A stretch of DNA of 64,000 bases from Gemmatimonadota bacterium (GTDB lineage: Bacteria > Gemmatimonadota > Gemmatimonadetes > Gemmatimonadales > GWC2-71-9), in NCBI GenBank assembly GCA_003169895.1, contig PNAE01000007.1, positions 1,135,222 to 1,199,221 of the forward strand, in the 5' to 3' direction. Within the stretch, counting starts at the first letter, position 1. Each line of letters starts with the position of its first letter. The position numbers and the translations under genes were made by a program. Below the pieces are notes generated by a model. That model did no database searches and was not told the origin of the DNA. It saw nothing but the letters and a program-made list of their open reading frames with translations. This document shows, piece after piece, positions 1-64,000 of this stretch.

Positions 1-270
1 GGCGTGGGTCGCTTCAGTTCCAATCTGCCGGGACGTGCTGACGCCGGCGTTCCGTGCCAGACGGATCAACCGGACGCCATCGGGAAGGTTCTCCAGCGTG
101 CGCGCCTCACCGGCGGGGCTGGCGTCGTCTACCACGACGATCTCGTCCGGTGGCCGCGTCTGCGTCAGGACGGAGGCAAAGGCTTCAGGGAACCACCGAT
201 CCGCCCGATAAAACGGAATGACTACGGCGATGCGCCCGGCGGCTTCACGGCGAGGCGTGGCGTCACCCAC
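1..270 (-). CDS. Glycosyltransferase family 2, N-terminal part (3' end runs off the window)
   Basis: Reverse-strand translation reads ...GRIAVVIPFYRADRWFPEAFASVLTQTRPPDEIVVVDDASPAGEARTLENL..., a typical GT2 N-terminus. A GTG at 270-268 overlaps the stop of the upstream gene. Not in the supplied ORF track because there is no stop in the window. Confidence 0.6.
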   Translation of the reverse strand, partial: MGDATPRREAAGRIAVVIPFYRADRWFPEAFASVLTQTRPPDEIVVVDDASPAGEARTLENLPDGVRLIRLARNAGVSTSRQIGTEATHA

Positions 271-1867
271 CCTGGAGCAGTTCGGGAATTGGTTGTCCGC
301 TTCCGCCGGAGAATTCGCAGCCCAGCATTCTTGTGAGCGTTGGAGCAAAGTTGACCGTCGGGATGACGCGGTCGATCGTTCCCGGCCGGATGCCCGGACC
401 GCGCGCGAAGAGCAATCCCTGGAGGCGATGCGATCCCGTCCGGCCGGAGCCATTGGAGTGCTCGATCATCCCGGTACGCTCCGAGAAGCCTCGCCATACA
501 CCGCCGGCGCCGCTGCCGACTACGGTCGTACCGCGCGCGCGATCGGACTCCCATTCGACCAGCAGATCGGGAAGTTGGTCGAGGCGCGCCCCGGGATAGA
601 GGTCCGCGGTGCGCAGCACGCGCCGGACCAAGCGCCGCCCAGTTTCGGGATCGGTGAATTCGCCAAGCCCTTGGCGAAGTTCGTCGCAGAAGCGGTCGAC
701 TTCGTCGCCCGGTGTGAGGATGCCGGCGGGTTCCCGGCCCCGGACGTTCAACCTGATTCCGGAGAAACTGGACCCGGCGCCGAACCCCATCTGGAAGGCT
801 CGCGTCCCACTCGGCTCGATGTCGATCGGCTCGCCCCGGCGGAGCCAGTGCCGGTTGATCCGCTGTCGCAGTTCGTAGAAGGGGACTCTGATTGCGGGCG
901 GCACGCTGTGATACGCCGCCTTCAGCCGGCCCTTTAGTCCGCGGGATGGCCCCCTCCGGCCAGGTGCGGTGGCTGCGCGCGAGGCACGACGGAGCGCGCC
1001 AATTCCCTCGAGCATCTGCGGCAGGAGGAGACTCGCGCCACAGGTATGCTGCATTGCATGCAGGCAACCGACGATCACCGTTGTGTCGGGATCCACCGCC
1101 GAGAGGATCTCGCCGACGGCCGCGTCCGCCGCGATGTAGACCTCGCGCAGCAGATCGCCATTCCGGGCGAGGCTGACCGGATCGGCGCCGGGATAGCTGG
1201 TATCGTGATAGTGCCACAACAGGTGACCGGCACAGTGAAGCTCGGTGAAGACCTGAATGCCGAAATCCCACTTTCCGTCAGCCAGAAGGGCTTTGGTCAT
1301 GGCGCCGCGACTCGTGATGCCGCGGATCAACGTGTCGGCGAGTTCGCGGTATTCCTCGCTGGAGAGGCGGAGAGTCTCACAGGCAAGCGGCGCCGTATAC
1401 TCGCCCCAGGTCCGTTTGATCACTCGCTTAAGCCGGGCAGGTGTGGTTTGGAAGCCGAACAGCCCCTCGTGCGCACCCCATTCCGTGATCTGGAAGCCGT
1501 TCAGCCGCTTTGCTGGAGCCGCAAAAGGCACGTCGAGAATAGCCACGCGCCGGCCCGCCTCGCTCATGGCCAACCAGAAAGGATCGATGTGCGCGAAATC
1601 GTTGCCACGCATCCGTTGTTCGCGGAAGGTGCCGGGCATCACCCAATCGATCCAGGAGATGCCGTGTTCCCCCGGCGACTGGCCGCTGAAGAACGACGGC
1701 CACGTGGCGGCGACCTCAAGACCCTCGGGCCCCGCGACATCGAGGACCAGGGCGTCGCGCCTTAATCGGGCTAAGTTGGGCAACGTGCCGTCGGCGGTCC
1801 ATTGCCGCAGCAACTCCGGAGTGGCTGCATCAAGCGCCAGCATCAACACCTTGCGTGAAGCAGACAC
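263..1867 (-). CDS. Alkaline-phosphatase superfamily protein (type I phosphodiesterase / nucleotide pyrophosphatase-like)
   Basis: 534-aa ORF. N-terminus MLALDAATPELL...WPSFFSG and overall layout resemble the AlkP-core phosphodiesterase family. High GC3 frame. Confidence 0.6.
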   Translation of the reverse strand: MSASRKVLMLALDAATPELLRQWTADGTLPNLARLRRDALVLDVAGPEGLEVAATWPSFFSGQSPGEHGISWIDWVMPGTFREQRMRGNDFAHIDPFWLAMSEAGRRVAILDVPFAAPAKRLNGFQITEWGAHEGLFGFQTTPARLKRVIKRTWGEYTAPLACETLRLSSEEYRELADTLIRGITSRGAMTKALLADGKWDFGIQVFTELHCAGHLLWHYHDTSYPGADPVSLARNGDLLREVYIAADAAVGEILSAVDPDTTVIVGCLHAMQHTCGASLLLPQMLEGIGALRRASRAATAPGRRGPSRGLKGRLKAAYHSVPPAIRVPFYELRQRINRHWLRRGEPIDIEPSGTRAFQMGFGAGSSFSGIRLNVRGREPAGILTPGDEVDRFCDELRQGLGEFTDPETGRRLVRRVLRTADLYPGARLDQLPDLLVEWESDRARGTTVVGSGAGGVWRGFSERTGMIEHSNGSGRTGSHRLQGLLFARGPGIRPGTIDRVIPTVNFAPTLTRMLGCEFSGGSGQPIPELLQGG

Positions 1868-1972
1868 GCTGCGCTCCGCGTGATAGGGCTGTCAAATGGG
1901 TTCTATGATAAGACTGTTCGGTCCTTAGCGGGCTCGCAAGATCCGCGCCCCCAGACCCTATCCGAGCCCGCC

Positions 1973-3424
1973 ATGGAACTCGATGCCTTGACGGCTACCG
2001 ATGGCACCGCCCACTCGGCCGATCTGTGCATCGTGGGCGCGGGACCGGCTGGCCTCACGCTCGCCCACGCGCTGGCAGACGCCGGACTGCACATTATCGT
2101 GCTCGAGAGCGGCGCCGACGGAGATGCTGCGACGCGCGAACTCAACGTCGGGTGGAACATCGGGGATCCGATGGCGGACCTGCGCGAGTCAAGGGCGCGG
2201 AGCGTCGGCGGGACGTCAGTCCTCTGGGACACCGTGCGTGGTGGAGTGGCCGGCGCCAAGTATGTCCCTCTCGATGCAATCGACTTCACGAAACGGGACG
2301 AACTGCCGTGGAGCGGCTGGCCCATCACGCGCGCGTCGCTGGATCCGTGGTACCAGCGAGCCCAATCGTTGCTCGGACTGGGCCGGTTCGACGCGAGCGA
2401 CGTCACGTGGAGCGATCGTCAGCATCCCCTGCTTCCGTTCCGGCCCGACGGCCTCACCAGCACCGCGTATCAATGGGGTCCAGCGGACACGTTTCGCCGG
2501 CGTATCCCCGACGCGCTCCGGGCCAGCACCAGCGTCATGCTGATCAGGAACGCCACGGTCACGGAGTTGGTGGGCGGGGACGGCGCCAGCATCACCGAGG
2601 TACGATGGGCCGCATTCTCGGGTGTGCGCGGTACGGTGCGAGCCACGCGTTTCGTGCTGGCGGCGGGAGCGATCGAGAACGCGCGCCTGCTGCTGGCGTC
2701 GCGCATCCCGCGCGCCAATCCGGATGGCTGGCTGGGTCGCGGCTTGATGGAGCACCCGATCGACCGCTCGCTCCGCCTGGTGTCGCGCCACCCGGCGCTC
2801 TCTCCGCGCCCCGGATTCTACGCGCCGTTCGGCACCGGGCGCCGGGCGCACGTGATCGGACGCATCGGCTGCTCGGACGGGCTGCTGCGCGCGGATCGTC
2901 TCTGGAACGCATCACTCCGGTTATTTCCGATTCGCGAACGGCGTCTCGTGCGTACCGCGAAGCGCTTGGTCAGCCTGGTCGGCGGCGCGCCGGTCACGGG
3001 ATACCGGGTGCTTCTCGACCTCGAGCAGGCGCCGCACCGGGAGAACCGGGTCGTGCTCGCCGACCAGCGCGACGCTTTGGGGGTGCCCAGAGTCGTGTTG
3101 CACTGGCGATGGGGCGCCGAGGACGAGGCGAACCGGCAGCGCGTGCTGGCAGCCGTCGTTCGTGAGTTCAGCGTTTCCGGAGCGGGGCAAATGGCGGTCG
3201 TCCTGGGTCTGCCGGTGGATCCCGATGTCCATCATCACGCCGGCACGACACGCATGCATGACGATCCACAGGCAGGGGTGGTGAATCCCGACCTCCGCAT
3301 TCACGGGCTCGAGAACCTGTTTGTCATCGGCGCTTCGGTTTTTCCTACGGCGGGGGTCGCCAACCCGACGTTGACGATCGTGGCGTTGGGGCTGCGTTTG
3401 GCGGATTACCTGCGGCAGGCTTGA
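1973..3424 (+). CDS. GMC-family FAD-dependent oxidoreductase
   Basis: Dinucleotide-binding motif DLCIVGAGPAGLTLAHALADAGLHIIVLESG near the N-terminus. C-terminal HHAGTTRM...NLFVIGASVFPT is typical of the GMC C-domain. The track ORF starts at 1880 (GTG); ATG 1973 is preferred because it leaves a realistic divergent intergenic region. Confidence 0.8.
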   Translation: MELDALTATDGTAHSADLCIVGAGPAGLTLAHALADAGLHIIVLESGADGDAATRELNVGWNIGDPMADLRESRARSVGGTSVLWDTVRGGVAGAKYVPLDAIDFTKRDELPWSGWPITRASLDPWYQRAQSLLGLGRFDASDVTWSDRQHPLLPFRPDGLTSTAYQWGPADTFRRRIPDALRASTSVMLIRNATVTELVGGDGASITEVRWAAFSGVRGTVRATRFVLAAGAIENARLLLASRIPRANPDGWLGRGLMEHPIDRSLRLVSRHPALSPRPGFYAPFGTGRRAHVIGRIGCSDGLLRADRLWNASLRLFPIRERRLVRTAKRLVSLVGGAPVTGYRVLLDLEQAPHRENRVVLADQRDALGVPRVVLHWRWGAEDEANRQRVLAAVVREFSVSGAGQMAVVLGLPVDPDVHHHAGTTRMHDDPQAGVVNPDLRIHGLENLFVIGASVFPTAGVANPTLTIVALGLRLADYLRQA

Positions 3425-3454
3425 GTCATGGGGAAACTCCGTTACCCCGAGTCC

Positions 3455-3515
3455 CTCACTGCGCTCGGGGCAGGCTCCGCGAGCTTGTCACCCCGAACGG
3501 TAGCGAGGGCGGCAC
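3455..3515. repeat. Degenerate REP-like element (variant of the GTCAYCCTGAGCG family)
   Basis: ctcactgcgctcggggcagg ... cttgtcaccccgaacggtagcgagggcgg resembles the reverse and forward arms of the repeat seen at 9257, 11819, 15746, 19531 and 24263. Confidence 0.3.
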
Positions 3516-3809
3516 CCGGCCTCTCCTCAATGCGAGCGGTGGTTGAGGATCCAATCCCATCCGGTTTCGCCTGCGATTGTGGCGGTCTTGCCGCTTACAT
3601 TCCCAAGCCATACTGTAGCATTGTAGCCCCATGTTGCCTCGGGTCACCATTTTGGCAACCCCAAGGGGCGGGGACTCTGCGCAGTAAGGTATTGCAGGGG
3701 AATAACTTGAGAGCTTCCGGCCCGGTTCTGGTCGGCGGCATGCCGGGTGCACCTCGTCTCACCGTTGTCGTCTCCCCACTGACTTGGACGATGCCATGTT
3801 TCCCGGCCC

Positions 3810-4538
3810 TTGTCCCAGGGGTATGTCGTCTTTCCTGCGCAACCGGACTGCCGGAACCCGGCGACCGAGAGGCATGTGACCATAGCCAGGCTGCCCGCGC
3901 CATCGAGCTCACGACTGCTTCGCCTGTTGGCGGTGCTGTGCGTTGGTGCAACGCCTCAGTCACGTGCGGCCGCGCAGCAAGTTCCAGTGCGTGCAGCGAG
4001 TCATCCGGAGGCTGTCCTCCAGCCCGGCGACAAGGTGCAGTTGAAGATCTGGCGCGAGCCGGATCTGTCCGGTGAGTTCGTGGTGGCCGACGACGGGGTG
4101 GTGGTGTTCCCGAAGATCGGGCCCGTTGTCGTCGGTCGGTTGTCGGCTGATTCCCTCAGGGCGCTTCTCGTCGCTCAGTATTCCGTCAGCCTGCGCGATC
4201 CTGCAATCGAAGTTACGGTGCTGCGGCGCGTGAGTGTCGTTGGAGCAGTGCACAATCCCGGCTTCTACTATGCCGACCCGACGGTCACTATCAACGGTGC
4301 GGTGGCGCTCGCTGGGGGCGTGACACCTACCGGGAACCAGAAGCGCATTGATTTATTGCGCGGCGGCGTCCGAACGCAGATCAATCTCTCGCGTCCCATT
4401 CCCATCGCCGATTCGCCGCTACAATCGGGTGATCAGGTGAGCGTGCCGGAACGGAGCTGGTTGTCGCGCAACACGGCCCTGGTCGCCTCCGGGTTTACGG
4501 GGGTCGCATTGATCATCGCCGCGATCATCCGTCCATGA
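3810..4538 (+). CDS. Polysaccharide export protein (Wza / Poly_export + SLBB type)
   Basis: PGDKVQLKIWREPDLSGEFVVADDGVVVFPKIGPVVVGRLSADSL is the Poly_export signature. Signal-like LLRLLAVLCVGATPQSRAAAQ. The true start may be GTG at 3876. Confidence 0.8.
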   Translation: MSQGYVVFPAQPDCRNPATERHVTIARLPAPSSSRLLRLLAVLCVGATPQSRAAAQQVPVRAASHPEAVLQPGDKVQLKIWREPDLSGEFVVADDGVVVFPKIGPVVVGRLSADSLRALLVAQYSVSLRDPAIEVTVLRRVSVVGAVHNPGFYYADPTVTINGAVALAGGVTPTGNQKRIDLLRGGVRTQINLSRPIPIADSPLQSGDQVSVPERSWLSRNTALVASGFTGVALIIAAIIRP

Positions 4539-4551
4539 TGGACCGGCGAGC

Positions 4552-4899
4552 ATGATTCCCGCCCGCTACCCGCCGCAACTGGAAGATCCCGGTACCCGCC
4601 AGCTCACCGGCCAGCCGGAGCCGGGCATGCGCGACCTCGTCGCGGCCCTGCGCCGTCACTGGTTGCTCCTTGCCTTCAGCGTGTTGCTTTGTGTGGGGCT
4701 GGCCACGATGTACACGTTGCACGCGGTCCGGGTGTTCGAAGCGAGTGCCATGGTGCGCTTCGAGGCCGAGCGGCTCGACCTGCCGCAACTGGTGCAGTTG
4801 CCGTACACCGACAACCTCATCAGCACCGAGATGGAGGTACTTCAGGGACGGAGCGCGGCCTGTGATCCATCGCTCCAGGCGCCCGAAGCAGTGAACTGA
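4552..4899 (+). pseudogene. Truncated Wzz/GumC-type chain-length determinant (N-terminal about 100 aa only)
   Basis: Has TM1 (WLLLAFSVLLCVGLATMY) and the start of the Wzz periplasmic domain (FEASAMVRFEAE...ISTEMEVLQGRSAA). Similarity then stops and the frame terminates, exactly where the convergent Big_2 gene ends (4842). Confidence 0.55.
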
Positions 4900-5828
4900 C
4901 TCACACCGGCCAGCGTCAAAGTTACCGACTCGGGGCTCAAGGCGAGTTGGGTAAGCGTTGGGGCTGGCACTGAAATTGTCACGTCCGACGTGTCGGCCCG
5001 GCCATCGACCGTCGCAGTCGCGATCACCCGGGACGACTCGGCGGTCTGTCCCGCAGTGTATAGCCCGGCGGACGACACCGTGCCACCCGTGGCCGACCAG
5101 GTGACCATGGGCAGGGCGTTCGAGCCATTGCTCCATAGCGCGGCCAGCGCGAACTGGCGGGTCGTCCCGGCCATCAGCGACACCGAAGTGGGGTTAAGAA
5201 TGAGCACTTGCAACGTCGCGGGGATTACCCTCATCTGAAGCGACGCGGACGCCGCGTGCCCGGTAACCTGCGCGGAAATTTCGTATGTCCCGGGATCATC
5301 AGGCGCGGAAAAGACTCCGGCGGGGGAGATCGTTCCGCCGGTCGTACTCCAGGTCATGACTGGAGTCGTCATCACGCTGCCATCGGGGAGGACGGCGTGG
5401 GAAATCACCTGAACCGAGCCGCCCGCGCTCACGACCGAATCCTCCGGAGTCAGTTGGATCGTTGCAATCTCGACGGCGGATGAGTCCGATAGAGCTGGCT
5501 GGGCAACCGATACTCCCCGAATGGTGGCGGTGCCCCCGCCGTTCGCGTGGAACCATCCAGCCTCGGAGACCGAGCCACCGGTCGCGGACCATGTGGCAGC
5601 TACCGCCGTGCTGTCACCATTCCGCAGGTGCCCGTAGGCTACCACGGCAAGACTGTCGCCGACCAGCAGGCGCGCGGACCGCGGCACGACGGACACCCGA
5701 ACGATCTCCGTTCCAACGTCGGTCGTCCCGACCACCTGCGTCGCGGGCGAGCTGCACGATTGGATCCCGAGCACTGTGACGGCCGCGAGGCCGAGCAGCA
5801 CGGTAGACGTGCAAAAACGCTTCAACAC
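4842..5828 (-). CDS. Secreted or lipoprotein with bacterial Ig-like (Big_2-type) repeats
   Basis: Signal peptide MLKRFCTSTVLLGLAAVTVLGIQSC. Repeated about 80-aa units of the form ...VTWSATGGTVSSAGLYTAG.../...ATWSATGGSVSEAGWFHANG.../...MTWSTTGGTISPAGVFSAP... Confidence 0.7.
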   Translation of the reverse strand: MLKRFCTSTVLLGLAAVTVLGIQSCSSPATQVVGTTDVGTEIVRVSVVPRSARLLVGDSLAVVAYGHLRNGDSTAVAATWSATGGSVSEAGWFHANGGGTATIRGVSVAQPALSDSSAVEIATIQLTPEDSVVSAGGSVQVISHAVLPDGSVMTTPVMTWSTTGGTISPAGVFSAPDDPGTYEISAQVTGHAASASLQMRVIPATLQVLILNPTSVSLMAGTTRQFALAALWSNGSNALPMVTWSATGGTVSSAGLYTAGQTAESSRVIATATVDGRADTSDVTISVPAPTLTQLALSPESVTLTLAGVSQFTASGAWSDGSQAALRP

Positions 5829-6243
5829 TCCGGGGTCCGGCTTTCTGGCAGAGGTGTTGCCTGGGCGGTAAACGGCTCAGGTATCTGCCTAGCAAGTATC
5901 GGACCGATAGTGACAACAAATAATACTGCATTATGTCAGCCAGAAATACAGTTATAAAACTATGTAATACACAACGTTAGAAGTAATGTTGTGATACCAT
6001 GTGATTACTTGGCTGCTCTGTTATGATACAGTCGTTTTGTCCGCGTATTCGCGGTTATCATCGTATCTAGTCCGGATACGCTCCGGGAGGAGCCGATACA
6101 GGCCAGGGAAGTGTGTTAGCCGGGAAGTCAGGGGATGAGCGCGCCGGAGACGAGTCTTTGCCGGGAATGAGGGAGGCTTCGTCGGGCAAAGCGGCTTGGC
6201 GCCGCCCCTCCCGCCGCTTCAACACTCACTTCGTTGACCTCCG

Positions 6244-7359
6244 TCAGGCGCGTGCGAGCAGGCTATCGAGAATTCGCTCCGATGTGCGGCCGTCCCATAG
6301 TGGCGGGATACTTCCGAACCTGGCGTCGCCAGCAAGCACGCCGTCGATGTCCGCGGCCAGACTTTCCACGCTCGTCAGTTTGTTACTGCCGAGGGTCACG
6401 GTAACAGGGCGCTCCGTGTTGGGGCGGAGAGTAAGGCACGGCGTTCTGAAAAAAGTGCTCTCCTCCTGTAATCCCCCTGAATCCGTCAACACCAGCCGGG
6501 CGTTTTCCGCGAGCCAGAGTGAGTCGTGGTATCCGATCGGCTCGACGATCTTGAGGGAGACACTATCGTCGAACGCAACGCCGAACCGTCCGCACATCTT
6601 GCGGGTGCGAGGGTGCATCGGGAAAATCACTGGCAGGCGGTCGGAGAGTCGCTGCAGTTCGGCCATGATCGTCGTCAGCCTGCTCGCGTCATCCACGTTG
6701 GTGGGGCGGTGCAAGGTCACGTAGGCAAAGTCGCCGGCACGCACCCCGAGTCGGTGCGGCAGTGTGCTGGCGCGAGCCTGTTCCAGGTTAGCGACCAGTG
6801 CGTCGATCATCACATTCCCGACGAACTCGATCTTCGACTCGGGAATCCCCTCCCGTCTCAGGTTTTCGTTGGCGTCGGCCGAAGGAGTCAACAACAAGTC
6901 AGCCAACGCATCGGTTACCAAGCGGTTGACCTCCTCCGGCATCGTGCGGTCAAAACTCCGCAGACCTGCTTCCACATGCGCAATCCGGATTCCCATCTTG
7001 GCGCAGACCAGGCTGCAGGCCATGGTCGAGTTCACGTCGCCGACCACGACAACCCAGTCCGGCTTGTCCACCTCGCATAACGCCTCGAACTTCGTCATGA
7101 TGTCGGCGGTCTGGCGCGCGTGAGAGCCCGATCCCACGGCGAGGTTGACGTCGGGTGCCGGGATCCCGAGTTCGCTGAAAAAAACCGCGGACATCGCGTC
7201 GTCGTAGTGCTGACCCGTGTGGACGAGACGATACGCCAGCGCCGCGCCGGCGGGGCCGCTGCGACCCGTTCGAGTCCTGATGGTGCGGATGATCGGCGCG
7301 ACCTTCATGAAGTTCGGTCGGGCGCCAGCGACGAGGAGAAGCGTCAGAGGGGGCGTCAT
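6244..7359 (-). CDS. wecB: UDP-N-acetylglucosamine 2-epimerase (non-hydrolysing)
   Basis: LLLVAGARPNFMKVAPI, VHTGQHYD, HVEAGLRSFD and HPRT motifs across the full length. Confidence 0.9.
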   Translation of the reverse strand: MTPPLTLLLVAGARPNFMKVAPIIRTIRTRTGRSGPAGAALAYRLVHTGQHYDDAMSAVFFSELGIPAPDVNLAVGSGSHARQTADIMTKFEALCEVDKPDWVVVVGDVNSTMACSLVCAKMGIRIAHVEAGLRSFDRTMPEEVNRLVTDALADLLLTPSADANENLRREGIPESKIEFVGNVMIDALVANLEQARASTLPHRLGVRAGDFAYVTLHRPTNVDDASRLTTIMAELQRLSDRLPVIFPMHPRTRKMCGRFGVAFDDSVSLKIVEPIGYHDSLWLAENARLVLTDSGGLQEESTFFRTPCLTLRPNTERPVTVTLGSNKLTSVESLAADIDGVLAGDARFGSIPPLWDGRTSERILDSLLARA

Positions 7360-7500
7360 TTGAGAATTCTAGTCCAACGGGCCCGCTATCGGGTCCTCCC
7401 GAAACGCGGCCCCGCCGCGCGCGCGTTCGAACGCTCCCACGATCGACCGACAGATGACCGCCCCACGGACCCGCAGCCACCGTTTCGGTATGCCGCCCAC

Positions 7501-7530
7501 TTGCCCCCCATTCGCCGCCGAGACGATACT
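7501..7530 (+). promoter_or_regulatory. Promoter-like TTGCCC-N18-GATACT abutting the start codons of Uma2 copy 1
   Basis: TTGCCC 7501-7506, 18-nt spacer, GATACT 7525-7530, then ATGcccATG. The same architecture precedes all five copies and the mazE-like gene. Confidence 0.4.
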
Positions 7531-8082
7531 ATGCCCATGCCGCTCGCGAGCCACTACACCGCCGCCGCCGTGCGCGCGCTGCCCGACGACGGCAAGCGCT
7601 ACGAGACCGTCCACGGCGAGCTGCTGGTGACGCCGGCGCCGGGTGGACAACACCAGTTCATTCTCAACCGGCTGACCCTGGTCCTCAACCGGTATCTGGC
7701 GAGTCACGGCCTCGAAGAACTCCTCACCTCGCCCGCAGACATTTCGTTCGGTGAAGCCACGCTGGTGCAGCCCGATCTCTTCGTCGCTGACCTCACCCGG
7801 TTCAAGGAGACCTGGAACTGGGCCGACATCAGGACGCTATACCTGACCATCGAGATCGTGAGCCCGTCCAGCGCCAGGGCCGATCGCATCACCAAGCGCC
7901 GGCTCTATCAGGAACAGCGCATTCCAGCGTATTGGGTCGTGGACATCGACCAGCAGCACGTCGAAGTATGGGCGCCCGATGCGCGATTCCCGATCATCGA
8001 GCGTGAGCAGCTGACCTGGCGGCATCCGGCGCTCGACACGAGCTGCATGGTGGACCTGGTCAAGCTGTTCGGGCAGCATTGA
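7531..8082 (+). CDS. Uma2 family (DUF820) PD-(D/E)xK putative endonuclease, paralog 1 of 5
   Basis: ALPDDGKRYETVHGELLVTPAPGG, PDLFVAD, LTIEIVSPSS and TKRRLYQEQRIPAYWVVD match the Uma2 D...E.xS...K pattern. The track ORF (7120-) is over-extended upstream. Alternative start is the second ATG at 7537. Confidence 0.8.
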   Translation: MPMPLASHYTAAAVRALPDDGKRYETVHGELLVTPAPGGQHQFILNRLTLVLNRYLASHGLEELLTSPADISFGEATLVQPDLFVADLTRFKETWNWADIRTLYLTIEIVSPSSARADRITKRRLYQEQRIPAYWVVDIDQQHVEVWAPDARFPIIEREQLTWRHPALDTSCMVDLVKLFGQH

Positions 8083-8163
8083 CCCTTCGGCGCGCTCTTT
8101 CGTGCCGCGGCCGGCCGAGCGTACCTTGCATCGTATCGGCAGACCGCTGGTCGGAGACTGCCG

Positions 8164-8598
8164 ATGCCCGTGACCGCGAAACTTTCCCAGGCCTTCTACG
8201 ACCGTCTCGGCCACCAGGTGGCCGACGAGATGGTGGACTGGTTCAACCAGGTGGACGCTGCCAACCGTTCTGATCTGCGTGAGCTCAATGAGCTGAACTT
8301 CGCGCGCTTCGGCGCGACGCTCGAGCAGCGTGCGGCGGAGCTCTCCGCCAAGATGGAGCAGCGCTACGGCGACCTGTCGGCGAAGGTCGATCGATTTGCT
8401 GCGGAGCTGTCGGCGAAGATCGACCAGGTATCAGCGAACGTTGATCGGCAGATCGCTCAGCTGTCAGCGAGCGTGGATCGCCAGATCGCGGCTCTCGCGC
8501 TCACGGTCGAGCACCAGCAGGTGATCCAGATGCGGTGGATGATCGGGATGTGGGTGGTTGTGCTTGTCGCTGTGATGGGACTCTGGATCCGGCGCTAG
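8164..8598 (+). CDS. Tail-anchored coiled-coil membrane protein (DUF1640-like), copy 1
   Basis: GGAG 7 nt upstream of the ATG. Central 11-residue repeats (AAELSAKMEQR/YGDLSAKVDRF/AAELSAKIDQV/SANVDRQIAQL/SASVDRQIAAL). C-terminal TM RWMIGMWVVVLVAVMGLWIRR. Confidence 0.65.
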   Translation: MPVTAKLSQAFYDRLGHQVADEMVDWFNQVDAANRSDLRELNELNFARFGATLEQRAAELSAKMEQRYGDLSAKVDRFAAELSAKIDQVSANVDRQIAQLSASVDRQIAALALTVEHQQVIQMRWMIGMWVVVLVAVMGLWIRR

Positions 8599-8689
8599 TC
8601 CGGCGAGCGCGCGTTCGAATGATCCGCGCCCCAGCGAACTGATGATCCGGGCCGATCACGTGCGGCTACACTCGGCGCATGCGCCCCAC

Positions 8690-8719
8690 TTGCCCCCAAT
8701 TCGCCGCCGAGACGATACT
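8690..8719 (+). promoter_or_regulatory. Promoter-like TTGCCC-N18-GATACT, Uma2 copy 2
   Basis: TTGCCC 8690-8695, GATACT 8714-8719, then ATGtccATG. Confidence 0.4.
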
Positions 8720-9268
8720 ATGTCCATGCCGCTCACCAGCTATTTCACCGCTGACGCAGTGCGTGCCCTCCCCGACGACGGCAAGCGCTATGAGACCGTC
8801 CACGGCGAGCTGCTCATGACGCCGGCGCCGGGCGGGCAGCACCAACCCTTCCTCAGCGACCTCCACGTTATTCTCGGCTCCTATCTGGCGGCCAACGGCA
8901 TCAAGGGCGTCCTCGAGTCGCCGGCGGACATTTCGTTCGACGACGGCACCCTGGTGCAGCCTGATCTCTTCGTTGCGGACATCGCGGCGTTCCTGCGTTC
9001 CGGCGAGTGGAAGGACGTCCGGACGCTGTACCTGGTGGTTGAAGTTGTGAGCCAGTCCAGCGACACGTCCGATCGCGTCACCAAACGTCGGCTCTATCAG
9101 GAACATCGCATTCCGGAATACTGGGTCGTCGACATCGACCAGCATCAGGTCGAGGTGTGGACCCCTGACGCACTCTTCCCGGTCATCGAGCGCGAGCGGT
9201 TGGTATGGCGGCATCCGGCGCTTGAGGCCGACTGCACCGTGGATCTGGCGAAGCTGTTGTCACCCTGA
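8720..9268 (+). CDS. Uma2 family putative endonuclease, paralog 2 of 5 (C-terminus remodelled by a REP element)
   Basis: Same motifs as copy 1. It ends ...VDLAKLLSP* instead of ...VDLVKLFGQH*, because the last codons and the stop come from the repeat arm TTGTCACCCTGA. Confidence 0.8.
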   Translation: MSMPLTSYFTADAVRALPDDGKRYETVHGELLMTPAPGGQHQPFLSDLHVILGSYLAANGIKGVLESPADISFDDGTLVQPDLFVADIAAFLRSGEWKDVRTLYLVVEVVSQSSDTSDRVTKRRLYQEHRIPEYWVVDIDQHQVEVWTPDALFPVIERERLVWRHPALEADCTVDLAKLLSP

Positions 9269-9325
9269 GTGTGAGGGGCTGCGCTCAGGGTGACAAGCGT
9301 GTGAGGGCCTGCGCTCAGGGTGACA
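9257..9325. repeat. REP-like palindromic element (one forward arm, two reverse arms)
   Basis: ttgtcaccctgag / gtgtgaggggctgcgctcagggtgacaa / gcgtgtgagggcctgcgctcagggtgaca. Confidence 0.75.
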
Positions 9326-9413
9326 CGGTGGCGCGCGTTCGAACGATCCGCGCCCCTCCGAACCGGTGATCCGGGCCGATCACGTGCGGCTACACTCGGC
9401 GCATTCGCCCCAC

Positions 9414-9443
9414 TTGCCCACCTCTGTCCGCCGAGACGATACT
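9414..9443 (+). promoter_or_regulatory. Promoter-like TTGCCC-N18-GATACT, Uma2 copy 3
   Basis: TTGCCC 9414-9419, GATACT 9438-9443, then ATGtccATG. Confidence 0.4.
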
Positions 9444-9995
9444 ATGTCCATGCCGCTCACCAGCTATTTCACCGCTGACGCAGTGCGTGCCCTCCCCGAC
9501 GACGGCAAGCGCTATGAGACCGTCCACGGCGAGCTGCTCATGACGCCGGCGCCGGGCGGACAGCACCAACCTCTTCTCGGCGACCTGTACCTGGTGCTCG
9601 GCAACTATCTGGCCGCCAACGGTATCCGCGGACTGCTTTTCTCCCCTGCGGACATTTCTTTCGGCGATGATACGCTTGTCCAGCCGGACCTCTTCGTCGC
9701 CGACTGCGCGGCATTCTACCGGTCCGGCAACTGGTCCGACGTGCGGACGCTCCACTTGGTGGTGGAGATCATCTCCCGGTCGAGCGTGAAGGCGGATCGT
9801 ACTACCAAGCGTCGCCTGTATCAGGAACAGCGTATTCCAGCGTATTGGGTCGTGGACATCGATCAGCGCCAGGTCGAGGTGTGGACCCCCGACGCATTCT
9901 TCCCGGTCATCGAGCGTGAGCAGCTGACCTGGCGGCATCCGGCGCTCGACACGAGTTGCATGGTGGACCTGGTCAGGCTGTTCGGGCAGCATTGA
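9444..9995 (+). CDS. Uma2 family putative endonuclease, paralog 3 of 5
   Basis: N-terminal 43 aa identical to copy 2. The C-terminal tail and downstream spacer are as in copy 1. Confidence 0.8.
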   Translation: MSMPLTSYFTADAVRALPDDGKRYETVHGELLMTPAPGGQHQPLLGDLYLVLGNYLAANGIRGLLFSPADISFGDDTLVQPDLFVADCAAFYRSGNWSDVRTLHLVVEIISRSSVKADRTTKRRLYQEQRIPAYWVVDIDQRQVEVWTPDAFFPVIEREQLTWRHPALDTSCMVDLVRLFGQH

Positions 9996-10076
9996 CCCTT
10001 CGGCGCGCTCTTTCGTGCCGCGGCCGGCCGAGCGTACCTTGTATCGTATCGGCAGACCCCTGGTCGGAGACTGCCG

Positions 10077-10424
10077 ATGCCCGTGACCGCGAAACTTTCC
10101 CAGGCCTTCTACGACCGTCTCGGCCACCAGGTGGCCGACGAGATGGTGGACTGGTTCAATCAGGTGGACGCTGCCAACCGTTCTGATCTGCGTGAGCTCA
10201 ATGAGCTGAACTTCGCGCGCTTCGACGCGACGCTGAAGCAGCAACTCTCTGAGTTTTCGCGGGTGCTCGATTCTCGCCTCGCCGAGTTTTCTCGGGCCTT
10301 CGAACGCGAGCTCGCCAAACTCGCCATCGAGCTGAAGGATCAGCAAGTCATCCAGATGCGGTGGATGATCGGGGTGTGGTTGGTGGTGCTTGTCGCTGTG
10401 ATGGGACTCTGGATCCGGCGCTAG
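10077..10424 (+). CDS. Tail-anchored coiled-coil membrane protein (DUF1640-like), copy 2
   Basis: The first 49 aa and the C-terminal TM segment are near-identical to copy 1. The central coiled coil differs in sequence and is 29 aa shorter. Confidence 0.65.
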   Translation: MPVTAKLSQAFYDRLGHQVADEMVDWFNQVDAANRSDLRELNELNFARFDATLKQQLSEFSRVLDSRLAEFSRAFERELAKLAIELKDQQVIQMRWMIGVWLVVLVAVMGLWIRR

Positions 10425-10516
10425 TCCGGCGAGCGCGCGTTCGAACGCTCCCCACCATCGACCAACAGATGACCGGCTGTGCGGTCCCGCGGCCACCGTT
10501 CCGGCATGCCGCCTGC

Positions 10517-10546
10517 TTGCCTCCCGTTCGCCGCCGAGACGATACT
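10517..10546 (+). promoter_or_regulatory. Promoter-like TTGCCT-N18-GATACT, Uma2 copy 4
   Basis: TTGCCT 10517-10522, GATACT 10541-10546, then ATGcccATG. Confidence 0.4.
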
Positions 10547-11098
10547 ATGCCCATGCCGCTCGCGAGCCACTACACCGCCGACGCCGTGCGCGCGCTGCCC
10601 GACGACGGCAACCGCTACGAAACCGTCCACGGCGAGTTGCTAGTGACGCCGGCACCCGGTGGCCCGCATCAGCTGATGCTGTTTCGCCTGATCGCCATCG
10701 TGCAGCCCTATCTCGCGGCCGATGGCCTCGAGCAACTCCTTGGCGCGCCCGCGGATCTGTCATGGGGCGGGGATACGCTCACCCAGCCCGACCTCTTCGT
10801 GGCCGACCTCAGCGCGTTCCGGCGCTCCGGCAAGTGGGCCGACATCCGGACGGTCTATCTGGTGATCGAGATCGTGAGCCCGTCGAGCGCGAAGGCGGAT
10901 CGTACTACCAAGCGTCGCCTCTATCAGGAACAGCACGTTCCCGAATACTGGATCGTCGACATCGATCAGCGCCAGGTCGAGGTGTGGACCCCCGACGCAC
11001 TCTTCCCGATCATTGAGCGTGAGCAGCTGACCTGGCGGCATCCGGCGCTTGAGGCGGGCTGCGTGGTGGACCTGGTCAAGCTGTTCGGGCAGCATTGA
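10547..11098 (+). CDS. Uma2 family putative endonuclease, paralog 4 of 5
   Basis: Same motif set (PDLFVAD, IEIVSPSS, TKRRLYQEQ). Confidence 0.8.
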   Translation: MPMPLASHYTADAVRALPDDGNRYETVHGELLVTPAPGGPHQLMLFRLIAIVQPYLAADGLEQLLGAPADLSWGGDTLTQPDLFVADLSAFRRSGKWADIRTVYLVIEIVSPSSAKADRTTKRRLYQEQHVPEYWIVDIDQRQVEVWTPDALFPIIEREQLTWRHPALEAGCVVDLVKLFGQH

Positions 11099-11218
11099 CC
11101 CTTCGGCGCGCGCGTTCGTACCGCTAGCCCGGCGAGCGCGCGTTCGAACGCTCCCACCATCGACCAACAGATGACCGGCTGTGCGGTCCCGCGGCCACCG
11201 TTCCGGCATGCCGCCTGC

Positions 11219-11248
11219 TTGCCTCCTATTCGCCGCCGAGACGATACT
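11219..11248 (+). promoter_or_regulatory. Promoter-like TTGCCT-N18-GATACT, Uma2 copy 5
   Basis: TTGCCT 11219-11224, GATACT 11243-11248, then ATGtccATG. Confidence 0.4.
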
Positions 11249-11800
11249 ATGTCCATGCCGCTCGCGAACTACTACACTGCCGACGCCGTGCGCGCGCTGC
11301 CCGACGACGGCAACCGCTACGAGACCGTCCACGGCGAATTGCTGGTGACGCCGGCGCCGGGTGGGCGACACCAGTACGTTCTCGCGGAACTCTTTCGTGT
11401 CCTCGACGGGTACCTGGTCAGTCACGGAATCAAGGGGATCCTGTGGTCGCCCGCGGATATTTCCTTCGGCGACGACACGCTGGTGCAGCCCGACCTCTTC
11501 GTGGCCGACCTCGAAGCGTTCAGGCGCTCGGGCAAGTGGGCCGACATCCGCGCGCTCTACCTGACCATCGAGATCGTGAGCCCGTCCAGCGCCAGGGCCG
11601 ATCGGATCACCAAGCGTCGGCTCTATCAGGAACAGCGCATTCCCCAATACTGGGTCGTCGACATCGACCAGCAGCAGGTCGAAGTGTGGGCGCCCGATGC
11701 GCGATTCCCGATTATTGAGCGTGAGCAGCTGACATGGCGCCATCCGGCGCTTGACACGAGCTGCGTGGTGGACCTGGTCAAGCTGTTCGGGCAGCATTGA
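11249..11800 (+). CDS. Uma2 family putative endonuclease, paralog 5 of 5
   Basis: Same motif set. The C-terminal half is almost identical to copy 1. Confidence 0.8.
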   Translation: MSMPLANYYTADAVRALPDDGNRYETVHGELLVTPAPGGRHQYVLAELFRVLDGYLVSHGIKGILWSPADISFGDDTLVQPDLFVADLEAFRRSGKWADIRALYLTIEIVSPSSARADRITKRRLYQEQRIPQYWVVDIDQQQVEVWAPDARFPIIEREQLTWRHPALDTSCVVDLVKLFGQH

Positions 11801-11818
11801 CCCTTCGGCCTCACACTC

Positions 11819-11940
11819 TTGTCACCCTGAGCGAAGCGAAGGGGCGGAGTGATGACTTAGTACCAAGTTCCGCCCCTTCGCCTGCGGCTCAGGGTGACAA
11901 GGGCGCCACTCCGCCCCTTCGCCTGCGGCTCAGGGTGACA
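11819..11940. repeat. REP-like palindromic element (one forward arm, two reverse arms)
   Basis: cttgtcaccctgagcgaagcgaaggggcgg ... ccgccccttcgcctgcggctcagggtgacaa ... ccgccccttcgcctgcggctcagggtgaca. Confidence 0.8.
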
Positions 11941-11978
11941 CAAGCCATCCCCCGACGTCGCTAGACTTCCCTCCCCCC

Positions 11979-12767
11979 ATGCCCCTGACTCCAGCCCATG
12001 CTGCCGCGGCGCCGCTGCTGCACCGCCTGATCCGCCCATTGGGCCTCAGTATCCCGATCTCCGCCCTCGTCATCGGCACCATGACGCCGGACTTCGAGTA
12101 CCTTATTCGTCTCACTCCTGGTATTCGCGCCTGGCACACGCCGCTCGGGCTTCTGGAGTTCTGCTTACCTGTCGGCCTGGCGACGTGGTGGGTATTTCGT
12201 GTGATCATCGGCCCGGCGCTGCTGCGACTGCTACCGCCTGGGCTCGGCGCGGCGGCACGCGCGCAGATCGCGCCGGGATCGACATTCCGACTGATCCCCG
12301 GCGCAAGCGTCGCCGTCCTCCTCGGCGCCGTCAGTCACGACTTGTGGGACAGCTTCACGCATGAGGCAGGCTGGGGCGTCCATGAGATCCCTGCGCTCGA
12401 TGCCTCCGTCCCGCTCGGGGGAACCGGTGCAACGCCATGGTATTCGATCCTGCAGTACGGGAGTTCTGCTATCGGCCTGATTGTCATCATTGCCATCCTC
12501 TGGCAGTGGGTCGCGGCACACCCGAAGGCCGATCGCCACGTTCCGGTGGGCCAGCGGGCATGGCGCATCCGCGAACTGGGAGTGCTGCTGCTGGTGGGAG
12601 TGGCGGGAGCGGTACTCAATGCGTCGCGCGGCCGCCATTCCGGCCTCTCATGGACGCTCGGCCTGGCGGCGGTCGGGGGCATGTCGGCGCTCGCACTGGC
12701 GCTCCTGGCCTACGGGATTATCGATTCGATCCGTCACCGCGACGCACCGGCCCGCCGCGACGGCTGA
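11979..12767 (+). CDS. DUF4184-like integral membrane protein (putative metal-dependent hydrolase)
   Basis: N-terminus MPLTPAHAAAAPLL..., PDFEYLIR, later SHDLWDSFTH, and multiple TM segments, as I recall for DUF4184. Confidence 0.55.
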   Translation: MPLTPAHAAAAPLLHRLIRPLGLSIPISALVIGTMTPDFEYLIRLTPGIRAWHTPLGLLEFCLPVGLATWWVFRVIIGPALLRLLPPGLGAAARAQIAPGSTFRLIPGASVAVLLGAVSHDLWDSFTHEAGWGVHEIPALDASVPLGGTGATPWYSILQYGSSAIGLIVIIAILWQWVAAHPKADRHVPVGQRAWRIRELGVLLLVGVAGAVLNASRGRHSGLSWTLGLAAVGGMSALALALLAYGIIDSIRHRDAPARRDG

Positions 12768-12819
12768 CGACCAGGTCTCCTCGGATTGAGGCGCGGACAC
12801 CACGCGCTGCCTGAAGCGC

Positions 12820-12849
12820 TTGCCCCACCCGACATACTACGGTTATACT
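12820..12849 (+). promoter_or_regulatory. Promoter-like TTGCCC-N18-TATACT five nt upstream of the antitoxin ATG
   Basis: TTGCCC 12820-12825, TATACT 12844-12849, ATG at 12855, and no Shine-Dalgarno. Confidence 0.4.
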
Positions 12850-12854
12850 GCGGT

Positions 12855-13091
12855 ATGAAGACCGCGATCTCGATTCCCGATGACCTCTTCGATTCCGCCG
12901 ACGCCTTGGCGGACCGCCTCGGCCTCTCGCGCAGCGCTCTCTATGCCGACGCGGTCGCCGAGTTCGTGGCGAAGCATCAAGGCACCCACATCACCGACCA
13001 ACTGAACACCCTCTACGCCACCGAGCCCAGTCGGCTCGACCGCCACATCAAGCGCGCCCAAGCCAAGGCCGCCCAGTCCGCTCGTTGGTAG
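12855..13091 (+). CDS. Ribbon-helix-helix (CopG/MazE-like) antitoxin
   Basis: MKTAISIPDDLFDSADALADRLGLSRSALYADAVAEFV is a typical RHH N-terminus. It overlaps the downstream toxin gene by 7 nt. Confidence 0.75.
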   Translation: MKTAISIPDDLFDSADALADRLGLSRSALYADAVAEFVAKHQGTHITDQLNTLYATEPSRLDRHIKRAQAKAAQSARW

Positions 13092-13435
13092 TACAGCGGG
13101 GCGAGGTCTGGTGGATCACGCTCCCGGAGCCCGCCGGCTCGGAGCCCGGTTTTCGCCGACCCGTGATCGTCGTCCAGGCAAACGCGTTCAATCGGAGCCG
13201 CATCCAGACCGTGATCGCGGTACTGCTCAGCTCGAACCTGCGGCTATTGGATGCCCCGGGTAATGCATTGGTCCCCGCCAATGCCTCAGGTCTACCGAGA
13301 GACTCCGTCGCGAATGTTTCACAGCTCATCACCATCGACCGCGATGATCTTACGGATCGGGTCGGAAGATTGCCCGGCCGCGTGATGGCCCGCGTGGACC
13401 TCGGACTTCGCATCGTACTCGACCTGGAGCCATAG
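13085..13435 (+). CDS. mazF: PemK/MazF-family type II toxin endoribonuclease
   Basis: RGEVWWITLPEPAGSEPGFRRPVIVVQ...LPRDSVANVSQLITIDRDDL fits the MazF fold signature. TTG start overlaps the antitoxin stop. Confidence 0.8.
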   Translation: MVVQRGEVWWITLPEPAGSEPGFRRPVIVVQANAFNRSRIQTVIAVLLSSNLRLLDAPGNALVPANASGLPRDSVANVSQLITIDRDDLTDRVGRLPGRVMARVDLGLRIVLDLEP

Positions 13436-13729
13436 CGAGTCGCCAGCGCGCGCTGAGAGGAGCCGACCAATAGAGGGGTCGGCCATCCGCCTTGTGGCGA
13501 GCCCACGACAGACCGATGCAGCCGCAACACACGCTCGCCCTCCCGGGCCGGCCTCTCACCGCTGCGGCAGCTTTCCATAAACCATTGCTACTGGATGACT
13601 TGCATGTCTCTCCGCGAAAGAACCGGTTCAAGCCCGGAACTTGCTTTTTGCATCGCCTCGTAACAAGGCGCTATTCGCTGGTCTCGCAGTTTACCGATGC
13701 CGGTTACCCGGCCTGATGGAGTTCTGGCA

Positions 13730-14479
13730 ATGTCGATCCTGTCCTCACGCACGTTTCGGACTTCGTGCCTCGGAACCTTCCTGGCGTTTGGTCTCATTGT
13801 CTCGAACGCGCACTCGGCTGCGGCACAGACCACGCTGATCTTCGATCCGTCGAACTCGTGTGCCGGTGCCTGCGTCCCCTTTGGCACATTGCTGGACCCC
13901 AATTACGGCTCGGGCGGCGGCGTCGCCGTGTCCAACGGCGTGTTGAGCGCGTTCGGCGACCCGATAGTGGGGCTGACTCCGGGACTGTTCTGGGGGGGCG
14001 GCTTTGGACCGTTCAGCAGCGGATTCACATTCGGCTCGTGGGATTACACGTTCCCAATCACGCCCAATGTCGGGGCGTTCGTCTTCAGCGATAACAGTCA
14101 TCAGCTTCAGTTCCTTGGCATGGACATGGCCTCCAACGACGATCCAGCGACCGCCTATGTTAGAGTATACGATCTGGCCGGCAATCTCGTGTGGACGGGT
14201 GGGACAGGCTCCCCCCAGTCCTACACACTGAACTGTTGCGGGAACAGTGGCATTGTTACGCCGACCGGTCCGGCCCCGGCGGTCCTCAATGGATTCGTGG
14301 TCGAGTTCACCTTGTCTCCCGTCTATCCGCTTTCAAACCTCTGGATCGACAACCTCGAATTTGGCCTGGATGGCGCAGGTGCGCCGCAGAGCACCGTGCC
14401 AGAGCCGGCAACCATGAGCCTCGTGGCACTCGGATTGGTCGGCATGGCCGGCGCGGGATTCCGCAAGCGCACGCGCTGA
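13730..14479 (+). CDS. PEP-CTERM sorting-domain protein
   Basis: N-terminal signal MSILSSRTFRTSCLGTFLAFGLIVSNAHSAAAQ. C-terminal VPEPATMSLVALGLVGMAGAGFRKRTR (PEP motif, TM segment, basic tail). Confidence 0.85.
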   Translation: MSILSSRTFRTSCLGTFLAFGLIVSNAHSAAAQTTLIFDPSNSCAGACVPFGTLLDPNYGSGGGVAVSNGVLSAFGDPIVGLTPGLFWGGGFGPFSSGFTFGSWDYTFPITPNVGAFVFSDNSHQLQFLGMDMASNDDPATAYVRVYDLAGNLVWTGGTGSPQSYTLNCCGNSGIVTPTGPAPAVLNGFVVEFTLSPVYPLSNLWIDNLEFGLDGAGAPQSTVPEPATMSLVALGLVGMAGAGFRKRTR

Positions 14480-14497
14480 ACCGCTCAGCAACAATGT

Positions 14498-14535
14498 GAA
14501 AACGGGCGGGCCACTCGGTGGGCCGCCCGTTTTTC
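14498..14535. terminator. Bidirectional rho-independent terminator
   Basis: gaaaACGGGCGGGCCactcggtGGGCCGCCCGTttttcg: a GC-rich stem flanked by an A-tract and a T-tract, between convergent genes. Confidence 0.8.
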
Positions 14536-14631
14536 GTTGCATCGCTACCCTTCGCCCCCGTGAACAGGCCGCGCATGTTGTGCGGCGCAGGCGTCGGTTC
14601 AGCAAGTCGAGCGCCCTCACACCGGTACCGG

Positions 14632-15714
14632 TCACTGCCAGGCGGTCAGTCCGGTCGTCCTCCGCCATGCCTCCGGGTGGGTCCGGAACCACGAGAGCAC
14701 CAGGAGCCGCTCGTGCAGCTGCTCGGCATCGACGCGGTGCGCCGGCGGCAGCGATCTGGCGCATTCCTCGGCTACCACACCGGCAAACATTTCGTGCTCC
14801 AGCGGCGACACCGGATCGGGATAGCAGGCACGCACTTCACCGGATCGGATGAGATAGATCCGATCGTCGCCCTGGCTGCCCGGATCGCGATAGATGAACG
14901 ACAGCAGGTCGAGCGAAGCGCGCGCGCGCGTGGTCGCTGCGAGCAGCCATTCCAGTGCCTCGAACTTCTCGCGCCAGCGCAGCGCGCCCTCGAAATCGGC
15001 GGCTTCCGCCCGCGACGTCATCTCGTGGACGACGCGATCGACCGGCTGCAGCGCCCGACCCTCGCAGAAGCCCGCCGCGGCCTCGACGCGATCGCGATAG
15101 GCCGCCTCGGCGACGAGCCCAGCGCAGGGGCCGAGGCACGTCTTGAAGTCGTACCGCGGACACGCGGCCCGTCGTGGTTCAGCGAAGAGGTCGCCCTGCT
15201 CGGCGTAGTGCATCGGCATGTCGGCGCGGCAATCGCGGAGGCCGAGCAGGTCGGACAGCGCCCGCGCCGCGACCACCGTGCGCGCCGGCGATGGCAGCGG
15301 CCCATAGGTTCGTCCGCGAAGCCGGTCGGGAGTGCCGGTGGCCACCAGCCTGGGCGCGGACTCGTCGGTCAGCACGAGGAAGCCATATCGCTTCGACCGG
15401 TTCATTGCCACGTTGAACGGCGGCCGGTGCTTGCGGATGAGCTTGAGTTCCGCGAGCGCCGCGGAGAATTCACTCGGGGTGTAGTCGAACACAATGTCGC
15501 TGGCGGCGTGCAGGATCCTGGCCTGCTTGTCGTCGGGATACTGGGCGCGGAAATACGACAGCAATCGGGTCCGGATTGCCTTCGCCTTGCCGGCATAAAG
15601 TACATGGCCGCTGGCGTCGATCATGCGGTAGGTGCCCGGCCGGTCCTCAGCCAATCGCTGGATCCGGAATCGCAGGGCGGGCAGATCGGTGGCGGGAAGC
15701 GCGAGGGCGAGCAC
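14632..15714 (-). CDS. UvrC-homologous GIY-YIG nuclease lacking the C-terminal endonuclease/HhH half (Cho-like)
   Basis: GTYRMIDASGHVLYAGKAKAIRTRLLSYF (GIY-YIG), the Cys-containing CPRYDFKTCLGPCAG region, and a UVR-like FEGALRWREKFEALEWL. Only 360 aa versus about 600 for UvrC. Confidence 0.7.
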   Translation of the reverse strand: MLALALPATDLPALRFRIQRLAEDRPGTYRMIDASGHVLYAGKAKAIRTRLLSYFRAQYPDDKQARILHAASDIVFDYTPSEFSAALAELKLIRKHRPPFNVAMNRSKRYGFLVLTDESAPRLVATGTPDRLRGRTYGPLPSPARTVVAARALSDLLGLRDCRADMPMHYAEQGDLFAEPRRAACPRYDFKTCLGPCAGLVAEAAYRDRVEAAAGFCEGRALQPVDRVVHEMTSRAEAADFEGALRWREKFEALEWLLAATTRARASLDLLSFIYRDPGSQGDDRIYLIRSGEVRACYPDPVSPLEHEMFAGVVAEECARSLPPAHRVDAEQLHERLLVLSWFRTHPEAWRRTTGLTAWQ

Positions 15715-15745
15715 GAATGGAAATGTAGCGGCAGGCTTGAGAAGC

Positions 15746-15856
15746 TTGTCACCCTGAGCGCAGCGAAGGGGCGGAGCGTGGTACTAAGGCGCCATCCCGC
15801 CCCTTCGCTGCGCTCAGGGTGACAAACCGCCCCTTCGCTGCGCTCAGGGTGACAAA
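15746..15856. repeat. REP-like palindromic element (one forward arm, two reverse arms)
   Basis: ttgtcaccctgagcgcagcgaaggggcgg ... ccgccccttcgctgcgctcagggtgacaa (x2). Confidence 0.8.
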
Positions 15857-15883
15857 CGTCTCTCGTCTCTCGTCTCTCCTGCT
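15857..15883. repeat. Solitary tandem-heptamer arm (3 x CGTCTCT + CCTGCT)
   Basis: Identical to the distal part of the right arm of the 29000-29143 inverted repeat. No partner arm nearby. Confidence 0.6.
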
Positions 15884-15884
15884 T

Positions 15885-16709
15885 CTACGTCTGACACCGC
15901 CAGCAAAACACCGTGCTTCGCGCGTCGATCGCGTGTGTGCTCACGAGGCGCGTGCCGCACACAACGCACGGCTGGCCCTCGCGGCTGTAGACAACGATCT
16001 CGAGCTGAAAGCTGCCCGGCTGTCCGGCGCCGGTGACGTAGTCCCGGAACGTGGTGCCTTCGCTCGCGATCGCCGCCTGGAGAATCCGCCGGACCTGCCC
16101 GTGCAGGTTGAGCAATTGCTTGTGGGGCACCAGCCGCGCCGGCTTGGACGGATCGATCCCGGCGGCGAACAGCGCCTCGGTCGCATAGATGTTCCCCACG
16201 CCGACAACCATCCGCTGGTTCATGAGGACCTTCTTGATCGGCGAGGCGCTCCGGCCGAGCCGGTCGGCGAACAGCTCGGCGGTAAAGTCCGGGTCGAGCG
16301 GCTCCGGGCCGAGGCGCGCCTGATAGGCCTGCCATCCGCTGGCATCGAGCCAGCGCAACGTTCCGATGCGCCGCACGTCACGGTACACCAGCAAACCGTG
16401 ATCGCTGAGCCGGCACTGCAGCACGGCGTACTTCGACTCCGCGGCGGTCAACTCGCGATCGAAATACAGCAGGGCGCCGGTCATCCCCGGTTGCACGGCA
16501 AGGATGCGGGTGTCGGTGTGAATCAGGGCATGCTTCGCGCGACGGTCGACCGCGGTGATGACGCGCCCCGGGAGTTGGCGAAGCAGGGTGCGCTTCGAGA
16601 CGCCGTCGAGGAGGTCGTCATGCGACAAGGTGGCGGCGATGATCCGGCGTCCGACCAGGCGCGGGCGAAGGCCGCGGACGATGGTTTCGACTTCGGGGAG
16701 TTCTGGCAC
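15885..16709 (-). CDS. mutM: Formamidopyrimidine-DNA glycosylase
   Basis: MPELPEVETIVRGLRP N-terminus (catalytic Pro2), H2TH region, and C-terminal zinc finger CVVCG...CWRCQ. Confidence 0.92.
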   Translation of the reverse strand: MPELPEVETIVRGLRPRLVGRRIIAATLSHDDLLDGVSKRTLLRQLPGRVITAVDRRAKHALIHTDTRILAVQPGMTGALLYFDRELTAAESKYAVLQCRLSDHGLLVYRDVRRIGTLRWLDASGWQAYQARLGPEPLDPDFTAELFADRLGRSASPIKKVLMNQRMVVGVGNIYATEALFAAGIDPSKPARLVPHKQLLNLHGQVRRILQAAIASEGTTFRDYVTGAGQPGSFQLEIVVYSREGQPCVVCGTRLVSTHAIDARSTVFCWRCQT

Positions 16710-16759
16710 GAGAGAAGATAGACCGTATCTTTCCGATAACTATTTCACGGGACGCTATA

Positions 16760-17062
16760 GTGTCCGTAAAGACAGTTACCGTCGACCGCTACGTCGTCGA
16801 TACCCTGCTCGGGGACCTGGTGGGGCACGACCACCGGGCATCGTCGTTCCTGGTCTACCTCCACCTGGCTACCCGGCTGGCGGCTGGACGGCAGCGCCGG
16901 GTCACCGCGTCCTATGCCGACCTGGGGCACGGCACCGGGCTCAGCAAGAGCGCGGTGCAGGCAGCGGTCCGCAACCTCAAGCGGCGTCGGCTGGTGCGCG
17001 TGGAGCGAACCAGTTCCACGGCGACGCCGGTGTATGAAGTGCTGCGGCCGTGGAACAGGTGA
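16760..17062 (+). CDS. Small winged-helix DNA-binding protein (function unknown)
   Basis: 100 aa. SYADLGHGTGLSKSAVQAAVRNLKRRRLVRVER looks like an HTH plus wing. GTG start, divergent from mutM. Confidence 0.5.
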   Translation: MSVKTVTVDRYVVDTLLGDLVGHDHRASSFLVYLHLATRLAAGRQRRVTASYADLGHGTGLSKSAVQAAVRNLKRRRLVRVERTSSTATPVYEVLRPWNR

Positions 17063-17167
17063 GACGTGAGACGTAAGAGGTAAGAGGTAAGAGGTAAGAG
17101 GGGCGCCCCGCGTTGCGCTGGAGCCCCCCTCTTGCCTCTCACCTTTCACCTCTCACCTCTTACCTGT
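17055..17167. repeat. Tandem-heptamer inverted repeat between convergent genes (probable terminator)
   Basis: Left arm (GTGAGAC)x2 (GTAAGAG)x4. Right arm cccctcttgcctctcacctttcacctctcacctcttacctgt. Both flanking ORFs end inside the arms. Confidence 0.7.
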
Positions 17168-18423
17168 TCCCGCCACCCGATGTCCCGCCGGAACTGCTTC
17201 CCTTCGAACGTGATCCGCTCGGCGGCCGCGCGACTTCGCTGGCGTGCTTCGTCGAAGGTCGCTGCGAGCGCGGTCACGGCGAGCACTCGACCGCCGTTGA
17301 CGACGAGCGCGCCATCGTCGCGGAGCTGCGTCCCGGCGTGATAGACGGTCACGCCCGGTCCCAGGTCGGTGGGAATGCTGATGACATCCCCCTTGACTGG
17401 ATGGTCGGGATATCCCGCGGCCGCGAGGATCGTGGTGACCGCCGCGCCCGCGCGGATTCCGATCGTGGGCAGGGGTTCGCCGCGCGCGGCGGCATCAAGC
17501 AGCGCCGTGAGCCCCGATGCAATCAGCGGGACCACGACCTGGGTTTCGGGATCACCCAGCCGGCAGTTGAACTCGACCACATTCGGGGTGCCGTCCGGGT
17601 GCAGCATCAGGCCGGCGTACAGCACCCCGCGATACGGAGCGCCGCGGCGCTCGAGTTCCCGGAGCGTCGGTAGCAGCACCGAGTCGGTCACCCGCCGGAG
17701 CACGGCCGGAGTGGCAATCGAGACAGGCGCATACGCGCCCATGCCGCCGGTATTGGGGCCGTGGTCACCGTCGAGCAACCGCTTGTGATCCTGCGCAGCG
17801 GGAAGCAACCGGACTTCGCGGCCATTGGTGACGGCGAGCACCGACAGCTCTTCACCTTCGAGGAACTCCTCGACGACCACGACGCTGCCGGCGTCGCCAA
17901 AGATGCGCTCGGAGAGCATGGCGCGCGCCGCATGTCGGGCTTCGTCTCGAGTGAGACACACGATCGCGCCCTTGCCGGCAGCGAGCCCGGACGCCTTGAC
18001 CACGAGCGGCTCGGCGTGCGAGTCGATATACGCGAGTGCCGCGCCGGCATCGGTGAACGTGCGACTCCGCGCCGTCGGCACTCCGGCCGCGTGCATGACC
18101 TCCTTGGCGAAGGCCTTCGAGGCTTCGATGCGCGCACCGTTCGCGCCGGGACCGAACACGGTCCGACCTTCGGCGCGGAGGCGGTCGGCGAGGCCAAGGG
18201 CTAGCGGCAACTCCGGGCCCACTAGCGTAAGGTCGATGGCATGGGCATCCACCGCATCGGCGATGCGGTCGAGATCATCGGGCGGGATCGGGAGGTTGGT
18301 GGCGACGGCCGCCGTGCCGGGATTCCCGGGCGCGACGTAGATGTGGTGGGACGGATCATCGGCAGCGAGGGCGAGAGCGAGTGCATGCTCCCGGCCGCCG
18401 CCGCCGATGATGAGCAGCCTCAC
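17146..18423 (-). CDS. purD: Phosphoribosylamine-glycine ligase
   Basis: MRLLIIGGGGREHALALAL and an ATP-grasp core, full length. Confidence 0.92.
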   Translation of the reverse strand: MRLLIIGGGGREHALALALAADDPSHHIYVAPGNPGTAAVATNLPIPPDDLDRIADAVDAHAIDLTLVGPELPLALGLADRLRAEGRTVFGPGANGARIEASKAFAKEVMHAAGVPTARSRTFTDAGAALAYIDSHAEPLVVKASGLAAGKGAIVCLTRDEARHAARAMLSERIFGDAGSVVVVEEFLEGEELSVLAVTNGREVRLLPAAQDHKRLLDGDHGPNTGGMGAYAPVSIATPAVLRRVTDSVLLPTLRELERRGAPYRGVLYAGLMLHPDGTPNVVEFNCRLGDPETQVVVPLIASGLTALLDAAARGEPLPTIGIRAGAAVTTILAAAGYPDHPVKGDVISIPTDLGPGVTVYHAGTQLRDDGALVVNGGRVLAVTALAATFDEARQRSRAAAERITFEGKQFRRDIGWREQVRGER

Positions 18424-19445
18424 ACGGCGCCCTTGCTGCGGGCGTCGTTGAATGCGTCCCGGGCGCGATCGGTGGCTCGCTTCGCGGCAGTCTTCAACTG
18501 GTCGGCAAATTCGGTGAACTCGTTCTTGTAGTGGGCCGCGGCCTCGCGCATGTCATCCCGAAGCGGCCGGTCGTCGGCCGCGCTGCCGCGCCGGACATAC
18601 TCGCCGCTGATAATGCGCTCGTACGCGCCCGACTGAACCCAGGTCTGCACCTGGGCGGCCCGCACGACGTTCATCGGATGGGTGAGCACCAGCGTGTTGA
18701 GCACCTTGTAGACGACATCGAGGCCATCGTTCTGCGTCGCGTACTCGTTCGCCTGCTGCAGGAAGGGCTCGAGGTTGAGGTCGCCGGGGCGGACGTTCGC
18801 CGTGTTGGCCCCGCCGGCCATCTTCATGAACAGCCGCATCGACGCCGCCAGGTCCTGCGAGCCGAGCAGCTCGGCCCGGTCGGCCGAGAGCTCGGACTTG
18901 CGCGACCATTCCAGGAACGCGAGCCGGACCGGCAGCACCAGTAGCTCGAGCGGCAAGGGGAGTGCCCCGATGCTGATCAGCGTCATGATGACCGCGATCG
19001 TGGTGTAGAGAGCGTGTCCGCTGATCACGTGACCCAGCTCGTGCGCCAGCAGCGCCCGCTGCTCATCGTCGTCCAGGAGTTCGAACGCCGAGGAATGCAG
19101 CACGATGAACGGATCGTCGACGCCGTATGCACCGGCGTTGAAGATCGGTGTCTGCGTGACATACAACTCCGGGACGCGGTCCCACCCGAACGTGGCGCAG
19201 TTCTCGATGTGCATGCCCCACAGGCGCGGAAACTGGGTCGGACCACAGCGCACGGCGTTGCCCTGGAACAAGAGACGGATCCCGCGTTCCCCGCCGAGGA
19301 TCGCGATGATCTTGCGAACGACCTGGTCGACGCCGGGAATGGCGCGCAGCGCCTGCAGCGCCGCGCGATCCGCCGGGTGTTCCCACGACACCGGAGCGAT
19401 GTCGGGCAGGGTGACGCGCGGACGAGGTGCGGGGAGGGAGGTCAT
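18420..19445 (-). CDS. M48-family zinc metallopeptidase
   Basis: HELGHVISGH (HExxH) followed by hydrophobic segments. 4-nt overlap with purD. Confidence 0.8.
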   Translation of the reverse strand: MTSLPAPRPRVTLPDIAPVSWEHPADRAALQALRAIPGVDQVVRKIIAILGGERGIRLLFQGNAVRCGPTQFPRLWGMHIENCATFGWDRVPELYVTQTPIFNAGAYGVDDPFIVLHSSAFELLDDDEQRALLAHELGHVISGHALYTTIAVIMTLISIGALPLPLELLVLPVRLAFLEWSRKSELSADRAELLGSQDLAASMRLFMKMAGGANTANVRPGDLNLEPFLQQANEYATQNDGLDVVYKVLNTLVLTHPMNVVRAAQVQTWVQSGAYERIISGEYVRRGSAADDRPLRDDMREAAAHYKNEFTEFADQLKTAAKRATDRARDAFNDARSKGAV

Positions 19446-19530
19446 TGGGCGCTCTTCAGTTGGTGATCAACCGAACTACGATATTTCGCCATCGATGTTT
19501 CAAGTTGCGCCGGTTGGTGACCGGAGAGTC

Positions 19531-19674
19531 AGTGTCATCCTGAGCGAAGCAACGGCGAAGCCGTTGCGAAGTCGAAGGACCTCGGCTCCGCGCGAAAAAG
19601 GCTGGCCTTGCCTTGCGGCGCCGAGGTCCTTCGACTTCGTGCGGCCTGCGGCCGCACTTCGCTCAGGATGACAA
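19531..19674. repeat. REP-like nested palindrome (GTCATCCTGAGCGAAGC variant)
   Basis: Outer arms are gtgtcatcctgagcgaagc / cttcgctcaggatgacaa. Inner arms are gaagtcgaaggacctcggc / gccgaggtccttcgacttc. The right arm supplies the last codons and stop of the adjacent gene. Confidence 0.8.
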
Positions 19675-20832
19675 GGCGGCATCGAGATCCGCCTGCAAGT
19701 CCGCCACGTCCTCGATGCCGACCGACAATCTCACCAGCGAATCCGTCAGCCCCATTTCTTCACGCAATGCCTTGGGTACCGATGCATGGGTCATCGAGGC
19801 CGGATGGCCGATCAGGCTCTCCACGCCGCCGAGCGATTCGGCCAGCGCGAAGATCCGGGTGCCTTCCGCCACCTTGCGCGCGCGTTCCAAGCTGCCGAGT
19901 TCCAGCGAAATGATCCCGCCGAACGCGGACATCTGCCGTTTCGCCAACTCGTGCTGCGGATGCTCGGGCAGGCCCGGGTAATACACTCGCGTGACATCCT
20001 TGCGGCCGTCGAGCCACCGCGCGAGCTGCATTGCGTTGTCGCAATGCGCGCGCATCCTGAGCGGCAGCGTCTTCACGCCTCGAAGCGCCAGCCAGCAGTC
20101 AAACGGGCCCGGCACGCCGCCGGCCGCGTTCTGCAGGAAAGCAATCCGTTCAGCGAGGTCGTCGCGCGAGGTCAGCAGCGCGCCGCCGACCATATCGGAA
20201 TGCCCGTTCAGATACTTGGTCGTGGAATGCAGCACGATGTCGGCGCCGAAGGACAACGGCCGCTGGAGCATCGGCGTCGCGAACGTGTTGTCGGTGACCA
20301 GCAGGACACCGAGGGCCTGCGCCATGTCGCCCAGCGCGCGAAGGTCCACCAGGAACATCATCGGATTGCTGGGCGTCTCGCAGAACAGCATGCGCGTGTT
20401 CGGCGTCATTGCCCGTTCCACGTTCGTGACGTCGCGCATGTCGACGAACGAGAAGGTCAGGCCGAAGCGTCCGTAGATCTGGTCCATCTGCCGGTGGCTG
20501 CCGCCGTAGATGTTGTTGCCGACGACGACATGATCGCCGGCGGACAGCAGCTTGAGCGTAGTGTCGAGTGCGGCGAGCCCCGAGGCAAACGCAAAGCCAT
20601 GGGCGGCCCCCTCGAGCGCGGCGAGGTTGGCTTCCCAGACTTCCCGCGTCGGGTTCCGCGTGCGGGCGTACTCGTAGCCATGGTGCGGCCGGCCGAGCCC
20701 ATCCTGGATGTAGGTCGAAGTCTGGTAGATCGGTGGCATCACTGCGCCGGCGACCGGATCGGGGCGCTGGCCAGCGTGCACCGCGAGTGTGGCGAGGTGA
20801 TGGCTGCGGTCGGCTTCGGAAGCACGAGTCAT
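19663..20832 (-). CDS. PLP-dependent transsulfuration enzyme (cystathionine gamma-synthase / lyase family)
   Basis: STTKYLNGHSDMVGG (PLP-lysine motif) and full-length Cys/Met metabolism fold. Confidence 0.88.
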   Translation of the reverse strand: MTRASEADRSHHLATLAVHAGQRPDPVAGAVMPPIYQTSTYIQDGLGRPHHGYEYARTRNPTREVWEANLAALEGAAHGFAFASGLAALDTTLKLLSAGDHVVVGNNIYGGSHRQMDQIYGRFGLTFSFVDMRDVTNVERAMTPNTRMLFCETPSNPMMFLVDLRALGDMAQALGVLLVTDNTFATPMLQRPLSFGADIVLHSTTKYLNGHSDMVGGALLTSRDDLAERIAFLQNAAGGVPGPFDCWLALRGVKTLPLRMRAHCDNAMQLARWLDGRKDVTRVYYPGLPEHPQHELAKRQMSAFGGIISLELGSLERARKVAEGTRIFALAESLGGVESLIGHPASMTHASVPKALREEMGLTDSLVRLSVGIEDVADLQADLDAALSS

Positions 20833-21701
20833 TACGCCACCCGCCCTTCGCGGTCGGCGAAGCGGCGCCGCATGATGTCGACTGCCTCGGGATTGCTGTC
20901 GATCAGGACTACGTCGCGGCCGTGCCGGTCGGCGGCCTCGCCAAACGAGCCACTGCCCGCGAAGAAATCACACAGCCGCATCCCGGGCGCGGAGTGGACT
21001 TTCACAATGCGTTCGAGCAAGCCGACCGGCTTCTGGGTCGGATAACCGGTTTTTTCCTTGCCGGTCGGACTCACGATGGTGTGCCACCAGGTATCCGTCG
21101 GTGTCTTGCCGCGCGCCGCCTTCTCGGCGCCGACCAGGCCCGGCGCCATGTACGGGATGCGGTCGGCCTCATCGTGCCGGAAGACGTAGTCGGTCGGATC
21201 CTGCGAGTACCACAGGATGTTGTCATGCTTGGCCGGCCAGCGCCGGGTGGTGCGAGCGCCGTAATCGTAGGCCCAGATGATCTCGTTCTGGAAGCACTCC
21301 CGGCCGAAGATCCCGTCCAGGAGCACCTTGACGTAGTGCACCTCGCGATAGTCGAGATGCACGAACAGGCTGCCCTGAGGCGTCAGCAGCCGCTTCGCTT
21401 CATGCAGTCGCGGCTCGAGGAAGCCGAGGTAGTCGTCGAACGAGTCGGCGTAGCTGTGCGTTGCGACCGGCTCGGTGCGATAGCGCTGGCCCTGGAAGCC
21501 GGTCCGGTTGCCGTCCGGGTCGCGCGTGGTCACCAGCTGCGTCTGTCGGCGCGTGCGCCCGGTGTTGAACGGTGGGTCGATATAGATGAGATCGAACGAG
21601 CCGTCGGCAAAGCCGCGCAGAACCTCGATATTGTCGCCCAGATGCACGTCGATCATCGAGCCTCCGCAGCCTCGGACCCGGACGAATCTAGTGCGGATCA
21701 C
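20832..21701 (-). CDS. Beta-class DNA methyltransferase (N6-adenine or N4-cytosine), orphan
   Basis: Motif IV LIYIDPPFNTG precedes motif I CDFFAGSGSFGEAA. The likely start is MIDVHLGDN at 21656. The stop TAA overlaps the ATG of the downstream gene (TAATG). Confidence 0.85.
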   Translation of the reverse strand: MIRTRFVRVRGCGGSMIDVHLGDNIEVLRGFADGSFDLIYIDPPFNTGRTRRQTQLVTTRDPDGNRTGFQGQRYRTEPVATHSYADSFDDYLGFLEPRLHEAKRLLTPQGSLFVHLDYREVHYVKVLLDGIFGRECFQNEIIWAYDYGARTTRRWPAKHDNILWYSQDPTDYVFRHDEADRIPYMAPGLVGAEKAARGKTPTDTWWHTIVSPTGKEKTGYPTQKPVGLLERIVKVHSAPGMRLCDFFAGSGSFGEAADRHGRDVVLIDSNPEAVDIMRRRFADREGRVA

Positions 21702-21736
21702 TGCCCGGTGCTTTCGCCCCGGCTTAGTTTTCGTCC

Positions 21737-22804
21737 ATGGATGCGCCCCCCGCAGCCCCTCCTGAAACCGCGGCGACAGCCGTGCTGGTGGTCGACGACG
21801 ATTCGCTCGTCCGCGAACTCCTGGTCCGGTTGCTCACCGCGCAGGGATACCGGGTCGCGGAGGCGGACGGCACGGACGCGGCGTTGGCACTGCTCGACCG
21901 CGACGGCGAGGTTCCGCTGGTGATCAGTGACCTCCACATGCCGGGCCGCGATGGACTCGAGTTGCTGCGCGAGGTACGGATCCGCTACCCCGACACGGCC
22001 ATGGTGATGCTCACCGGCGACGGTGATGTTGCCACGGCGGTGGAGTGCCTCAAGATCGGCGCGCGCGATTACCTGTCCAAACCGGTGCAGGTGCAGGAGG
22101 TTCGTGCCCGGATCGACAAGGCGCTGGCAGAGCGCCGGCTGGCGATCGAGATGCGGGAGTTGCGTGATAGCTATAACCGGGATCTCGAGCGGCAGGTGCA
22201 CGAACTGTCGCGCAAGAACCAGGGGATGTTCCTGGCCCAGGTCCAGATGGCGGTGACGATGCTCGAGGCGAAGGATTCGTACACGCGCGGTCATTCGCAC
22301 CGTGTCGCGGAGTACGCCGTCGCCACCGGGCGGGTGATGGGACTGGCGCCGGCGTTGCTGGAGCAACTGCGCCTTGGGGGCGAGTTGCACGACATCGGCA
22401 AGATCGGCACTCGCGATGCCGTCCTCCACAAGCCCGGTCCGCTCGACGACGAGGAGTTTGCCGAGATTCGCCGGCACACACTGGAAGGCGAGGCGATGCT
22501 GAGCCTGTTGCGCGCCGATAATCCCGAGGTCCTGCACATCGTGCGTTGGCACCACGAACGGCTTGACGGCACCGGCTTCCCCGATGGACTGCTTGCGAAC
22601 CAGATTCCGATGACCGCGCGCATAGTCTCCGTTGTCGATGCCTTCGACGCGATGACGACCAATCGCGCCTATCGGGCCCAGCTGGTGGCCGAGGTCGCGA
22701 TCGGCGAATTGCAGCGGTGTGCGGGAAACCAGTTTGACCCCGCGGTAGTGGCGGCGTTTCGCTCGACATTTCCCGATCCCAACGCGTTGCCGAGCCGGGT
22801 ATGA
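21737..22804 (+). CDS. Response regulator with HD-GYP phosphodiesterase output domain
   Basis: Receiver VLVVDDD...VISDLHMPG...MLTG...LSKP, then HSHRVAEY, GELHDIGKIG and HHERLDGTGFP. Confidence 0.88.
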   Translation: MDAPPAAPPETAATAVLVVDDDSLVRELLVRLLTAQGYRVAEADGTDAALALLDRDGEVPLVISDLHMPGRDGLELLREVRIRYPDTAMVMLTGDGDVATAVECLKIGARDYLSKPVQVQEVRARIDKALAERRLAIEMRELRDSYNRDLERQVHELSRKNQGMFLAQVQMAVTMLEAKDSYTRGHSHRVAEYAVATGRVMGLAPALLEQLRLGGELHDIGKIGTRDAVLHKPGPLDDEEFAEIRRHTLEGEAMLSLLRADNPEVLHIVRWHHERLDGTGFPDGLLANQIPMTARIVSVVDAFDAMTTNRAYRAQLVAEVAIGELQRCAGNQFDPAVVAAFRSTFPDPNALPSRV

Positions 22805-22813
22805 ACACAGCCG

Positions 22814-22890
22814 CCATGAGCCATGAGCCCCCCCGTTGAGCTCGGCCAGGCCCGGCCGCGCCCAAGGCATCGCCGCATGGCTCATGGCTG
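22814..22890. repeat. Tandem-heptamer inverted repeat (CCATGAG x2 / CTCATGG x2)
   Basis: ccatgagccatgagcc ... gcatggctcatggctg, separated by about 47 nt. Confidence 0.55.
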
Positions 22891-22900
22891 ACGGAGTCCA

Positions 22901-24262
22901 ATGTCCGACACCCTGATGATCTCCGTCTCCGGCATGCGCGGTATTGTCGGGAAGGACCTTACTCCGGAACTCGTCGCCCGCCATGCTGCGGCGCTCGGTT
23001 CCTGGGTGCGTGGCCACGGCGGCACCCACGTGGTGCTCGGCCGGGATGCGCGGACGTCCGGCGCGATGTTCGCGCATGCCGCGACGGCTGGCTTCCAGTC
23101 GGTCGGTGTCCACGTCATCGACGTGGGCGTGGTCCCGACGCCCACCGTGCAGATGGCGGTCGAGCACCACCGCGCCGGTGCCGGCTTGATCATCACGGCC
23201 AGCCATAACCCCGTCGAATGGAACGCGCTCAAGTTCGTGGGGCCGGATGGGATCTTTCTCGATGCGGGCGCTGGCGCAGCGGTGCGCCGGATGGCTGACG
23301 CCGGTCCTCCTCGCGCCGCCTGGGACGGCATCGGAACGACGTCGCGCGACGAGGCGGCCATTGCGCGCCATCTCGACGCCATCCTCGCGCTGCCGGAAGT
23401 CGACGCCGACGCGATACGCGCGCGCGAGTTTCACGTCGCGCTCGATTGCGTGCGCGGCGCCGGCGGTCCCGCCATGCTGGCGCTCTTCGACCGGTTGGGC
23501 GTTCGCGTCAGCGGCATCAACCTCGAGCCCGATGGGCGCTTCCCCCGGGAGCCGGAACCAATCCCGGAAAATCTCGGCGCACTGGGTGAGCTGGTGCAGC
23601 AGAGCGGCGCCGATATCGGAATGGCGGTCGATCCGGACGTCGACCGTCTCGCTCTGGTCGATGAGACCGGTCACCCGATCGGTGAGGACTATACGCTGGC
23701 CATCGCGGTGCGCGCAGTGCTCGCGCGCGCCAAAACGGATCCGCAACCGATGGTGGTCGCGAACCTGTCGACCTCGCTGGTTGTTGCCGATGCGGTCCGG
23801 GACTGCGGTGGCCGGTTGGTCCGCGCGCCGGTGGGCGAAGCCAACGTCGCCCGCGCCATCGTGGCAGAAAAGGCCATCATTGGCGGCGAGGGGAACGGCG
23901 GGGTCATCCTGCCGGCGTTGCACGTCGGGCGGGATGCGCCCCTGGGGGCGGCCCTCATCTTGCAATACCTGGCCGTCACCGGCAGGCGACTGTCCGAGGT
24001 GGTTGGGGCATCACCCGGATACGTCATCATGAAGGCCAAGGCGCCCCGTGGCGGCGATCTCAAGGCACAATACCGGCGGCTCGACAGCATGTTCCCGGAC
24101 GCGGAGCGAGATGTTCACGACGGATTGCGACTGGGGTGGCCCGACCGCTGGCTGCACGTGCGGCCGTCCGGCACCGAGCCGATTGTTCGGTTGATTGCGG
24201 AAGCACCCACGCTGGTGGAAGCGGAAGCGCTGATTGCGAGGGCGCGGGAAGCCGGCAAGTAG
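22901..24262 (+). CDS. Phosphohexomutase family (phosphoglucosamine mutase / phosphomannomutase)
   Basis: SVSGMRGIVG, active-site loop ITASHNPVEWNALKF, and the metal loop DPDVDR. Lies directly upstream of glmS. Confidence 0.85.
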   Translation: MSDTLMISVSGMRGIVGKDLTPELVARHAAALGSWVRGHGGTHVVLGRDARTSGAMFAHAATAGFQSVGVHVIDVGVVPTPTVQMAVEHHRAGAGLIITASHNPVEWNALKFVGPDGIFLDAGAGAAVRRMADAGPPRAAWDGIGTTSRDEAAIARHLDAILALPEVDADAIRAREFHVALDCVRGAGGPAMLALFDRLGVRVSGINLEPDGRFPREPEPIPENLGALGELVQQSGADIGMAVDPDVDRLALVDETGHPIGEDYTLAIAVRAVLARAKTDPQPMVVANLSTSLVVADAVRDCGGRLVRAPVGEANVARAIVAEKAIIGGEGNGGVILPALHVGRDAPLGAALILQYLAVTGRRLSEVVGASPGYVIMKAKAPRGGDLKAQYRRLDSMFPDAERDVHDGLRLGWPDRWLHVRPSGTEPIVRLIAEAPTLVEAEALIARAREAGK

Positions 24263-24352
24263 GACAGCGTCGCCCCGAGCGTAGCGAGTGGTTAGTGTCA
24301 TCCTGAGCGCAGCGAAGGAGCGAACGCCCTTCGCTACGCTCAGGGCGACATC
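24263..24352. repeat. REP-like palindromic element (two forward arms, one reverse arm)
   Basis: gtcgccccgagcgtagcgag ... gtgtcatcctgagcgcagcgaaggagcg ... cgcccttcgctacgctcagggcgac. Confidence 0.75.
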
Positions 24353-24370
24353 ACCGAGGAGTACCGGTAC

Positions 24371-26197
24371 ATGTGTGGAATCGTCGGATATGTCGGCCCC
24401 AGGCAGGCCACCCGGATCCTGATGGAAGGGCTCCGCCGGATGGAGTATCGCGGCTACGACTCCGCCGGCATCGCCGTGCTGAACAACGGCGGCATCGAGA
24501 TCCACAAGGCAGCGGGCAAGCTCAGCGTGCTTGCCGGCGAACTCGAGGGGTGCGAGCCGGTGGGCACGACCGGCATCGGCCACACCCGCTGGGCCACGCA
24601 CGGTGCGCCGACCACGGCGAACGCACATCCGCATACCGATCAATCCGGGCGGATCGCGTTGATCCACAACGGCATCATCGAGAACTCCAACAGCATCAAG
24701 AAGGCGCTGCTCGCCCGGGGACACATCTTTCACTCCGAGACCGACACGGAGGTGCTGGCGCACCTGATCGGCGAGCTGTACGAGGGAAATCTCGAAGAGG
24801 CGGTCGCGGCCGCGTTGCGTGACGTTGACGGGGCGTATGGCATTGTGGTGATCTCGGCCGACGAGCCCGGCATGCTCGTGGCTGCGCGCAACGGCTCGCC
24901 GATCGTGCTCGGCATTGGGGAAGGGGAGAACCTGGTCGCCTCGGACCAGGCGGCGCTGATGGAGCACACCCGCTCCGTGGTCTACCTCGACAACGGCGAA
25001 TTGGCGGTGCTCACCGCCAACGAATTCCGGGTCCGCAACCTCACCGCGCGCCAGATCGACAAGCCGATCAACCAGATCGAGTGGGACCTCGCCACGATTG
25101 AACGGGGCGGTTTCGATCACTTCATGCTCAAGGAAATCTTCGAGCAACCCGACAGCATCGAGAACACGATGCGCGGGCACCTGCTCGAGGAGACCGGCAG
25201 CGTGCGCGTTTACGGACTCAAACTCTCCGATACCGACGCGAAGAAGGTCAAGCGGATCATCATCACGGGGTGCGGGACATCGTGGCACGCCGGGCTGATC
25301 GGCAAGCAGATGCTGGAAGAACTGGCGCGGATTCCGACCGACGTGGAATACGCGTCGGAATTCCGCTACCGCAATCCGATCGTTGACGCGGAGACGCTGG
25401 TCATCGCGATTTCGCAGTCCGGCGAAACCGCCGACACGCTCGCCGCGCTGATGGAGGCGAAGCATCGCGGCGCGCGAGCGCTCGGCCTGGTGAACGTCGT
25501 CGGCTCGAGCATTGCGCGTGAAGTGCACGGCGGGCTCTACCTGCGCTGCGGCCCGGAGATCGGTGTGGCAAGCACCAAGGCGTTCACCGCCCAGGTGGTG
25601 GCACTGGCGATGGTGACCCTGCGTTTTGGCCGGTTGCGTACCATGTCACTGCTCGAGGGCCGCCGGTACGTCGAGGCGCTGCATCAGCTCCCGGCGCAGG
25701 TCCAACAGATTCTCGACCGCGCCGATGAAGTGGAGGCATTGGCCTCGCGGTTCGATGACGTGACCAACGCACTCTATCTCGGGCGCGGCGTGAACTTCCC
25801 CGTGGCGCTCGAAGGTGCGCTCAAGCTCAAGGAGATCTCCTACATCCACGCCGAAGGCTATCCGGCTGCCGAAATGAAGCACGGGCCGATCGCGCTGATC
25901 GATGAAAACATGCCGGTCGTGGTCGTCGCCCCCCGCGACGCGGTGCACAGCAAGATCGTGTCGAACATCCAGGAAGTGCGGGCCCGGGGCGGCCGGGTGA
26001 TTGCGATCGTGAACAAGGATGACGAGGAGATCTCGCGGCTGGCCGAGGCAACGTTCATTGTCCCCGAGACGCTCGACCTGCTGACGCCGGTCCTGACCGT
26101 TGTGCCACTGCAGCTATTGTCGTATTACGTCGCGGTCAAGCGGGGTTGCAATGTCGACCAGCCGCGCAACCTGGCGAAGAGCGTGACGGTAGAGTAG
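24371..26197 (+). CDS. glmS: Glutamine-fructose-6-phosphate aminotransferase
   Basis: MCGIVGYVG N-terminal nucleophile, two SIS domains, and C-terminal ...NLAKSVTVE. Confidence 0.95.
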   Translation: MCGIVGYVGPRQATRILMEGLRRMEYRGYDSAGIAVLNNGGIEIHKAAGKLSVLAGELEGCEPVGTTGIGHTRWATHGAPTTANAHPHTDQSGRIALIHNGIIENSNSIKKALLARGHIFHSETDTEVLAHLIGELYEGNLEEAVAAALRDVDGAYGIVVISADEPGMLVAARNGSPIVLGIGEGENLVASDQAALMEHTRSVVYLDNGELAVLTANEFRVRNLTARQIDKPINQIEWDLATIERGGFDHFMLKEIFEQPDSIENTMRGHLLEETGSVRVYGLKLSDTDAKKVKRIIITGCGTSWHAGLIGKQMLEELARIPTDVEYASEFRYRNPIVDAETLVIAISQSGETADTLAALMEAKHRGARALGLVNVVGSSIAREVHGGLYLRCGPEIGVASTKAFTAQVVALAMVTLRFGRLRTMSLLEGRRYVEALHQLPAQVQQILDRADEVEALASRFDDVTNALYLGRGVNFPVALEGALKLKEISYIHAEGYPAAEMKHGPIALIDENMPVVVVAPRDAVHSKIVSNIQEVRARGGRVIAIVNKDDEEISRLAEATFIVPETLDLLTPVLTVVPLQLLSYYVAVKRGCNVDQPRNLAKSVTVE

Positions 26198-26271
26198 GAC
26201 CGCAGCCTCCCCGCCCGGCACCCTCGCAGCCGCTTCGCCCATCAGAGGCTGACCGTGGCGCCAAGGAACAA

Positions 26272-26904
26272 CTAGAGCTGCCGCGCGATCCCGAGCGCGA
26301 ACCCGGTCCGCCACATCGCTCGCTGCCTGAAGCCTTCGGGCAATTCCTCAGTCGTGAAAACGGAAGGGCCCGCCGTGACTTCCCCGCGCACCACGGCGCT
26401 CCAGCGTCGGCCGATCGGGAAGTCCGCTTCAAGCGCGCCGTGTGCGGCGGCACGCCACCGCGCCGGCGCTCCTGCGAAGCTCCACCGGTCGCCGCCCAGT
26501 CCCACGCCGGCACGGAGCGTCGGTGTCGACGACTGACCCGCGATCCGGACCCCAACCTCGAAGCCGGCTCCCCACGCGTCGAAGGCACCGAATGTGGTGA
26601 CTGCCGCCGAGGCACTCACCTCACTCAGGTCGGCAGTGCTGTGATGGCCCTCCACGCCGACCCGCCATCGCCCGGTTTCACGGGCGACGGCGACCGTCAG
26701 GGTGGCGGGATGATCGGCGTGGAACTCCGGATGCGCGGGGTCGACGTCGTCGCGCGCATCACCGTGCGACGTCGCGCTACCGGACAGCAACGCGATGCGC
26801 CATTGAGCGTTCAGGGCACTTGAGGCGGTACACACGAGGAGGCAGAGCAGGAAGTGTCGCACGAAATCCTCGGGAAGAAGACCGTGCGAACCTCGCTGCC
26901 CCAC
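26272..26904 (-). CDS. Hypothetical secreted protein, possible small outer-membrane beta-barrel
   Basis: Signal-like FLLCLLVCTASSALNAQ and an alternating hydrophobic pattern. The opposite-strand ORF is Arg-rich shadow. No family recognised. Confidence 0.45.
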   Translation of the reverse strand: MGQRGSHGLLPEDFVRHFLLCLLVCTASSALNAQWRIALLSGSATSHGDARDDVDPAHPEFHADHPATLTVAVARETGRWRVGVEGHHSTADLSEVSASAAVTTFGAFDAWGAGFEVGVRIAGQSSTPTLRAGVGLGGDRWSFAGAPARWRAAAHGALEADFPIGRRWSAVVRGEVTAGPSVFTTEELPEGFRQRAMWRTGFALGIARQL

Positions 26905-27032
26905 ATCAACGGAACGTCAACAGTTCACGCATGGCTTCCTTGATGTACCCGGCGAGAGTCCTTTTCGATGGCAGGTCCTTGACCGAGTCCGTGATTGTGA
27001 GTCGTCGGGAAGAAAACGAGAAGCCCGTTCTG

Positions 27033-27914
27033 TCAGCGCATCGTCCAGGTTTCGCCGAGCGTTGCGGCCACGATCCGACTCGCATCCGGCCCGGCAGCGG
27101 CGTGCAGGCGGGCCAGCGGCTCGGCCATCGGCTCGCGGCTCAGCCGGAAGGTCGAGTGATGCACCGGCATGAACGCACCGGTGCCCAGCTGCTCGGCCAT
27201 GCCCCACGCCTCTTCGGGCGAGCAATGATTCGCGATCCATGGATTGTACGCGCCAATGGGCATGATGGCGAGGTCGACCGCTCCGCCCGCGGCGAGCGGC
27301 CGGAGTGCGTCGGTGCGCGCAGTGTCGCCGGCAAACAGAATGCGGCGTCCGCGAACCGTCAGCAAGAACCCACCCCACCCGCGGTGCCGGTCCCGAAGCA
27401 TCCGTGCGCCCCAGTGCTTCGCCGGCGTGGCCTCGATATCGATCTCGCCTACGCGAGTCGTCTCACCCCAGGCCAGTTCGCGGACGTCACGGAATCGGGT
27501 AAGGAGGTCGCCCAGATATGGTGCCGTCACGACGACCGACGACCGCGGCAACCGGCGCAATGTCGGGATGTCAAGGTGATCGAAGTGCGCATGACTCAGC
27601 AGCACCAGGTCGATCGGCGGAAGTTCCTTGACCCGGAGCGCGGGCGGCGTGAGCCGGCGAACACCGACCTGTACCATCCCCAGCGAGATGCCGACGCGCC
27701 GGCCGAGGACTGGATCGGTGATGACCCAGGTGTCGAACAGCCGCATCAGGACGGTCGAATGACCCAGCCACGCCACCGTGATCCGATCGGACGGCCACGA
27801 CGCCGGATCGGGATGGAGCGGCTTGATGGCGCGCTGCGCCGCGCGGTCCCGCTGCCGGTACAGTTCGGTGAAGCGGGCATAGCGGCGGAGGGCTTCGACA
27901 TGACTCTTGAACAT
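27033..27914 (-). CDS. MBL-fold metallo-hydrolase
   Basis: LLSHAHFDHLD (HxHxDH) and a downstream His/Asp ligand pattern. Confidence 0.8.
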   Translation of the reverse strand: MFKSHVEALRRYARFTELYRQRDRAAQRAIKPLHPDPASWPSDRITVAWLGHSTVLMRLFDTWVITDPVLGRRVGISLGMVQVGVRRLTPPALRVKELPPIDLVLLSHAHFDHLDIPTLRRLPRSSVVVTAPYLGDLLTRFRDVRELAWGETTRVGEIDIEATPAKHWGARMLRDRHRGWGGFLLTVRGRRILFAGDTARTDALRPLAAGGAVDLAIMPIGAYNPWIANHCSPEEAWGMAEQLGTGAFMPVHHSTFRLSREPMAEPLARLHAAAGPDASRIVAATLGETWTMR

Positions 27915-27936
27915 GGACGAAGCTAAGACGTGAGAA

Positions 27937-27970
27937 GTGAGAGGTGAAAGGTGAACCTCTTACCTCTCAC
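27937..27970. repeat. Tandem-heptamer hairpin in a divergent intergenic region
   Basis: GTGAGAGGTGAAAGG tgaa CCTCTTACCTCTCAC. 15-bp stem with one mismatch and one G-U, and a tetraloop. It lies 22-23 nt from both flanking start codons. Confidence 0.7.
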
Positions 27971-27992
27971 CGCCTTGTTCTTACTTTCCAGC

Positions 27993-28436
27993 ATGCGGGT
28001 ATTGCTCCAGCGCGTGTCGCAGGCGAGTGTCACTATCGGCGGGCGCGTCGTTGGCGCGATAGGTGGCGGCTTCCTGCTGCTGGTCGGTTTTAGCCACGGC
28101 GACACCATCGACGCCGTGCGGTGGATGACGGACAAGGTCGCCGGCCTGCGGGTGTTCAACGACGACGACGGGAAGATGAACCGTGATCTCGCCGCCGTTG
28201 GCGGGGCGGTCCTGGTGGTATCGCAATTCACGCTGTACGGCGGTGCGACGAAGGGACGGCGGCCGTCGTTCATCGATGCCGCGCGACCGGAGATCGCGAT
28301 CCCGCTCTACGAAGCGTTTCTGGCGTCCCTCGCGGGTGCTGGGCTCACGGTGGCGAGCGGTGAGTTCGGCGCCGACATGCAGGTCTCCCTGATCAACGAC
28401 GGCCCGGTCACCCTGATGCTGGAGCACCCGGCTTGA
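27993..28436 (+). CDS. dtd: D-aminoacyl-tRNA deacylase
   Basis: MRVLLQRVSQASVTI...GGFLLLVGF...SQFTLYG, full length about 147 aa. The track ORF start (27951) lies inside the repeat. Confidence 0.9.
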   Translation: MRVLLQRVSQASVTIGGRVVGAIGGGFLLLVGFSHGDTIDAVRWMTDKVAGLRVFNDDDGKMNRDLAAVGGAVLVVSQFTLYGGATKGRRPSFIDAARPEIAIPLYEAFLASLAGAGLTVASGEFGADMQVSLINDGPVTLMLEHPA

Positions 28437-29029
28437 CCATCCCGACTCTCGTCCTCGCTTCCGCATCGCCGCGCCGGAAGCAACTGCTTGAAATGTTGCG
28501 GATTCCGGTGCTGGTCCATCCGGCAAACGTGCCGGAGGCCGCGTTGCCCGCTGAGGCCCCCGCGGCCTACGCCCGCCGCCTGGCCCGCGACAAGGCGCGG
28601 GCAGTGCCCGGCCACTATGTCCTCGGGGCCGACACCATTGTCGTGCTCGACGATCGCATCCTCGAGAAGCCCACCGATGACGCCGACGCGCTCCGCATGC
28701 TCCGGGCGCTGCAGGGGCGCACCCATACCGTCATCACCGCCGTCTGCCTCGTCGCACATGGCGCGGAACGTCACGCCATCGACGAGACATACGTCACCTT
28801 CCGGTCCTGCACGGATGATTTCCTGCGCGACTACATCGCCACCGGTGAGCCGCACGACAAGGCGGGCGCCTACGGCATCCAGGGCTGGGGCGCGGCGCTG
28901 GTCGAGCGAGTGGACGGGGACTTCTTTGGCGTGATGGGGTTGCCGGTGCGATTGGTACTGAAACTGCTGGCGGAGGCGGGGTGCGAGTATCGATTTGACA
29001 GCAGGAGAGACGAGAGACGAGAGACGTGA
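28433..29029 (+). CDS. maf: Maf-like nucleoside triphosphate pyrophosphatase
   Basis: LVLASASPRRKQLL...GADTIV...KAGAYGIQG. The last about 10 codons are read from the heptamer repeat. Confidence 0.88.
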   Translation: MTIPTLVLASASPRRKQLLEMLRIPVLVHPANVPEAALPAEAPAAYARRLARDKARAVPGHYVLGADTIVVLDDRILEKPTDDADALRMLRALQGRTHTVITAVCLVAHGAERHAIDETYVTFRSCTDDFLRDYIATGEPHDKAGAYGIQGWGAALVERVDGDFFGVMGLPVRLVLKLLAEAGCEYRFDSRRDERRET

Positions 29030-29143
29030 GACGTGAGACGTGAGACGTGAGACGAGAGAAGGGACAGCCGTAGGGCTGTCATCACACGTGCGGGTTGTTC
29101 TCGTCTCTCGTCTCACGTCTCACGTCTCTCGTCTCTCCTGCTG
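29000..29143. repeat. Large tandem-heptamer inverted repeat between convergent genes (probable terminator)
   Basis: Left arm agcagga(GAGACGA)...(GTGAGAC)x4...gagagaaggg. Central mini-hairpin gacagccgtagggctgtc. The right arm tctcgtctctcgtctcacgtctcacgtctctcgtctctcctgctg has fewer heptads. Confidence 0.8.
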
Positions 29144-30629
29144 TTCCTGCCAATCCCAGCGCCGCAAGCATCGCCCCGGCCTTCGCGATCGTTTCGTTGA
29201 ACTCGGTCTCCGGAACCGAATCGGTCACGATCCCGGCCCCCGCCTGGACATAGGCGGTGTCGCCGTGGAACACGACGGTCCGGATGGCGATGGCGGTGTC
29301 GAGGCTGCGCGCACCGAAGCCGACGTAGCCCACCGCGCCGGCATACGGCCCGCGGCGCGTGACTTCAAGCCCGTCGATGATTTCCATGGCACGGACTTTC
29401 GGCGCACCACTCACCGTGCCGGCCGGGAATGCCGCCGCCAGGGCATCGAGCGCGTCGACACCGGGGCGCAGCGTGCCGCGCACCTCGCTCACCAGGTGCA
29501 TGACATGCGAGTATCGCTCCACCACCATCTGCTCGACGATCCGTACCGACCCGTACTGCGCGACCCGCCCGACGTCGTTGCGTCCGAGGTCAAGCAGCAT
29601 GAGATGCTCGGCGCGCTCCTTGGGATCGGCGCGCATCTCGGCTTCAAGTGCAAGATCGAGCTCGGGGGTCACGCCGCGAGGGCGGGTGCCGGCGATCGGA
29701 CGCACGGTGACCTCATCCCGTTCAACGCGAATCAGCACTTCCGGTGACGCCCCGGCGATGGTCATGTCGCCCAGCCGGAGAAAGTAGCAGTAGGGTGCGG
29801 GGTTGAGTGCACGCAGCCAACGGTAGCTCAGAAACGGATCGGGAGCAGGCGCCACGTCGAGGCGCCGGGAGAGCACGATCTGGAAGGCGTCGCCCGCGGC
29901 GAGGTACTCCTGGCAGCGACGGACGTCGCGGCGGAATGCGTCATCGGGATATACCGATGTCGCGGCGGCGAGCGGGCGCGTCGGCGGCATTGCCAGCGGG
30001 GCGAGGTCGTTCGGTACTGCGAGTCGGCCCAGCCAGTCGTCGCAGTGCGCCTCGGCGGCGGCGATGCGCCGTTCCAGCTCCACGTCGTCCAATCCCGGCG
30101 CCACCGCCACGTTCGCGATCACGATGGCGCGGTGAAACAGATTGTCGAGCACCAGGAGCGTGTTCACCAGCATGACGACCGCGTCCGGAAGACCGCGGTC
30201 GTCTCGCGGTGCGTCCGGGAGTTCCTCCAGCGTCCGGACCACGTCGTAGCCCCAGAAGCCGACCGCGCCGCCGGTGAACCGTGGCAACCCGGCGATCTCC
30301 AGCGACCGATCCTGCCGCAGCAGCGCGCCAAGATGATCGAGCGGAGCCGCGTCCGCTGCCTCCAGCGCCCACGTGTCGTCGTCCAGCAGTCGCTCGACCC
30401 GCTTCCCGCGATACTGGTAGACCGCAAGCGGCTCCGTCGCCAGGAACGAGTAGCGCGCCCAGCGTTCGCCGCCTTCGAGCGACTCCAGCAGAAAGCCGTA
30501 CCGACCGCGATGCAGCTTCGCGAACGCCGACACCGGCGTGTCGCCGTCGAGCACCACTTCACGTGTCAACGGAACGCGCGAATAGCCGTCCTGCACCGCC
30601 GCACGGCAGCGGGTGAGAAGTTGCTTCAT
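29082..30629 (-). CDS. trpE: Anthranilate synthase component I
   Basis: Full-length chorismate-binding fold, with ...GTVSGAPKVRAMEII... and GAGIVTDSVPETEFNET. The C-terminal tail runs into the repeat. Confidence 0.9.
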   Translation of the reverse strand: MKQLLTRCRAAVQDGYSRVPLTREVVLDGDTPVSAFAKLHRGRYGFLLESLEGGERWARYSFLATEPLAVYQYRGKRVERLLDDDTWALEAADAAPLDHLGALLRQDRSLEIAGLPRFTGGAVGFWGYDVVRTLEELPDAPRDDRGLPDAVVMLVNTLLVLDNLFHRAIVIANVAVAPGLDDVELERRIAAAEAHCDDWLGRLAVPNDLAPLAMPPTRPLAAATSVYPDDAFRRDVRRCQEYLAAGDAFQIVLSRRLDVAPAPDPFLSYRWLRALNPAPYCYFLRLGDMTIAGASPEVLIRVERDEVTVRPIAGTRPRGVTPELDLALEAEMRADPKERAEHLMLLDLGRNDVGRVAQYGSVRIVEQMVVERYSHVMHLVSEVRGTLRPGVDALDALAAAFPAGTVSGAPKVRAMEIIDGLEVTRRGPYAGAVGYVGFGARSLDTAIAIRTVVFHGDTAYVQAGAGIVTDSVPETEFNETIAKAGAMLAALGLAGTAGETRDVRRETRDENNPHV

Positions 30630-31183
30630 CGAGCCGCGACCAGCGCGTAGCTACCGGCTGCCGCCACCGGGAAGCGCACGACGTCGGCCGCCGGGCGCAC
30701 GCCGCCGATGAATTGCACCTTGTTGGCTGCACCGAGTTCTGCCGGCGCGAGTGCCTGCTCGAACTTTCCCGCCGACGGATACTTCACGCTGGCCCCGGCG
30801 GGTGCCCGGAAATGGACCGCATACGAAAAGGTCGCGCTGGAGTTGCCGGGCAGCTTGTCCGTGGTGACGAGTTCAAACGCATACGTGCCCGCGACCGGGT
30901 GCACACGGACGTGGACGCTATCACGGGCGTGCATCGTGTCGGTCGCGGCGGGGAAATCCAGGATCAGGAAGATCGCGTCGTCGGGAGGCGCGTGGCGCAA
31001 CACAATCGTGCGCCCGGTCGTTGCGGCGAACGTGACGGACGTATCCGGTACCGGCGCGCCGGACGCTTCGAGCAGCCACACCTTGTCGAGCGTCGTTGCC
31101 GATGCCGGCGCGATGGTGGCTGAGGCCGGCGTGGCGGATAGATCGGCGCGGCTGCTGTGGCATGCCGCCCCGAGCCCCAGCAT
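30626..31183 (-). CDS. Hypothetical lipoprotein
   Basis: MLGLGAAC lipobox-like start. 185 aa with normal composition and high GC3. ATGA overlap with the trpE start. It is the only credible part of the 909-aa track ORF. Confidence 0.55.
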   Translation of the reverse strand: MLGLGAACHSSRADLSATPASATIAPASATTLDKVWLLEASGAPVPDTSVTFAATTGRTIVLRHAPPDDAIFLILDFPAATDTMHARDSVHVRVHPVAGTYAFELVTTDKLPGNSSATFSYAVHFRAPAGASVKYPSAGKFEQALAPAELGAANKVQFIGGVRPAADVVRFPVAAAGSYALVAAR

Positions 31184-31207
31184 GAGCGTGGCCCCTATCT
31201 TCCCGAT

Positions 31208-33217
31208 ATGTCCCGCGCCGTGCCCTGGACCCTTCTGCTGCTGGTCGTCGCGGGCCGCGCCGGCGCCCAGGTGTGGCGGTCGGGCACCGAGATCGACCTG
31301 ATCCGGCGCGCGGTCGCGCACCGCGCCGCCCGCGATGCGGACACCGTGCTGGCCGGTTGGGAGGCACAGGCTCACGGGATGCTGCGATACATCTCGGTCG
31401 TGGATCACGGGGACGGTCCGGTGGAACGGGTCATCAGGGCAGACGAGTTGCAGGTCGAAGTGTACGGGGAGTCCCCGAATCGGAGCAAGCAGATCATCCT
31501 GGCGTGGCGGGACACGTCGTTCCTTCCCAATCGCATCGACTATCATCGCGACCACCTCGGCATCGTCGCCAACGACTTCGGTCCGACCATCCGATTGGGA
31601 CAGGGCGAGGAAGTCCGCGACGTACCGCACCCGCTGTCGGATGCCGGCCTGACCGCGTACCAGTTCGCGCTGGGCGACACGTTGACGCTGAGCACGCCGA
31701 AGGGCCGCATCCGGGTCGTGTCGATCCAGGTCCGGCCAAGGGACCCGGATTCGGCCGGGACCATCGGGACCTTGTACCTGGACCTGGATCGCGCCGCGCT
31801 GGTGCGCTTCCGGTTCACCTTCACACCCGCTTCCTATCGCGATCCTACGGTGGAGGAGATCACCGTCGCACTCGACAACTCGCTGCAGCAGAACGCGCGA
31901 TGGTTGCCGTGGCGGCAATCCATCGTCATCCGGCGCGGCTTGCCGCTGCTCGATTTTCCGATCCGCACCGTGATCCGCGCCGAATGGACCATCGACGACT
32001 ACCGTCTCGGCGCGCGCCAACCCACGAGCCGTTTTGATGGCCCCTTCATCGACGGGCCCCGCGCCCCGCAACCGGGCGGAAGCTGGGACGCGCCGATGGC
32101 GGGTGACCTGCACGCGGTACCCGCCAGCAATGCCGACCTCGCGGCTGCGGAGCGTGATGCATCCCAGGCGCTTGGAGCTCGCCTGCTTGATGGATTGCCT
32201 CGCTTGCGGTTTCTCGCAACCGGCATCAGCGACTTTGTCCGGGTCAACCGCGTCGAGGGTGTGACGCTGGGATTGGGCGGACGGCTCGCTGTGGGCGATC
32301 TCCTCGTGACGAGCGGGCATGTGGGGCTCGGTTTCAGCGATCACCGCGTTGTCGGGACGATTGCGCTGTCTGGACCAGCCGGACATTCGCGCTGGTCGAT
32401 CACCGGTGAACGCGCCATGCGCGACGTGGCGGACATACCGGTCATCAGCGGCATCGCCAACTCGCTCGGCACGGCGGTTTCGGGCCAGGACTATGGCGAC
32501 TACACGCTGATCGAGCGGGTCACCGCAGCGTTGCACGCCACGGTCGGGGGCAGTCGCGCCGCGGTCGAAGCGGGCGAAGAGTGGTCCTGGTCCGTCGCGA
32601 CGGCATTCAATCCGCTGACTGGATCTGCCGCGGCCAACCCGGCGCTGGGCGTTGGCGCGTCGACCGTGGTACGGGCCACGCTGGCACGGGGCGATCCGGC
32701 CGGAGCGGGCTGGTCGGTCGACGTCGAAGGCGGCACTGGTGTCAGCCAATGGGGCCGGATGCACTCGAGCGTCCGAGGTCGGATCGCGCTCCCATCGGGC
32801 GAATTGCAGGTCACCGGCGATGTCGGCCTCGGCACCGCCGACCTGCCGGGATATCGCGACTTCGTCCTCGGGGGCCGTGGCACGCTGCTCGGCGTGCCGT
32901 TCCGGGCACTTGGCGGCCGTCGGATGCTCCGTGGCGAGTTGGCCTGGGCGCTTCCGCTCAGGGTGCCGACGCCACCAGTTCCCTACGCGCGCTATGTCCG
33001 GTTGCCCAGCACGGTGGCACCATTCCTCGCCGCCGGGATCGCTGGCGGCGATCAGGCGGACCTGCCTTGGCGGGCAACCGGTAGGATCGAGCCGGTCGCC
33101 GGACTGCGGCTCGATCTGTGGGGACCGCTGTTGCGGGTTGAGGCCGGCATGGCGCTGCGGACCGGACGCCTGGCACTGGCTATCGACGTCCATCCGGATT
33201 GGTGGGCAACGATGTGA
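31208..33217 (+). CDS. Hypothetical secreted protein with an outer-membrane beta-barrel-like C-terminus
   Basis: Signal MSRAVPWTLLLLVVAGRAGAQ. The C-terminal third has alternating strands ending ...RLALAIDVHPDWWATM. No specific family recognised. Confidence 0.55.
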   Translation: MSRAVPWTLLLLVVAGRAGAQVWRSGTEIDLIRRAVAHRAARDADTVLAGWEAQAHGMLRYISVVDHGDGPVERVIRADELQVEVYGESPNRSKQIILAWRDTSFLPNRIDYHRDHLGIVANDFGPTIRLGQGEEVRDVPHPLSDAGLTAYQFALGDTLTLSTPKGRIRVVSIQVRPRDPDSAGTIGTLYLDLDRAALVRFRFTFTPASYRDPTVEEITVALDNSLQQNARWLPWRQSIVIRRGLPLLDFPIRTVIRAEWTIDDYRLGARQPTSRFDGPFIDGPRAPQPGGSWDAPMAGDLHAVPASNADLAAAERDASQALGARLLDGLPRLRFLATGISDFVRVNRVEGVTLGLGGRLAVGDLLVTSGHVGLGFSDHRVVGTIALSGPAGHSRWSITGERAMRDVADIPVISGIANSLGTAVSGQDYGDYTLIERVTAALHATVGGSRAAVEAGEEWSWSVATAFNPLTGSAAANPALGVGASTVVRATLARGDPAGAGWSVDVEGGTGVSQWGRMHSSVRGRIALPSGELQVTGDVGLGTADLPGYRDFVLGGRGTLLGVPFRALGGRRMLRGELAWALPLRVPTPPVPYARYVRLPSTVAPFLAAGIAGGDQADLPWRATGRIEPVAGLRLDLWGPLLRVEAGMALRTGRLALAIDVHPDWWATM

Positions 33218-33331
33218 CGACTCCCGCGGCGACGGGCAATGGCACGGCCCGGGCCGCGTCTCCCGGCGCCCCGGCCGATCGGCATCTAGATTGCAACAGG
33301 GCTTGGAATCTCCCTCGTCCGATGGCCGAAA

Positions 33332-35632
33332 GTGGCACCTGTGCCGAATTATCAAGACGAATGGTTGGCGGCCGTCCTCGGTCCGCTCATTCCAGAAGCC
33401 AAGCTGGCTCGGCTCAAGGACGACACTGAGTCGAAGACGTCACTGTGGGAACGGATCATCGATGCGCGGCTCCTGACCCAGGCCGAGGTCCTCGATGCAG
33501 TTTCCGCCCGGTGCAAGCTGCCGATCGCGAATCTCGAGCTCGCTGGCGAAAGCGGCCGCGACGCATTGCCGGAGCAGCTGGCACGCCGGCACGCCGTGGT
33601 GCCACTCACCGTCACCGACGCGGTGCTCGAGGTGGCCACCAGCAATCCTTTCGACATTGGTGCGGAGCAGGCGCTGGCCTTCGCCACCGGACGCGAAGTG
33701 CGCATGTTGCTCGCGTCGCCGCCCCGGATTCGCGAACGCCTCGACATCCTGTACGGCAGCGCGCAACGCGGCGGCAGTGTCAAGGACATCCTCGGTGGGA
33801 TGGAGGATGTCGACGTTACCGAGCTCCCCGATGCGCAGGACGAGCTCGACGCCGAAGCCGCGGCGGCCGAGGCGAGTTCCCGGCCGATCATCAAGCTGGT
33901 CGACGTGTTATTGGCCGACGGCATCACCAGCCGGGCAAGCGATATCCATATTGAATCCGGCGAGGCGGTGGTGGTCATTCGCTACCGCATCGACGGTGTG
34001 CTGCGGCACGCCATGACGATCCCACGCAAGGCCGGCACGCCGCTGATCTCTCGCATCAAGATCATGTCGGGGCTCGACATCGCCGATCGCCTGCGGCCGC
34101 AGGACGGCCGCGCGCGCGTCGCGGTGAACGGCAATCCCGTCGACCTGCGCATCTCCACGCTTCCCGCAACGCACGGCGAAAAGGTCGTCATCCGTATCCT
34201 GAACACGCAGTCGACCATGCTGTCGCTCGAGGCGCTCGGCCTGTTCGAGGACGAGCAAGCCATCATCAAGAAGCTGCTCAACAGCAAGGAAGGGATCATC
34301 CTCTGCACCGGACCGACCGGTTCGGGCAAGACGACGACGCTGTACTCCTGTATTCGCATGATCGAAGGCGAAGGGGTCAACATCGTCACGGTGGAGGATC
34401 CGGTCGAGTACCGGCTTGGCAAGAACGTCGTACAAGTGCAGACCAACGAGAAAACCGGCCTCACCTTTGCCGCGGCGCTGCGATCGATCCTGCGCCAGGA
34501 CCCGGACATCGTGCTGGTGGGCGAGATCCGCGACATCGAGACCGCCCAGGTGGCAGTGCAGGCGTCGCTCACGGGCCACCTCGTGCTGTCCACGTTGCAC
34601 ACGAACGACGCTCCGAATACGGTCACGCGTCTGGTGGACATGGGACTCGAGGCGTTCAAGATCGGCGCGGCGTTGCGGGGCATCATTGCGCAGCGGCTGA
34701 TGCGCCGCATCTGTCCCGTGTGCCGTGAGAAGCAGCCGCTGAGCGAGCTCCCCGAGCGGTTGCGCAAGTGGGTGCCCGAAGGAGCTACGCTCTGGAAGGC
34801 TATCGGTTGCAGCCAATGCACCCAGACGGGGTATCGCGGCCGGTTCTCGGTGGTCGAAATCCTGGTGATGAACCCCGAAATCGAGCGACTCGTCGGCAAC
34901 AACGGCAACGCCGATGTCATCGCGGTGGCGGCGCGGGCGGCCGGCATGCGGTCGCTGTTTGAGTGCGGGCTCGCGCACCTGCTCGAGGGCCATACCACGG
35001 TCGACGAACTGCTTCGCGTCACCGACGTACCACAGGCACCGGAAGGTGCCGTCAAGGCGAAGGGGAAGTCGAAGGACAAGGCGAAGGGCCGCGCGGGCAC
35101 GACCGGTAACAGCACCCCGGTGGAACCGGCGACCGACGTCGAGACCACCGCCGAGCAAAGCGAGGATGAGCTGTTCGCGGGGATCGAGCTGGTTGATGAG
35201 TCGGACGGGCCGACCGAGCCCGCCGCCGCCGGATCGCGCGCGACGATCCTGCTGGTCGAGGACGAGGACTCACTCCGCCGCGTGATGAAGGACCTGCTGC
35301 AACAGGAAGGCTACGTGATCTGCGAGGCGCGCGACGGTGCCGAGGCCATGGAACAGGTGGACCGCCATAATCCCGATCTCGTGCTGCTCGACCTCAACCT
35401 GCCCAACGTTGATGGTTACACCGTCCTGCAACGGCTCCGGTCCCACCCGCGCACCCAGAACCTCCCGGTCATCATCCTCTCGGCACGAGGCGACGAGGAC
35501 AACGAAGTGAAAGTCCTGCGTCTCGGTGCCACCGATTTCCTCGCCAAGCCGTTCCGGCCGCGCGCGCTGTCGGCGCGGCTCGAAGCGACGCTGGCCAGAA
35601 GCAGGGCGGAAGAGGTCAAAGGTGAGAGGTGA
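33332..35632 (+). CDS. GspE/PilB-family secretion ATPase fused to a C-terminal response-regulator receiver domain
   Basis: T2SSE_N-like N-domain. Walker A CTGPTGSGKTTTLY, Asp/His boxes (VGEIRD, LVLSTLHTNDA), and a tetracysteine CPVC...CSQC. An about 85-aa charged linker, then REC (LLVEDED, LVLLDLNLP, IILSARG, LAKPF) at 35240-35629. Confidence 0.85.
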   Translation: MAPVPNYQDEWLAAVLGPLIPEAKLARLKDDTESKTSLWERIIDARLLTQAEVLDAVSARCKLPIANLELAGESGRDALPEQLARRHAVVPLTVTDAVLEVATSNPFDIGAEQALAFATGREVRMLLASPPRIRERLDILYGSAQRGGSVKDILGGMEDVDVTELPDAQDELDAEAAAAEASSRPIIKLVDVLLADGITSRASDIHIESGEAVVVIRYRIDGVLRHAMTIPRKAGTPLISRIKIMSGLDIADRLRPQDGRARVAVNGNPVDLRISTLPATHGEKVVIRILNTQSTMLSLEALGLFEDEQAIIKKLLNSKEGIILCTGPTGSGKTTTLYSCIRMIEGEGVNIVTVEDPVEYRLGKNVVQVQTNEKTGLTFAAALRSILRQDPDIVLVGEIRDIETAQVAVQASLTGHLVLSTLHTNDAPNTVTRLVDMGLEAFKIGAALRGIIAQRLMRRICPVCREKQPLSELPERLRKWVPEGATLWKAIGCSQCTQTGYRGRFSVVEILVMNPEIERLVGNNGNADVIAVAARAAGMRSLFECGLAHLLEGHTTVDELLRVTDVPQAPEGAVKAKGKSKDKAKGRAGTTGNSTPVEPATDVETTAEQSEDELFAGIELVDESDGPTEPAAAGSRATILLVEDEDSLRRVMKDLLQQEGYVICEARDGAEAMEQVDRHNPDLVLLDLNLPNVDGYTVLQRLRSHPRTQNLPVIILSARGDEDNEVKVLRLGATDFLAKPFRPRALSARLEATLARSRAEEVKGER

Positions 35633-35674
35633 GAGGTGAGCGGTGAAAGGTGACACCTTTCACCTCTATCTCTC
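35612..35674. repeat. Tandem-heptamer hairpin filling the GspE-REC / NUDIX intergenic space
   Basis: (GGTGAGA)x2 GGTGAGC GGTGAAA GGTG a CACCTTTCACC tctatctctc. The core is a perfect 11-bp stem at 35642-35664. Confidence 0.7.
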
Positions 35675-36160
35675 ATGACCACCATCCGCACAGCGCTCGT
35701 CGATGTCTACGTCCTGCGCGGGCGGGGTGAAACGCTCGAGGCGCTGCTGCTGCGCCGCGCCCGCGATCAGGTCCGCGGCGGGACGTGGGAGGCGGTACAC
35801 GGCAAGATCGACGGCGGCGAGACGCCGGTCGCGGCGGCGCGGCGCGAGCTGCGCGAGGAAATCGGCTGCGAGCCCCTGGCGTTGTACAACCTGAGCCGGG
35901 TCGAGCAGTTCTACCTGCACCACGACGACGAGATCGCGCTGGTTCCGGTCTTCGTCGCGTTCGTTGCGGCTGATGCGGTGATCCGCCTCAGCGACGAGCA
36001 CGACACGCTGCTCTGGCTCTCACCCGAAGCGGCCACGGCGCAGTGCACGTGGCCGCGCGCGGCGCGGGCGCTGGAGGATGCGGTCCGGATGCTCGGCACG
36101 GGCAACGCTGGACTGCTGGAGGAGATCCTGCGGATCCCGCCACCGCCTCTTCCAGATTGA
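35675..36160 (+). CDS. NUDIX hydrolase
   Basis: NUDIX box GKIDGGETPVAAARRELREEIG. Confidence 0.85.
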   Translation: MTTIRTALVDVYVLRGRGETLEALLLRRARDQVRGGTWEAVHGKIDGGETPVAAARRELREEIGCEPLALYNLSRVEQFYLHHDDEIALVPVFVAFVAADAVIRLSDEHDTLLWLSPEAATAQCTWPRAARALEDAVRMLGTGNAGLLEEILRIPPPPLPD

Positions 36161-36279
36161 TACGTCGCGCCGTTCTTCCTCGATCGAACTTGCGCGCGTC
36201 GAGTCTGCATGTACCATCTATTCGGTCACTGCACGCCTCCTAAGGTTCCCGATCCATCCTTGCGGCTCAGGAAATCGGC

Positions 36280-37605
36280 ATGGACGTTCGCCACTGGACG
36301 ATCACCGTATTCGCCGCCACCGTGAGCCTTGCGGCGCCGCATTGTCGCGCGGCGGCCCAGGCCTCGGTGATCGATCGCCTGACGAAGGCCGCGCAGGATG
36401 CGGCCAACGCGGGCAAGAAGGCCGTGGCCCAGGAGGTCAATCGGCAGGTCAACAGCGCCGTGGAGGCGGCCGCCGAGCAGGACGTGGCCGACGGGAGCTT
36501 CATCGCGGTGCTGTCGCCGTGGAGTTCCAGCGACGGCACCAAACGGGTGGAGTTGGCGAGGTATTCCGGGGCGGCATTCGTCGTGACCGGCGCGACTGGG
36601 CGCCAGATCGTGGTCTGTGACACCAAGGGCGTGCTGCCGTGGCAAGTGACATTCAACGTCCAGAACAGTCCCGGCGCCGGCGGAGCGACCGGAGCCGCGA
36701 CCGGAGGGACGGCGCTCGCTGGGCGGGGCGGCGGGACGGCGCTCACTGGGCGGGGCGGCGGCGCCGCGCCGTCGGGCCGTGGTGGCACCGGTGCCACCGG
36801 TGCCCCGTCCACCGGGAGTCGCGGCGGAGCGCCACCGGCGAACGGTGGCGGCGGCACATCGGCGCGAGGTGGCGGTGGCACATCGGCGCGAGGTGGCGGT
36901 GGCACATCGGCGCGAGGCGGCGGCTCGCCGGCGGGGAGAGGCGGCGCGGCGGATACTTCGTCGTCAAGAGGTGGCGGGGCTGCTCCCGCCAAGACCGAAT
37001 CGGCCCCATCGGCAAACCAGCGGGACTACCGGTTTCCGTCCAACCAGGTGACCGTCACCCTCCCGACAGTGGGTGCCCGCAGCGGCAACCCGAGCCAGGG
37101 ATCGCTCCGAGTCGGAGATATTTCAGAAACGGTGCTCGCGGGTGCGGCGAAGATCCGGTTCGCGCAGGCGACGTTGCCCGGGCAGGCGGGGCCGCAAGTC
37201 GTCGACTTTGGCGTCGCATTCAAGGCAAGGGTCCTGCCGTCGGGCGAGGCGCCCGTGGGGTGCCTGGCGCCAACTGCCGGCAGGGGCACGCTGGCCGGTC
37301 CGAGTCCGGCCGGCAGAGGCAGCGCTACCGCCGGCCGTGGCGGCACCGCCAACCCGGCGACGAATCCGTCGCCTGCAGCCGTGCCCAATCCCGGTCCGAC
37401 GTTCGCCGCGGGTGATATCCTGACGCCGAAGATCGACAACGTGAAAATGCTCGCCGAGGCGAAGGACAGCGCCAAGGTCGCCACCACAGTCAAGAAGGGC
37501 GATGAACTCGTCTATCTTGGCGACGAGCAGAACGGGTTCGAACACGTGCAGAGCGCGACTGGGGAAGGTTGGGTCAAGAAGGTGCTGGTGATGAAGCACC
37601 CCTGA
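36280..37605 (+). CDS. Secreted protein with Gly/Arg-rich repeats and a C-terminal SH3b-like domain
   Basis: Signal ...VSLAAPHCRAAAQA. GRGGG-type repeats. C-terminal KMLAEAKDSAKVATTVKKGDELVYLGDEQNGFEHVQSATGEGWVKK resembles bacterial SH3. Confidence 0.65.
   Translation: MDVRHWTITVFAATVSLAAPHCRAAAQASVIDRLTKAAQDAANAGKKAVAQEVNRQVNSAVEAAAEQDVADGSFIAVLSPWSSSDGTKRVELARYSGAAFVVTGATGRQIVVCDTKGVLPWQVTFNVQNSPGAGGATGAATGGTALAGRGGGTALTGRGGGAAPSGRGGTGATGAPSTGSRGGAPPANGGGGTSARGGGGTSARGGGGTSARGGGSPAGRGGAADTSSSRGGGAAPAKTESAPSANQRDYRFPSNQVTVTLPTVGARSGNPSQGSLRVGDISETVLAGAAKIRFAQATLPGQAGPQVVDFGVAFKARVLPSGEAPVGCLAPTAGRGTLAGPSPAGRGSATAGRGGTANPATNPSPAAVPNPGPTFAAGDILTPKIDNVKMLAEAKDSAKVATTVKKGDELVYLGDEQNGFEHVQSATGEGWVKKVLVMKHP
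36844..36915 (+). repeat. Near-perfect 24-nt tandem repeat x3 inside the CDS (GGGGTSAR x3)
   Basis: ggtggcggYggcacatcggcgcga repeated three times head to tail. Confidence 0.9.
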
Positions 37606-37636
37606 GGACCCGGTTCGGGCGCAGCACGCCGCGCCC

Positions 37637-38476
37637 CTACGGTCGCGGCCGGTCCGGGTCGCGATGTGTCGAAAACACTTCTGGTGGTGCATTTGGCTTG
37701 ACGCGAATCGACTTGGCAGGAATGCCGACATGTACGTGATACGGCCGCACGTCCTTCGTTGCCAGCGCCCCGGCTCCCACCATCCCGTTCCGACCAATGC
37801 GCACGCCCGCCAGCACCGTCGCGTGGTAGGTGATCCGCACGTCATCCTCCAGCACCGTGCGCAACGCCGTCACTTCCTTCTGGTCGATGATACTGTGCGT
37901 GTGCGAGTAGATATTGGCGTAATCCGAAATCGAGACGCGATCGCCCAGCACCAGGCCGCCGCGGTCGTCGAGCAGCACGTGCCGGTGCACCACGACGTCG
38001 TCCCCTACTTCCAGTTGATATCCGAACGAAAACTCCACGTGCTGGAAGCACTTGAAGTTGCTGCCGACACGCGCCAAGACAAACGGCGCCAGCATCCGGC
38101 GAAAATGCACGCCAAGATCGACGTTCTGCCCGCCGGCCGGCAGGCGATCAAACGAATACCACAACCACAGCAGCGGCTTGACCCGCGCGAAACGCGCCTC
38201 ATCGACCTCGGCGTAATACTCCGGCTCGAGCGTGATGTTGCGCGGATCGCAGGCGTCGAGCGCGATACGGTTCGCCAGTGGCAGGGATGGATCGGCCCGG
38301 CGCTCCGTCCAGCTCCCCTGCAGGGGATACGCCAGCTCGAACAGGGTATCGCGCGCGATGACATTCCAGTCGGCGCCTGCAGCGCGAAGCCGCTGGTCGA
38401 CGTCGGCGAGCCATTCGTCGCGGAGCTGGCGCGCAGCGGGTGGAACCTCGATGCGACGCAAGGGACGCAACGGCAT
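37637..38476 (-). CDS. Hexapeptide-repeat (left-handed beta-helix) acyl/acetyltransferase
   Basis: The C-terminal half has ...VGDDVVVHRHVLLDDRGGLVLGDRVSISDYANIYSHTH...ITYHATVLAGVRIGRNGMVGAGALATKDV hexapeptide periodicity. Confidence 0.7.
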   Translation of the reverse strand: MPLRPLRRIEVPPAARQLRDEWLADVDQRLRAAGADWNVIARDTLFELAYPLQGSWTERRADPSLPLANRIALDACDPRNITLEPEYYAEVDEARFARVKPLLWLWYSFDRLPAGGQNVDLGVHFRRMLAPFVLARVGSNFKCFQHVEFSFGYQLEVGDDVVVHRHVLLDDRGGLVLGDRVSISDYANIYSHTHSIIDQKEVTALRTVLEDDVRITYHATVLAGVRIGRNGMVGAGALATKDVRPYHVHVGIPAKSIRVKPNAPPEVFSTHRDPDRPRP

Positions 38477-38478
38477 GG

Positions 38479-39153
38479 TCAGCGGTGGCTCGTGTCCGGG
38501 CGGGCACGTGCACCGCCAAGTATCCGTGCCCGCTCTTCATCGAAGCGCGTCAGGCGGTTTCCCCAGTCGTCGTTGTTCGCCGCGAGATACGAGAGCGTGA
38601 ACGCTTCCTTGACCGGGATGTCGCGACGGAAGATGAACAGTGCCAGCACCTGTTCGCGGACGTCGAGCTGCTGGTTGGAAAAGGTCGACGACAGCGCCAC
38701 CCACGCGGCAGGGCGGAACTGCTGGCCGTGAAAGGTGAGTGTCAGCAGCTGCGGATCGAATCGCGTATTGGGTGCCAGCCCATGAAAACTCACGAAGGCC
38801 AAGCCGGGTGAGGTCACCCCGGCGGCGGCCGCCGCGGAGTCGATGGACGGCTGGTGTTGCTGGATCAGCCGCTCCATCGATTGATACGAGTCCCTGGTGA
38901 GCAGGCGCAGGACCCGTTCGTCAAGCGGGACGAAGACGACCTCGAGATTCGTGTTGGTGAGGTTGATCGTAATGTTGGACAGGCTGAGCTGGCCCTTGTC
39001 CGTCGGGAGGTTGTCGGTCCGGGAGGTGTCGGCGCCTGCCTGCGCACGCACGGCGGCTGGCATCGTCGCAGCTGCGACGACCAGGACGGTGTACAGACTC
39101 CGCCGGCCGATTCGAAAGTCATGACCGTCGGTGCTGACCTTGTCTCGCCTCAT
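38479..39153 (-). CDS. Hypothetical secreted protein
   Basis: Signal-like SLYTVLVVAAATMPAAVRAQA. ATGA overlap with the engB stop. No family recognised. Confidence 0.5.
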   Translation of the reverse strand: MRRDKVSTDGHDFRIGRRSLYTVLVVAAATMPAAVRAQAGADTSRTDNLPTDKGQLSLSNITINLTNTNLEVVFVPLDERVLRLLTRDSYQSMERLIQQHQPSIDSAAAAAGVTSPGLAFVSFHGLAPNTRFDPQLLTLTFHGQQFRPAAWVALSSTFSNQQLDVREQVLALFIFRRDIPVKEAFTLSYLAANNDDWGNRLTRFDEERARILGGARARPDTSHR

Positions 39154-39761
39154 GCCGCCTCCGTCGCCGCCGCGAGCAGCGATTCGCCCAGCTCTGCGAT
39201 GCCCAGGCCCGTGGTTGCGCTGACCAGCTGAACCTGCTCCCGGCCAATACCCAGCTCACGCGACCTCGCCGCGAGCGCCGCCGCCTGCCTGCCGTGGGGC
39301 AGCTTGTCCGCCTTGGTCAGCACCGCGAGCACCGCGCGGCCCGACTCGGACAGCAGTGTCTGGAACTCCTGATCGTCCACCGACAGCGGATGCCTCACAT
39401 CCAGCAGCCACACGACCCCGGTCAGCGAATCACGGGATCGCAGCAGCGTCTGCAGCAGTTCGCGGTACTCGCGGCGTGCCGTCTGGCCAGCCTTGGCGAA
39501 GCCGTACCCGGGCAAGTCAATAAGATAGAGCCTCGGCAGCCGATAGACGTTGAGCAACTGGGTCTTTCCCGGGGTTCCGCTCACGCGGGCGACCGACCGG
39601 CGACCGACCAGGGCATTGAGCAAGGAAGACTTGCCGACGTTGGACCGGCCGATGAAGGCGAATTCCGCGGCCGCGGGTATCAGTCGATGTGACGGATCGG
39701 GAAAGCTGCCGAGGAACTCGATCGGGAGGCCGGCGAGCGGGGATGGGGCCTGCGGATTCAC
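39150..39761 (-). CDS. engB: Ribosome-biogenesis GTPase YihA/EngB
   Basis: G1 [25 protein letters not shown]. Confidence 0.9.
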
Positions 39762-39806
39762 AGGGTCCCTCGCGGTGCCCGGGACGTGGCGTTCGCGCGG
39801 CGAACG

Positions 39807-41063
39807 CTATGCTTCCTTCTTCTGCCGGGCGCGTTCGGTCACGATCAGCGGCGCCGATCCCTGGTTGATCGACTCGGGTGTGATGATCACCTCGCGCACA
39901 TCGGTTCGGGTCGGCAACTCGAACATGATGTCCGTCATCATGTGCTCGAGAATGGCGCGCAGGCCGCGGGCACCCGTCTGCCGGGTGATCGCCTTGCGAG
40001 CCGCGGCGCGGAGCGCCTCGGGATCGAAGGTGAGTCCAACCCCTTCGAGGTCGAACAGCTTCTGGTACTGCTTGGTCAGCGCATTCTTCGGCTCGACGAG
40101 GATGCGCACCAGCGCGTCTTCGTCGAGCGATTCGAGTGCGACGAGCACCGGCAGGCGGCCGACCAGTTCGGGAATCATGCCGAAACGGAGCAGGTCGTCC
40201 GGTTCGGCGGACTTGTAGGGGTGCTGCTCGTCGAACACCACGCCGGTCGGGGGGAGCTCCTCGCCGCGGTCCGCAAAGCCGATCCGCTGGCGGCCCAGGC
40301 GGGCCTCGATGATCTTCTCGAGGCCGTCGAACGCGCCACCGCAGATGAACAGGATGTCGCGGGTATTGATCTGGATGTATTCCTGTTGCGGATGCTTGCG
40401 GCCGCCCTGCGGCGGCACCGATGCGACGGTGCCTTCGAGGATCTTGAGCAGCGCCTGCTGCACCCCTTCGCCCGACACGTCGCGCGTGATGCTCGGGTTT
40501 TCCGACTTGCGCGCGATCTTGTCGATTTCGTCGATGTAGACGATGCCGCGCTCGCACTCACTGACGTTGAAGTCGCCGGCCTGCAGCAATCGGACGAGGA
40601 TGTTCTCGACATCCTCGCCCACATAGCCGGCCTCGGTCAGCGTGGTCGCGTCGGCGATCGTGAATGGCACGTCGAGGATCCGCGCCAGCGTTTGGGCCAG
40701 CAGCGTCTTGCCGGTGCCGGTCGGCCCGAGCATCAGGATGTTCGACTTCTCGAGCTCGACCTCGCTGCTGTCGCGCGGGCCGGAATTGATGCGCTTGTAG
40801 TGGTTGTAGACCGCAACCGACAACGAGCGCTTGGCGCGCTCCTGTCCGATCACGTACTGGTCCAGCGTATCCTTGATTTCCTGCGGCGACGGAACCGGGC
40901 GCTGGGCTTCGGTCGCTTCGCGCTCCTCATCCTCGGCGAGGATTTCGTTGCAGAGCGTGATGCACTCGTTGCAGATATACACCGACGGCCCGGAAATGAA
41001 CTTCCGGACGGAGTCCTTGCTCTTGCCGCAGAAGCTGCATCGCAGGTGCTTGTCGTTGGACAT
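39807..41063 (-). CDS. clpX: ATP-dependent Clp protease ATP-binding subunit ClpX
   Basis: Zinc finger CSFCGKS...CNEC, Walker [14 protein letters not shown], full length. Confidence 0.97.
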
Positions 41064-41075
41064 TGCCGATTTCCC

Positions 41076-41690
41076 CTAGACCGCCGCCGTCGCGGCTTTG
41101 CGGGGCGCAAAAACCGTGTCGACGAGCCCGTATGCCACCGCTTCTTCGGCGCTCATGAATCGGTCGCGCTCCATGTCGTGCTCGATCTGCGACAGGGCCT
41201 GCCCGGTGTGGCGCGCGTACAGCTCGTGCATCTTGCCGCGCAGGTACAGGATCTCTTTCGCCTGGATCTCGATGTCGGCCGCGGTGCCCTGCGCGCCGCC
41301 CGAAGGCTGGTGCATCATGATCCGCGAATGGGGCAACGCGGCCCGCTTGCCCTTGGTGCCTGCCGCCAGCAGGAACGACCCCATCGATGCCGCCATGCCC
41401 ATGCAGATCGTATTGATCGGCGCCCGCAAGTGCTGCATCGTGTCGTAGATCGCCATGCCGCTCGACACCACGCCGCCCGGCGAGTTGATGTACACGTAGA
41501 TGTCCTTCTCCGGGTTGTCCGCCTCAAGGAACAGCAGCTGCGCGATGATGATGTTCGCGACATCGTCATTGATCGCGGCGCCGAGGAACACGATGCGGTC
41601 CATCAGCAGGCGCGAGAAGATGTCGTACGTCCGCTCGCCCCGGCTGGAGCGCTCGATAATGTACGGCGGATAGATGGAGGCGTGGGTCAC
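41076..41690 (-). CDS. clpP: ATP-dependent Clp protease proteolytic subunit
   Basis: [14 protein letters not shown], and [11 protein letters not shown] (catalytic Ser). Confidence 0.97.
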
Positions 41691-42943
41691 GCCGCATCCT
41701 CGGTGACGGTGGATTGCTGGAGGAGCCAGGCGAACACCTTCTCCTCCGTGATCGAATGCTCGAGCTCGCCCAGCCGGCGATTCTGCTGCAGGGACGCATA
41801 CAGCTTGCCCGGCTCGACCCCGCGAGCCCCGGCCAGACTGGCCACTCGCTGGTCGATATCCGCCTCCGTGGCACGCAGGTTCTGGGCCGCTGCCACTGAA
41901 TCGAGAATAAGTTCGCGTTTGACCTGCGCCTCCGCAACCGACCGGAACGACTGGGCGAACGTTTCAAACTGGGCTGGTTCCACCCGGTACGATTCGCCAT
42001 AGGCATGCAGCAGGCGGTGAACCATGGACGGCGGCGCCGGGACGTGGTTGGCCTCGCCGATTCGCCGAAGCAGCTCGCCCTTGACCTCGTTGTCGGCCTG
42101 CCGGGCGGCGTCGGCGGTGAGGTCGGCGCGCACCCGTTCCCGCAGCGTGGTCAGTGAATCGAAGTCACCCAGTTCGCGCGCCAGGGCATCATCGAGGTCG
42201 GGGAGGATCTGCTCCTTCACCTCATGCAGTGCGATGCGAACCCGCCGGGTCTGGCCGCGATGGCTCGCTTCGGCGTGATCATCCGGGAAGCGCACCTCGG
42301 CTTCCACCGCTGCTCCTGGCTCGAGTGCCATGATGCGCTCCTCCAGCTCCGGAATCGCCTGGCCCTGGCCGAGCACGAGGTCGTGCGGTGCAGTGGCGGC
42401 GGGGTCGACGCCTTCTTCGAGCGTCGTCACTGTCACGGAGACGAGATTGCCCGGCTTCGGCCGCACGCCGGACAACGGGCTCCACGTGCCGCGTTGCTCG
42501 CGCAGTTGCTGCAATTGCTCCTGCACCATTTCGTCGGTCACAGCCGGAACGCTGCGCTTGAGCGCGAACCCGCCAGTTGTCGCGAGCGCCAACTGCGGCC
42601 GCACCTCGATCAGTACCTCGAATGTCAGCGGCTTGCCGGTTTCGAACGACACGTTGCGGATCTGCGGGTCGGCGGTCGGCTTGAGCTCGGTTTCCTTGAG
42701 GATCGTGTCCCAGCTCTCCCTGAGCGCGTCCTCGAGGACGGACCGCCGGATTTCGGTCTCGAAGCGGCGGCGCACTACCGGCTCGGGGGCGTGCCCCTTC
42801 CGGAACCCGGGCAGCCGCGCCTTGCGCGCATACTCGCGGACCGCGCGACGTTCGGTGGCCTCCAGCCGGTCCACGTCGACGGTGACCTGCAGTGATTTCG
42901 AAGCGACGTCTTCAGCCGTGGTCTGATAGGAGATTCCAGTCAT
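41687..42943 (-). CDS. tig: Trigger factor
   Basis: N-domain ...[12 protein letters not shown]..., a PPIase-like middle and the C-domain. Preferred start MTGISYQ at 42943, because the track start 42985 lies inside an intergenic repeat. Confidence 0.9.
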
Positions 42944-42966
42944 AGCTTCTAAAGATAGCGGAGGGA

Positions 42967-42995
42967 CTGGTGGCTGGTGGGTCATGAGCCACCAG
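42967..42995. repeat. Tandem-heptamer hairpin (CTGGTGG x2 ... CCACCAG) in the tig / response-regulator divergent region
   Basis: ctggtggctggtgg gtcatgag ccaccag, immediately followed by TATAAT (42997-43002), 9 nt before the ATG at 43012. Confidence 0.55.
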
Positions 42996-43011
42996 CTATA
43001 ATCTTCTTGTC

Positions 43012-43401
43012 ATGGCCCGAATCCTTCTGGTTGACGATGACGCGTCCGTGCGCCGGGTGGTGCGGTTGACATTCGAACGCGGCGGATACACGGTCATCGA
43101 GGCGTCATCGGCGTTCGAGGCGCTCGGCATGCTGCGGGGCGACGAATTGCCCGACGCCGTAGTGTGTGACGTCCTGATGCCGGGCATGACCGGGTTGCAG
43201 TTCTACCGGCATCTCGCCGAGCGGGCGCCGAGGTTGCGCCATCGGGTCGTGTTCCTCACCGGCGCGAACCAGGATCCCGACGTGCATCGTCCGATCGAGC
43301 AACTCGGCGTTCCGCTGCTTGGCAAGCTCGGCGACCTCCGGCTGGTGCTCGACGCCGTGCGCATCGCCCTGTTGCGGCCGGACCACGCCGATCCGCCCTG
43401 A
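43012..43401 (+). CDS. Stand-alone response-regulator receiver (CheY-like)
   Basis: ILLVDDD, AVVCDVLMPGMTG, VVFLTG. Confidence 0.85.
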   Translation: MARILLVDDDASVRRVVRLTFERGGYTVIEASSAFEALGMLRGDELPDAVVCDVLMPGMTGLQFYRHLAERAPRLRHRVVFLTGANQDPDVHRPIEQLGVPLLGKLGDLRLVLDAVRIALLRPDHADPP

Positions 43402-43461
43402 TGGTGCGCCTCACTCTCCGCACGACAGGTCGCCATCACCCATCCCCGTTCTGAGGTCTGC

Positions 43462-45135
43462 ATGCGCCGTTTGTCATGGATCATCGGATGTGTCACGGTC
43501 ATCGCGAGCCGCGCCACGGCACAGGACACGCGCCCGTTCACCCACGCCGACACGCTGCGCGGCAGCATCGGCCCCGCGCGCGCCTGGTGGGATGTCACGT
43601 TCTACGATCTTCATGTGCGGGTGAATCCCGCCGACAGCAGCATCCGCGGATGGAACGGCATCACCTACCAGGTGCTCGCGCCGGGGAACGAGATGCAGAT
43701 CGACCTGCAGGTTCCCATGGAAGTCGACAGCATGCTGCAGGGCGGCAAGCCATTGACGTGGCGCCGTGACGGCAACGCGTTCTTCGTGGCGCTGCCGTCC
43801 CCGCAGCGCACGGGTACCCGTCGCACGGTCAGCGTGTATTACCACGGTCACCCGATCGCGGCGCGCCGCCCGCCGTGGGATGGCGGTTTCATCTGGCAGC
43901 ACGACTCGCTCGGCCGGCTGTGGGTTGCCACGGCCAACCAGGGCGCCGGTGCCTCGATCTGGTGGCCAACCAAGGACACCCAGGCTGACGAGCCCGATTC
44001 GCAGCGCATCGCGATCACCATGCCCGATCCGATGGTCGACGTCTCCAACGGACGGTTGCGCAAGACCACGCACAACACCGATGGCACGACGACCTTCGAA
44101 TGGTTCGTGACCGCACCGATCAACAACTACGACGTGGCTGTCAACGCCGGAACGTACGCGCACTTCAGCGATGTCTACGACGGGGAGGCGGGCAAGCTCA
44201 CCATGGACTTCTGGCCGCTTGCCTATCACCTGGACACCGCGAAGGTGCAGTGGCAGCAGGCGAAGAGCATGATGCGGTGCTTCGAGCACTGGTTTGGCCC
44301 GTACCCGTGGTATGCCGACGGCTACAAGCTGGTGGAGGCGCCCCACCTGGGGATGGAACACCAGACGGCGGTGGCGTACGGTAACCACTTCAGGAACGGC
44401 TACTACGCCGGCGCGCGCGGCCAGGAACGCTGGATCGATTTCTCGGGGATGGGCGAGGGATACAAGTGGGATTTCATCATCGTGCACGAAAGCGCGCACG
44501 AATGGTTCGGCAACAACATCACCACCAAGGACATCGCCGACAGCTGGGTGCACGAGGGCTTCGCCAACTACGCCGAGGGCATCTATTCCGAATGCCAGGA
44601 TGGCAAGGAAGCCGGCGCGCGATACATCATCGGGAGCCGGCGCCAGATCCGCAACGACGCACCAATCATCGGGCCGTATGGCGTCAACCGGGACGGTTCC
44701 GGCGACATGTATTACAAGGGCGGCAGCATGCTGCACACGATGCGGCAGGTGGTCGACAACGACGAGAAGTGGCGCGGCGTCCTGCGTGGACTCAACCAGA
44801 CCTTCTGGCACCAGACCGTCACGGGCCGGCAGGTGGAGGACTACATCAACCAGCAGTCCGGCGTCAACTTCGACAAGGTGTTCGAGCAGTACCTCACGAC
44901 CACACGCATCCCCACGCTGGAATACCGCATCAGCGCCGGGACGCTTTCGTTTCGGTGGGTCGACGTCGTCCCCGGCTTCGCCATGCCGGTGAAGGTGACG
45001 CTGAAGGGAAGCGGGTTGTCCTGGATTCGTCCGACCGAATCCTGGAACACCACGGATATCGCACTGCCTGACGCCGCGGCGTTCAAGGTCGACGACAACT
45101 TCCTGGTGAAGTCCTCGAATGTCGGTGGCAGCTGA
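43462..45135 (+). CDS. M1-family zinc metallopeptidase (aminopeptidase N-like)
   Basis: HESAHEWFGN ...18 aa... WVHEGFANY (HExxH-x18-E), and a signal peptide. Confidence 0.88.
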   Translation: MRRLSWIIGCVTVIASRATAQDTRPFTHADTLRGSIGPARAWWDVTFYDLHVRVNPADSSIRGWNGITYQVLAPGNEMQIDLQVPMEVDSMLQGGKPLTWRRDGNAFFVALPSPQRTGTRRTVSVYYHGHPIAARRPPWDGGFIWQHDSLGRLWVATANQGAGASIWWPTKDTQADEPDSQRIAITMPDPMVDVSNGRLRKTTHNTDGTTTFEWFVTAPINNYDVAVNAGTYAHFSDVYDGEAGKLTMDFWPLAYHLDTAKVQWQQAKSMMRCFEHWFGPYPWYADGYKLVEAPHLGMEHQTAVAYGNHFRNGYYAGARGQERWIDFSGMGEGYKWDFIIVHESAHEWFGNNITTKDIADSWVHEGFANYAEGIYSECQDGKEAGARYIIGSRRQIRNDAPIIGPYGVNRDGSGDMYYKGGSMLHTMRQVVDNDEKWRGVLRGLNQTFWHQTVTGRQVEDYINQQSGVNFDKVFEQYLTTTRIPTLEYRISAGTLSFRWVDVVPGFAMPVKVTLKGSGLSWIRPTESWNTTDIALPDAAAFKVDDNFLVKSSNVGGS

Positions 45136-45142
45136 GGCCGGT

Positions 45143-45168
45143 CACTTCTTTCGTCTCGCGTCTCTCAT
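45143..45168. repeat. Degenerate solitary heptamer arm
   Basis: tcacttc tttcgtc tcgcgtc tctcatt, the complement-type of the GAGACGA/GTGAGAC heptads. No partner arm. Confidence 0.4.
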
Positions 45169-45186
45169 TCAATCGCCGGTCGGCAT

Positions 45187-45621
45187 GTGCGCGACCTCGT
45201 CGCCGACCCGTCTCCTGTGGAGTATCTCTTCCGGAGCGGTGTCATGATGGGCAATTTCATGAGGTTTTGCAGCGACGAACCGCTGGACGTGCTGGTCAAT
45301 CCCCACCGGGCCGAAGAACAGGACGCCGCGAAGGCGGCGGGCGCAGTGCGCCTGCAGGTACTCGGCGTGCGCCTCACCGGCACCGAGACGAGTGACGAGG
45401 TGGGCGACCTGCTCGACGCGATCGAGCGGTTCGAACAGGCGGTCGAATTGCACGGCGGCGACTTGATGGTGGACGAAGGCCCGCACGGCCGCACCACGGA
45501 GCCGGACGACCCGCAGTTCGCGCTTCCCCGGCGCATCGCAAACGAATCCGCGGCGGCGTACGTGGCCCGCCTCAGCGAGGCGACCGGGCGACTGCACCGC
45601 CGCCCGCGTCACCGCGACTGA
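45187..45621 (+). CDS. Hypothetical acidic protein
   Basis: High GC3 in this frame and a balanced acidic composition. The opposite-strand ORF (45169-45663) is Arg-rich shadow. GTG start, or ATG at 45244. Confidence 0.45.
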   Translation: MRDLVADPSPVEYLFRSGVMMGNFMRFCSDEPLDVLVNPHRAEEQDAAKAAGAVRLQVLGVRLTGTETSDEVGDLLDAIERFEQAVELHGGDLMVDEGPHGRTTEPDDPQFALPRRIANESAAAYVARLSEATGRLHRRPRHRD

Positions 45622-45690
45622 GGGAACCTTCGATCGCCTGCCAGTACCTGCCTCCGACCGCACCGTCTCCGTGACGGGACCCGGGATGCG

Positions 45691-47853
45691 CTAATTCGGT
45701 TTCTTGAACTGCTTGTCCAGTTGGTCCCGCTCCTGCTGATGCCGTACGTCCTGTGCCTTCGTCTCGTTCTGCTGCTGTTGTTGCAATTGCGCGGCTGAGA
45801 CGCCCGCTGGCAACTGCTTCAGTTGCGCCTGGTGCCGTGCGGCAAGATCGGCGTCCTCCTTTTGCTGTTTCGCGTTCAGTTGTTTCAGCTGCATCGTCCG
45901 CTGCAGCTGCGTCTTGTCAGGCACGGCGGCAGCCGACGGTGGCGGGTTGCCGCGGCCCGCCGGTGTCGGCTGGGCGGCAGGTGGTGCTGATTGCCTGCCG
46001 CGACCGCGACCCTGATCGGGCGGTGCCGGCTGAGCCGGCGGTGGCGGCACCGGACGTGGTTGGATCGGTGGCGGTGGCGGTGGCGCCGGTACTGGCGCCG
46101 CCTGCGCCGGCGTTGGAGCCGGTGGTGGTTGCGACTGGCGCCCACGTCCGCGACCCTGGGCCGGCGGCGGCGCTGGTGGCAGCGGCGCGGGCGGCGGCGG
46201 TTGCGCTGGCGGCGGCGTCGGTAGCGGCGGGGGGACCTGCGTTGGCTGTTGCGCCGGCGGTCCCGATGGGCGCGGTGGCGGTTGGCCGCGGCCGCGGTCC
46301 TGCGGTGGCGGTGGTGGCGTTGGCGCAGGTGTTGGCTGTGCTGCCGGCGGCCCGCTTGGCCTTGGCGGCTGACCGGGTTGCGGCGGCGGCTGCGTCGTCG
46401 TCGGGGGTTCGCCACGGCCTGGCTGCTGCGTGCCGGGGCGCGGACGGGCCCGCCATTGCGGCGGTGGCGCCGGGGTCACCTGTCCCGCCGGAAGGCCGGG
46501 TGGATGCGGGGCCACGCCCCGGCCGCGACCCTGGTCCGGCATCTGGCCCCGCGGTGGCGCTGCAATCGGCTGTCCCGCAGCCACGGGCGCTGCGCTCGGG
46601 CGGGCCCCCGCGATGTCGGTCGGCCGGACTGGTACGGCAGCGCTCGCCACGGGCCGAGAGCCTTGGAACGCGTCTCGCGGCACCGCCGTCATTGCGCCCG
46701 GCACATTCCGGTTGGCTAGCGGTATCTGATTGACATCGGGGTGACCGAGATCGACGCCGACCCGGACGCCCTGCAGGTTGATGTTGATCCGATTGACATA
46801 CGTGGGACTGGCGCGGTAGGCCGGAACGAACGGTTCGCCGGGTGCGAGCGGCACCCAGCCCACGGCGCCGCCGCTACCGAACGACGCCGATGCGCCCCAA
46901 CCCTGGCCACCAACAAACGCTACCAACGCTGGCGCGTACACCGGGCGCTGGCGTTCTGAGCCGGGCACCCACGCCCAGCGGCCGCGCACCGAGGCCCAGC
47001 GTCCATAATGGAATGGTGCAAAGCCCCACGGCGCATCGTCGATCCAGGTCCAGCCCCATGGCTGTACTGACTCCCAGTGGCCATTGCGGTACGGCGCCCA
47101 GCCGGCAGGAACATCGCGCGGGGTCCACACCGGGCCGTAGTTGGCATCGGTCTGCCACGTGCCGTACGCATCGAGATCGTCGTATCCCACCATGTCACGC
47201 GACACGTAACGTGCCGATGGCAACGCGTCCTCGAGTTGATCCCGCCCGTCCGCCCAGCGTTCCCAATCGTCCGGCTGGATGGCGGCGCTCGTGATCGGCG
47301 GACGGTCGGTGGCAACGATCGTCGCCGACGTCCCCGCGGCCACCTGATAGCTGCGATCGCCAATGCTTATTTCCGCGCCGCCATCGCGCACGGTCACCGT
47401 CGTCCGCCGACCATCGGGCGTCACGTCGACGCGATAGTGGCCCTGGTCCAGCAGCGATATGGCGCCAGTCGGCGTGTCGATCTCGTACACTTCGTCAGCG
47501 CTGAGCTCACGCACGTTCACATCGATGGACCCTTCATCGAGTCGCACCTGGGTGACCGTATCGCTGACTTCGCCGAAGACGAGCGACGTCAGCGGCGCGA
47601 TCCGCACCGCCGACGAACCAAGATGCACTTCGGCTCGCGCGTCGCTGTCCGCCCAGAGCGCGTCACCGCTGGTCAACGGGTAGTTGAGCGACGCCGGCGT
47701 CCAGTCAGTGGCGCCCACGCCGTAGAGCGAGACAGTGCCCTGCATGTCGCTCACACGACCCACGCGCGCCGGTGGATCGACTCCCTGGCCGCACGCTGTG
47801 TTGAGGACGCCGAGGCCGAGGATACCAGTCATGAACAGGTGATGGCGACGCAT
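45691..47853 (-). CDS. FecR-like / DUF6600-like protein with a long Pro-rich linker and C-terminal coiled coil
   Basis: Lipoprotein-like MRRHHLFMTGILGLGVLNTAC, a FecR-like beta region, and a Trp-rich block YGTWQTDANYGPVWTP...GHWESVQPWGWTWIDDAPWGFAPFHYGRWA. About 200 aa of P/Q/A with GRGRG punctuation follows, then a KQL-rich coiled coil. Confidence 0.65.
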   Translation of the reverse strand: MRRHHLFMTGILGLGVLNTACGQGVDPPARVGRVSDMQGTVSLYGVGATDWTPASLNYPLTSGDALWADSDARAEVHLGSSAVRIAPLTSLVFGEVSDTVTQVRLDEGSIDVNVRELSADEVYEIDTPTGAISLLDQGHYRVDVTPDGRRTTVTVRDGGAEISIGDRSYQVAAGTSATIVATDRPPITSAAIQPDDWERWADGRDQLEDALPSARYVSRDMVGYDDLDAYGTWQTDANYGPVWTPRDVPAGWAPYRNGHWESVQPWGWTWIDDAPWGFAPFHYGRWASVRGRWAWVPGSERQRPVYAPALVAFVGGQGWGASASFGSGGAVGWVPLAPGEPFVPAYRASPTYVNRININLQGVRVGVDLGHPDVNQIPLANRNVPGAMTAVPRDAFQGSRPVASAAVPVRPTDIAGARPSAAPVAAGQPIAAPPRGQMPDQGRGRGVAPHPPGLPAGQVTPAPPPQWRARPRPGTQQPGRGEPPTTTQPPPQPGQPPRPSGPPAAQPTPAPTPPPPPQDRGRGQPPPRPSGPPAQQPTQVPPPLPTPPPAQPPPPAPLPPAPPPAQGRGRGRQSQPPPAPTPAQAAPVPAPPPPPPIQPRPVPPPPAQPAPPDQGRGRGRQSAPPAAQPTPAGRGNPPPSAAAVPDKTQLQRTMQLKQLNAKQQKEDADLAARHQAQLKQLPAGVSAAQLQQQQQNETKAQDVRHQQERDQLDKQFKKPN

Positions 47854-48093
47854 AACCGCTCCGATCAAGCGAGGGCCACAGGCCCTGCCGGGCACGTTGA
47901 GTAGCAAGTACGTTCAATCTGGAGACGTGTTAACCGACCCATGGAGCACCGCGGTGAGGCATTGGCGAATGGAATAGCGGGCCCTATGCCAGTCCGAGCA
48001 TGGACACAGGCCTCGAGGGCGACGACTGCGGGACGGCATCTCGCTCCGGGCCAGAGCGAGCCGTACGTACAGCCAACCGCGACGGTCGTTCGC

Positions 48094-48247
48094 GTGAGGG
48101 TCGCGTCTCGGGAGGACCCGATTCCGCGCACCCGCGATTACGCTCGCGCCCGCGCACCCGCGCGGGCGACTCGCGAATCGCCGCCGGCGTCAGACGCCGG
48201 CGGCGGGCGCGCTCCCTCGCGGGTCCTCCCTGCGACGCGACCCTCAC
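48094..48247. repeat. Nested inverted repeat (27/28-nt outer arms enclosing two perfect GC hairpins)
   Basis: Outer arms are gtgagggtcgcgtctcgggaggacccg / cgggtcctccctgcgacgcgaccctcac. Inner hairpins are cgcccgcgc-accc-gcgcgggcg and gccgccggcg-tcaga-cgccggcggc. Confidence 0.8.
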
Positions 48248-48364
48248 CTCTCGCCGGAGACGCCGCCCCCGCAGTCGCCAATCTCCCGTCAGTCGCACGG
48301 GCGAGGGACGCACGCCGGACCAGAGCGAGCCGCCCGCTCACCCACGGTGATGGAACGCCGCTGT

Positions 48365-48456
48365 AGTACAGGCGAGCGGTTGGGCCGGTGTGCGCCCGAG
48401 TCCATGCGACTGACGGCGGGAGTACAGGCGAGCGGTTGGGCCGGTGTGCGCCCGAG
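48365..48456. repeat. 36-bp perfect direct repeat x2 (period 56 bp)
   Basis: agtacaggcgagcggttgggccggtgtgcgcccgag at 48365-48400 and 48421-48456. Confidence 0.9.
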
Positions 48457-48515
48457 CCCGGCGACACCGCTGTTGAACTGGCTCCCATCGGTGGCGGTTG
48501 GTATGGTTCGCTACG

Positions 48516-50465
48516 ATGAGGTACGCTAGCAGGACAACCGCCAGTACGCCGCTCGCGCTCGGCGTGGCGATCGCCGGGCTGGTGCTGCCCGCCGGCCGGG
48601 CTGCGGCGCAGGAACATCCGATCACCTGGTCGCTCACCAGCGCCACCAGGGTGGTGCTGCAGGGCAAGCCGTTCGCGACGTTTCTCCACGCGCAGATTCC
48701 CACTGGCTGGCACCTGTATTCCATGACACAGCCACCCGGTGGCCCGGTGCCCACCGTAGTCAGCGTCGCGAATGACGGCGCGTTCGTACTTGCGGCGATC
48801 CCCACGGCGCGCGAGCCGGACGTCGCCCCCGACAACAACTTTCAGATCGTCACCGAGACCTACGCGGACTCGGTCACGTTCATCGTTCCGGTCGCGGCGC
48901 GAGCATCGGGTGTGCAGACACTCGACCTGAAGACGGCATACCAGACCTGCACCGACCGCTACTGCCTGCCACCGACCAGCGAGTTGCTGCATCTGTCGCT
49001 GCGCGTGATACCGAGCGCCGGGCCTGCGCTCAGCGTGACACCGGTGCGGCCACCGGGACCGTCACCGCCGGCGCAGCGCCCGGCCGCGAGCGCCGCGGCG
49101 CCGCTGCACGCGGCCACGTCCTCGCCGGACCGTGGTGCGACGCAGTCGCTGCCGCTGTTCCTCTGGCTCGCGGCAGTCATGGGCGCATTGTCGCTGCTCA
49201 CGCCGTGCGTGTTTCCGATGATCCCGATCACGGTGTCGTATTTCACGCGTACCGGCGAGGTGGCGCGCGGCAAGCCCGCGCGCAACGCGCTGATCTACGC
49301 CGGCGGCATCATGGCCACCTTCACCGTGTTGGGGATGGCGATTGCCGTCCTGGTCGGCGCCGGTGGCATCAATCGGTTCGCCGCCAACCCGTGGGTCAAC
49401 CTGCTGGTCACCGGCATCTTTCTGGCCTTCGCGTTCAACCTCTTCGGCGCCTATCAGATTGCGCTGCCGGCGTCCCTCCTGACGCGGCTCGACACCGCCA
49501 CCCGACGGACCGGGGGCAGCGAAACCGCCGGCATCCTGGCGATGGGACTCACGTTCACGTTGACGTCGTTCACTTGCACGGCGCCATTCGTCGGCACGCT
49601 GCTGGTCATGGCCGCGCAAGGGACCTGGATCTGGCCGCTATGCGGGTTGCTGGTGTTCTCCGCCGTCTTCGCGTTGCCGTTCTTCCTGCTGGCGTTGATG
49701 CCAAGCGCGGTGGCCAGGCTGCCGCGTTCGGGGCCGTGGCTGCAGTCGGCGAAGGTAATGATGGGGTTCATCGAGCTCGCGACCGCAATGAAGTTCCTCT
49801 CCAATGCCGATCTCGTGCTGCGCTGGGGTATTTTCACCCGGACGGCAGTGCTCGCGATCTGGCTGGGCATTGCCGTGGCGGCTGCGCTGTACCTCCTGGG
49901 CGTCGCCGGATGGCGCCCCGGCCAGCCACGCAGTCGGCTGACTCCGGCGCGGATGCTGGCTGCCCTCGTCCCGCTCACCGTAGCAGCCTACGTCGCTCGC
50001 GGACTCGGCGGCCGGCGACTCGGCGAGCTGGAGTCATTCGTGCCGCCGCCCGAAGGAGCCGTGACTTCGGGCATGACGTCGGTGCGGGGAGAGCTGCCGT
50101 GGCTCGTCAACGACTATGACGGGGGACTTGCGCGTGCGCGGGTCGAGCACAAGCAGGTCATGGTCGATTTCACCGGCTATACCTGCACCAACTGCCGCTG
50201 GATGGAAGCGAACATGTTTCCCCGCGATGAGGTCAAGCGGGAACTGGGCCGGTTCGTCCGGGTCCGGCTGTATACCGATGGCCAGGGCGAACTGTATCAG
50301 CGCCAGCAGCGTATGGAGCAGGAGAAGCTCGGCACGGTCGCGCTGCCGTACTATGTGATCGTTGACACGCTCGGCGCGGTCAAGGCGCAGTTCCTCGGCA
50401 TGACGCGCAATCGCGATGAATTCGTGCAGTTCCTGAGTCGCGGGCGGAGCTCGACCGCCCCCTAG
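48516..50465 (+). CDS. dsbD: Thiol:disulfide interchange protein DsbD-like
   Basis: N-terminal periplasmic domain, TM core with LTPCVFPMIPI, and C-terminal thioredoxin CTNCRWME. Confidence 0.85.
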   Translation: MRYASRTTASTPLALGVAIAGLVLPAGRAAAQEHPITWSLTSATRVVLQGKPFATFLHAQIPTGWHLYSMTQPPGGPVPTVVSVANDGAFVLAAIPTAREPDVAPDNNFQIVTETYADSVTFIVPVAARASGVQTLDLKTAYQTCTDRYCLPPTSELLHLSLRVIPSAGPALSVTPVRPPGPSPPAQRPAASAAAPLHAATSSPDRGATQSLPLFLWLAAVMGALSLLTPCVFPMIPITVSYFTRTGEVARGKPARNALIYAGGIMATFTVLGMAIAVLVGAGGINRFAANPWVNLLVTGIFLAFAFNLFGAYQIALPASLLTRLDTATRRTGGSETAGILAMGLTFTLTSFTCTAPFVGTLLVMAAQGTWIWPLCGLLVFSAVFALPFFLLALMPSAVARLPRSGPWLQSAKVMMGFIELATAMKFLSNADLVLRWGIFTRTAVLAIWLGIAVAAALYLLGVAGWRPGQPRSRLTPARMLAALVPLTVAAYVARGLGGRRLGELESFVPPPEGAVTSGMTSVRGELPWLVNDYDGGLARARVEHKQVMVDFTGYTCTNCRWMEANMFPRDEVKRELGRFVRVRLYTDGQGELYQRQQRMEQEKLGTVALPYYVIVDTLGAVKAQFLGMTRNRDEFVQFLSRGRSSTAP

Positions 50466-50495
50466 GAGTCGCTCCGGCGACTGGAGATTGGCAGC

Positions 50496-51827
50496 ATGCG
50501 AAGCGCAGCCGTGTTCCTGGCCGGATTGATCGCCGCGCCGGTGATCATGATGGCGCAGGTGGCCCCGCCAGCGGCAACTCCGGTGGGATGCAGCAAGGAC
50601 GCCAACGACTGGTTCAACGTTGCGTACCGGGCAGCTCGCGACAGCGCCGCCCAGCCTGGCGGGAAGCCGGCCGACGTGCAGGGACTGCTTGCGACGCGCA
50701 CCGCCAGAACGAAGGCCTGCGCGGCGCAATTCAGCGTCGACCGGACGTCCGGACCGCAGCTGCTGCCGCTGGCGTCGCTCTATTCAGAGGTCGGCGAGGA
50801 TTCGCTCGCCAGGGCGGCGGTCAACAAGCGCCTGGGGGAACCGGGGCTGCGTGACGCCGACCGGGCCGATGCGCTGGTCACGATGATCGGTGCGCTCACG
50901 AAGCCGGATACCCTGGTGATCGCCCGCGCCGAGCCGTACATGCAGCAACTCGACGCGCTACCCGACGCGACGGTCATGCAGAAGCTCGACGCGCACAATC
51001 GCCTCAATGGCGAATACCGCTACCTCGATGTGAACGATCGCATCCGGCAACATTCGCTGGCGATCATCGCACTCGGGCGAAAGCTGAAGGCGGCGTCGTC
51101 CGCGGGCGATCGCACGCCGGGAACGGTGAATCCGTACGTGCTGCTCAGCGCCTATGTCAACCTTGCCGAGGTTTACGCCGATTTTGGCCACGTGGACTCG
51201 ACGTTCATGATTCTCCAGCAGGCGACCACGGATCATCCGGAAATCGCTGCCAAGGACGCCGACACCTACCTCGAGTCGGAACGCGAGCGTTACGAACTGG
51301 TCGGCAAGCCGGCCATGACGCTGGAGGCGAATCATTGGCTCAATGCGCCGGCCGATACGCGCACGTTCGATTCCAAGGGCCGCGTGACGGTGATCGAGTT
51401 CACGGCCCATTGGTGCATCCCGTGCCGCAACAGCTACCCTGCCATGACGCAGATGGCGGCGAAATTCGGCAAACAAGGCGTCCAGTTCGTGTTTGCCACG
51501 GAATTCTACGGATACCTGGGCGCTCGCCAGAATCTCGACCCGGCCGCCGAGTTCGCGGCCGACGAAGAGTATTTCGTCACCGAGCATGGCATCCATTTTC
51601 CAGTGGCGATCGCCGACGCACCGCCGCCATACCAGCCAGGCACACCATACGTGCCCAACGTCAACGACGGCCGCTATAAGGTCGGCGGCATTCCGCAGAC
51701 GGTGGTCATCGACCGCAATGGGACCATTCGCAGGATCCTGACCGGCTGGGACACCGGAAACGCCGAGCGGCTGCCGGCGCTGATCGCGATGCTCCTCAGG
51801 GAGGAGCCGGCTCGGCCGACACCCTAA
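50496..51827 (+). CDS. TlpA/redoxin-family periplasmic thiol-disulfide oxidoreductase with an N-terminal helical domain
   Basis: VIEFTAHWCIPCRNSYP (CxxC) in the C-terminal thioredoxin fold, plus a signal peptide. Confidence 0.8.
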   Translation: MRSAAVFLAGLIAAPVIMMAQVAPPAATPVGCSKDANDWFNVAYRAARDSAAQPGGKPADVQGLLATRTARTKACAAQFSVDRTSGPQLLPLASLYSEVGEDSLARAAVNKRLGEPGLRDADRADALVTMIGALTKPDTLVIARAEPYMQQLDALPDATVMQKLDAHNRLNGEYRYLDVNDRIRQHSLAIIALGRKLKAASSAGDRTPGTVNPYVLLSAYVNLAEVYADFGHVDSTFMILQQATTDHPEIAAKDADTYLESERERYELVGKPAMTLEANHWLNAPADTRTFDSKGRVTVIEFTAHWCIPCRNSYPAMTQMAAKFGKQGVQFVFATEFYGYLGARQNLDPAAEFAADEEYFVTEHGIHFPVAIADAPPPYQPGTPYVPNVNDGRYKVGGIPQTVVIDRNGTIRRILTGWDTGNAERLPALIAMLLREEPARPTP

Positions 51828-51868
51828 TTAACAGCAACGTCCGTCACCCGTCATCCGTAGAAGAGACT

Positions 51869-53611
51869 ATGCCATTCCACGAATCGAAGCTCCTGGTTGC
51901 TGCGGCGCTCGCGGCATGCCTCGGCGCATGCAGCAGCAACACCGTCCCAACGGCCACCGGTCCAAGCACCTTCGTCACCAATCCCTGCAGCCCGACCGCA
52001 ACCCTGCAACTCGCCGTCGCACAGGGAGCGCTCCTCGACTGCGGCGCCGGTGGAACGACGGTGACCTTGGCCGGCAACGGCGCGAGCTATCTGATCATTC
52101 CGCAGTTCCCGACCAACCAGGTCGCGAATCAGCCGGTGTCGTACACCCTCGCCACCGGGAATCTTGCCGCGGCGCTTGCCTCATCCCAGCGTGTCGCCGC
52201 GCTGCGGTCATCGCCGGGGGGCCTGGCATCCGGCCTTGCCGGCGGGGTGCCCGCATTACGCCCGCGGGAACGGCAGCTCGCCTTCGAGAACGCGATCTTC
52301 GCGCGGGCACGCGGTGCCGCCATCCTGCCGGCGTTGCCGCCGCGTGCCGCGCTCGCAACCCCGCCCACCGTGGGCAGTACCCAGGCGTTCCGGGTCCTGT
52401 CCAACCTCACGGCCGGCACCTGGACCACCATTACCGCGCAGCTGACGTTCGTTGGCACCAACGTCCTGCTGTACATCGATGTCAACGCGCCGGCGAACGG
52501 GTTCACGCCGACCCAGCTTGCCGCGTTCGGGCAGCTTTTCGACCAGACGTTGTACGGGATCGATGTCGGGGCGTTCGGCCAGCCATCGGATGTCGACCAG
52601 AACGGGCACGTGATCATGCTCATGTCGCCGGTCGTGAACGCCGACACGCCGGCGTCGACCTGCGCATCGCAGGGTTATGTGGTGGGATTCTTCGATCCCG
52701 AGGACTTCACTTCGAGTGTCAACTCCAACCAGGGCGAGATTTTCTATTCGGTTGTCCCCGACCCGAATGCAACCGTTAGCTGCTCGCATTCGGTTGCCCG
52801 CCTGGGGCTCGACATTCCGGCGACGTTCCTGCACGAGCTGCAGCACCTCATCAACTTTTCGCAGCATGTGGTCATCAATAACGGCAATCCGCTGTCGAGC
52901 TGGCTGGACGAGGGGATGAGTATCGCCGCTGAAGAACTCGGCTCAGACTACTACGAGCAGAAGTGTCCGCCACCGGCGTGCCGAACCGATCCGGCGCAAA
53001 TATTCCCCGATTCGTCGCAGGGATTCGTCAACGGATTCCTGTACGATTCCTACCAGTACGCCCTCCTGCCGGATACGGCGAGCCTCACGTTGCACAGCGA
53101 TTCGGACGACGGCTTTTCCTGGCGTGGTGGCGACTGGGCACTGGTACGGTATCTCGGCGATCGATTCGGAAGCGGGTTCTACCAGCAGCTCGAGCAGGGG
53201 CCCTCGGACGGTCTCACCGCCATCGCGGCGGCGGCGGGACACTCGTTCCCGTCGCTGTTCGCCGACTTCGGGACGGCCCTGTACACCGACAGCTTCCCAG
53301 GCCTGCCGCGCGCGACGGCTCCCGCCGTTGACCGGTTCGGCTCACGCAATGTACGGCAACTGTGGGCGAGGTTGTTCACGACGTCGGGGCCGAGCACGAG
53401 CTTCCCCCGTGCCATGCCGCTGCAGCTGTTCGCCGTCACCACCGATACGTCCCCGTTCGTGATGAACCCGGGGACGATGTCGTTCTGGCGGCTGGACACG
53501 CCGGCCGCTGATTCGACGGTGTCGATCCGCTTTGCCACGCCCGGCGGCAACCGCTTGTCACCGGCGCTTCACCCGCAACTGGCGATCTTCAGGCTGCCGG
53601 CCGGACAATAA
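51869..53611 (+). CDS. Lipoprotein zinc metallopeptidase (HExxH; M30 hyicolysin-like from memory)
   Basis: Lipobox AAALAACLGAC. TFLHELQHLINFSQH...WLDEGMS. Confidence 0.55.
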   Translation: MPFHESKLLVAAALAACLGACSSNTVPTATGPSTFVTNPCSPTATLQLAVAQGALLDCGAGGTTVTLAGNGASYLIIPQFPTNQVANQPVSYTLATGNLAAALASSQRVAALRSSPGGLASGLAGGVPALRPRERQLAFENAIFARARGAAILPALPPRAALATPPTVGSTQAFRVLSNLTAGTWTTITAQLTFVGTNVLLYIDVNAPANGFTPTQLAAFGQLFDQTLYGIDVGAFGQPSDVDQNGHVIMLMSPVVNADTPASTCASQGYVVGFFDPEDFTSSVNSNQGEIFYSVVPDPNATVSCSHSVARLGLDIPATFLHELQHLINFSQHVVINNGNPLSSWLDEGMSIAAEELGSDYYEQKCPPPACRTDPAQIFPDSSQGFVNGFLYDSYQYALLPDTASLTLHSDSDDGFSWRGGDWALVRYLGDRFGSGFYQQLEQGPSDGLTAIAAAAGHSFPSLFADFGTALYTDSFPGLPRATAPAVDRFGSRNVRQLWARLFTTSGPSTSFPRAMPLQLFAVTTDTSPFVMNPGTMSFWRLDTPAADSTVSIRFATPGGNRLSPALHPQLAIFRLPAGQ

Positions 53612-53629
53612 CGCGGCGGCGTGAACCGG

Positions 53630-53803
53630 TCAGCTCGACGGGTCCTTGGATCGGGTGCGAGTCACGCCAGTCAGGATCCCGAGGCCGAGGAGAATCACGC
53701 AGGTGATGGCCACCCAGACGTGACTCAAGCCGGCCGTGGCCAGAGCCCATGCCACGCCACCGATGAAGATGACGAACCCGATGGTATAGAGTGCGAACGA
53801 CAC
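53630..53803 (-). CDS. Small two-TM membrane protein (57 aa), not in the ORF track
   Basis: AGGAGG 7-8 nt upstream of a GTG. Translation VSFALYTIGFVIFIGGVAWALATAGLSHVWVAITCVILLGLGILTGVTRTRSKDPSS. Confidence 0.5.
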   Translation of the reverse strand: MSFALYTIGFVIFIGGVAWALATAGLSHVWVAITCVILLGLGILTGVTRTRSKDPSS

Positions 53804-53926
53804 GAGGCCACCTCCTGGCTATGCCTGCGTTCGGCATGAGAGACGACCGGCGCGCGGCAACGGACACTCCGCCGGACGCCGCATCCACTCGACCTCGGTT
53901 GCGACGATGGTACGCGCAGCTGGCCG

Positions 53927-56140
53927 TCAGTGGCTGCCGTGCACCTGAATGACACGGTCCAGCCGGATGTCGGCCGATGAGGCTCCCACCTCGAGGCGTA
54001 CCGGCTCCGATTCCGTGCTCCACGCATGGGCGCCAACATTCCAGTACGCGAGAGACGCCGTCGGCAGCGGAAACACAACGGTACGGGTCTCACCAGGATT
54101 GAGCGTGACCCGCTGATAGCCCCGCAGGTCCTGCCTCGGCCGCGTAACCGCTGAACCCAGGTGCTGCACGTAGAGTTGCACGACTTCGTCACCGGCGCGG
54201 TGCCCGGTGTTGGTGATGTTAACTCGAACCGCGACGGTGTCACCGGCGGCGAGGGAGTCGGTGCTGGTACGCAACGAATCGTACGCGAACGTGGTGTAAC
54301 TCAGCCCGTGGCCGAACGGATACAGCGGCGGTCCGTCGAAGAAGCGATAGGTGCGTCCCGCCATGCTGTAGTTGTCGAACGCCGGCAGATCGTCGACGCT
54401 TCGATAGAACGTCACCGGCAGTCGGCCGCCGGGGTTGTAATCGCCGAACAGCACATCGGCAATCGCCGCGCCGCCGGCCTGTCCGGGGTACCACGCATCG
54501 ACGATGGCTGGCACATGCTCCTGCGCCCAGTTCACCGCGAGCGCGCTGCCATTCATCAATACCAGCACCGTCGGCTTGCCGATGGCGGCGATGCGTTCGA
54601 GTAGCCGCTCCTGTGCCGCCGGCAGGTCGATCGACGTGCGGTCGCCGCCGCGGAAGCCGGCGACTTGCACCGGCATCTCTTCGCCCTCCAACTCGTTGGT
54701 GAGGCCAAGGAAAAGCACCACGGCGTCCGCCGCTGTGGCGGCCCTTACGGCGTCCTCCTCCAGCGTCGCGGATGTCTCTGAGTCCGGGCCCGCAACGCCG
54801 TCAGCCAGGTTCGCGCCGCGGGCGTACAGGACGTGGGTACCCATCGCGACCGCCGCACGGATGCCACGGAGGGGGGTGATCGTGTCGGACGGGCTGCCAT
54901 TGTAGTTGCCAAGCAGCATGGCAGCCTGGTCCGCGTTCGGGCCGATGACTGCGAGTGCACGGAGATCCTTGCGCAGCGGCAGCAGCCCGCCCTGGTTCTT
55001 GAGCAGCACGATTGACTCGCGCGCGACCTGCCGGGCGAGCTCGCGGTGCGATGGCTCGTCGACCACGCGGTATGGAATCCGCGACCAGGGCACGCGATCG
55101 GCCGAATCGAACATGCCGAGCTTCATGCGCGCCATGAAGAGGCGGGTGACGGACGAATCGATCTCCGCGTCCGTGATCAGGCCCTGATGGACCGCGTCGA
55201 CCAGCGCCGAATACACTCCGCCGCACTCGAGGTCCGTGCCGCTCTTCACTGCCAGTGCCGCTGCCTCGGCCGCGGTGGCGACCACCTTGTGGCGCTGGTA
55301 GATGTCATCGATGGCACCGCAGTCGGACACGACGTAGCCGGGAAAGCCCCATTCACCGCGCAGGACGTCCGTGAGCAGCATGTTGCTGCCGCAGGCAGCC
55401 TTCGCGTCGACCCGGTTGTACGCGCACATCAGGGAGTACGCGCCGCCCTGCTTGATCCCAGCCTCGAAGTGCGGCAGGTAGCTCTCGCGAAGGTCGCGTT
55501 CGCTCACGACCGCGTCGAATGTGTGCCGCGCCGGTTCAGGTCCGCTGTGCACGGCGAAATGCTTCACGGTCGCGACGGCCTTGAGGTACTTGGGATCGTC
55601 CCCCTGCATGCCATGGATGAACTGCACTGCCAGTCGGCCCGTGAGGAACGGGTCCTCGCCGTAGGTTTCCTGGCCGCGCCCCCAGCGTGGATCGCGAAAC
55701 AGGTTGATGTTCGGCGACCAGAACGTCAGGCCACCGTAGCGATCATGCTTGTCCTGCCGGAGGTATTCCTGGTACTTGGCGCGCGCTTCGTCCGAGATGA
55801 CGCTCGCCGCGCGGAAGAGCAATGAATCGTCCCACGTGGCGGCGAGCCCGATGGCCTGGGGGAACGACGTGGCGAGTCCCGAGCGTGCCACGCCGTGGAG
55901 CGCTTCGTTCCACCAGTTGTAGGCCGGTACGCCGAGCCGGTCGATGGCGGGCGCGACGTCCTTCATCTGGGAAACCTTCTCCGCCAGCGTCATCCGGGCG
56001 ACGAGGTCGCGTACCCGCGCGGCGAACGGGAGGTCCTGGTTCAGGTAATCCGGGGTTTGCGCACCGGCGGCGGCGGCGAGGAGGCTGCACAATGCAGCGG
56101 CGCCGAGCAGGGAGGAGCGGGTCATCGGACGGATGGTCAT
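53927..56140 (-). CDS. Glycoside hydrolase family 3 (beta-glucosidase / beta-xylosidase type)
   Basis: Signal peptide, GYVVSDCGAIDD catalytic region, the GH3 C-domain and an Fn3-like tail. Confidence 0.9.
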   Translation of the reverse strand: MTIRPMTRSSLLGAAALCSLLAAAAGAQTPDYLNQDLPFAARVRDLVARMTLAEKVSQMKDVAPAIDRLGVPAYNWWNEALHGVARSGLATSFPQAIGLAATWDDSLLFRAASVISDEARAKYQEYLRQDKHDRYGGLTFWSPNINLFRDPRWGRGQETYGEDPFLTGRLAVQFIHGMQGDDPKYLKAVATVKHFAVHSGPEPARHTFDAVVSERDLRESYLPHFEAGIKQGGAYSLMCAYNRVDAKAACGSNMLLTDVLRGEWGFPGYVVSDCGAIDDIYQRHKVVATAAEAAALAVKSGTDLECGGVYSALVDAVHQGLITDAEIDSSVTRLFMARMKLGMFDSADRVPWSRIPYRVVDEPSHRELARQVARESIVLLKNQGGLLPLRKDLRALAVIGPNADQAAMLLGNYNGSPSDTITPLRGIRAAVAMGTHVLYARGANLADGVAGPDSETSATLEEDAVRAATAADAVVLFLGLTNELEGEEMPVQVAGFRGGDRTSIDLPAAQERLLERIAAIGKPTVLVLMNGSALAVNWAQEHVPAIVDAWYPGQAGGAAIADVLFGDYNPGGRLPVTFYRSVDDLPAFDNYSMAGRTYRFFDGPPLYPFGHGLSYTTFAYDSLRTSTDSLAAGDTVAVRVNITNTGHRAGDEVVQLYVQHLGSAVTRPRQDLRGYQRVTLNPGETRTVVFPLPTASLAYWNVGAHAWSTESEPVRLEVGASSADIRLDRVIQVHGSH

Positions 56141-56164
56141 TCGTCGATCCTCAATGATCGGTGG

Positions 56165-58153
56165 TCAGGTTCCCCGCATCAACGGTATGAACTCCGCATC
56201 ATCCTTCGCCAGCGACTTGAGCCAATCGATGAGCGTAGTGATCTGTTCGGGCGGATACGTGCCGGTGCGGCCCGAGATCACATGCACGATGTGGAGCTCG
56301 CGACCAGTTTGGGTGTACTCGGCCTGATAGGTTCCGAATACGCTGCTGGCCGACACCGGCGCTGGAAGCTGCGCGGTCCATCCAGCGGGGAGCGTGAGCC
56401 GCAACTCCCGCCGCGTCGTGAGCGGCCCAACGACGCGACCGGCATCGATCGGTAACCGGCGCTTGTCCGCGCGCTCGAGTTCCTCGACCAGCCTGCGGTA
56501 GACTTGCGCCGAGCCGCTGAAGTTGGCGGGGATCGATAGGATCATGAGCGAGCCGGCCGGCTTGGCACCCTCGCCATTGCGGAGCGCGATCTCGATGGCG
56601 GGCGGCACGGTACGATCGCGCCCGTCGGGAAAGATGATCGTATCCACCGTTGCGTCGGGGAATGGCCGCGGCGCCTCGCGCTTGAGGCTGGCACGGCGCG
56701 CCGAATCGGGTGGCTCGGCATACGCCCGGCGGAGGGTGTTCTCGGCCAGGCCACCCCGAGCAGCCAGTGAGAAGCGCCCGGTGACGTGGCCATCGGGCGT
56801 CAATTCACCAACGAACCGCTGCTCGGACACGCCGCCAGAGTCCTTCGGGAACGTCACGTCGCGCGAGCTGCCATCCGGCAGGACGACCAGCCCGAATGCG
56901 CCCTGGTAGGAGGGCGGGACCTCGCCGGCGGGGTAGTCGAAGGTCGTCAGGTCGAGGAACCCATATCCCGGGATACCACGACGCTCGACCGCGGCGATCA
57001 CATGGTTGAACTGTTCGATGGCGGGCAGTTCCTTGTCGATGCCGCCGAAGCTGTTCAGCAGGACCGGGTACGCGATGATGCCCAGGTGGCGCGCAGCGGC
57101 GATGAACAGTGTCGCCTTGTCCTTGCAATCGCCAAAGCCGGTCGCCACGGTCGCTTCGGGAAATCGTGGCTGATATCCGCCGATGCCAAATGAGATCGAC
57201 ACGTAGCGCAGGTCCCGCGCGATCCAGCGATGCAGCGCGGTCACCGTATCGTCGGCGCTTCGCGCCTGGCGGACGATGGAATCCACCGCCGCAGTCAAGG
57301 CCGGCGTCAGCACGTAGCGATCCTTCGACAGACCGTTGTACCAGCGGCCGATGTCACTCCATGCGAGCGGCGATCCCACCCGGATCGACATCGAGGGAAT
57401 GCTCGAGTCGGGAGCAAAGACCTCCCGCCTGGGTGGCCTGACGTTCCGGGCCGCCCAGGTGAACCGGTGGCGGCCGCCATCGATCTGTTCGCCGCGCTTG
57501 AAGTCGAGATGCCGCTCGATGATGCGGGGATTGACTGACGCGGGGACGTCGAGCACGAACAGCGAACGCAGCGCCGGCGTCGGCATCGAGACGCTCCACG
57601 ACGCGAGCAGGTCGCCGGGCAGCGGGGGCTTGCTGTTCTCGATGGTGGTGCTGAGGTCTACGATCGTTCCGGGTGCGACGTTGCTGAGCGAATACCGCAG
57701 CACTTTCGTCTGGGTGTATACCGGGTCGCGCAGCGATGCGGAGACGTCCGACGCCTGGGACTGGCTCGGCTTGTCGCTGATCACTTCACCGGAAGGCCGT
57801 ACGACCCGCATCCAGTTCACCGTGACCTTTTCGCGCTCCGGTTGATAACTGATACTGCGTTCCGCCCAGCCGGCGACCGCCGCTGGCTTGAGGATCTGCA
57901 CGACCTGACGGAAGGTGCGAGTACTGCGCCCGTCCGCTTCGTAGTGGGCGACTTCCTCATCGAGCAGGTAGACGAACGAGTACTCTCGATAGGCGGCAGA
58001 ATCGACGGCGAGTTGGTAGATGGTATCCAACGGAGCCTTGGAATGACCGCGACGCATGGCGTCCACCGCCGGTGCGGCGCCGGGAGCACGTGACCCACCG
58101 AGGACAACGGCACCAGCCGCCGCGGCGACAAAGGAGAACGAGGCTGGCCTCAT
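56165..58153 (-). CDS. DUF3857 + transglutaminase-like cysteine-protease-fold protein
   Basis: TGFGDCKDKATLF core-Cys motif after a long N-domain. ATGA overlap with the upstream gene. The track ORF start (58342) is over-extended. Confidence 0.7.
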   Translation of the reverse strand: MRPASFSFVAAAAGAVVLGGSRAPGAAPAVDAMRRGHSKAPLDTIYQLAVDSAAYREYSFVYLLDEEVAHYEADGRSTRTFRQVVQILKPAAVAGWAERSISYQPEREKVTVNWMRVVRPSGEVISDKPSQSQASDVSASLRDPVYTQTKVLRYSLSNVAPGTIVDLSTTIENSKPPLPGDLLASWSVSMPTPALRSLFVLDVPASVNPRIIERHLDFKRGEQIDGGRHRFTWAARNVRPPRREVFAPDSSIPSMSIRVGSPLAWSDIGRWYNGLSKDRYVLTPALTAAVDSIVRQARSADDTVTALHRWIARDLRYVSISFGIGGYQPRFPEATVATGFGDCKDKATLFIAAARHLGIIAYPVLLNSFGGIDKELPAIEQFNHVIAAVERRGIPGYGFLDLTTFDYPAGEVPPSYQGAFGLVVLPDGSSRDVTFPKDSGGVSEQRFVGELTPDGHVTGRFSLAARGGLAENTLRRAYAEPPDSARRASLKREAPRPFPDATVDTIIFPDGRDRTVPPAIEIALRNGEGAKPAGSLMILSIPANFSGSAQVYRRLVEELERADKRRLPIDAGRVVGPLTTRRELRLTLPAGWTAQLPAPVSASSVFGTYQAEYTQTGRELHIVHVISGRTGTYPPEQITTLIDWLKSLAKDDAEFIPLMRGT

Positions 58154-61100
58154 TCGCCCGGTTTCCTGCCGCCGCGGATCGCTGCCCGCGCCGCACTCGG
58201 CACGCAGGCCGGCACCGCCAACGCCGGGCTCGCCGCAGCGATCGGCTTGACCCCATTCTGCTGCAGCAGCGCGTTGATCTCCACCAGGTCCCTGGTGTTG
58301 ATGGTGTTCCACGCAGTCACCACCGCCTTCAGATCGGCGCACGCCGCGAGATACGCCTTGTTCATCGGCTCACTGGGCGCCATGTCGGCAAAGTCGATCG
58401 TGGTTTGCTGCCGATTCATCGTCCCGTTGAGAGCCACGAATGTCGGCGCCGCACCCGCACCGCCCCCGCGGCCGCCACCGAACCCACCGCCGCGTCCCCC
58501 GCCACCGGTGGCACCACCGACGGTCAGTAGCCTGGCATCGAACGCCGTCGCAGCCGAATCCACCGGTGCGGGTGGATTGCCGCGCTTCACCTCGGCGATC
58601 GCCGCGCGCATGGCCGCCACCTGATCGTAGCCCGCCATCGCCTCCTTGGCGCCGTCGAACAGCTTCAGCTGCAACGCTTGCTGTGCGACGAGGTCTGCAG
58701 CGGTGGCGGGTGAACGCGGATCGTTCTTGACGATGACGCTTTGGGTGTAGCTCTTTCCGTCCACGGTCAACTTGACGGTGTATACCCCCGGCAACGCCAG
58801 CGGCCCCTCGGGCGACCATGGCGTTTCACCGGCCACGGCGCCCATCACTTGTGCAAAGTTGTGGGTGAACGTCGGCGGGTTGTCATACCGGATGTTCCAG
58901 TTGATCCGGTTGGTGCCGACTTCCATCGGCATCGGCTTCGACTTTTCCAGCCAGAACTCCGGCACCGGCGGCGGCGCCTCGGTGAGCGGTGGAATCGGGG
59001 CGCTCGAGTAGTGACGCACGGGCTTGCCCATCGCGTCCATGATGTCGAGCATGATGTCGCCCGATGGCTTGGCGCCGAGATAGTAGTAGATCACCGCGCC
59101 CAGAGGGGGATTCTCGGCGTGTGGCATTTCAGGCGGAATCGGCGTGTCGCCATTGACATTGCGCCGCACCCGGATCGCGTCGCCCGGCTTGAACAGATGC
59201 GCGGCTTCGGAAGCGATCGATGGCGTGAGCTGGCGGAGCGGCGAAATGTCATCCAGCACCCAGAAGCTCCGGCCATAGGTGCCAACGACCAGATCGTTGT
59301 CCTTGATCACCATGTCGCGGTACGAAGTGTTGGGCAGGTTGAGCATCAGCGACTGCCAGTCGTCGCCGTCGTTGAACGACACGTACACCGAACTCTCGGT
59401 ACCGGCAAACAAGAGACCCGACTTCCTGGTGTCGGCTCGAATCACCCGCGCAAAACTCCCGCTCGGCTGATCGGTGCGCATTCCATTGATGATCTTCGCC
59501 CAAGTCCTGCCGTAGTCGCGAGTGCGATAGAAGTACGGCGTGTAATCGCCAACGCCGTGATAATCGATCGCGACATATGCCGTGGCGGGATCCTGATGGG
59601 ACGCGTCGATCGCCAGAATGTCGGCGCGCGTGGGGTTGGAGAGGTCGGGGATGGTGACGTCGTCCCAAGTGAGGCCGTGGTTCTTCGTCACCTTGATCAG
59701 GCCGTTGTTCGTCCCCACCCAGATGACGCCACCGTTGACGCTCGATGGCGAAATCGACTCGATCGAACCGCCGGCCGGCACACCGGGCCCGCCGCCACCA
59801 CCTCGACCGCCGCCTCCGCCTGCTGGTGCTGGGGGCGGTGTCACGCCCCTGGGATAGCCCAGGTCGGGACTCAATTTCTTCCAGTGCACGCCGCCGTCGG
59901 TGGTTGCCATGAGATACTGGAAGCCCACCAGCAGTTCGTGCGGATTGGTCGCCGACCAGAGCATCGGCTGGTTGCCGACTTTGCGCAGTCCTTCGCTGGC
60001 GGCCATGTTGGGCGAAACGTTGATCCACTGACCGCTGGGATAGAAGATCTTGACGATCCCGGCCGCCGGTCCACCAGAATACACGATGTCGGGATTGAGC
60101 GGATCGGCAACGATCGATCCGAATTCATACCCCGGGACGGCCCGCCAATCGAGCACGGTGATGGCACCCAGGTCGCCCCGCGATCGGGTCGCGATGGCGC
60201 CAGCGTCCTGCTGGGTGGCATACACCCAATATGGATACGAGTTGTCAACGGAAATGTGGTAGACCTGTTCGGTCGCCTGATTGTACCAGGGACTCCAGGT
60301 GTCGCCGCCGTCGAGCGAAATGGTCGCCCCCTGATCGACACCCAGGAACATCCGCCTACCGTCGGTCGGATCGATCCACATCACCTGCGGATCGTCGCCG
60401 CCCGGCGCACCCTTGAACGCGGCGAAGGTGTTGCCGCCGTCGAGCGAGCGATAACTCGACGTGGCGAGCGTGTACACGATGTCCGGATTGCTGGGATCAA
60501 CGAACACGCCTGACGTGTAGTTCCCCTGGCCGTTGGCGATCCGGCTGTCGCTCGCGGCCACGCGGCGCCACGAATCGCCGCCATCATCGGAGCGGTACAG
60601 TCCGAATCCGCCGATAATGAACATCCGTTGCGCATTGGTGTGCGTCGCGATGGCGACGCAGGTGCGCCCGGTGAGAATCGGCAAGCCGTGCCCACTGATC
60701 TCCTGCCAGGTCACGCCTTCGTCGGTGGACTTGAACAGTTTCGTGTTGGTCGGCCCGACTGGTCCGCCACCGCCGCGCCCACCTCGTCCGGCGCCTGGTG
60801 GGGCTCCCGCCGCCGGTGCGCCGCCGCCGCGGGGTGCGAGCGGATTGGTGAAGTGCTGCACCGTCGTCGCAAGGACGACGTTGGGATGATCATACGCATA
60901 AACGAGCTTCTGGATGCCGACGGAGTCACTGACATAGAGTGTCTTCGTCCAGGTCTTCCCGCCGTCGGCCGACCGATATAGCCCCCGCTGGTCGTTCTTG
61001 ACGTGAATGTTTCCCTGTGCCGCAACGAGAACGATATCGGGATCACGCGGATCGACGACGATCGACGGGATCTGCTTTGTCTCGTCCAGGCCGAGGTGCT

Positions 61101-61581
61101 GCCAGGTCTTGCCGGCATCGGCGGACTTGTACACCCCGTTGCCTTCGTTGATGCCACCGCCGGTGACCAAGTCGCCCATGCCGACATAGATGACGTTGGG
61201 GTCCGACGGCGCGACTTCGATCGCGCCGACCGACGACGCTTCCTTGACCGCGTCCAGGACCGGGTACCATGTCACGCCGGCGCTGGTCGTCTTCCAGACA
61301 CCGCCGAGCGGCAGGCCCATGTAGAACACGCCGGGCCGCCCGACCGCGCCGGTGACCGCCGAAACGCGCCCGCCGCGAAACGGCCCGATGTTGCGCCAGA
61401 CCAGGCCATGGTAGAGAAGCGGCTCGATTGGAGTCCGGACCACGCCGGTGGTGAGCAATCCAATCTGCAACATCGCCATGCCGGAAAACCAGCGGAGAGA
61501 GAACGCGCGCGTGAACATGGTGGGCACACCCTCGACGTGAAAATGGGAGTCGAGCGAATCATATGTCGAGGTCTTCTGCAT
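58150..61581 (-). CDS. VPS10/sortilin-type BNR-repeat beta-propeller protein, paralog A
   Basis: Many SxDxGxTW motifs (SADAGKTWQ, SADGGKTWT, STDEGVTWQ, SLDGGDTWS, TRDYGRTWA). The probable start is MFTRAF at 61518. Confidence 0.8.
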   Translation of the reverse strand: MQKTSTYDSLDSHFHVEGVPTMFTRAFSLRWFSGMAMLQIGLLTTGVVRTPIEPLLYHGLVWRNIGPFRGGRVSAVTGAVGRPGVFYMGLPLGGVWKTTSAGVTWYPVLDAVKEASSVGAIEVAPSDPNVIYVGMGDLVTGGGINEGNGVYKSADAGKTWQHLGLDETKQIPSIVVDPRDPDIVLVAAQGNIHVKNDQRGLYRSADGGKTWTKTLYVSDSVGIQKLVYAYDHPNVVLATTVQHFTNPLAPRGGGAPAAGAPPGAGRGGRGGGGPVGPTNTKLFKSTDEGVTWQEISGHGLPILTGRTCVAIATHTNAQRMFIIGGFGLYRSDDGGDSWRRVAASDSRIANGQGNYTSGVFVDPSNPDIVYTLATSSYRSLDGGNTFAAFKGAPGGDDPQVMWIDPTDGRRMFLGVDQGATISLDGGDTWSPWYNQATEQVYHISVDNSYPYWVYATQQDAGAIATRSRGDLGAITVLDWRAVPGYEFGSIVADPLNPDIVYSGGPAAGIVKIFYPSGQWINVSPNMAASEGLRKVGNQPMLWSATNPHELLVGFQYLMATTDGGVHWKKLSPDLGYPRGVTPPPAPAGGGGGRGGGGGPGVPAGGSIESISPSSVNGGVIWVGTNNGLIKVTKNHGLTWDDVTIPDLSNPTRADILAIDASHQDPATAYVAIDYHGVGDYTPYFYRTRDYGRTWAKIINGMRTDQPSGSFARVIRADTRKSGLLFAGTESSVYVSFNDGDDWQSLMLNLPNTSYRDMVIKDNDLVVGTYGRSFWVLDDISPLRQLTPSIASEAAHLFKPGDAIRVRRNVNGDTPIPPEMPHAENPPLGAVIYYYLGAKPSGDIMLDIMDAMGKPVRHYSSAPIPPLTEAPPPVPEFWLEKSKPMPMEVGTNRINWNIRYDNPPTFTHNFAQVMGAVAGETPWSPEGPLALPGVYTVKLTVDGKSYTQSVIVKNDPRSPATAADLVAQQALQLKLFDGAKEAMAGYDQVAAMRAAIAEVKRGNPPAPVDSAATAFDARLLTVGGATGGGGRGGGFGGGRGGGAGAAPTFVALNGTMNRQQTTIDFADMAPSEPMNKAYLAACADLKAVVTAWNTINTRDLVEINALLQQNGVKPIAAASPALAVPACVPSAARAAIRGGRKPGE

Positions 61582-61647
61582 GCACAGGCCGATGTGCGTC
61601 GCGGTATTACCGCACCGTCCGCTCGAGCTTTCCTCGCCGGTGCCGCG

Positions 61648-64000
61648 CTACTGTCTGCGCTCGCGTCGCGATGGTTCTGCGTTCACGCACACCGGCAGTG
61701 GCAACATCTGGCTCGCTGCCGAGATCGGCTTGATGCTGTTCTTCATCAGCATCGAGTTGAAGGTGACGAGGTCCTGGGTATTGATCGTCTGCCAATGCGT
61801 CAGGGCGCCCCGCAAATCGGAGCAGACCTGCCGCCACGCGTTGAGCTTCGAGGGATTTGGCGCCATGTCACCGGAGTCCATCACCTTGAGCTGGCCGTTG
61901 AGCGACACCAGCACGGCGCCTTCCTCAGCCTCGACGCCATTGAGCGCGGTGAAGTTGGGTGGGGCAGGAGGGCCACCTCCCGCGCGGCCGCCGCCACCGC
62001 GGCCGGCCGGTGGGGGGCCACCGGTCCCGCCGATCCGCACCAGCGCAGAATCGAACGCGGCCGCAGCGGCGGCCACGTCTGCCGGCGGATTGCGATGCAT
62101 CACGTCCGCAACCGCCGCGCGCATCGCGGCGACCTGCTGGTAGCCGGTCCAGCTCTCCCTGATCCCCGCGTAGAGTTTCATCTGCAAGTCGTGCTCTGCC
62201 TGCAAATCAGCTACCGAGGCCGGCGAATTGGGGTCCTTCTTCACCGTTACGGTCTGCGTGTATGGCGTGCCATCGACGGTGAGCTTGAGCGTGTACACGC
62301 CAGGAAGCGCGAGCGGACCTTCGGGTCCCCACGGCGTGTCACCGACAATCGCGCCGGTGACATGGGCCATGTAGTGGATGAACGCCGGCGGATCGTCGTA
62401 GCGGACGTTCCAACTGATGCGGTGCATGCCGATGTCGGTGGGCAGCGGGCGAGGGACATACATCCACATGTCGGGGATCGGTGGCGGCGGCTCGTTGACT
62501 GGAGGAATCTGGTCACTCGAGAAGTGGCGCACCAATCTGCCGGCCGCGTCCATCACGTCCAGGTCGATGTGCTTCGCCGGGACACTGAGGCTGTAGTAAA
62601 TCACCGCACCCAACGGTGGATTGTCGCCATGCGGGATTTCCGGCGGAAACGGCGTGCCAGTGTTGATGTTGCGCCGGACACGGATTGCGTCGCCTGGCTT
62701 GAACAAGTGCGCGGGCTCGGAAGCGATGGCCGGGCTCATCTGTCGGAGCGGTGAGAAGTCATCGAGAATCCAGATGCTTCGGCCGTACGTCGCCACCACG
62801 AGGTCGTTGTCCTTGACGACGATGTCGCGATACGACGTGTTGGGCAGGTTCAGCATCAACGATTGCCAGTCGTCGCCATCGTCGAAGGATACGTACATGG
62901 CGCTTTCCGTCCCCGCAAAGAGCAATCCCGCCTGTTTGGGGTCCGCGCGGATGACGCGAGCGTAGCTGCCGCTCACCTGATTGGCGGGCAGTCCATTCAC
63001 GATCTTCGTCCACGTCTTGCCATAGTCGTGCGTGCGATAGAAGGACGGCGTATTGTCGGCGATGCCGCGATTGATGGCTACATACGCACCGGCCGGGTCC
63101 TGGTACGACGCATCGATCGCCGACACGCCGCCGCCACGACCACCGCCCGGAATCTCGACGCCGGGTATGGACGCGTCGTCCCACGTCACGCCGTGATTCT
63201 TCGTCACCTTGACCAGGCCGTTGCTCGTTCCCACCCAGATGACGCCGGGCGCCACGTTTGACGTGGTGATCGCGTTGATGGTACCGCCGGCGCCACCGCC
63301 GCCAGGTGCGGCTGGAGCAGCACCGCGCGCCGGCGGCGTCATGCCTTTGGGAAGCCCGAGGTCCGGTGAGATCCGCTTCCAGTTCACGGCGCCATCGGTG
63401 GTCGAGTAGAGGTACTGGAAGCCGAGCAGCAGCTCGTGCGGGTTGGATCGGGAGAAGATCAATGGCTGGTCGCCGGTGCGGCGCAGTCCCAGACTCGTGT
63501 CGACGTTGGGCGACACGTCGACCCACTGATTGGTCGGCTTGGTGACTTTCACGATCCCCGCGGTGGAACCGACCATGTACAGGATGTTGGCGTTCAGCGG
63601 ATCGGGCGCGACGAAGCCATTCTCGTACGCGGGAGTGGGGTACCAATCGAGTGTCGTCACCGCACCAAGCTCGCCGCGGCTTCGAACGGCCACAGCGCAG
63701 GCATCCTGCTGGCTGCCGTAGATCCAGTAGGGCGACGAGTTATCAACGCCGATGTGGTAGATCTGCGCGGTTGGCTGGTTGTACCACGAGCTCCACGCCA
63801 GGCCGCCGTCCTGCGAGATGGTGCCGCCCTGGTCGTAGCCGAGGAACATCCGGTTGGCGTCGGTAGGATCGATCCACATCACCTGGGGGTCATCACCGCC
63901 GGGCGAGCAATGGAATCCGGTGAAATGACTGCCTCCATCGGTGGAGATATACGTGCAGGTGGCCAGTGTATAGACGATGTCGGGATTCTTGGAATTGACG
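61648..64000 (-). CDS. VPS10/sortilin-type BNR-repeat beta-propeller protein, paralog B (5' end beyond the window)
   Basis: Collinear with paralog A (TTDGAVNWK, THDYGKTWT, FDDGDDWQ). The reading frame stays open past the track start 63882 to the window edge (...STDGGSHFTGF...GGDDPQVMWIDP). Confidence 0.8.
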   Translation of the reverse strand, partial: VNSKNPDIVYTLATCTYISTDGGSHFTGFHCSPGGDDPQVMWIDPTDANRMFLGYDQGGTISQDGGLAWSSWYNQPTAQIYHIGVDNSSPYWIYGSQQDACAVAVRSRGELGAVTTLDWYPTPAYENGFVAPDPLNANILYMVGSTAGIVKVTKPTNQWVDVSPNVDTSLGLRRTGDQPLIFSRSNPHELLLGFQYLYSTTDGAVNWKRISPDLGLPKGMTPPARGAAPAAPGGGGAGGTINAITTSNVAPGVIWVGTSNGLVKVTKNHGVTWDDASIPGVEIPGGGRGGGVSAIDASYQDPAGAYVAINRGIADNTPSFYRTHDYGKTWTKIVNGLPANQVSGSYARVIRADPKQAGLLFAGTESAMYVSFDDGDDWQSLMLNLPNTSYRDIVVKDNDLVVATYGRSIWILDDFSPLRQMSPAIASEPAHLFKPGDAIRVRRNINTGTPFPPEIPHGDNPPLGAVIYYSLSVPAKHIDLDVMDAAGRLVRHFSSDQIPPVNEPPPPIPDMWMYVPRPLPTDIGMHRISWNVRYDDPPAFIHYMAHVTGAIVGDTPWGPEGPLALPGVYTLKLTVDGTPYTQTVTVKKDPNSPASVADLQAEHDLQMKLYAGIRESWTGYQQVAAMRAAVADVMHRNPPADVAAAAAAFDSALVRIGGTGGPPPAGRGGGGRAGGGPPAPPNFTALNGVEAEEGAVLVSLNGQLKVMDSGDMAPNPSKLNAWRQVCSDLRGALTHWQTINTQDLVTFNSMLMKNSIKPISAASQMLPLPVCVNAEPSRRERRQ

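Follow-up and report, generated by a model that had tools for sequence, protein, structure and literature searches.

The locus analysed here raises the question of which machine is powered by a PilB/GspE-type ATPase that carries a phospho-receiver (REC) domain at its C terminus and stands apart from any machine genes. The gene lies in a 64-kb stretch of Gemmatimonadota DNA (hereafter, the window) in which no platform protein, pilin, secretin, PilM or PilO was found, nor any gene with HisKA or HATPase_c domains or for CheA. When all six frames of the window were scanned for class III signal peptides, as traces of hidden pilins, only two matches were returned, both inside response-regulator genes and lacking the hydrophobic tail, and both were rejected. 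The first-pass annotation had called the gene an orphan, with no platform protein, pilins, secretin or cognate kinase in the window, and the gene content and the pilin scan agree with it. The isolation from machine genes was also conserved, over about 10 kb around the orthologues in 32 Gemmatimonadales species. Nine machine proteins of Calditrichota, searched by tblastn against 512 kb from these 32 species, found no machine genes near the orthologues, and the PilT-like probe matched only the ATPase gene itself. These probes are distant, so that divergent pilins or PilO could escape them; T2SSF and secretin genes should have shown.

The start of the gene was placed at the GTG at 33341, in agreement with the database gene call and with the conserved N terminus of the homologues (M-x-x-[YF]-N-D-E-W). 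The longer ORF reported at first (33332–35632, 766 aa) does exist, beginning at an alternative in-frame GTG 3 codons upstream, but its start is better placed at 33341, giving 763 aa. In the 766-aa ORF, Pfam recognised MshEN (PF05157, aa 79–145, E 1.6e-13, 50.8 bits) and T2SSE (PF00437, aa 181–562, E 2.4e-129, 431.6 bits against a cut-off of 24.9), and all the motifs quoted previously were located (Table 1), in keeping with the earlier description of a T2SSE_N-like domain and a complete ATPase core. The Walker A, Asp box, Walker B and His box motifs, together with a PilB-like fold, place the protein in the PilT/GspE superfamily, and the tetracysteine insertion and the N1E domain place it in the assembly-type (PilB/GspE) clade; the PilT models of NCBIfam scored 182 bits, against more than 519 for the PilB and GspE models. 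Across 100 Gemmatimonadales homologues (40–90% identity), the residues for catalysis, zinc binding and phospho-acceptance in the REC vary little or not at all. The N1E/MshEN region is the contact for GspL or PilM in homologues, and 488 columns of the ATPase model were aligned by Foldseek with the GspE–GspL complex 4pht. In a sequence search of solved structures, the best scores were those of PilB from M. xanthus (400 bits) and Geobacter (395), followed by EpsE/GspE (361) and Thermus PilF (341), the PilB match covering aa 29–559 and the EpsE match beginning at aa 161. On these grounds, the protein is predicted to be a catalytically competent, hexameric ATPase of the PilB family, that is, of type IV filament assembly. 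It stays below the cut-off of the type IVa pilus PilB equivalog (TIGR02538, 519.3 bits against 675.65), and the gene context of such a PilB was seen neither in the window nor within about 10 kb of the orthologues in the 32 species.

Table 1. Features of the ATPase locus, in positions of the window; residue numbers of the motifs refer to the 763-aa form.
Feature	Position	Strand	Basis or remarks
DUF5686-like gene, 669–686 aa, 123-nt gap to ATPase	31157..33217	+	Pfam PF18939, 30.6 bits, below cut-off
Gene for REC-tailed PilB/GspE-type ATPase, 763 aa	33341..35632	+	ORF and database gene call
Single degenerate MshEN-like 24-residue motif SLWERIIDARLLTQAEVLDAVSAR, aa 34–57	33440..33511	+	Regex scan
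N1E/MshEN (PF05157) domain	33566..33766	+	Pfam; AlphaFold confident over aa 4–140
T2SSE ATPase core (N2 and C-terminal domain)	33872..35017	+	Pfam, Foldseek
Walker A GPTGSGKT, aa 324–331	34310..34333	+	Invariant in 100 homologues
Asp box EDPVE, aa 352–356	34394..34408	+	Invariant in 100 homologues
Walker B IVLVGEIRD, aa 390–398	34508..34534	+	E395, R397, D398 invariant in 100 homologues
His box TLHTN, aa 418–422	34592..34606	+	Invariant in 100 homologues
Tetracysteine Zn module, CPVC 458–461 / CSQC 490–493	34712..34819	+	C458, C461, C490, C493 invariant in 100 homologues
Disordered charged linker, aa 569–631	35045..35233	+	pLDDT 31–39, without secondary structure
Acidic/hydrophobic linker motif ELFAGIELVDE, aa 610–620	35168..35200	+	Alignment
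Receiver (Response_reg) domain	35246..35581	+	Pfam; pLDDT 88–97, (beta-alpha)5 pattern
Predicted phospho-acceptor D684 (LLDLNLP)	35390..35392	+	Invariant in 100 Gemmatimonadales homologues
Hairpin on 7-nt tandem repeat	35622..35676	+	-32.6 kcal/mol, z -5.9
NUDIX hydrolase gene, 161 aa, canonical Nudix box, 42 nt past ATPase	35675..36160	+	Pfam

The C-terminal domain is a CheY-like receiver (Pfam PF00072, aa 639–750 of the 766-aa ORF, E 2.4e-34, 118.3 bits against a cut-off of 30.2) in which the acidic pocket (E640/D641), the phospho-acceptor Asp, S714 (ILSARG) and K736–P737 (AKPF) are all present on a (beta-alpha)5 fold. That it was canonical, with all phospho-acceptor features, had been claimed from the start, and the Pfam match, the located residues and their invariance across the 100 homologues confirm it. 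In 115 fused representatives, the phospho-Asp was kept in 105, the Thr/Ser in 110 and the Lys in 107. The REC is apparently phosphorylatable. Between the end of T2SSE (about aa 560) and the start of the REC (about aa 634) lies a linker that the domain limits and the pLDDT put at about 63–75 aa, shorter than the 85 aa or so first estimated. Its sequence and length vary between homologues, as seen in the gappy alignment, and AlphaFold gives a pLDDT below 50 at aa 569–592 and 597–631. Within subfamily A, the one of two Gemmatimonadales subfamilies (A and B) to which the window protein belongs, the linker holds the motif ELFAGIELVDE, with L617 invariant and E616 nearly so, which is not kept as such in the subfamily B consensus. 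The region is predicted to be disordered, and the motif may be a docking peptide. The AlphaFold monomer revealed no docking site for the REC on the ATPase (pTM 0.52, linker pLDDT about 35); with a disordered linker and this pTM, the coupling mechanism is without structural support.

Direct control of such a motor by a fused receiver had been thought unusual, but the architecture proved not to be rare. When 1.84 billion representatives were searched exhaustively, a REC followed the (N1E)-ATPase at the C terminus in about 115 of the 150 top-ranking clusters (50% identity). Whole clades carry the architecture, among them both subfamilies of Gemmatimonadales and Calditrichota, as does one cluster that includes a Zixibacteria member. 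The first-pass annotation had also allowed that the architecture might prove common and already characterised: common it is, but no paper describing or characterising a PilB/GspE–REC fusion was found in the open-access literature, and JGI annotation already names such proteins 'PilB-like protein/CheY-like'. We propose for them a putative class, REC-tailed PilB, composed of N1E, the T2SSE core, a variable linker and a canonical C-terminal REC; the class is non-curated, and the window protein fits it by its Pfam architecture. It is a large, old and so far undescribed class, spread over Gemmatimonadota, Calditrichota and at least one Zixibacteria lineage.

Some of its members do adjoin pilus genes. 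The Calditrichota protein P0142, whose family includes Caldithrix abyssi, is 38% identical to the window protein and has the same three domains; at its locus (L009) it opens a complete operon for a type IVa-like pilus, and after it come a prepilin peptidase, a T2SSF platform protein, three N_methyl pilins, PilM, PilO, a secretin and a PilT-like ATPase. Subfamily B (the P0131 family, L011) adjoins a stand-alone REC and a true prepilin (MTRRRG|FTFIEILVV), and a further fused homologue was located after TadE/Tad genes. Both the P0142 family and subfamily B show the MshEN–T2SSE–REC order and the canonical receiver residues at 38–46% identity to the window protein; unlike them, subfamily A never adjoins pilus genes and is linked to a NUDIX gene instead. 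Because no machine genes are near subfamily A, the physical link to a pilus rests on these homologues of 38–46% identity.

Type IV pilus genes have been reported in Gemmatimonadota of all environments except marine (PMC10581226). We infer that the receiver is phosphorylated, that phosphorylation affects the motor and that the motor still works for a filament machine whose genes lie elsewhere in the genome; in what we regard as the probable reading, subfamily A would then be a motor for type IV filament assembly under phospho-regulation. D684 would be phosphorylated by an unlinked histidine kinase, possibly of the CheA type. The phosphorylated REC would then alter its interactions, either by dimerising with neighbouring RECs or by binding to, or letting go of, the ATPase or the machine, in which the conserved acidic linker motif may assist, and assembly of a pilus or pseudopilus would be switched on or off through ATPase activity or through engagement of the PilM/PilC platform. 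The motor would in this way have built in, in cis, a control that cyanobacteria and Pseudomonas place on PilB through free response regulators.

The surroundings of the gene allow another view. In the 32 species, the orphan site is a conserved housekeeping block with glmS, dtd, maf, a gene for a chorismate-binding enzyme and a DUF5686-like gene. The last of these is a syntenic neighbour of the ATPase, with a homologue at 24 of the 32 species loci and also near the NUDIX-fused orthologue. The 'orphan' PilB-like genes of Gemmatimonadales should accordingly be annotated as conserved orthologues rather than as debris. The NUDIX gene, which the first-pass annotation did not mention, is the single conserved partner of subfamily A. 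It follows the ATPase directly on the 3' side in 11 further species and is found in the downstream his operon at 7 loci, in the tightly packed string hisC-hisB-hisH-NUDIX-hisA, which begins 0–55 nt after the ATPase. True ATPase–NUDIX fusions also occur (P0137, P0144 and P0518); in P0144/P0518, a positional orthologue from two independently assembled samples, the REC was lost and a fused NUDIX gained within the same synteny. An apparent triple fusion of ATPase, REC and NUDIX at locus L042 was ruled out, as it consists of two ORFs 15 nt apart. In the window itself, the junction carries a strong hairpin on a tandem repeat (period 7, 6.1 copies by TRF) that spans the last codons of the ATPase, its stop codon and the entire gap to the NUDIX ATG. 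The hairpin was not conserved at 10 other loci with the same arrangement, which rules it out as a conserved regulatory element and marks it as strain-specific.

A possible, if unlikely, interpretation of this neighbourhood is that subfamily A is a paralogue turned to another use: still hexameric and phospho-regulated, the ATPase would have given up driving a filament machine for a nucleotide-linked housekeeping or signalling task with NUDIX and possibly the his genes, the pilus being left to subfamily B or another PilB. The conserved housekeeping site and the adjacency of NUDIX, whether next to the ATPase or inside the his string, speak for it, as does a rough NJ tree in which subfamily A groups with the NUDIX fusions, separate from B. 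Neither the REC-less P0144/P0518 with its fused NUDIX nor the many orthologues packed at the head of a his operon would be expected of a pilus motor, and subfamily B adjoins a prepilin; in any genome that held both subfamilies, the pilus motor would more naturally be B. However, no genome with both was found on shared large contigs or among GenBank accession neighbours for the matches listed. The N1E domain (GspL/PilM-binding), the Zn module and the catalytic residues are all retained and invariant, and we know of no machine-independent role for any ATPase of the PilB/GspE clade. Scattered pilus genes are, moreover, common in bacteria, so that the orphan position alone is weak evidence, and NUDIX could be an enzyme of the his pathway whose adjacency is historical. 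More doubtful again is the specific form of this interpretation, in which subfamily A would be a PilB-derived, phosphorylation-gated hexameric ATPase detached from filament machinery and forming a module with NUDIX, which might control a nucleotide pool or signal or else react to one; if true, an assembly-type secretion ATPase would for the first time have a function independent of any machine.

It is improbable that the protein instead acts as GspE for a type II secretion system whose genes lie elsewhere and in which phosphorylation would gate secretion. The best NCBIfam match was indeed to the GspE model TIGR02533, over its full length, but its 539.7 bits fall below the cut-off of 630.25 and exceed the PilB score by only 20 bits; a second GspE model, NF007755, gave 439 bits against a cut-off of 617. 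By E-value, the top Foldseek matches were GspE–GspL complexes, and a weak T2SSC match was seen in the Calditrichota operon of P0142. That operon type, however, has PilM, PilO and a PilT-like retraction ATPase, which are hallmarks of pili, and no gsp genes are near the ATPase in the window or at the loci of the 32 species. PilB outranks EpsE among the solved structures and is matched over a longer stretch, and the N-terminal 75 residues resemble the PilB/MshE extension and are unmatched in solved GspE chains.

An artefact, in which a frameshift or mis-assembly joined the ATPase gene to a separate response-regulator gene, had been named at the outset as what would undo the fusion and can be ruled out: homologue P0106 (690 aa) departs from the frame at the edge of the REC and P0108 stops partway through this domain, but the identical 763-aa product (P0001) was called on at least 24 contigs from independent assemblies, the fused ORF recurs in the orthologues of 32 species and the three-domain protein in more than 110 clusters at 90% identity, GC3 is uniform along the ORF (0.83), and the alignments of homologues show the REC under strong purifying selection.

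How signalling turns type IV pilus extension motors on or off, or directs them between poles, is an open problem. Known motor control uses separate regulators (PilG/PilH, PixG/PixH, PilZ–FimX and c-di-GMP), whose contacts with PilB are mostly undefined. A widespread PilB with a tethered canonical receiver is a self-contained system for biochemical and structural work on phosphorylation-dependent motor control, and the REC tail may be the main regulatory mode in the poorly studied phyla Gemmatimonadota, Calditrichota and Zixibacteria. The link between ATPase and NUDIX, including true fusions, could reflect either a novel motor input or a task that is new to this class of ATPase.

Among known systems, the window ATPase shares with PilB of M. 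xanthus (3jc8) and Geobacter metallireducens (5tsg/5tsh/6olj) the order N1 (MshEN-type), N2 and C-terminal domain, the motifs and the Zn site, with 44% identity and, for the core against 5tsg/5tsh, a TM of 0.88–0.89 (rmsd 2.7–3.1 Å, Foldseek). It differs in having a C-terminal linker and receiver, absent from all solved or described PilBs, in not standing beside pilC, pilM–Q or pilT, and in lacking the MshEN motifs that bind c-di-GMP, as shown for PilB of M. xanthus (PMC11656802). From GspE/EpsE of Vibrio (1p9r, 4ksr, 4pht), which has an equivalent core (45% identity), N1E and Zn module, it is set apart by about 75 extra N-terminal residues, the C-terminal REC and the lack of gsp neighbours.

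The MshE-type ATPases (V. cholerae MshE, PA14_29490) have the same N-terminal Pfam MshEN family and, like the window ATPase, a regulatory module built into the motor (PMC5013675). Their c-di-GMP motif consists of two tandem 24-residue copies of RLGxx(L/V/I)(L/V/I)xxG(L/V/I)(L/V/I)xxxxLxxxLxxQ, 5 residues apart (PMC7288161, PMC5013675). A regex scan of the window ATPase gave neither a strict nor a relaxed match, only one degenerate copy with the changes R>S, G>W, G>R and Q>R; on the grounds of this motif, c-di-GMP sensing via MshEN was rejected. The input to the window ATPase would instead be phosphorylation, and at the opposite end of the protein.

Closer in signal are the response regulators that act directly on PilB in Synechocystis (bioRxiv 10.1101/2021.06.11.447907; PMC11181946) and are implicated in acting on it in P. 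aeruginosa (PMC11656802). There, too, the extension motor, or the place where it acts, is under the control of a CheY-like receiver, but the PATAN-REC proteins PixG/PixH/TaxP1 of Synechocystis and PilG/PilH of P. aeruginosa are separate proteins that receive their signal from a chemosensory kinase encoded nearby, whereas the window receiver is covalently tethered, without a PATAN domain and with no linked kinase. In TadZ/CpaE of Tad pili, also a type IV filament system, an ATPase likewise carries a fused receiver-like domain (bioRxiv 10.64898/2026.07.08.737194). That ATPase is, however, of the ParA/MinD type and not a motor of the secretion superfamily, and its receiver is N-terminal, atypical and used for localisation, while the receiver described here is canonical and sits on the motor itself.

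The reading frame that the first-pass annotation had taken for a GspE/PilB-type ATPase with a C-terminal receiver (REC, Response_reg) domain is genuine: it was recovered by ORF listing, its GC3 of 0.83 is typical of genuine genes in the window (~66% G+C), and three Pfam domains were found in it (see table). The motifs quoted at that stage were all recovered, and an alignment of 100 homologues shows little or no variation in them, which, with the Pfam matches, bears out the domain interpretation. Translation most likely begins at the GTG at 33341, since the database copy (P0001) has 763 aa and all homologues share the N-terminus M-x-x-[YF]-N-D-E-W. In a motif scan and the same alignment, the REC residues proved canonical, including the acidic pocket, D684, S714 and K736-P737. 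The tandem c-di-GMP-binding MshEN motifs (defined in PMC7288161 and PMC5013675) were absent from the N-terminus, where the scan found a single degenerate copy.

Coordinates of the ATPase-REC gene, its domains and other features of the window
Feature	Position	Strand	Remarks
ATPase-REC ORF	33332..35632	+	766 aa, ORF listing
MshEN	aa 79-145 of the ORF		Pfam
T2SSE	aa 181-562 of the ORF		Pfam, E 2.4e-129
Linker	aa 569-631		Disordered in AlphaFold monomer model
Response_reg	aa 639-750 of the ORF		Pfam, E 2.4e-34
Tandem repeat	35611..35676		AGAGGTG (7 nt), ~6 copies
NUDIX hydrolase gene	35675..36160	+	42 nt downstream of the ATPase
Gly-rich protein	36280..37605	+	441 aa
Stand-alone receiver	43012..43401	+	129 aa
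Response regulator with HD/HD-GYP-type domain	21737..22804	+	11 kb upstream of the ATPase
Uma2-family cluster	~7100..12800		L006 16011-20726
Uma2-bearing ORF	7120..8082

An AlphaFold model built from 100 sequences (mean pLDDT 83.4) was confident for the N-terminal domains, the ATPase core and the REC, and its core superposed on Geobacter PilB with a TM score of 0.88-0.89 (2.7-3.1 A); being a monomer run, it carries no information on REC docking. The linker had been put at about 85 aa, but its unstructured part is shorter, about 65-75 aa in the model, and contains one short conserved acidic motif, ELFAGIELVDE, which in the alignments is specific to subfamily A (this ATPase and its Gemmatimonadales orthologues).

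An assembly or frameshift artefact was excluded as the source of the fusion, as the identical product was called on at least 24 contigs from independent assemblies and proteins with all three domains are spread over more than 110 clusters (90% identity). Two homologues are exceptions in columns ~660-800 of alignment A1: P0106 (690 aa, 412-kb contig) shifts out of frame where the REC begins, and P0108 (700 aa, 1.05-Mb contig) terminates partway through it, either through errors in sequencing or because the domain is, rarely, lost in nature.

The architecture had also been considered unusual, and this was mistaken. We searched 1.84 billion representatives (50% clusters) exhaustively with HMMER and sorted the best 150 matches by local HMMs derived from the family alignment. 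Of these 150, about 115 have the (N1E)-ATPase-REC order with a C-terminal REC; the ranking favors fusions because the REC adds score, but the design is nonetheless common to more than 100 mutually diverged clusters. Judged by their key residues, the fused RECs are overwhelmingly canonical (phospho-Asp in 105/115, Thr/Ser in 110/115, Lys in 107/115). Named members belong to the Gemmatimonadales/Gemmatimonadota and the Calditrichota (Caldithrix abyssi and one complete genome among them), with a Zixibacteria member in one cluster. JGI automatic product names already read 'PilB-like protein/CheY-like'. A full-text literature search, Gemmatimonadetes included, found no description of a PilB/GspE-REC fusion, nor does a 2024 review of PilB regulation (PMC11656802) describe one, so that the design is, as far as can be told, common yet uncharacterised. 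Variants were seen as well: 14 representatives of ~1000 aa (among them P0127, P0129, P0130 and P0132) carry two complete secretion-ATPase cores in tandem (T2SSE-T2SSE) on a single polypeptide; P0134 ends in three consecutive RECs; in P0156 and P0165 a double zinc ribbon separates the ATPase from the REC, and an extra 400-750 C-terminal residues lack a Pfam match (P0175 likewise, by length only); and in P0220 and P0222 the REC is N-terminal.

Several REC-tailed relatives lie beside type IV filament genes. P0142, a Calditrichota-family protein 38% identical and with the same three domains, is the first gene of a string encoding a prepilin peptidase, T2SSF, three N_methyl pilins, PilM, PilO, a weak T2SSC match, a secretin and a PilT-like ATPase, directly 3' of an exopolysaccharide export cluster. 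P0217 is located after TadE/Tad-type genes. P0131 (46% identical; family 42-46%) defines subfamily B, a second Gemmatimonadales set; in L011 (3317-6990) its gene precedes a stand-alone REC, one hypothetical gene and a genuine type IV prepilin (MTRRRG|FTFIEILVV...). Subfamilies A and B come out as sister clades in a rough, approximate neighbor-joining tree that was built from the ATPase cores and carries no support values; because REC-tailed Calditrichota and Zixibacteria proteins fall outside both, the fusion looks ancestral to the two. No genome carrying both was found among the matches listed, accession neighborhoods included. We consider it probable that the window ATPase powers the assembly of a type IV filament and has a two-component input of its own, its machine and kinase being encoded elsewhere.

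The isolation of the gene had been read correctly and is more general than the window. Called genes and Pfam (8.4-64 kb, the first 8 kb being scanned separately) revealed no T2SSF/PilC, PilM/N/O, secretin, prepilin peptidase, N_methyl pilin or histidine kinase within the 64 kb, and a search of all six frames for prepilin signal peptides also came out negative. The surrounding block is housekeeping in character: glmM, glmS, dtd, maf, the gene of a chorismate-binding enzyme, one hypothetical and one DUF5686-like gene precede the ATPase, and the NUDIX gene, clpX, clpP and tig follow. A scan of GTDB species genomes placed orthologues in 32 species, all Gemmatimonadales/Gemmatimonadota MAGs. Nine machine proteins of the Calditrichota operon, used as distant tblastn probes, gave no match in 512 kb around these orthologues, and the housekeeping synteny is kept in 21-25 of the 32 loci; the orphan state is therefore a conserved, order-wide feature.

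Other features of the window were recorded. The HD/HD-GYP-type response regulator best matches the NCBIfam model 'response regulator c-di-GMP phosphodiesterase, NosR family', reaching 221.8 bits where the cut-off is 400. The stand-alone receiver adjoins the divergent trigger factor gene, near clpP and clpX, and is kept in the closest relatives; there is no kinase close to it. The Uma2-family paralogues (putative restriction endonuclease-like; four called in L006, plus the Uma2-bearing ORF) form a cluster beside a toxin of the PemK type, which is itself preceded by a small gene. Repeats of the GGGTSARGG type lie within the Gly-rich protein, whose C-terminus weakly matches SH3_3; assemblies that are identical elsewhere give it different lengths (433 aa in L001, 441 aa in L002-L004), suggesting that the number of repeats is polymorphic.

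Most intriguing about this gene are its orphan position throughout the order and its association with NUDIX, which is conserved. It is possible, though we doubt it, that subfamily A was repurposed away from filaments and acts with the NUDIX enzyme. This is the main rival. Three MshEN-T2SSE-NUDIX fusions lack a REC (P0137, P0144 and P0518; locus L059 10001-12259) and cluster with subfamily A in the same rough tree. In P0137 and P0144 (48% identical to the window ATPase) the C-terminal NUDIX replaces the REC, and the fusion NUDIX parts are 36-45% identical to the window enzyme over the full length. Independently assembled from two samples, the fusion is a positional orthologue of the window ATPase, as it has the same neighbors (DUF5686-like, chorismate-binding enzyme, maf and dtd). 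Within subfamily A the NUDIX gene is directly downstream (+3 to +158 nt) in the window and 11 species. A second arrangement is the tightly packed string ATPase-REC, hisC, hisB, hisH, NUDIX, hisA, complete in seven loci (L007, L008, L019, L023, L026, L032 and L034); one further locus has the his genes and no NUDIX match, and four are cut by contig ends. There hisC begins 0-55 nt after ATPase-REC, with a stop/start overlap in L026 and the truncated L036. Eight species have neither NUDIX nor his genes within 5.6-10 kb. The window enzyme is generic MutT/NudB-like, with no equivalog assignment. The link is thus conserved but unexplained: the NUDIX could be a his-pathway enzyme stranded by rearrangement or a true functional partner, and, speculatively, the copy lying between hisH and hisA might serve the histidine pathway as a non-orthologous pyrophosphatase. 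At the junction in this strain, the AGAGGTG repeat forms the last ATPase-REC codons, giving a short C-terminal extension, and folds with the intergenic gap into a hairpin (-32.6 kcal/mol, z -5.9) ending at the NUDIX start codon; it is not kept in the other species compared, and in L012 another palindrome occupies this position.

That the protein is the GspE of a type II secretion system is less likely still, indeed improbable: the NCBI GspE equivalog model matches it end to end at 539.7 bits, below the cut-off of 630.25, and the closest solved structure by sequence is the M. xanthus T4aP PilB (400 bits, aa 29-559), followed by Geobacter PilB (395), EpsE/GspE (361) and Thermus PilF (341). The PilB equivalog model also matches end to end below its cut-off (519.3 against 675.65 bits). 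By these scores it is a secretion ATPase of the assembly type that fits neither the standard PilB nor the standard GspE. Within a well-known family of motors it is a new form, as yet uncharacterised.

As a filament motor with its own two-component input, the protein would, we infer, be phosphorylated at D684, altering REC-REC or REC-motor contacts across the flexible tether; these contacts may in turn gate activity or platform engagement. In Synechocystis, free response regulators control PilB (bioRxiv 10.1101/2021.06.11.447907; PMC11181946), and in Pseudomonas response-regulator control of PilB is indirect (PMC11656802); the window ATPase is proposed to be the cis form of such control.
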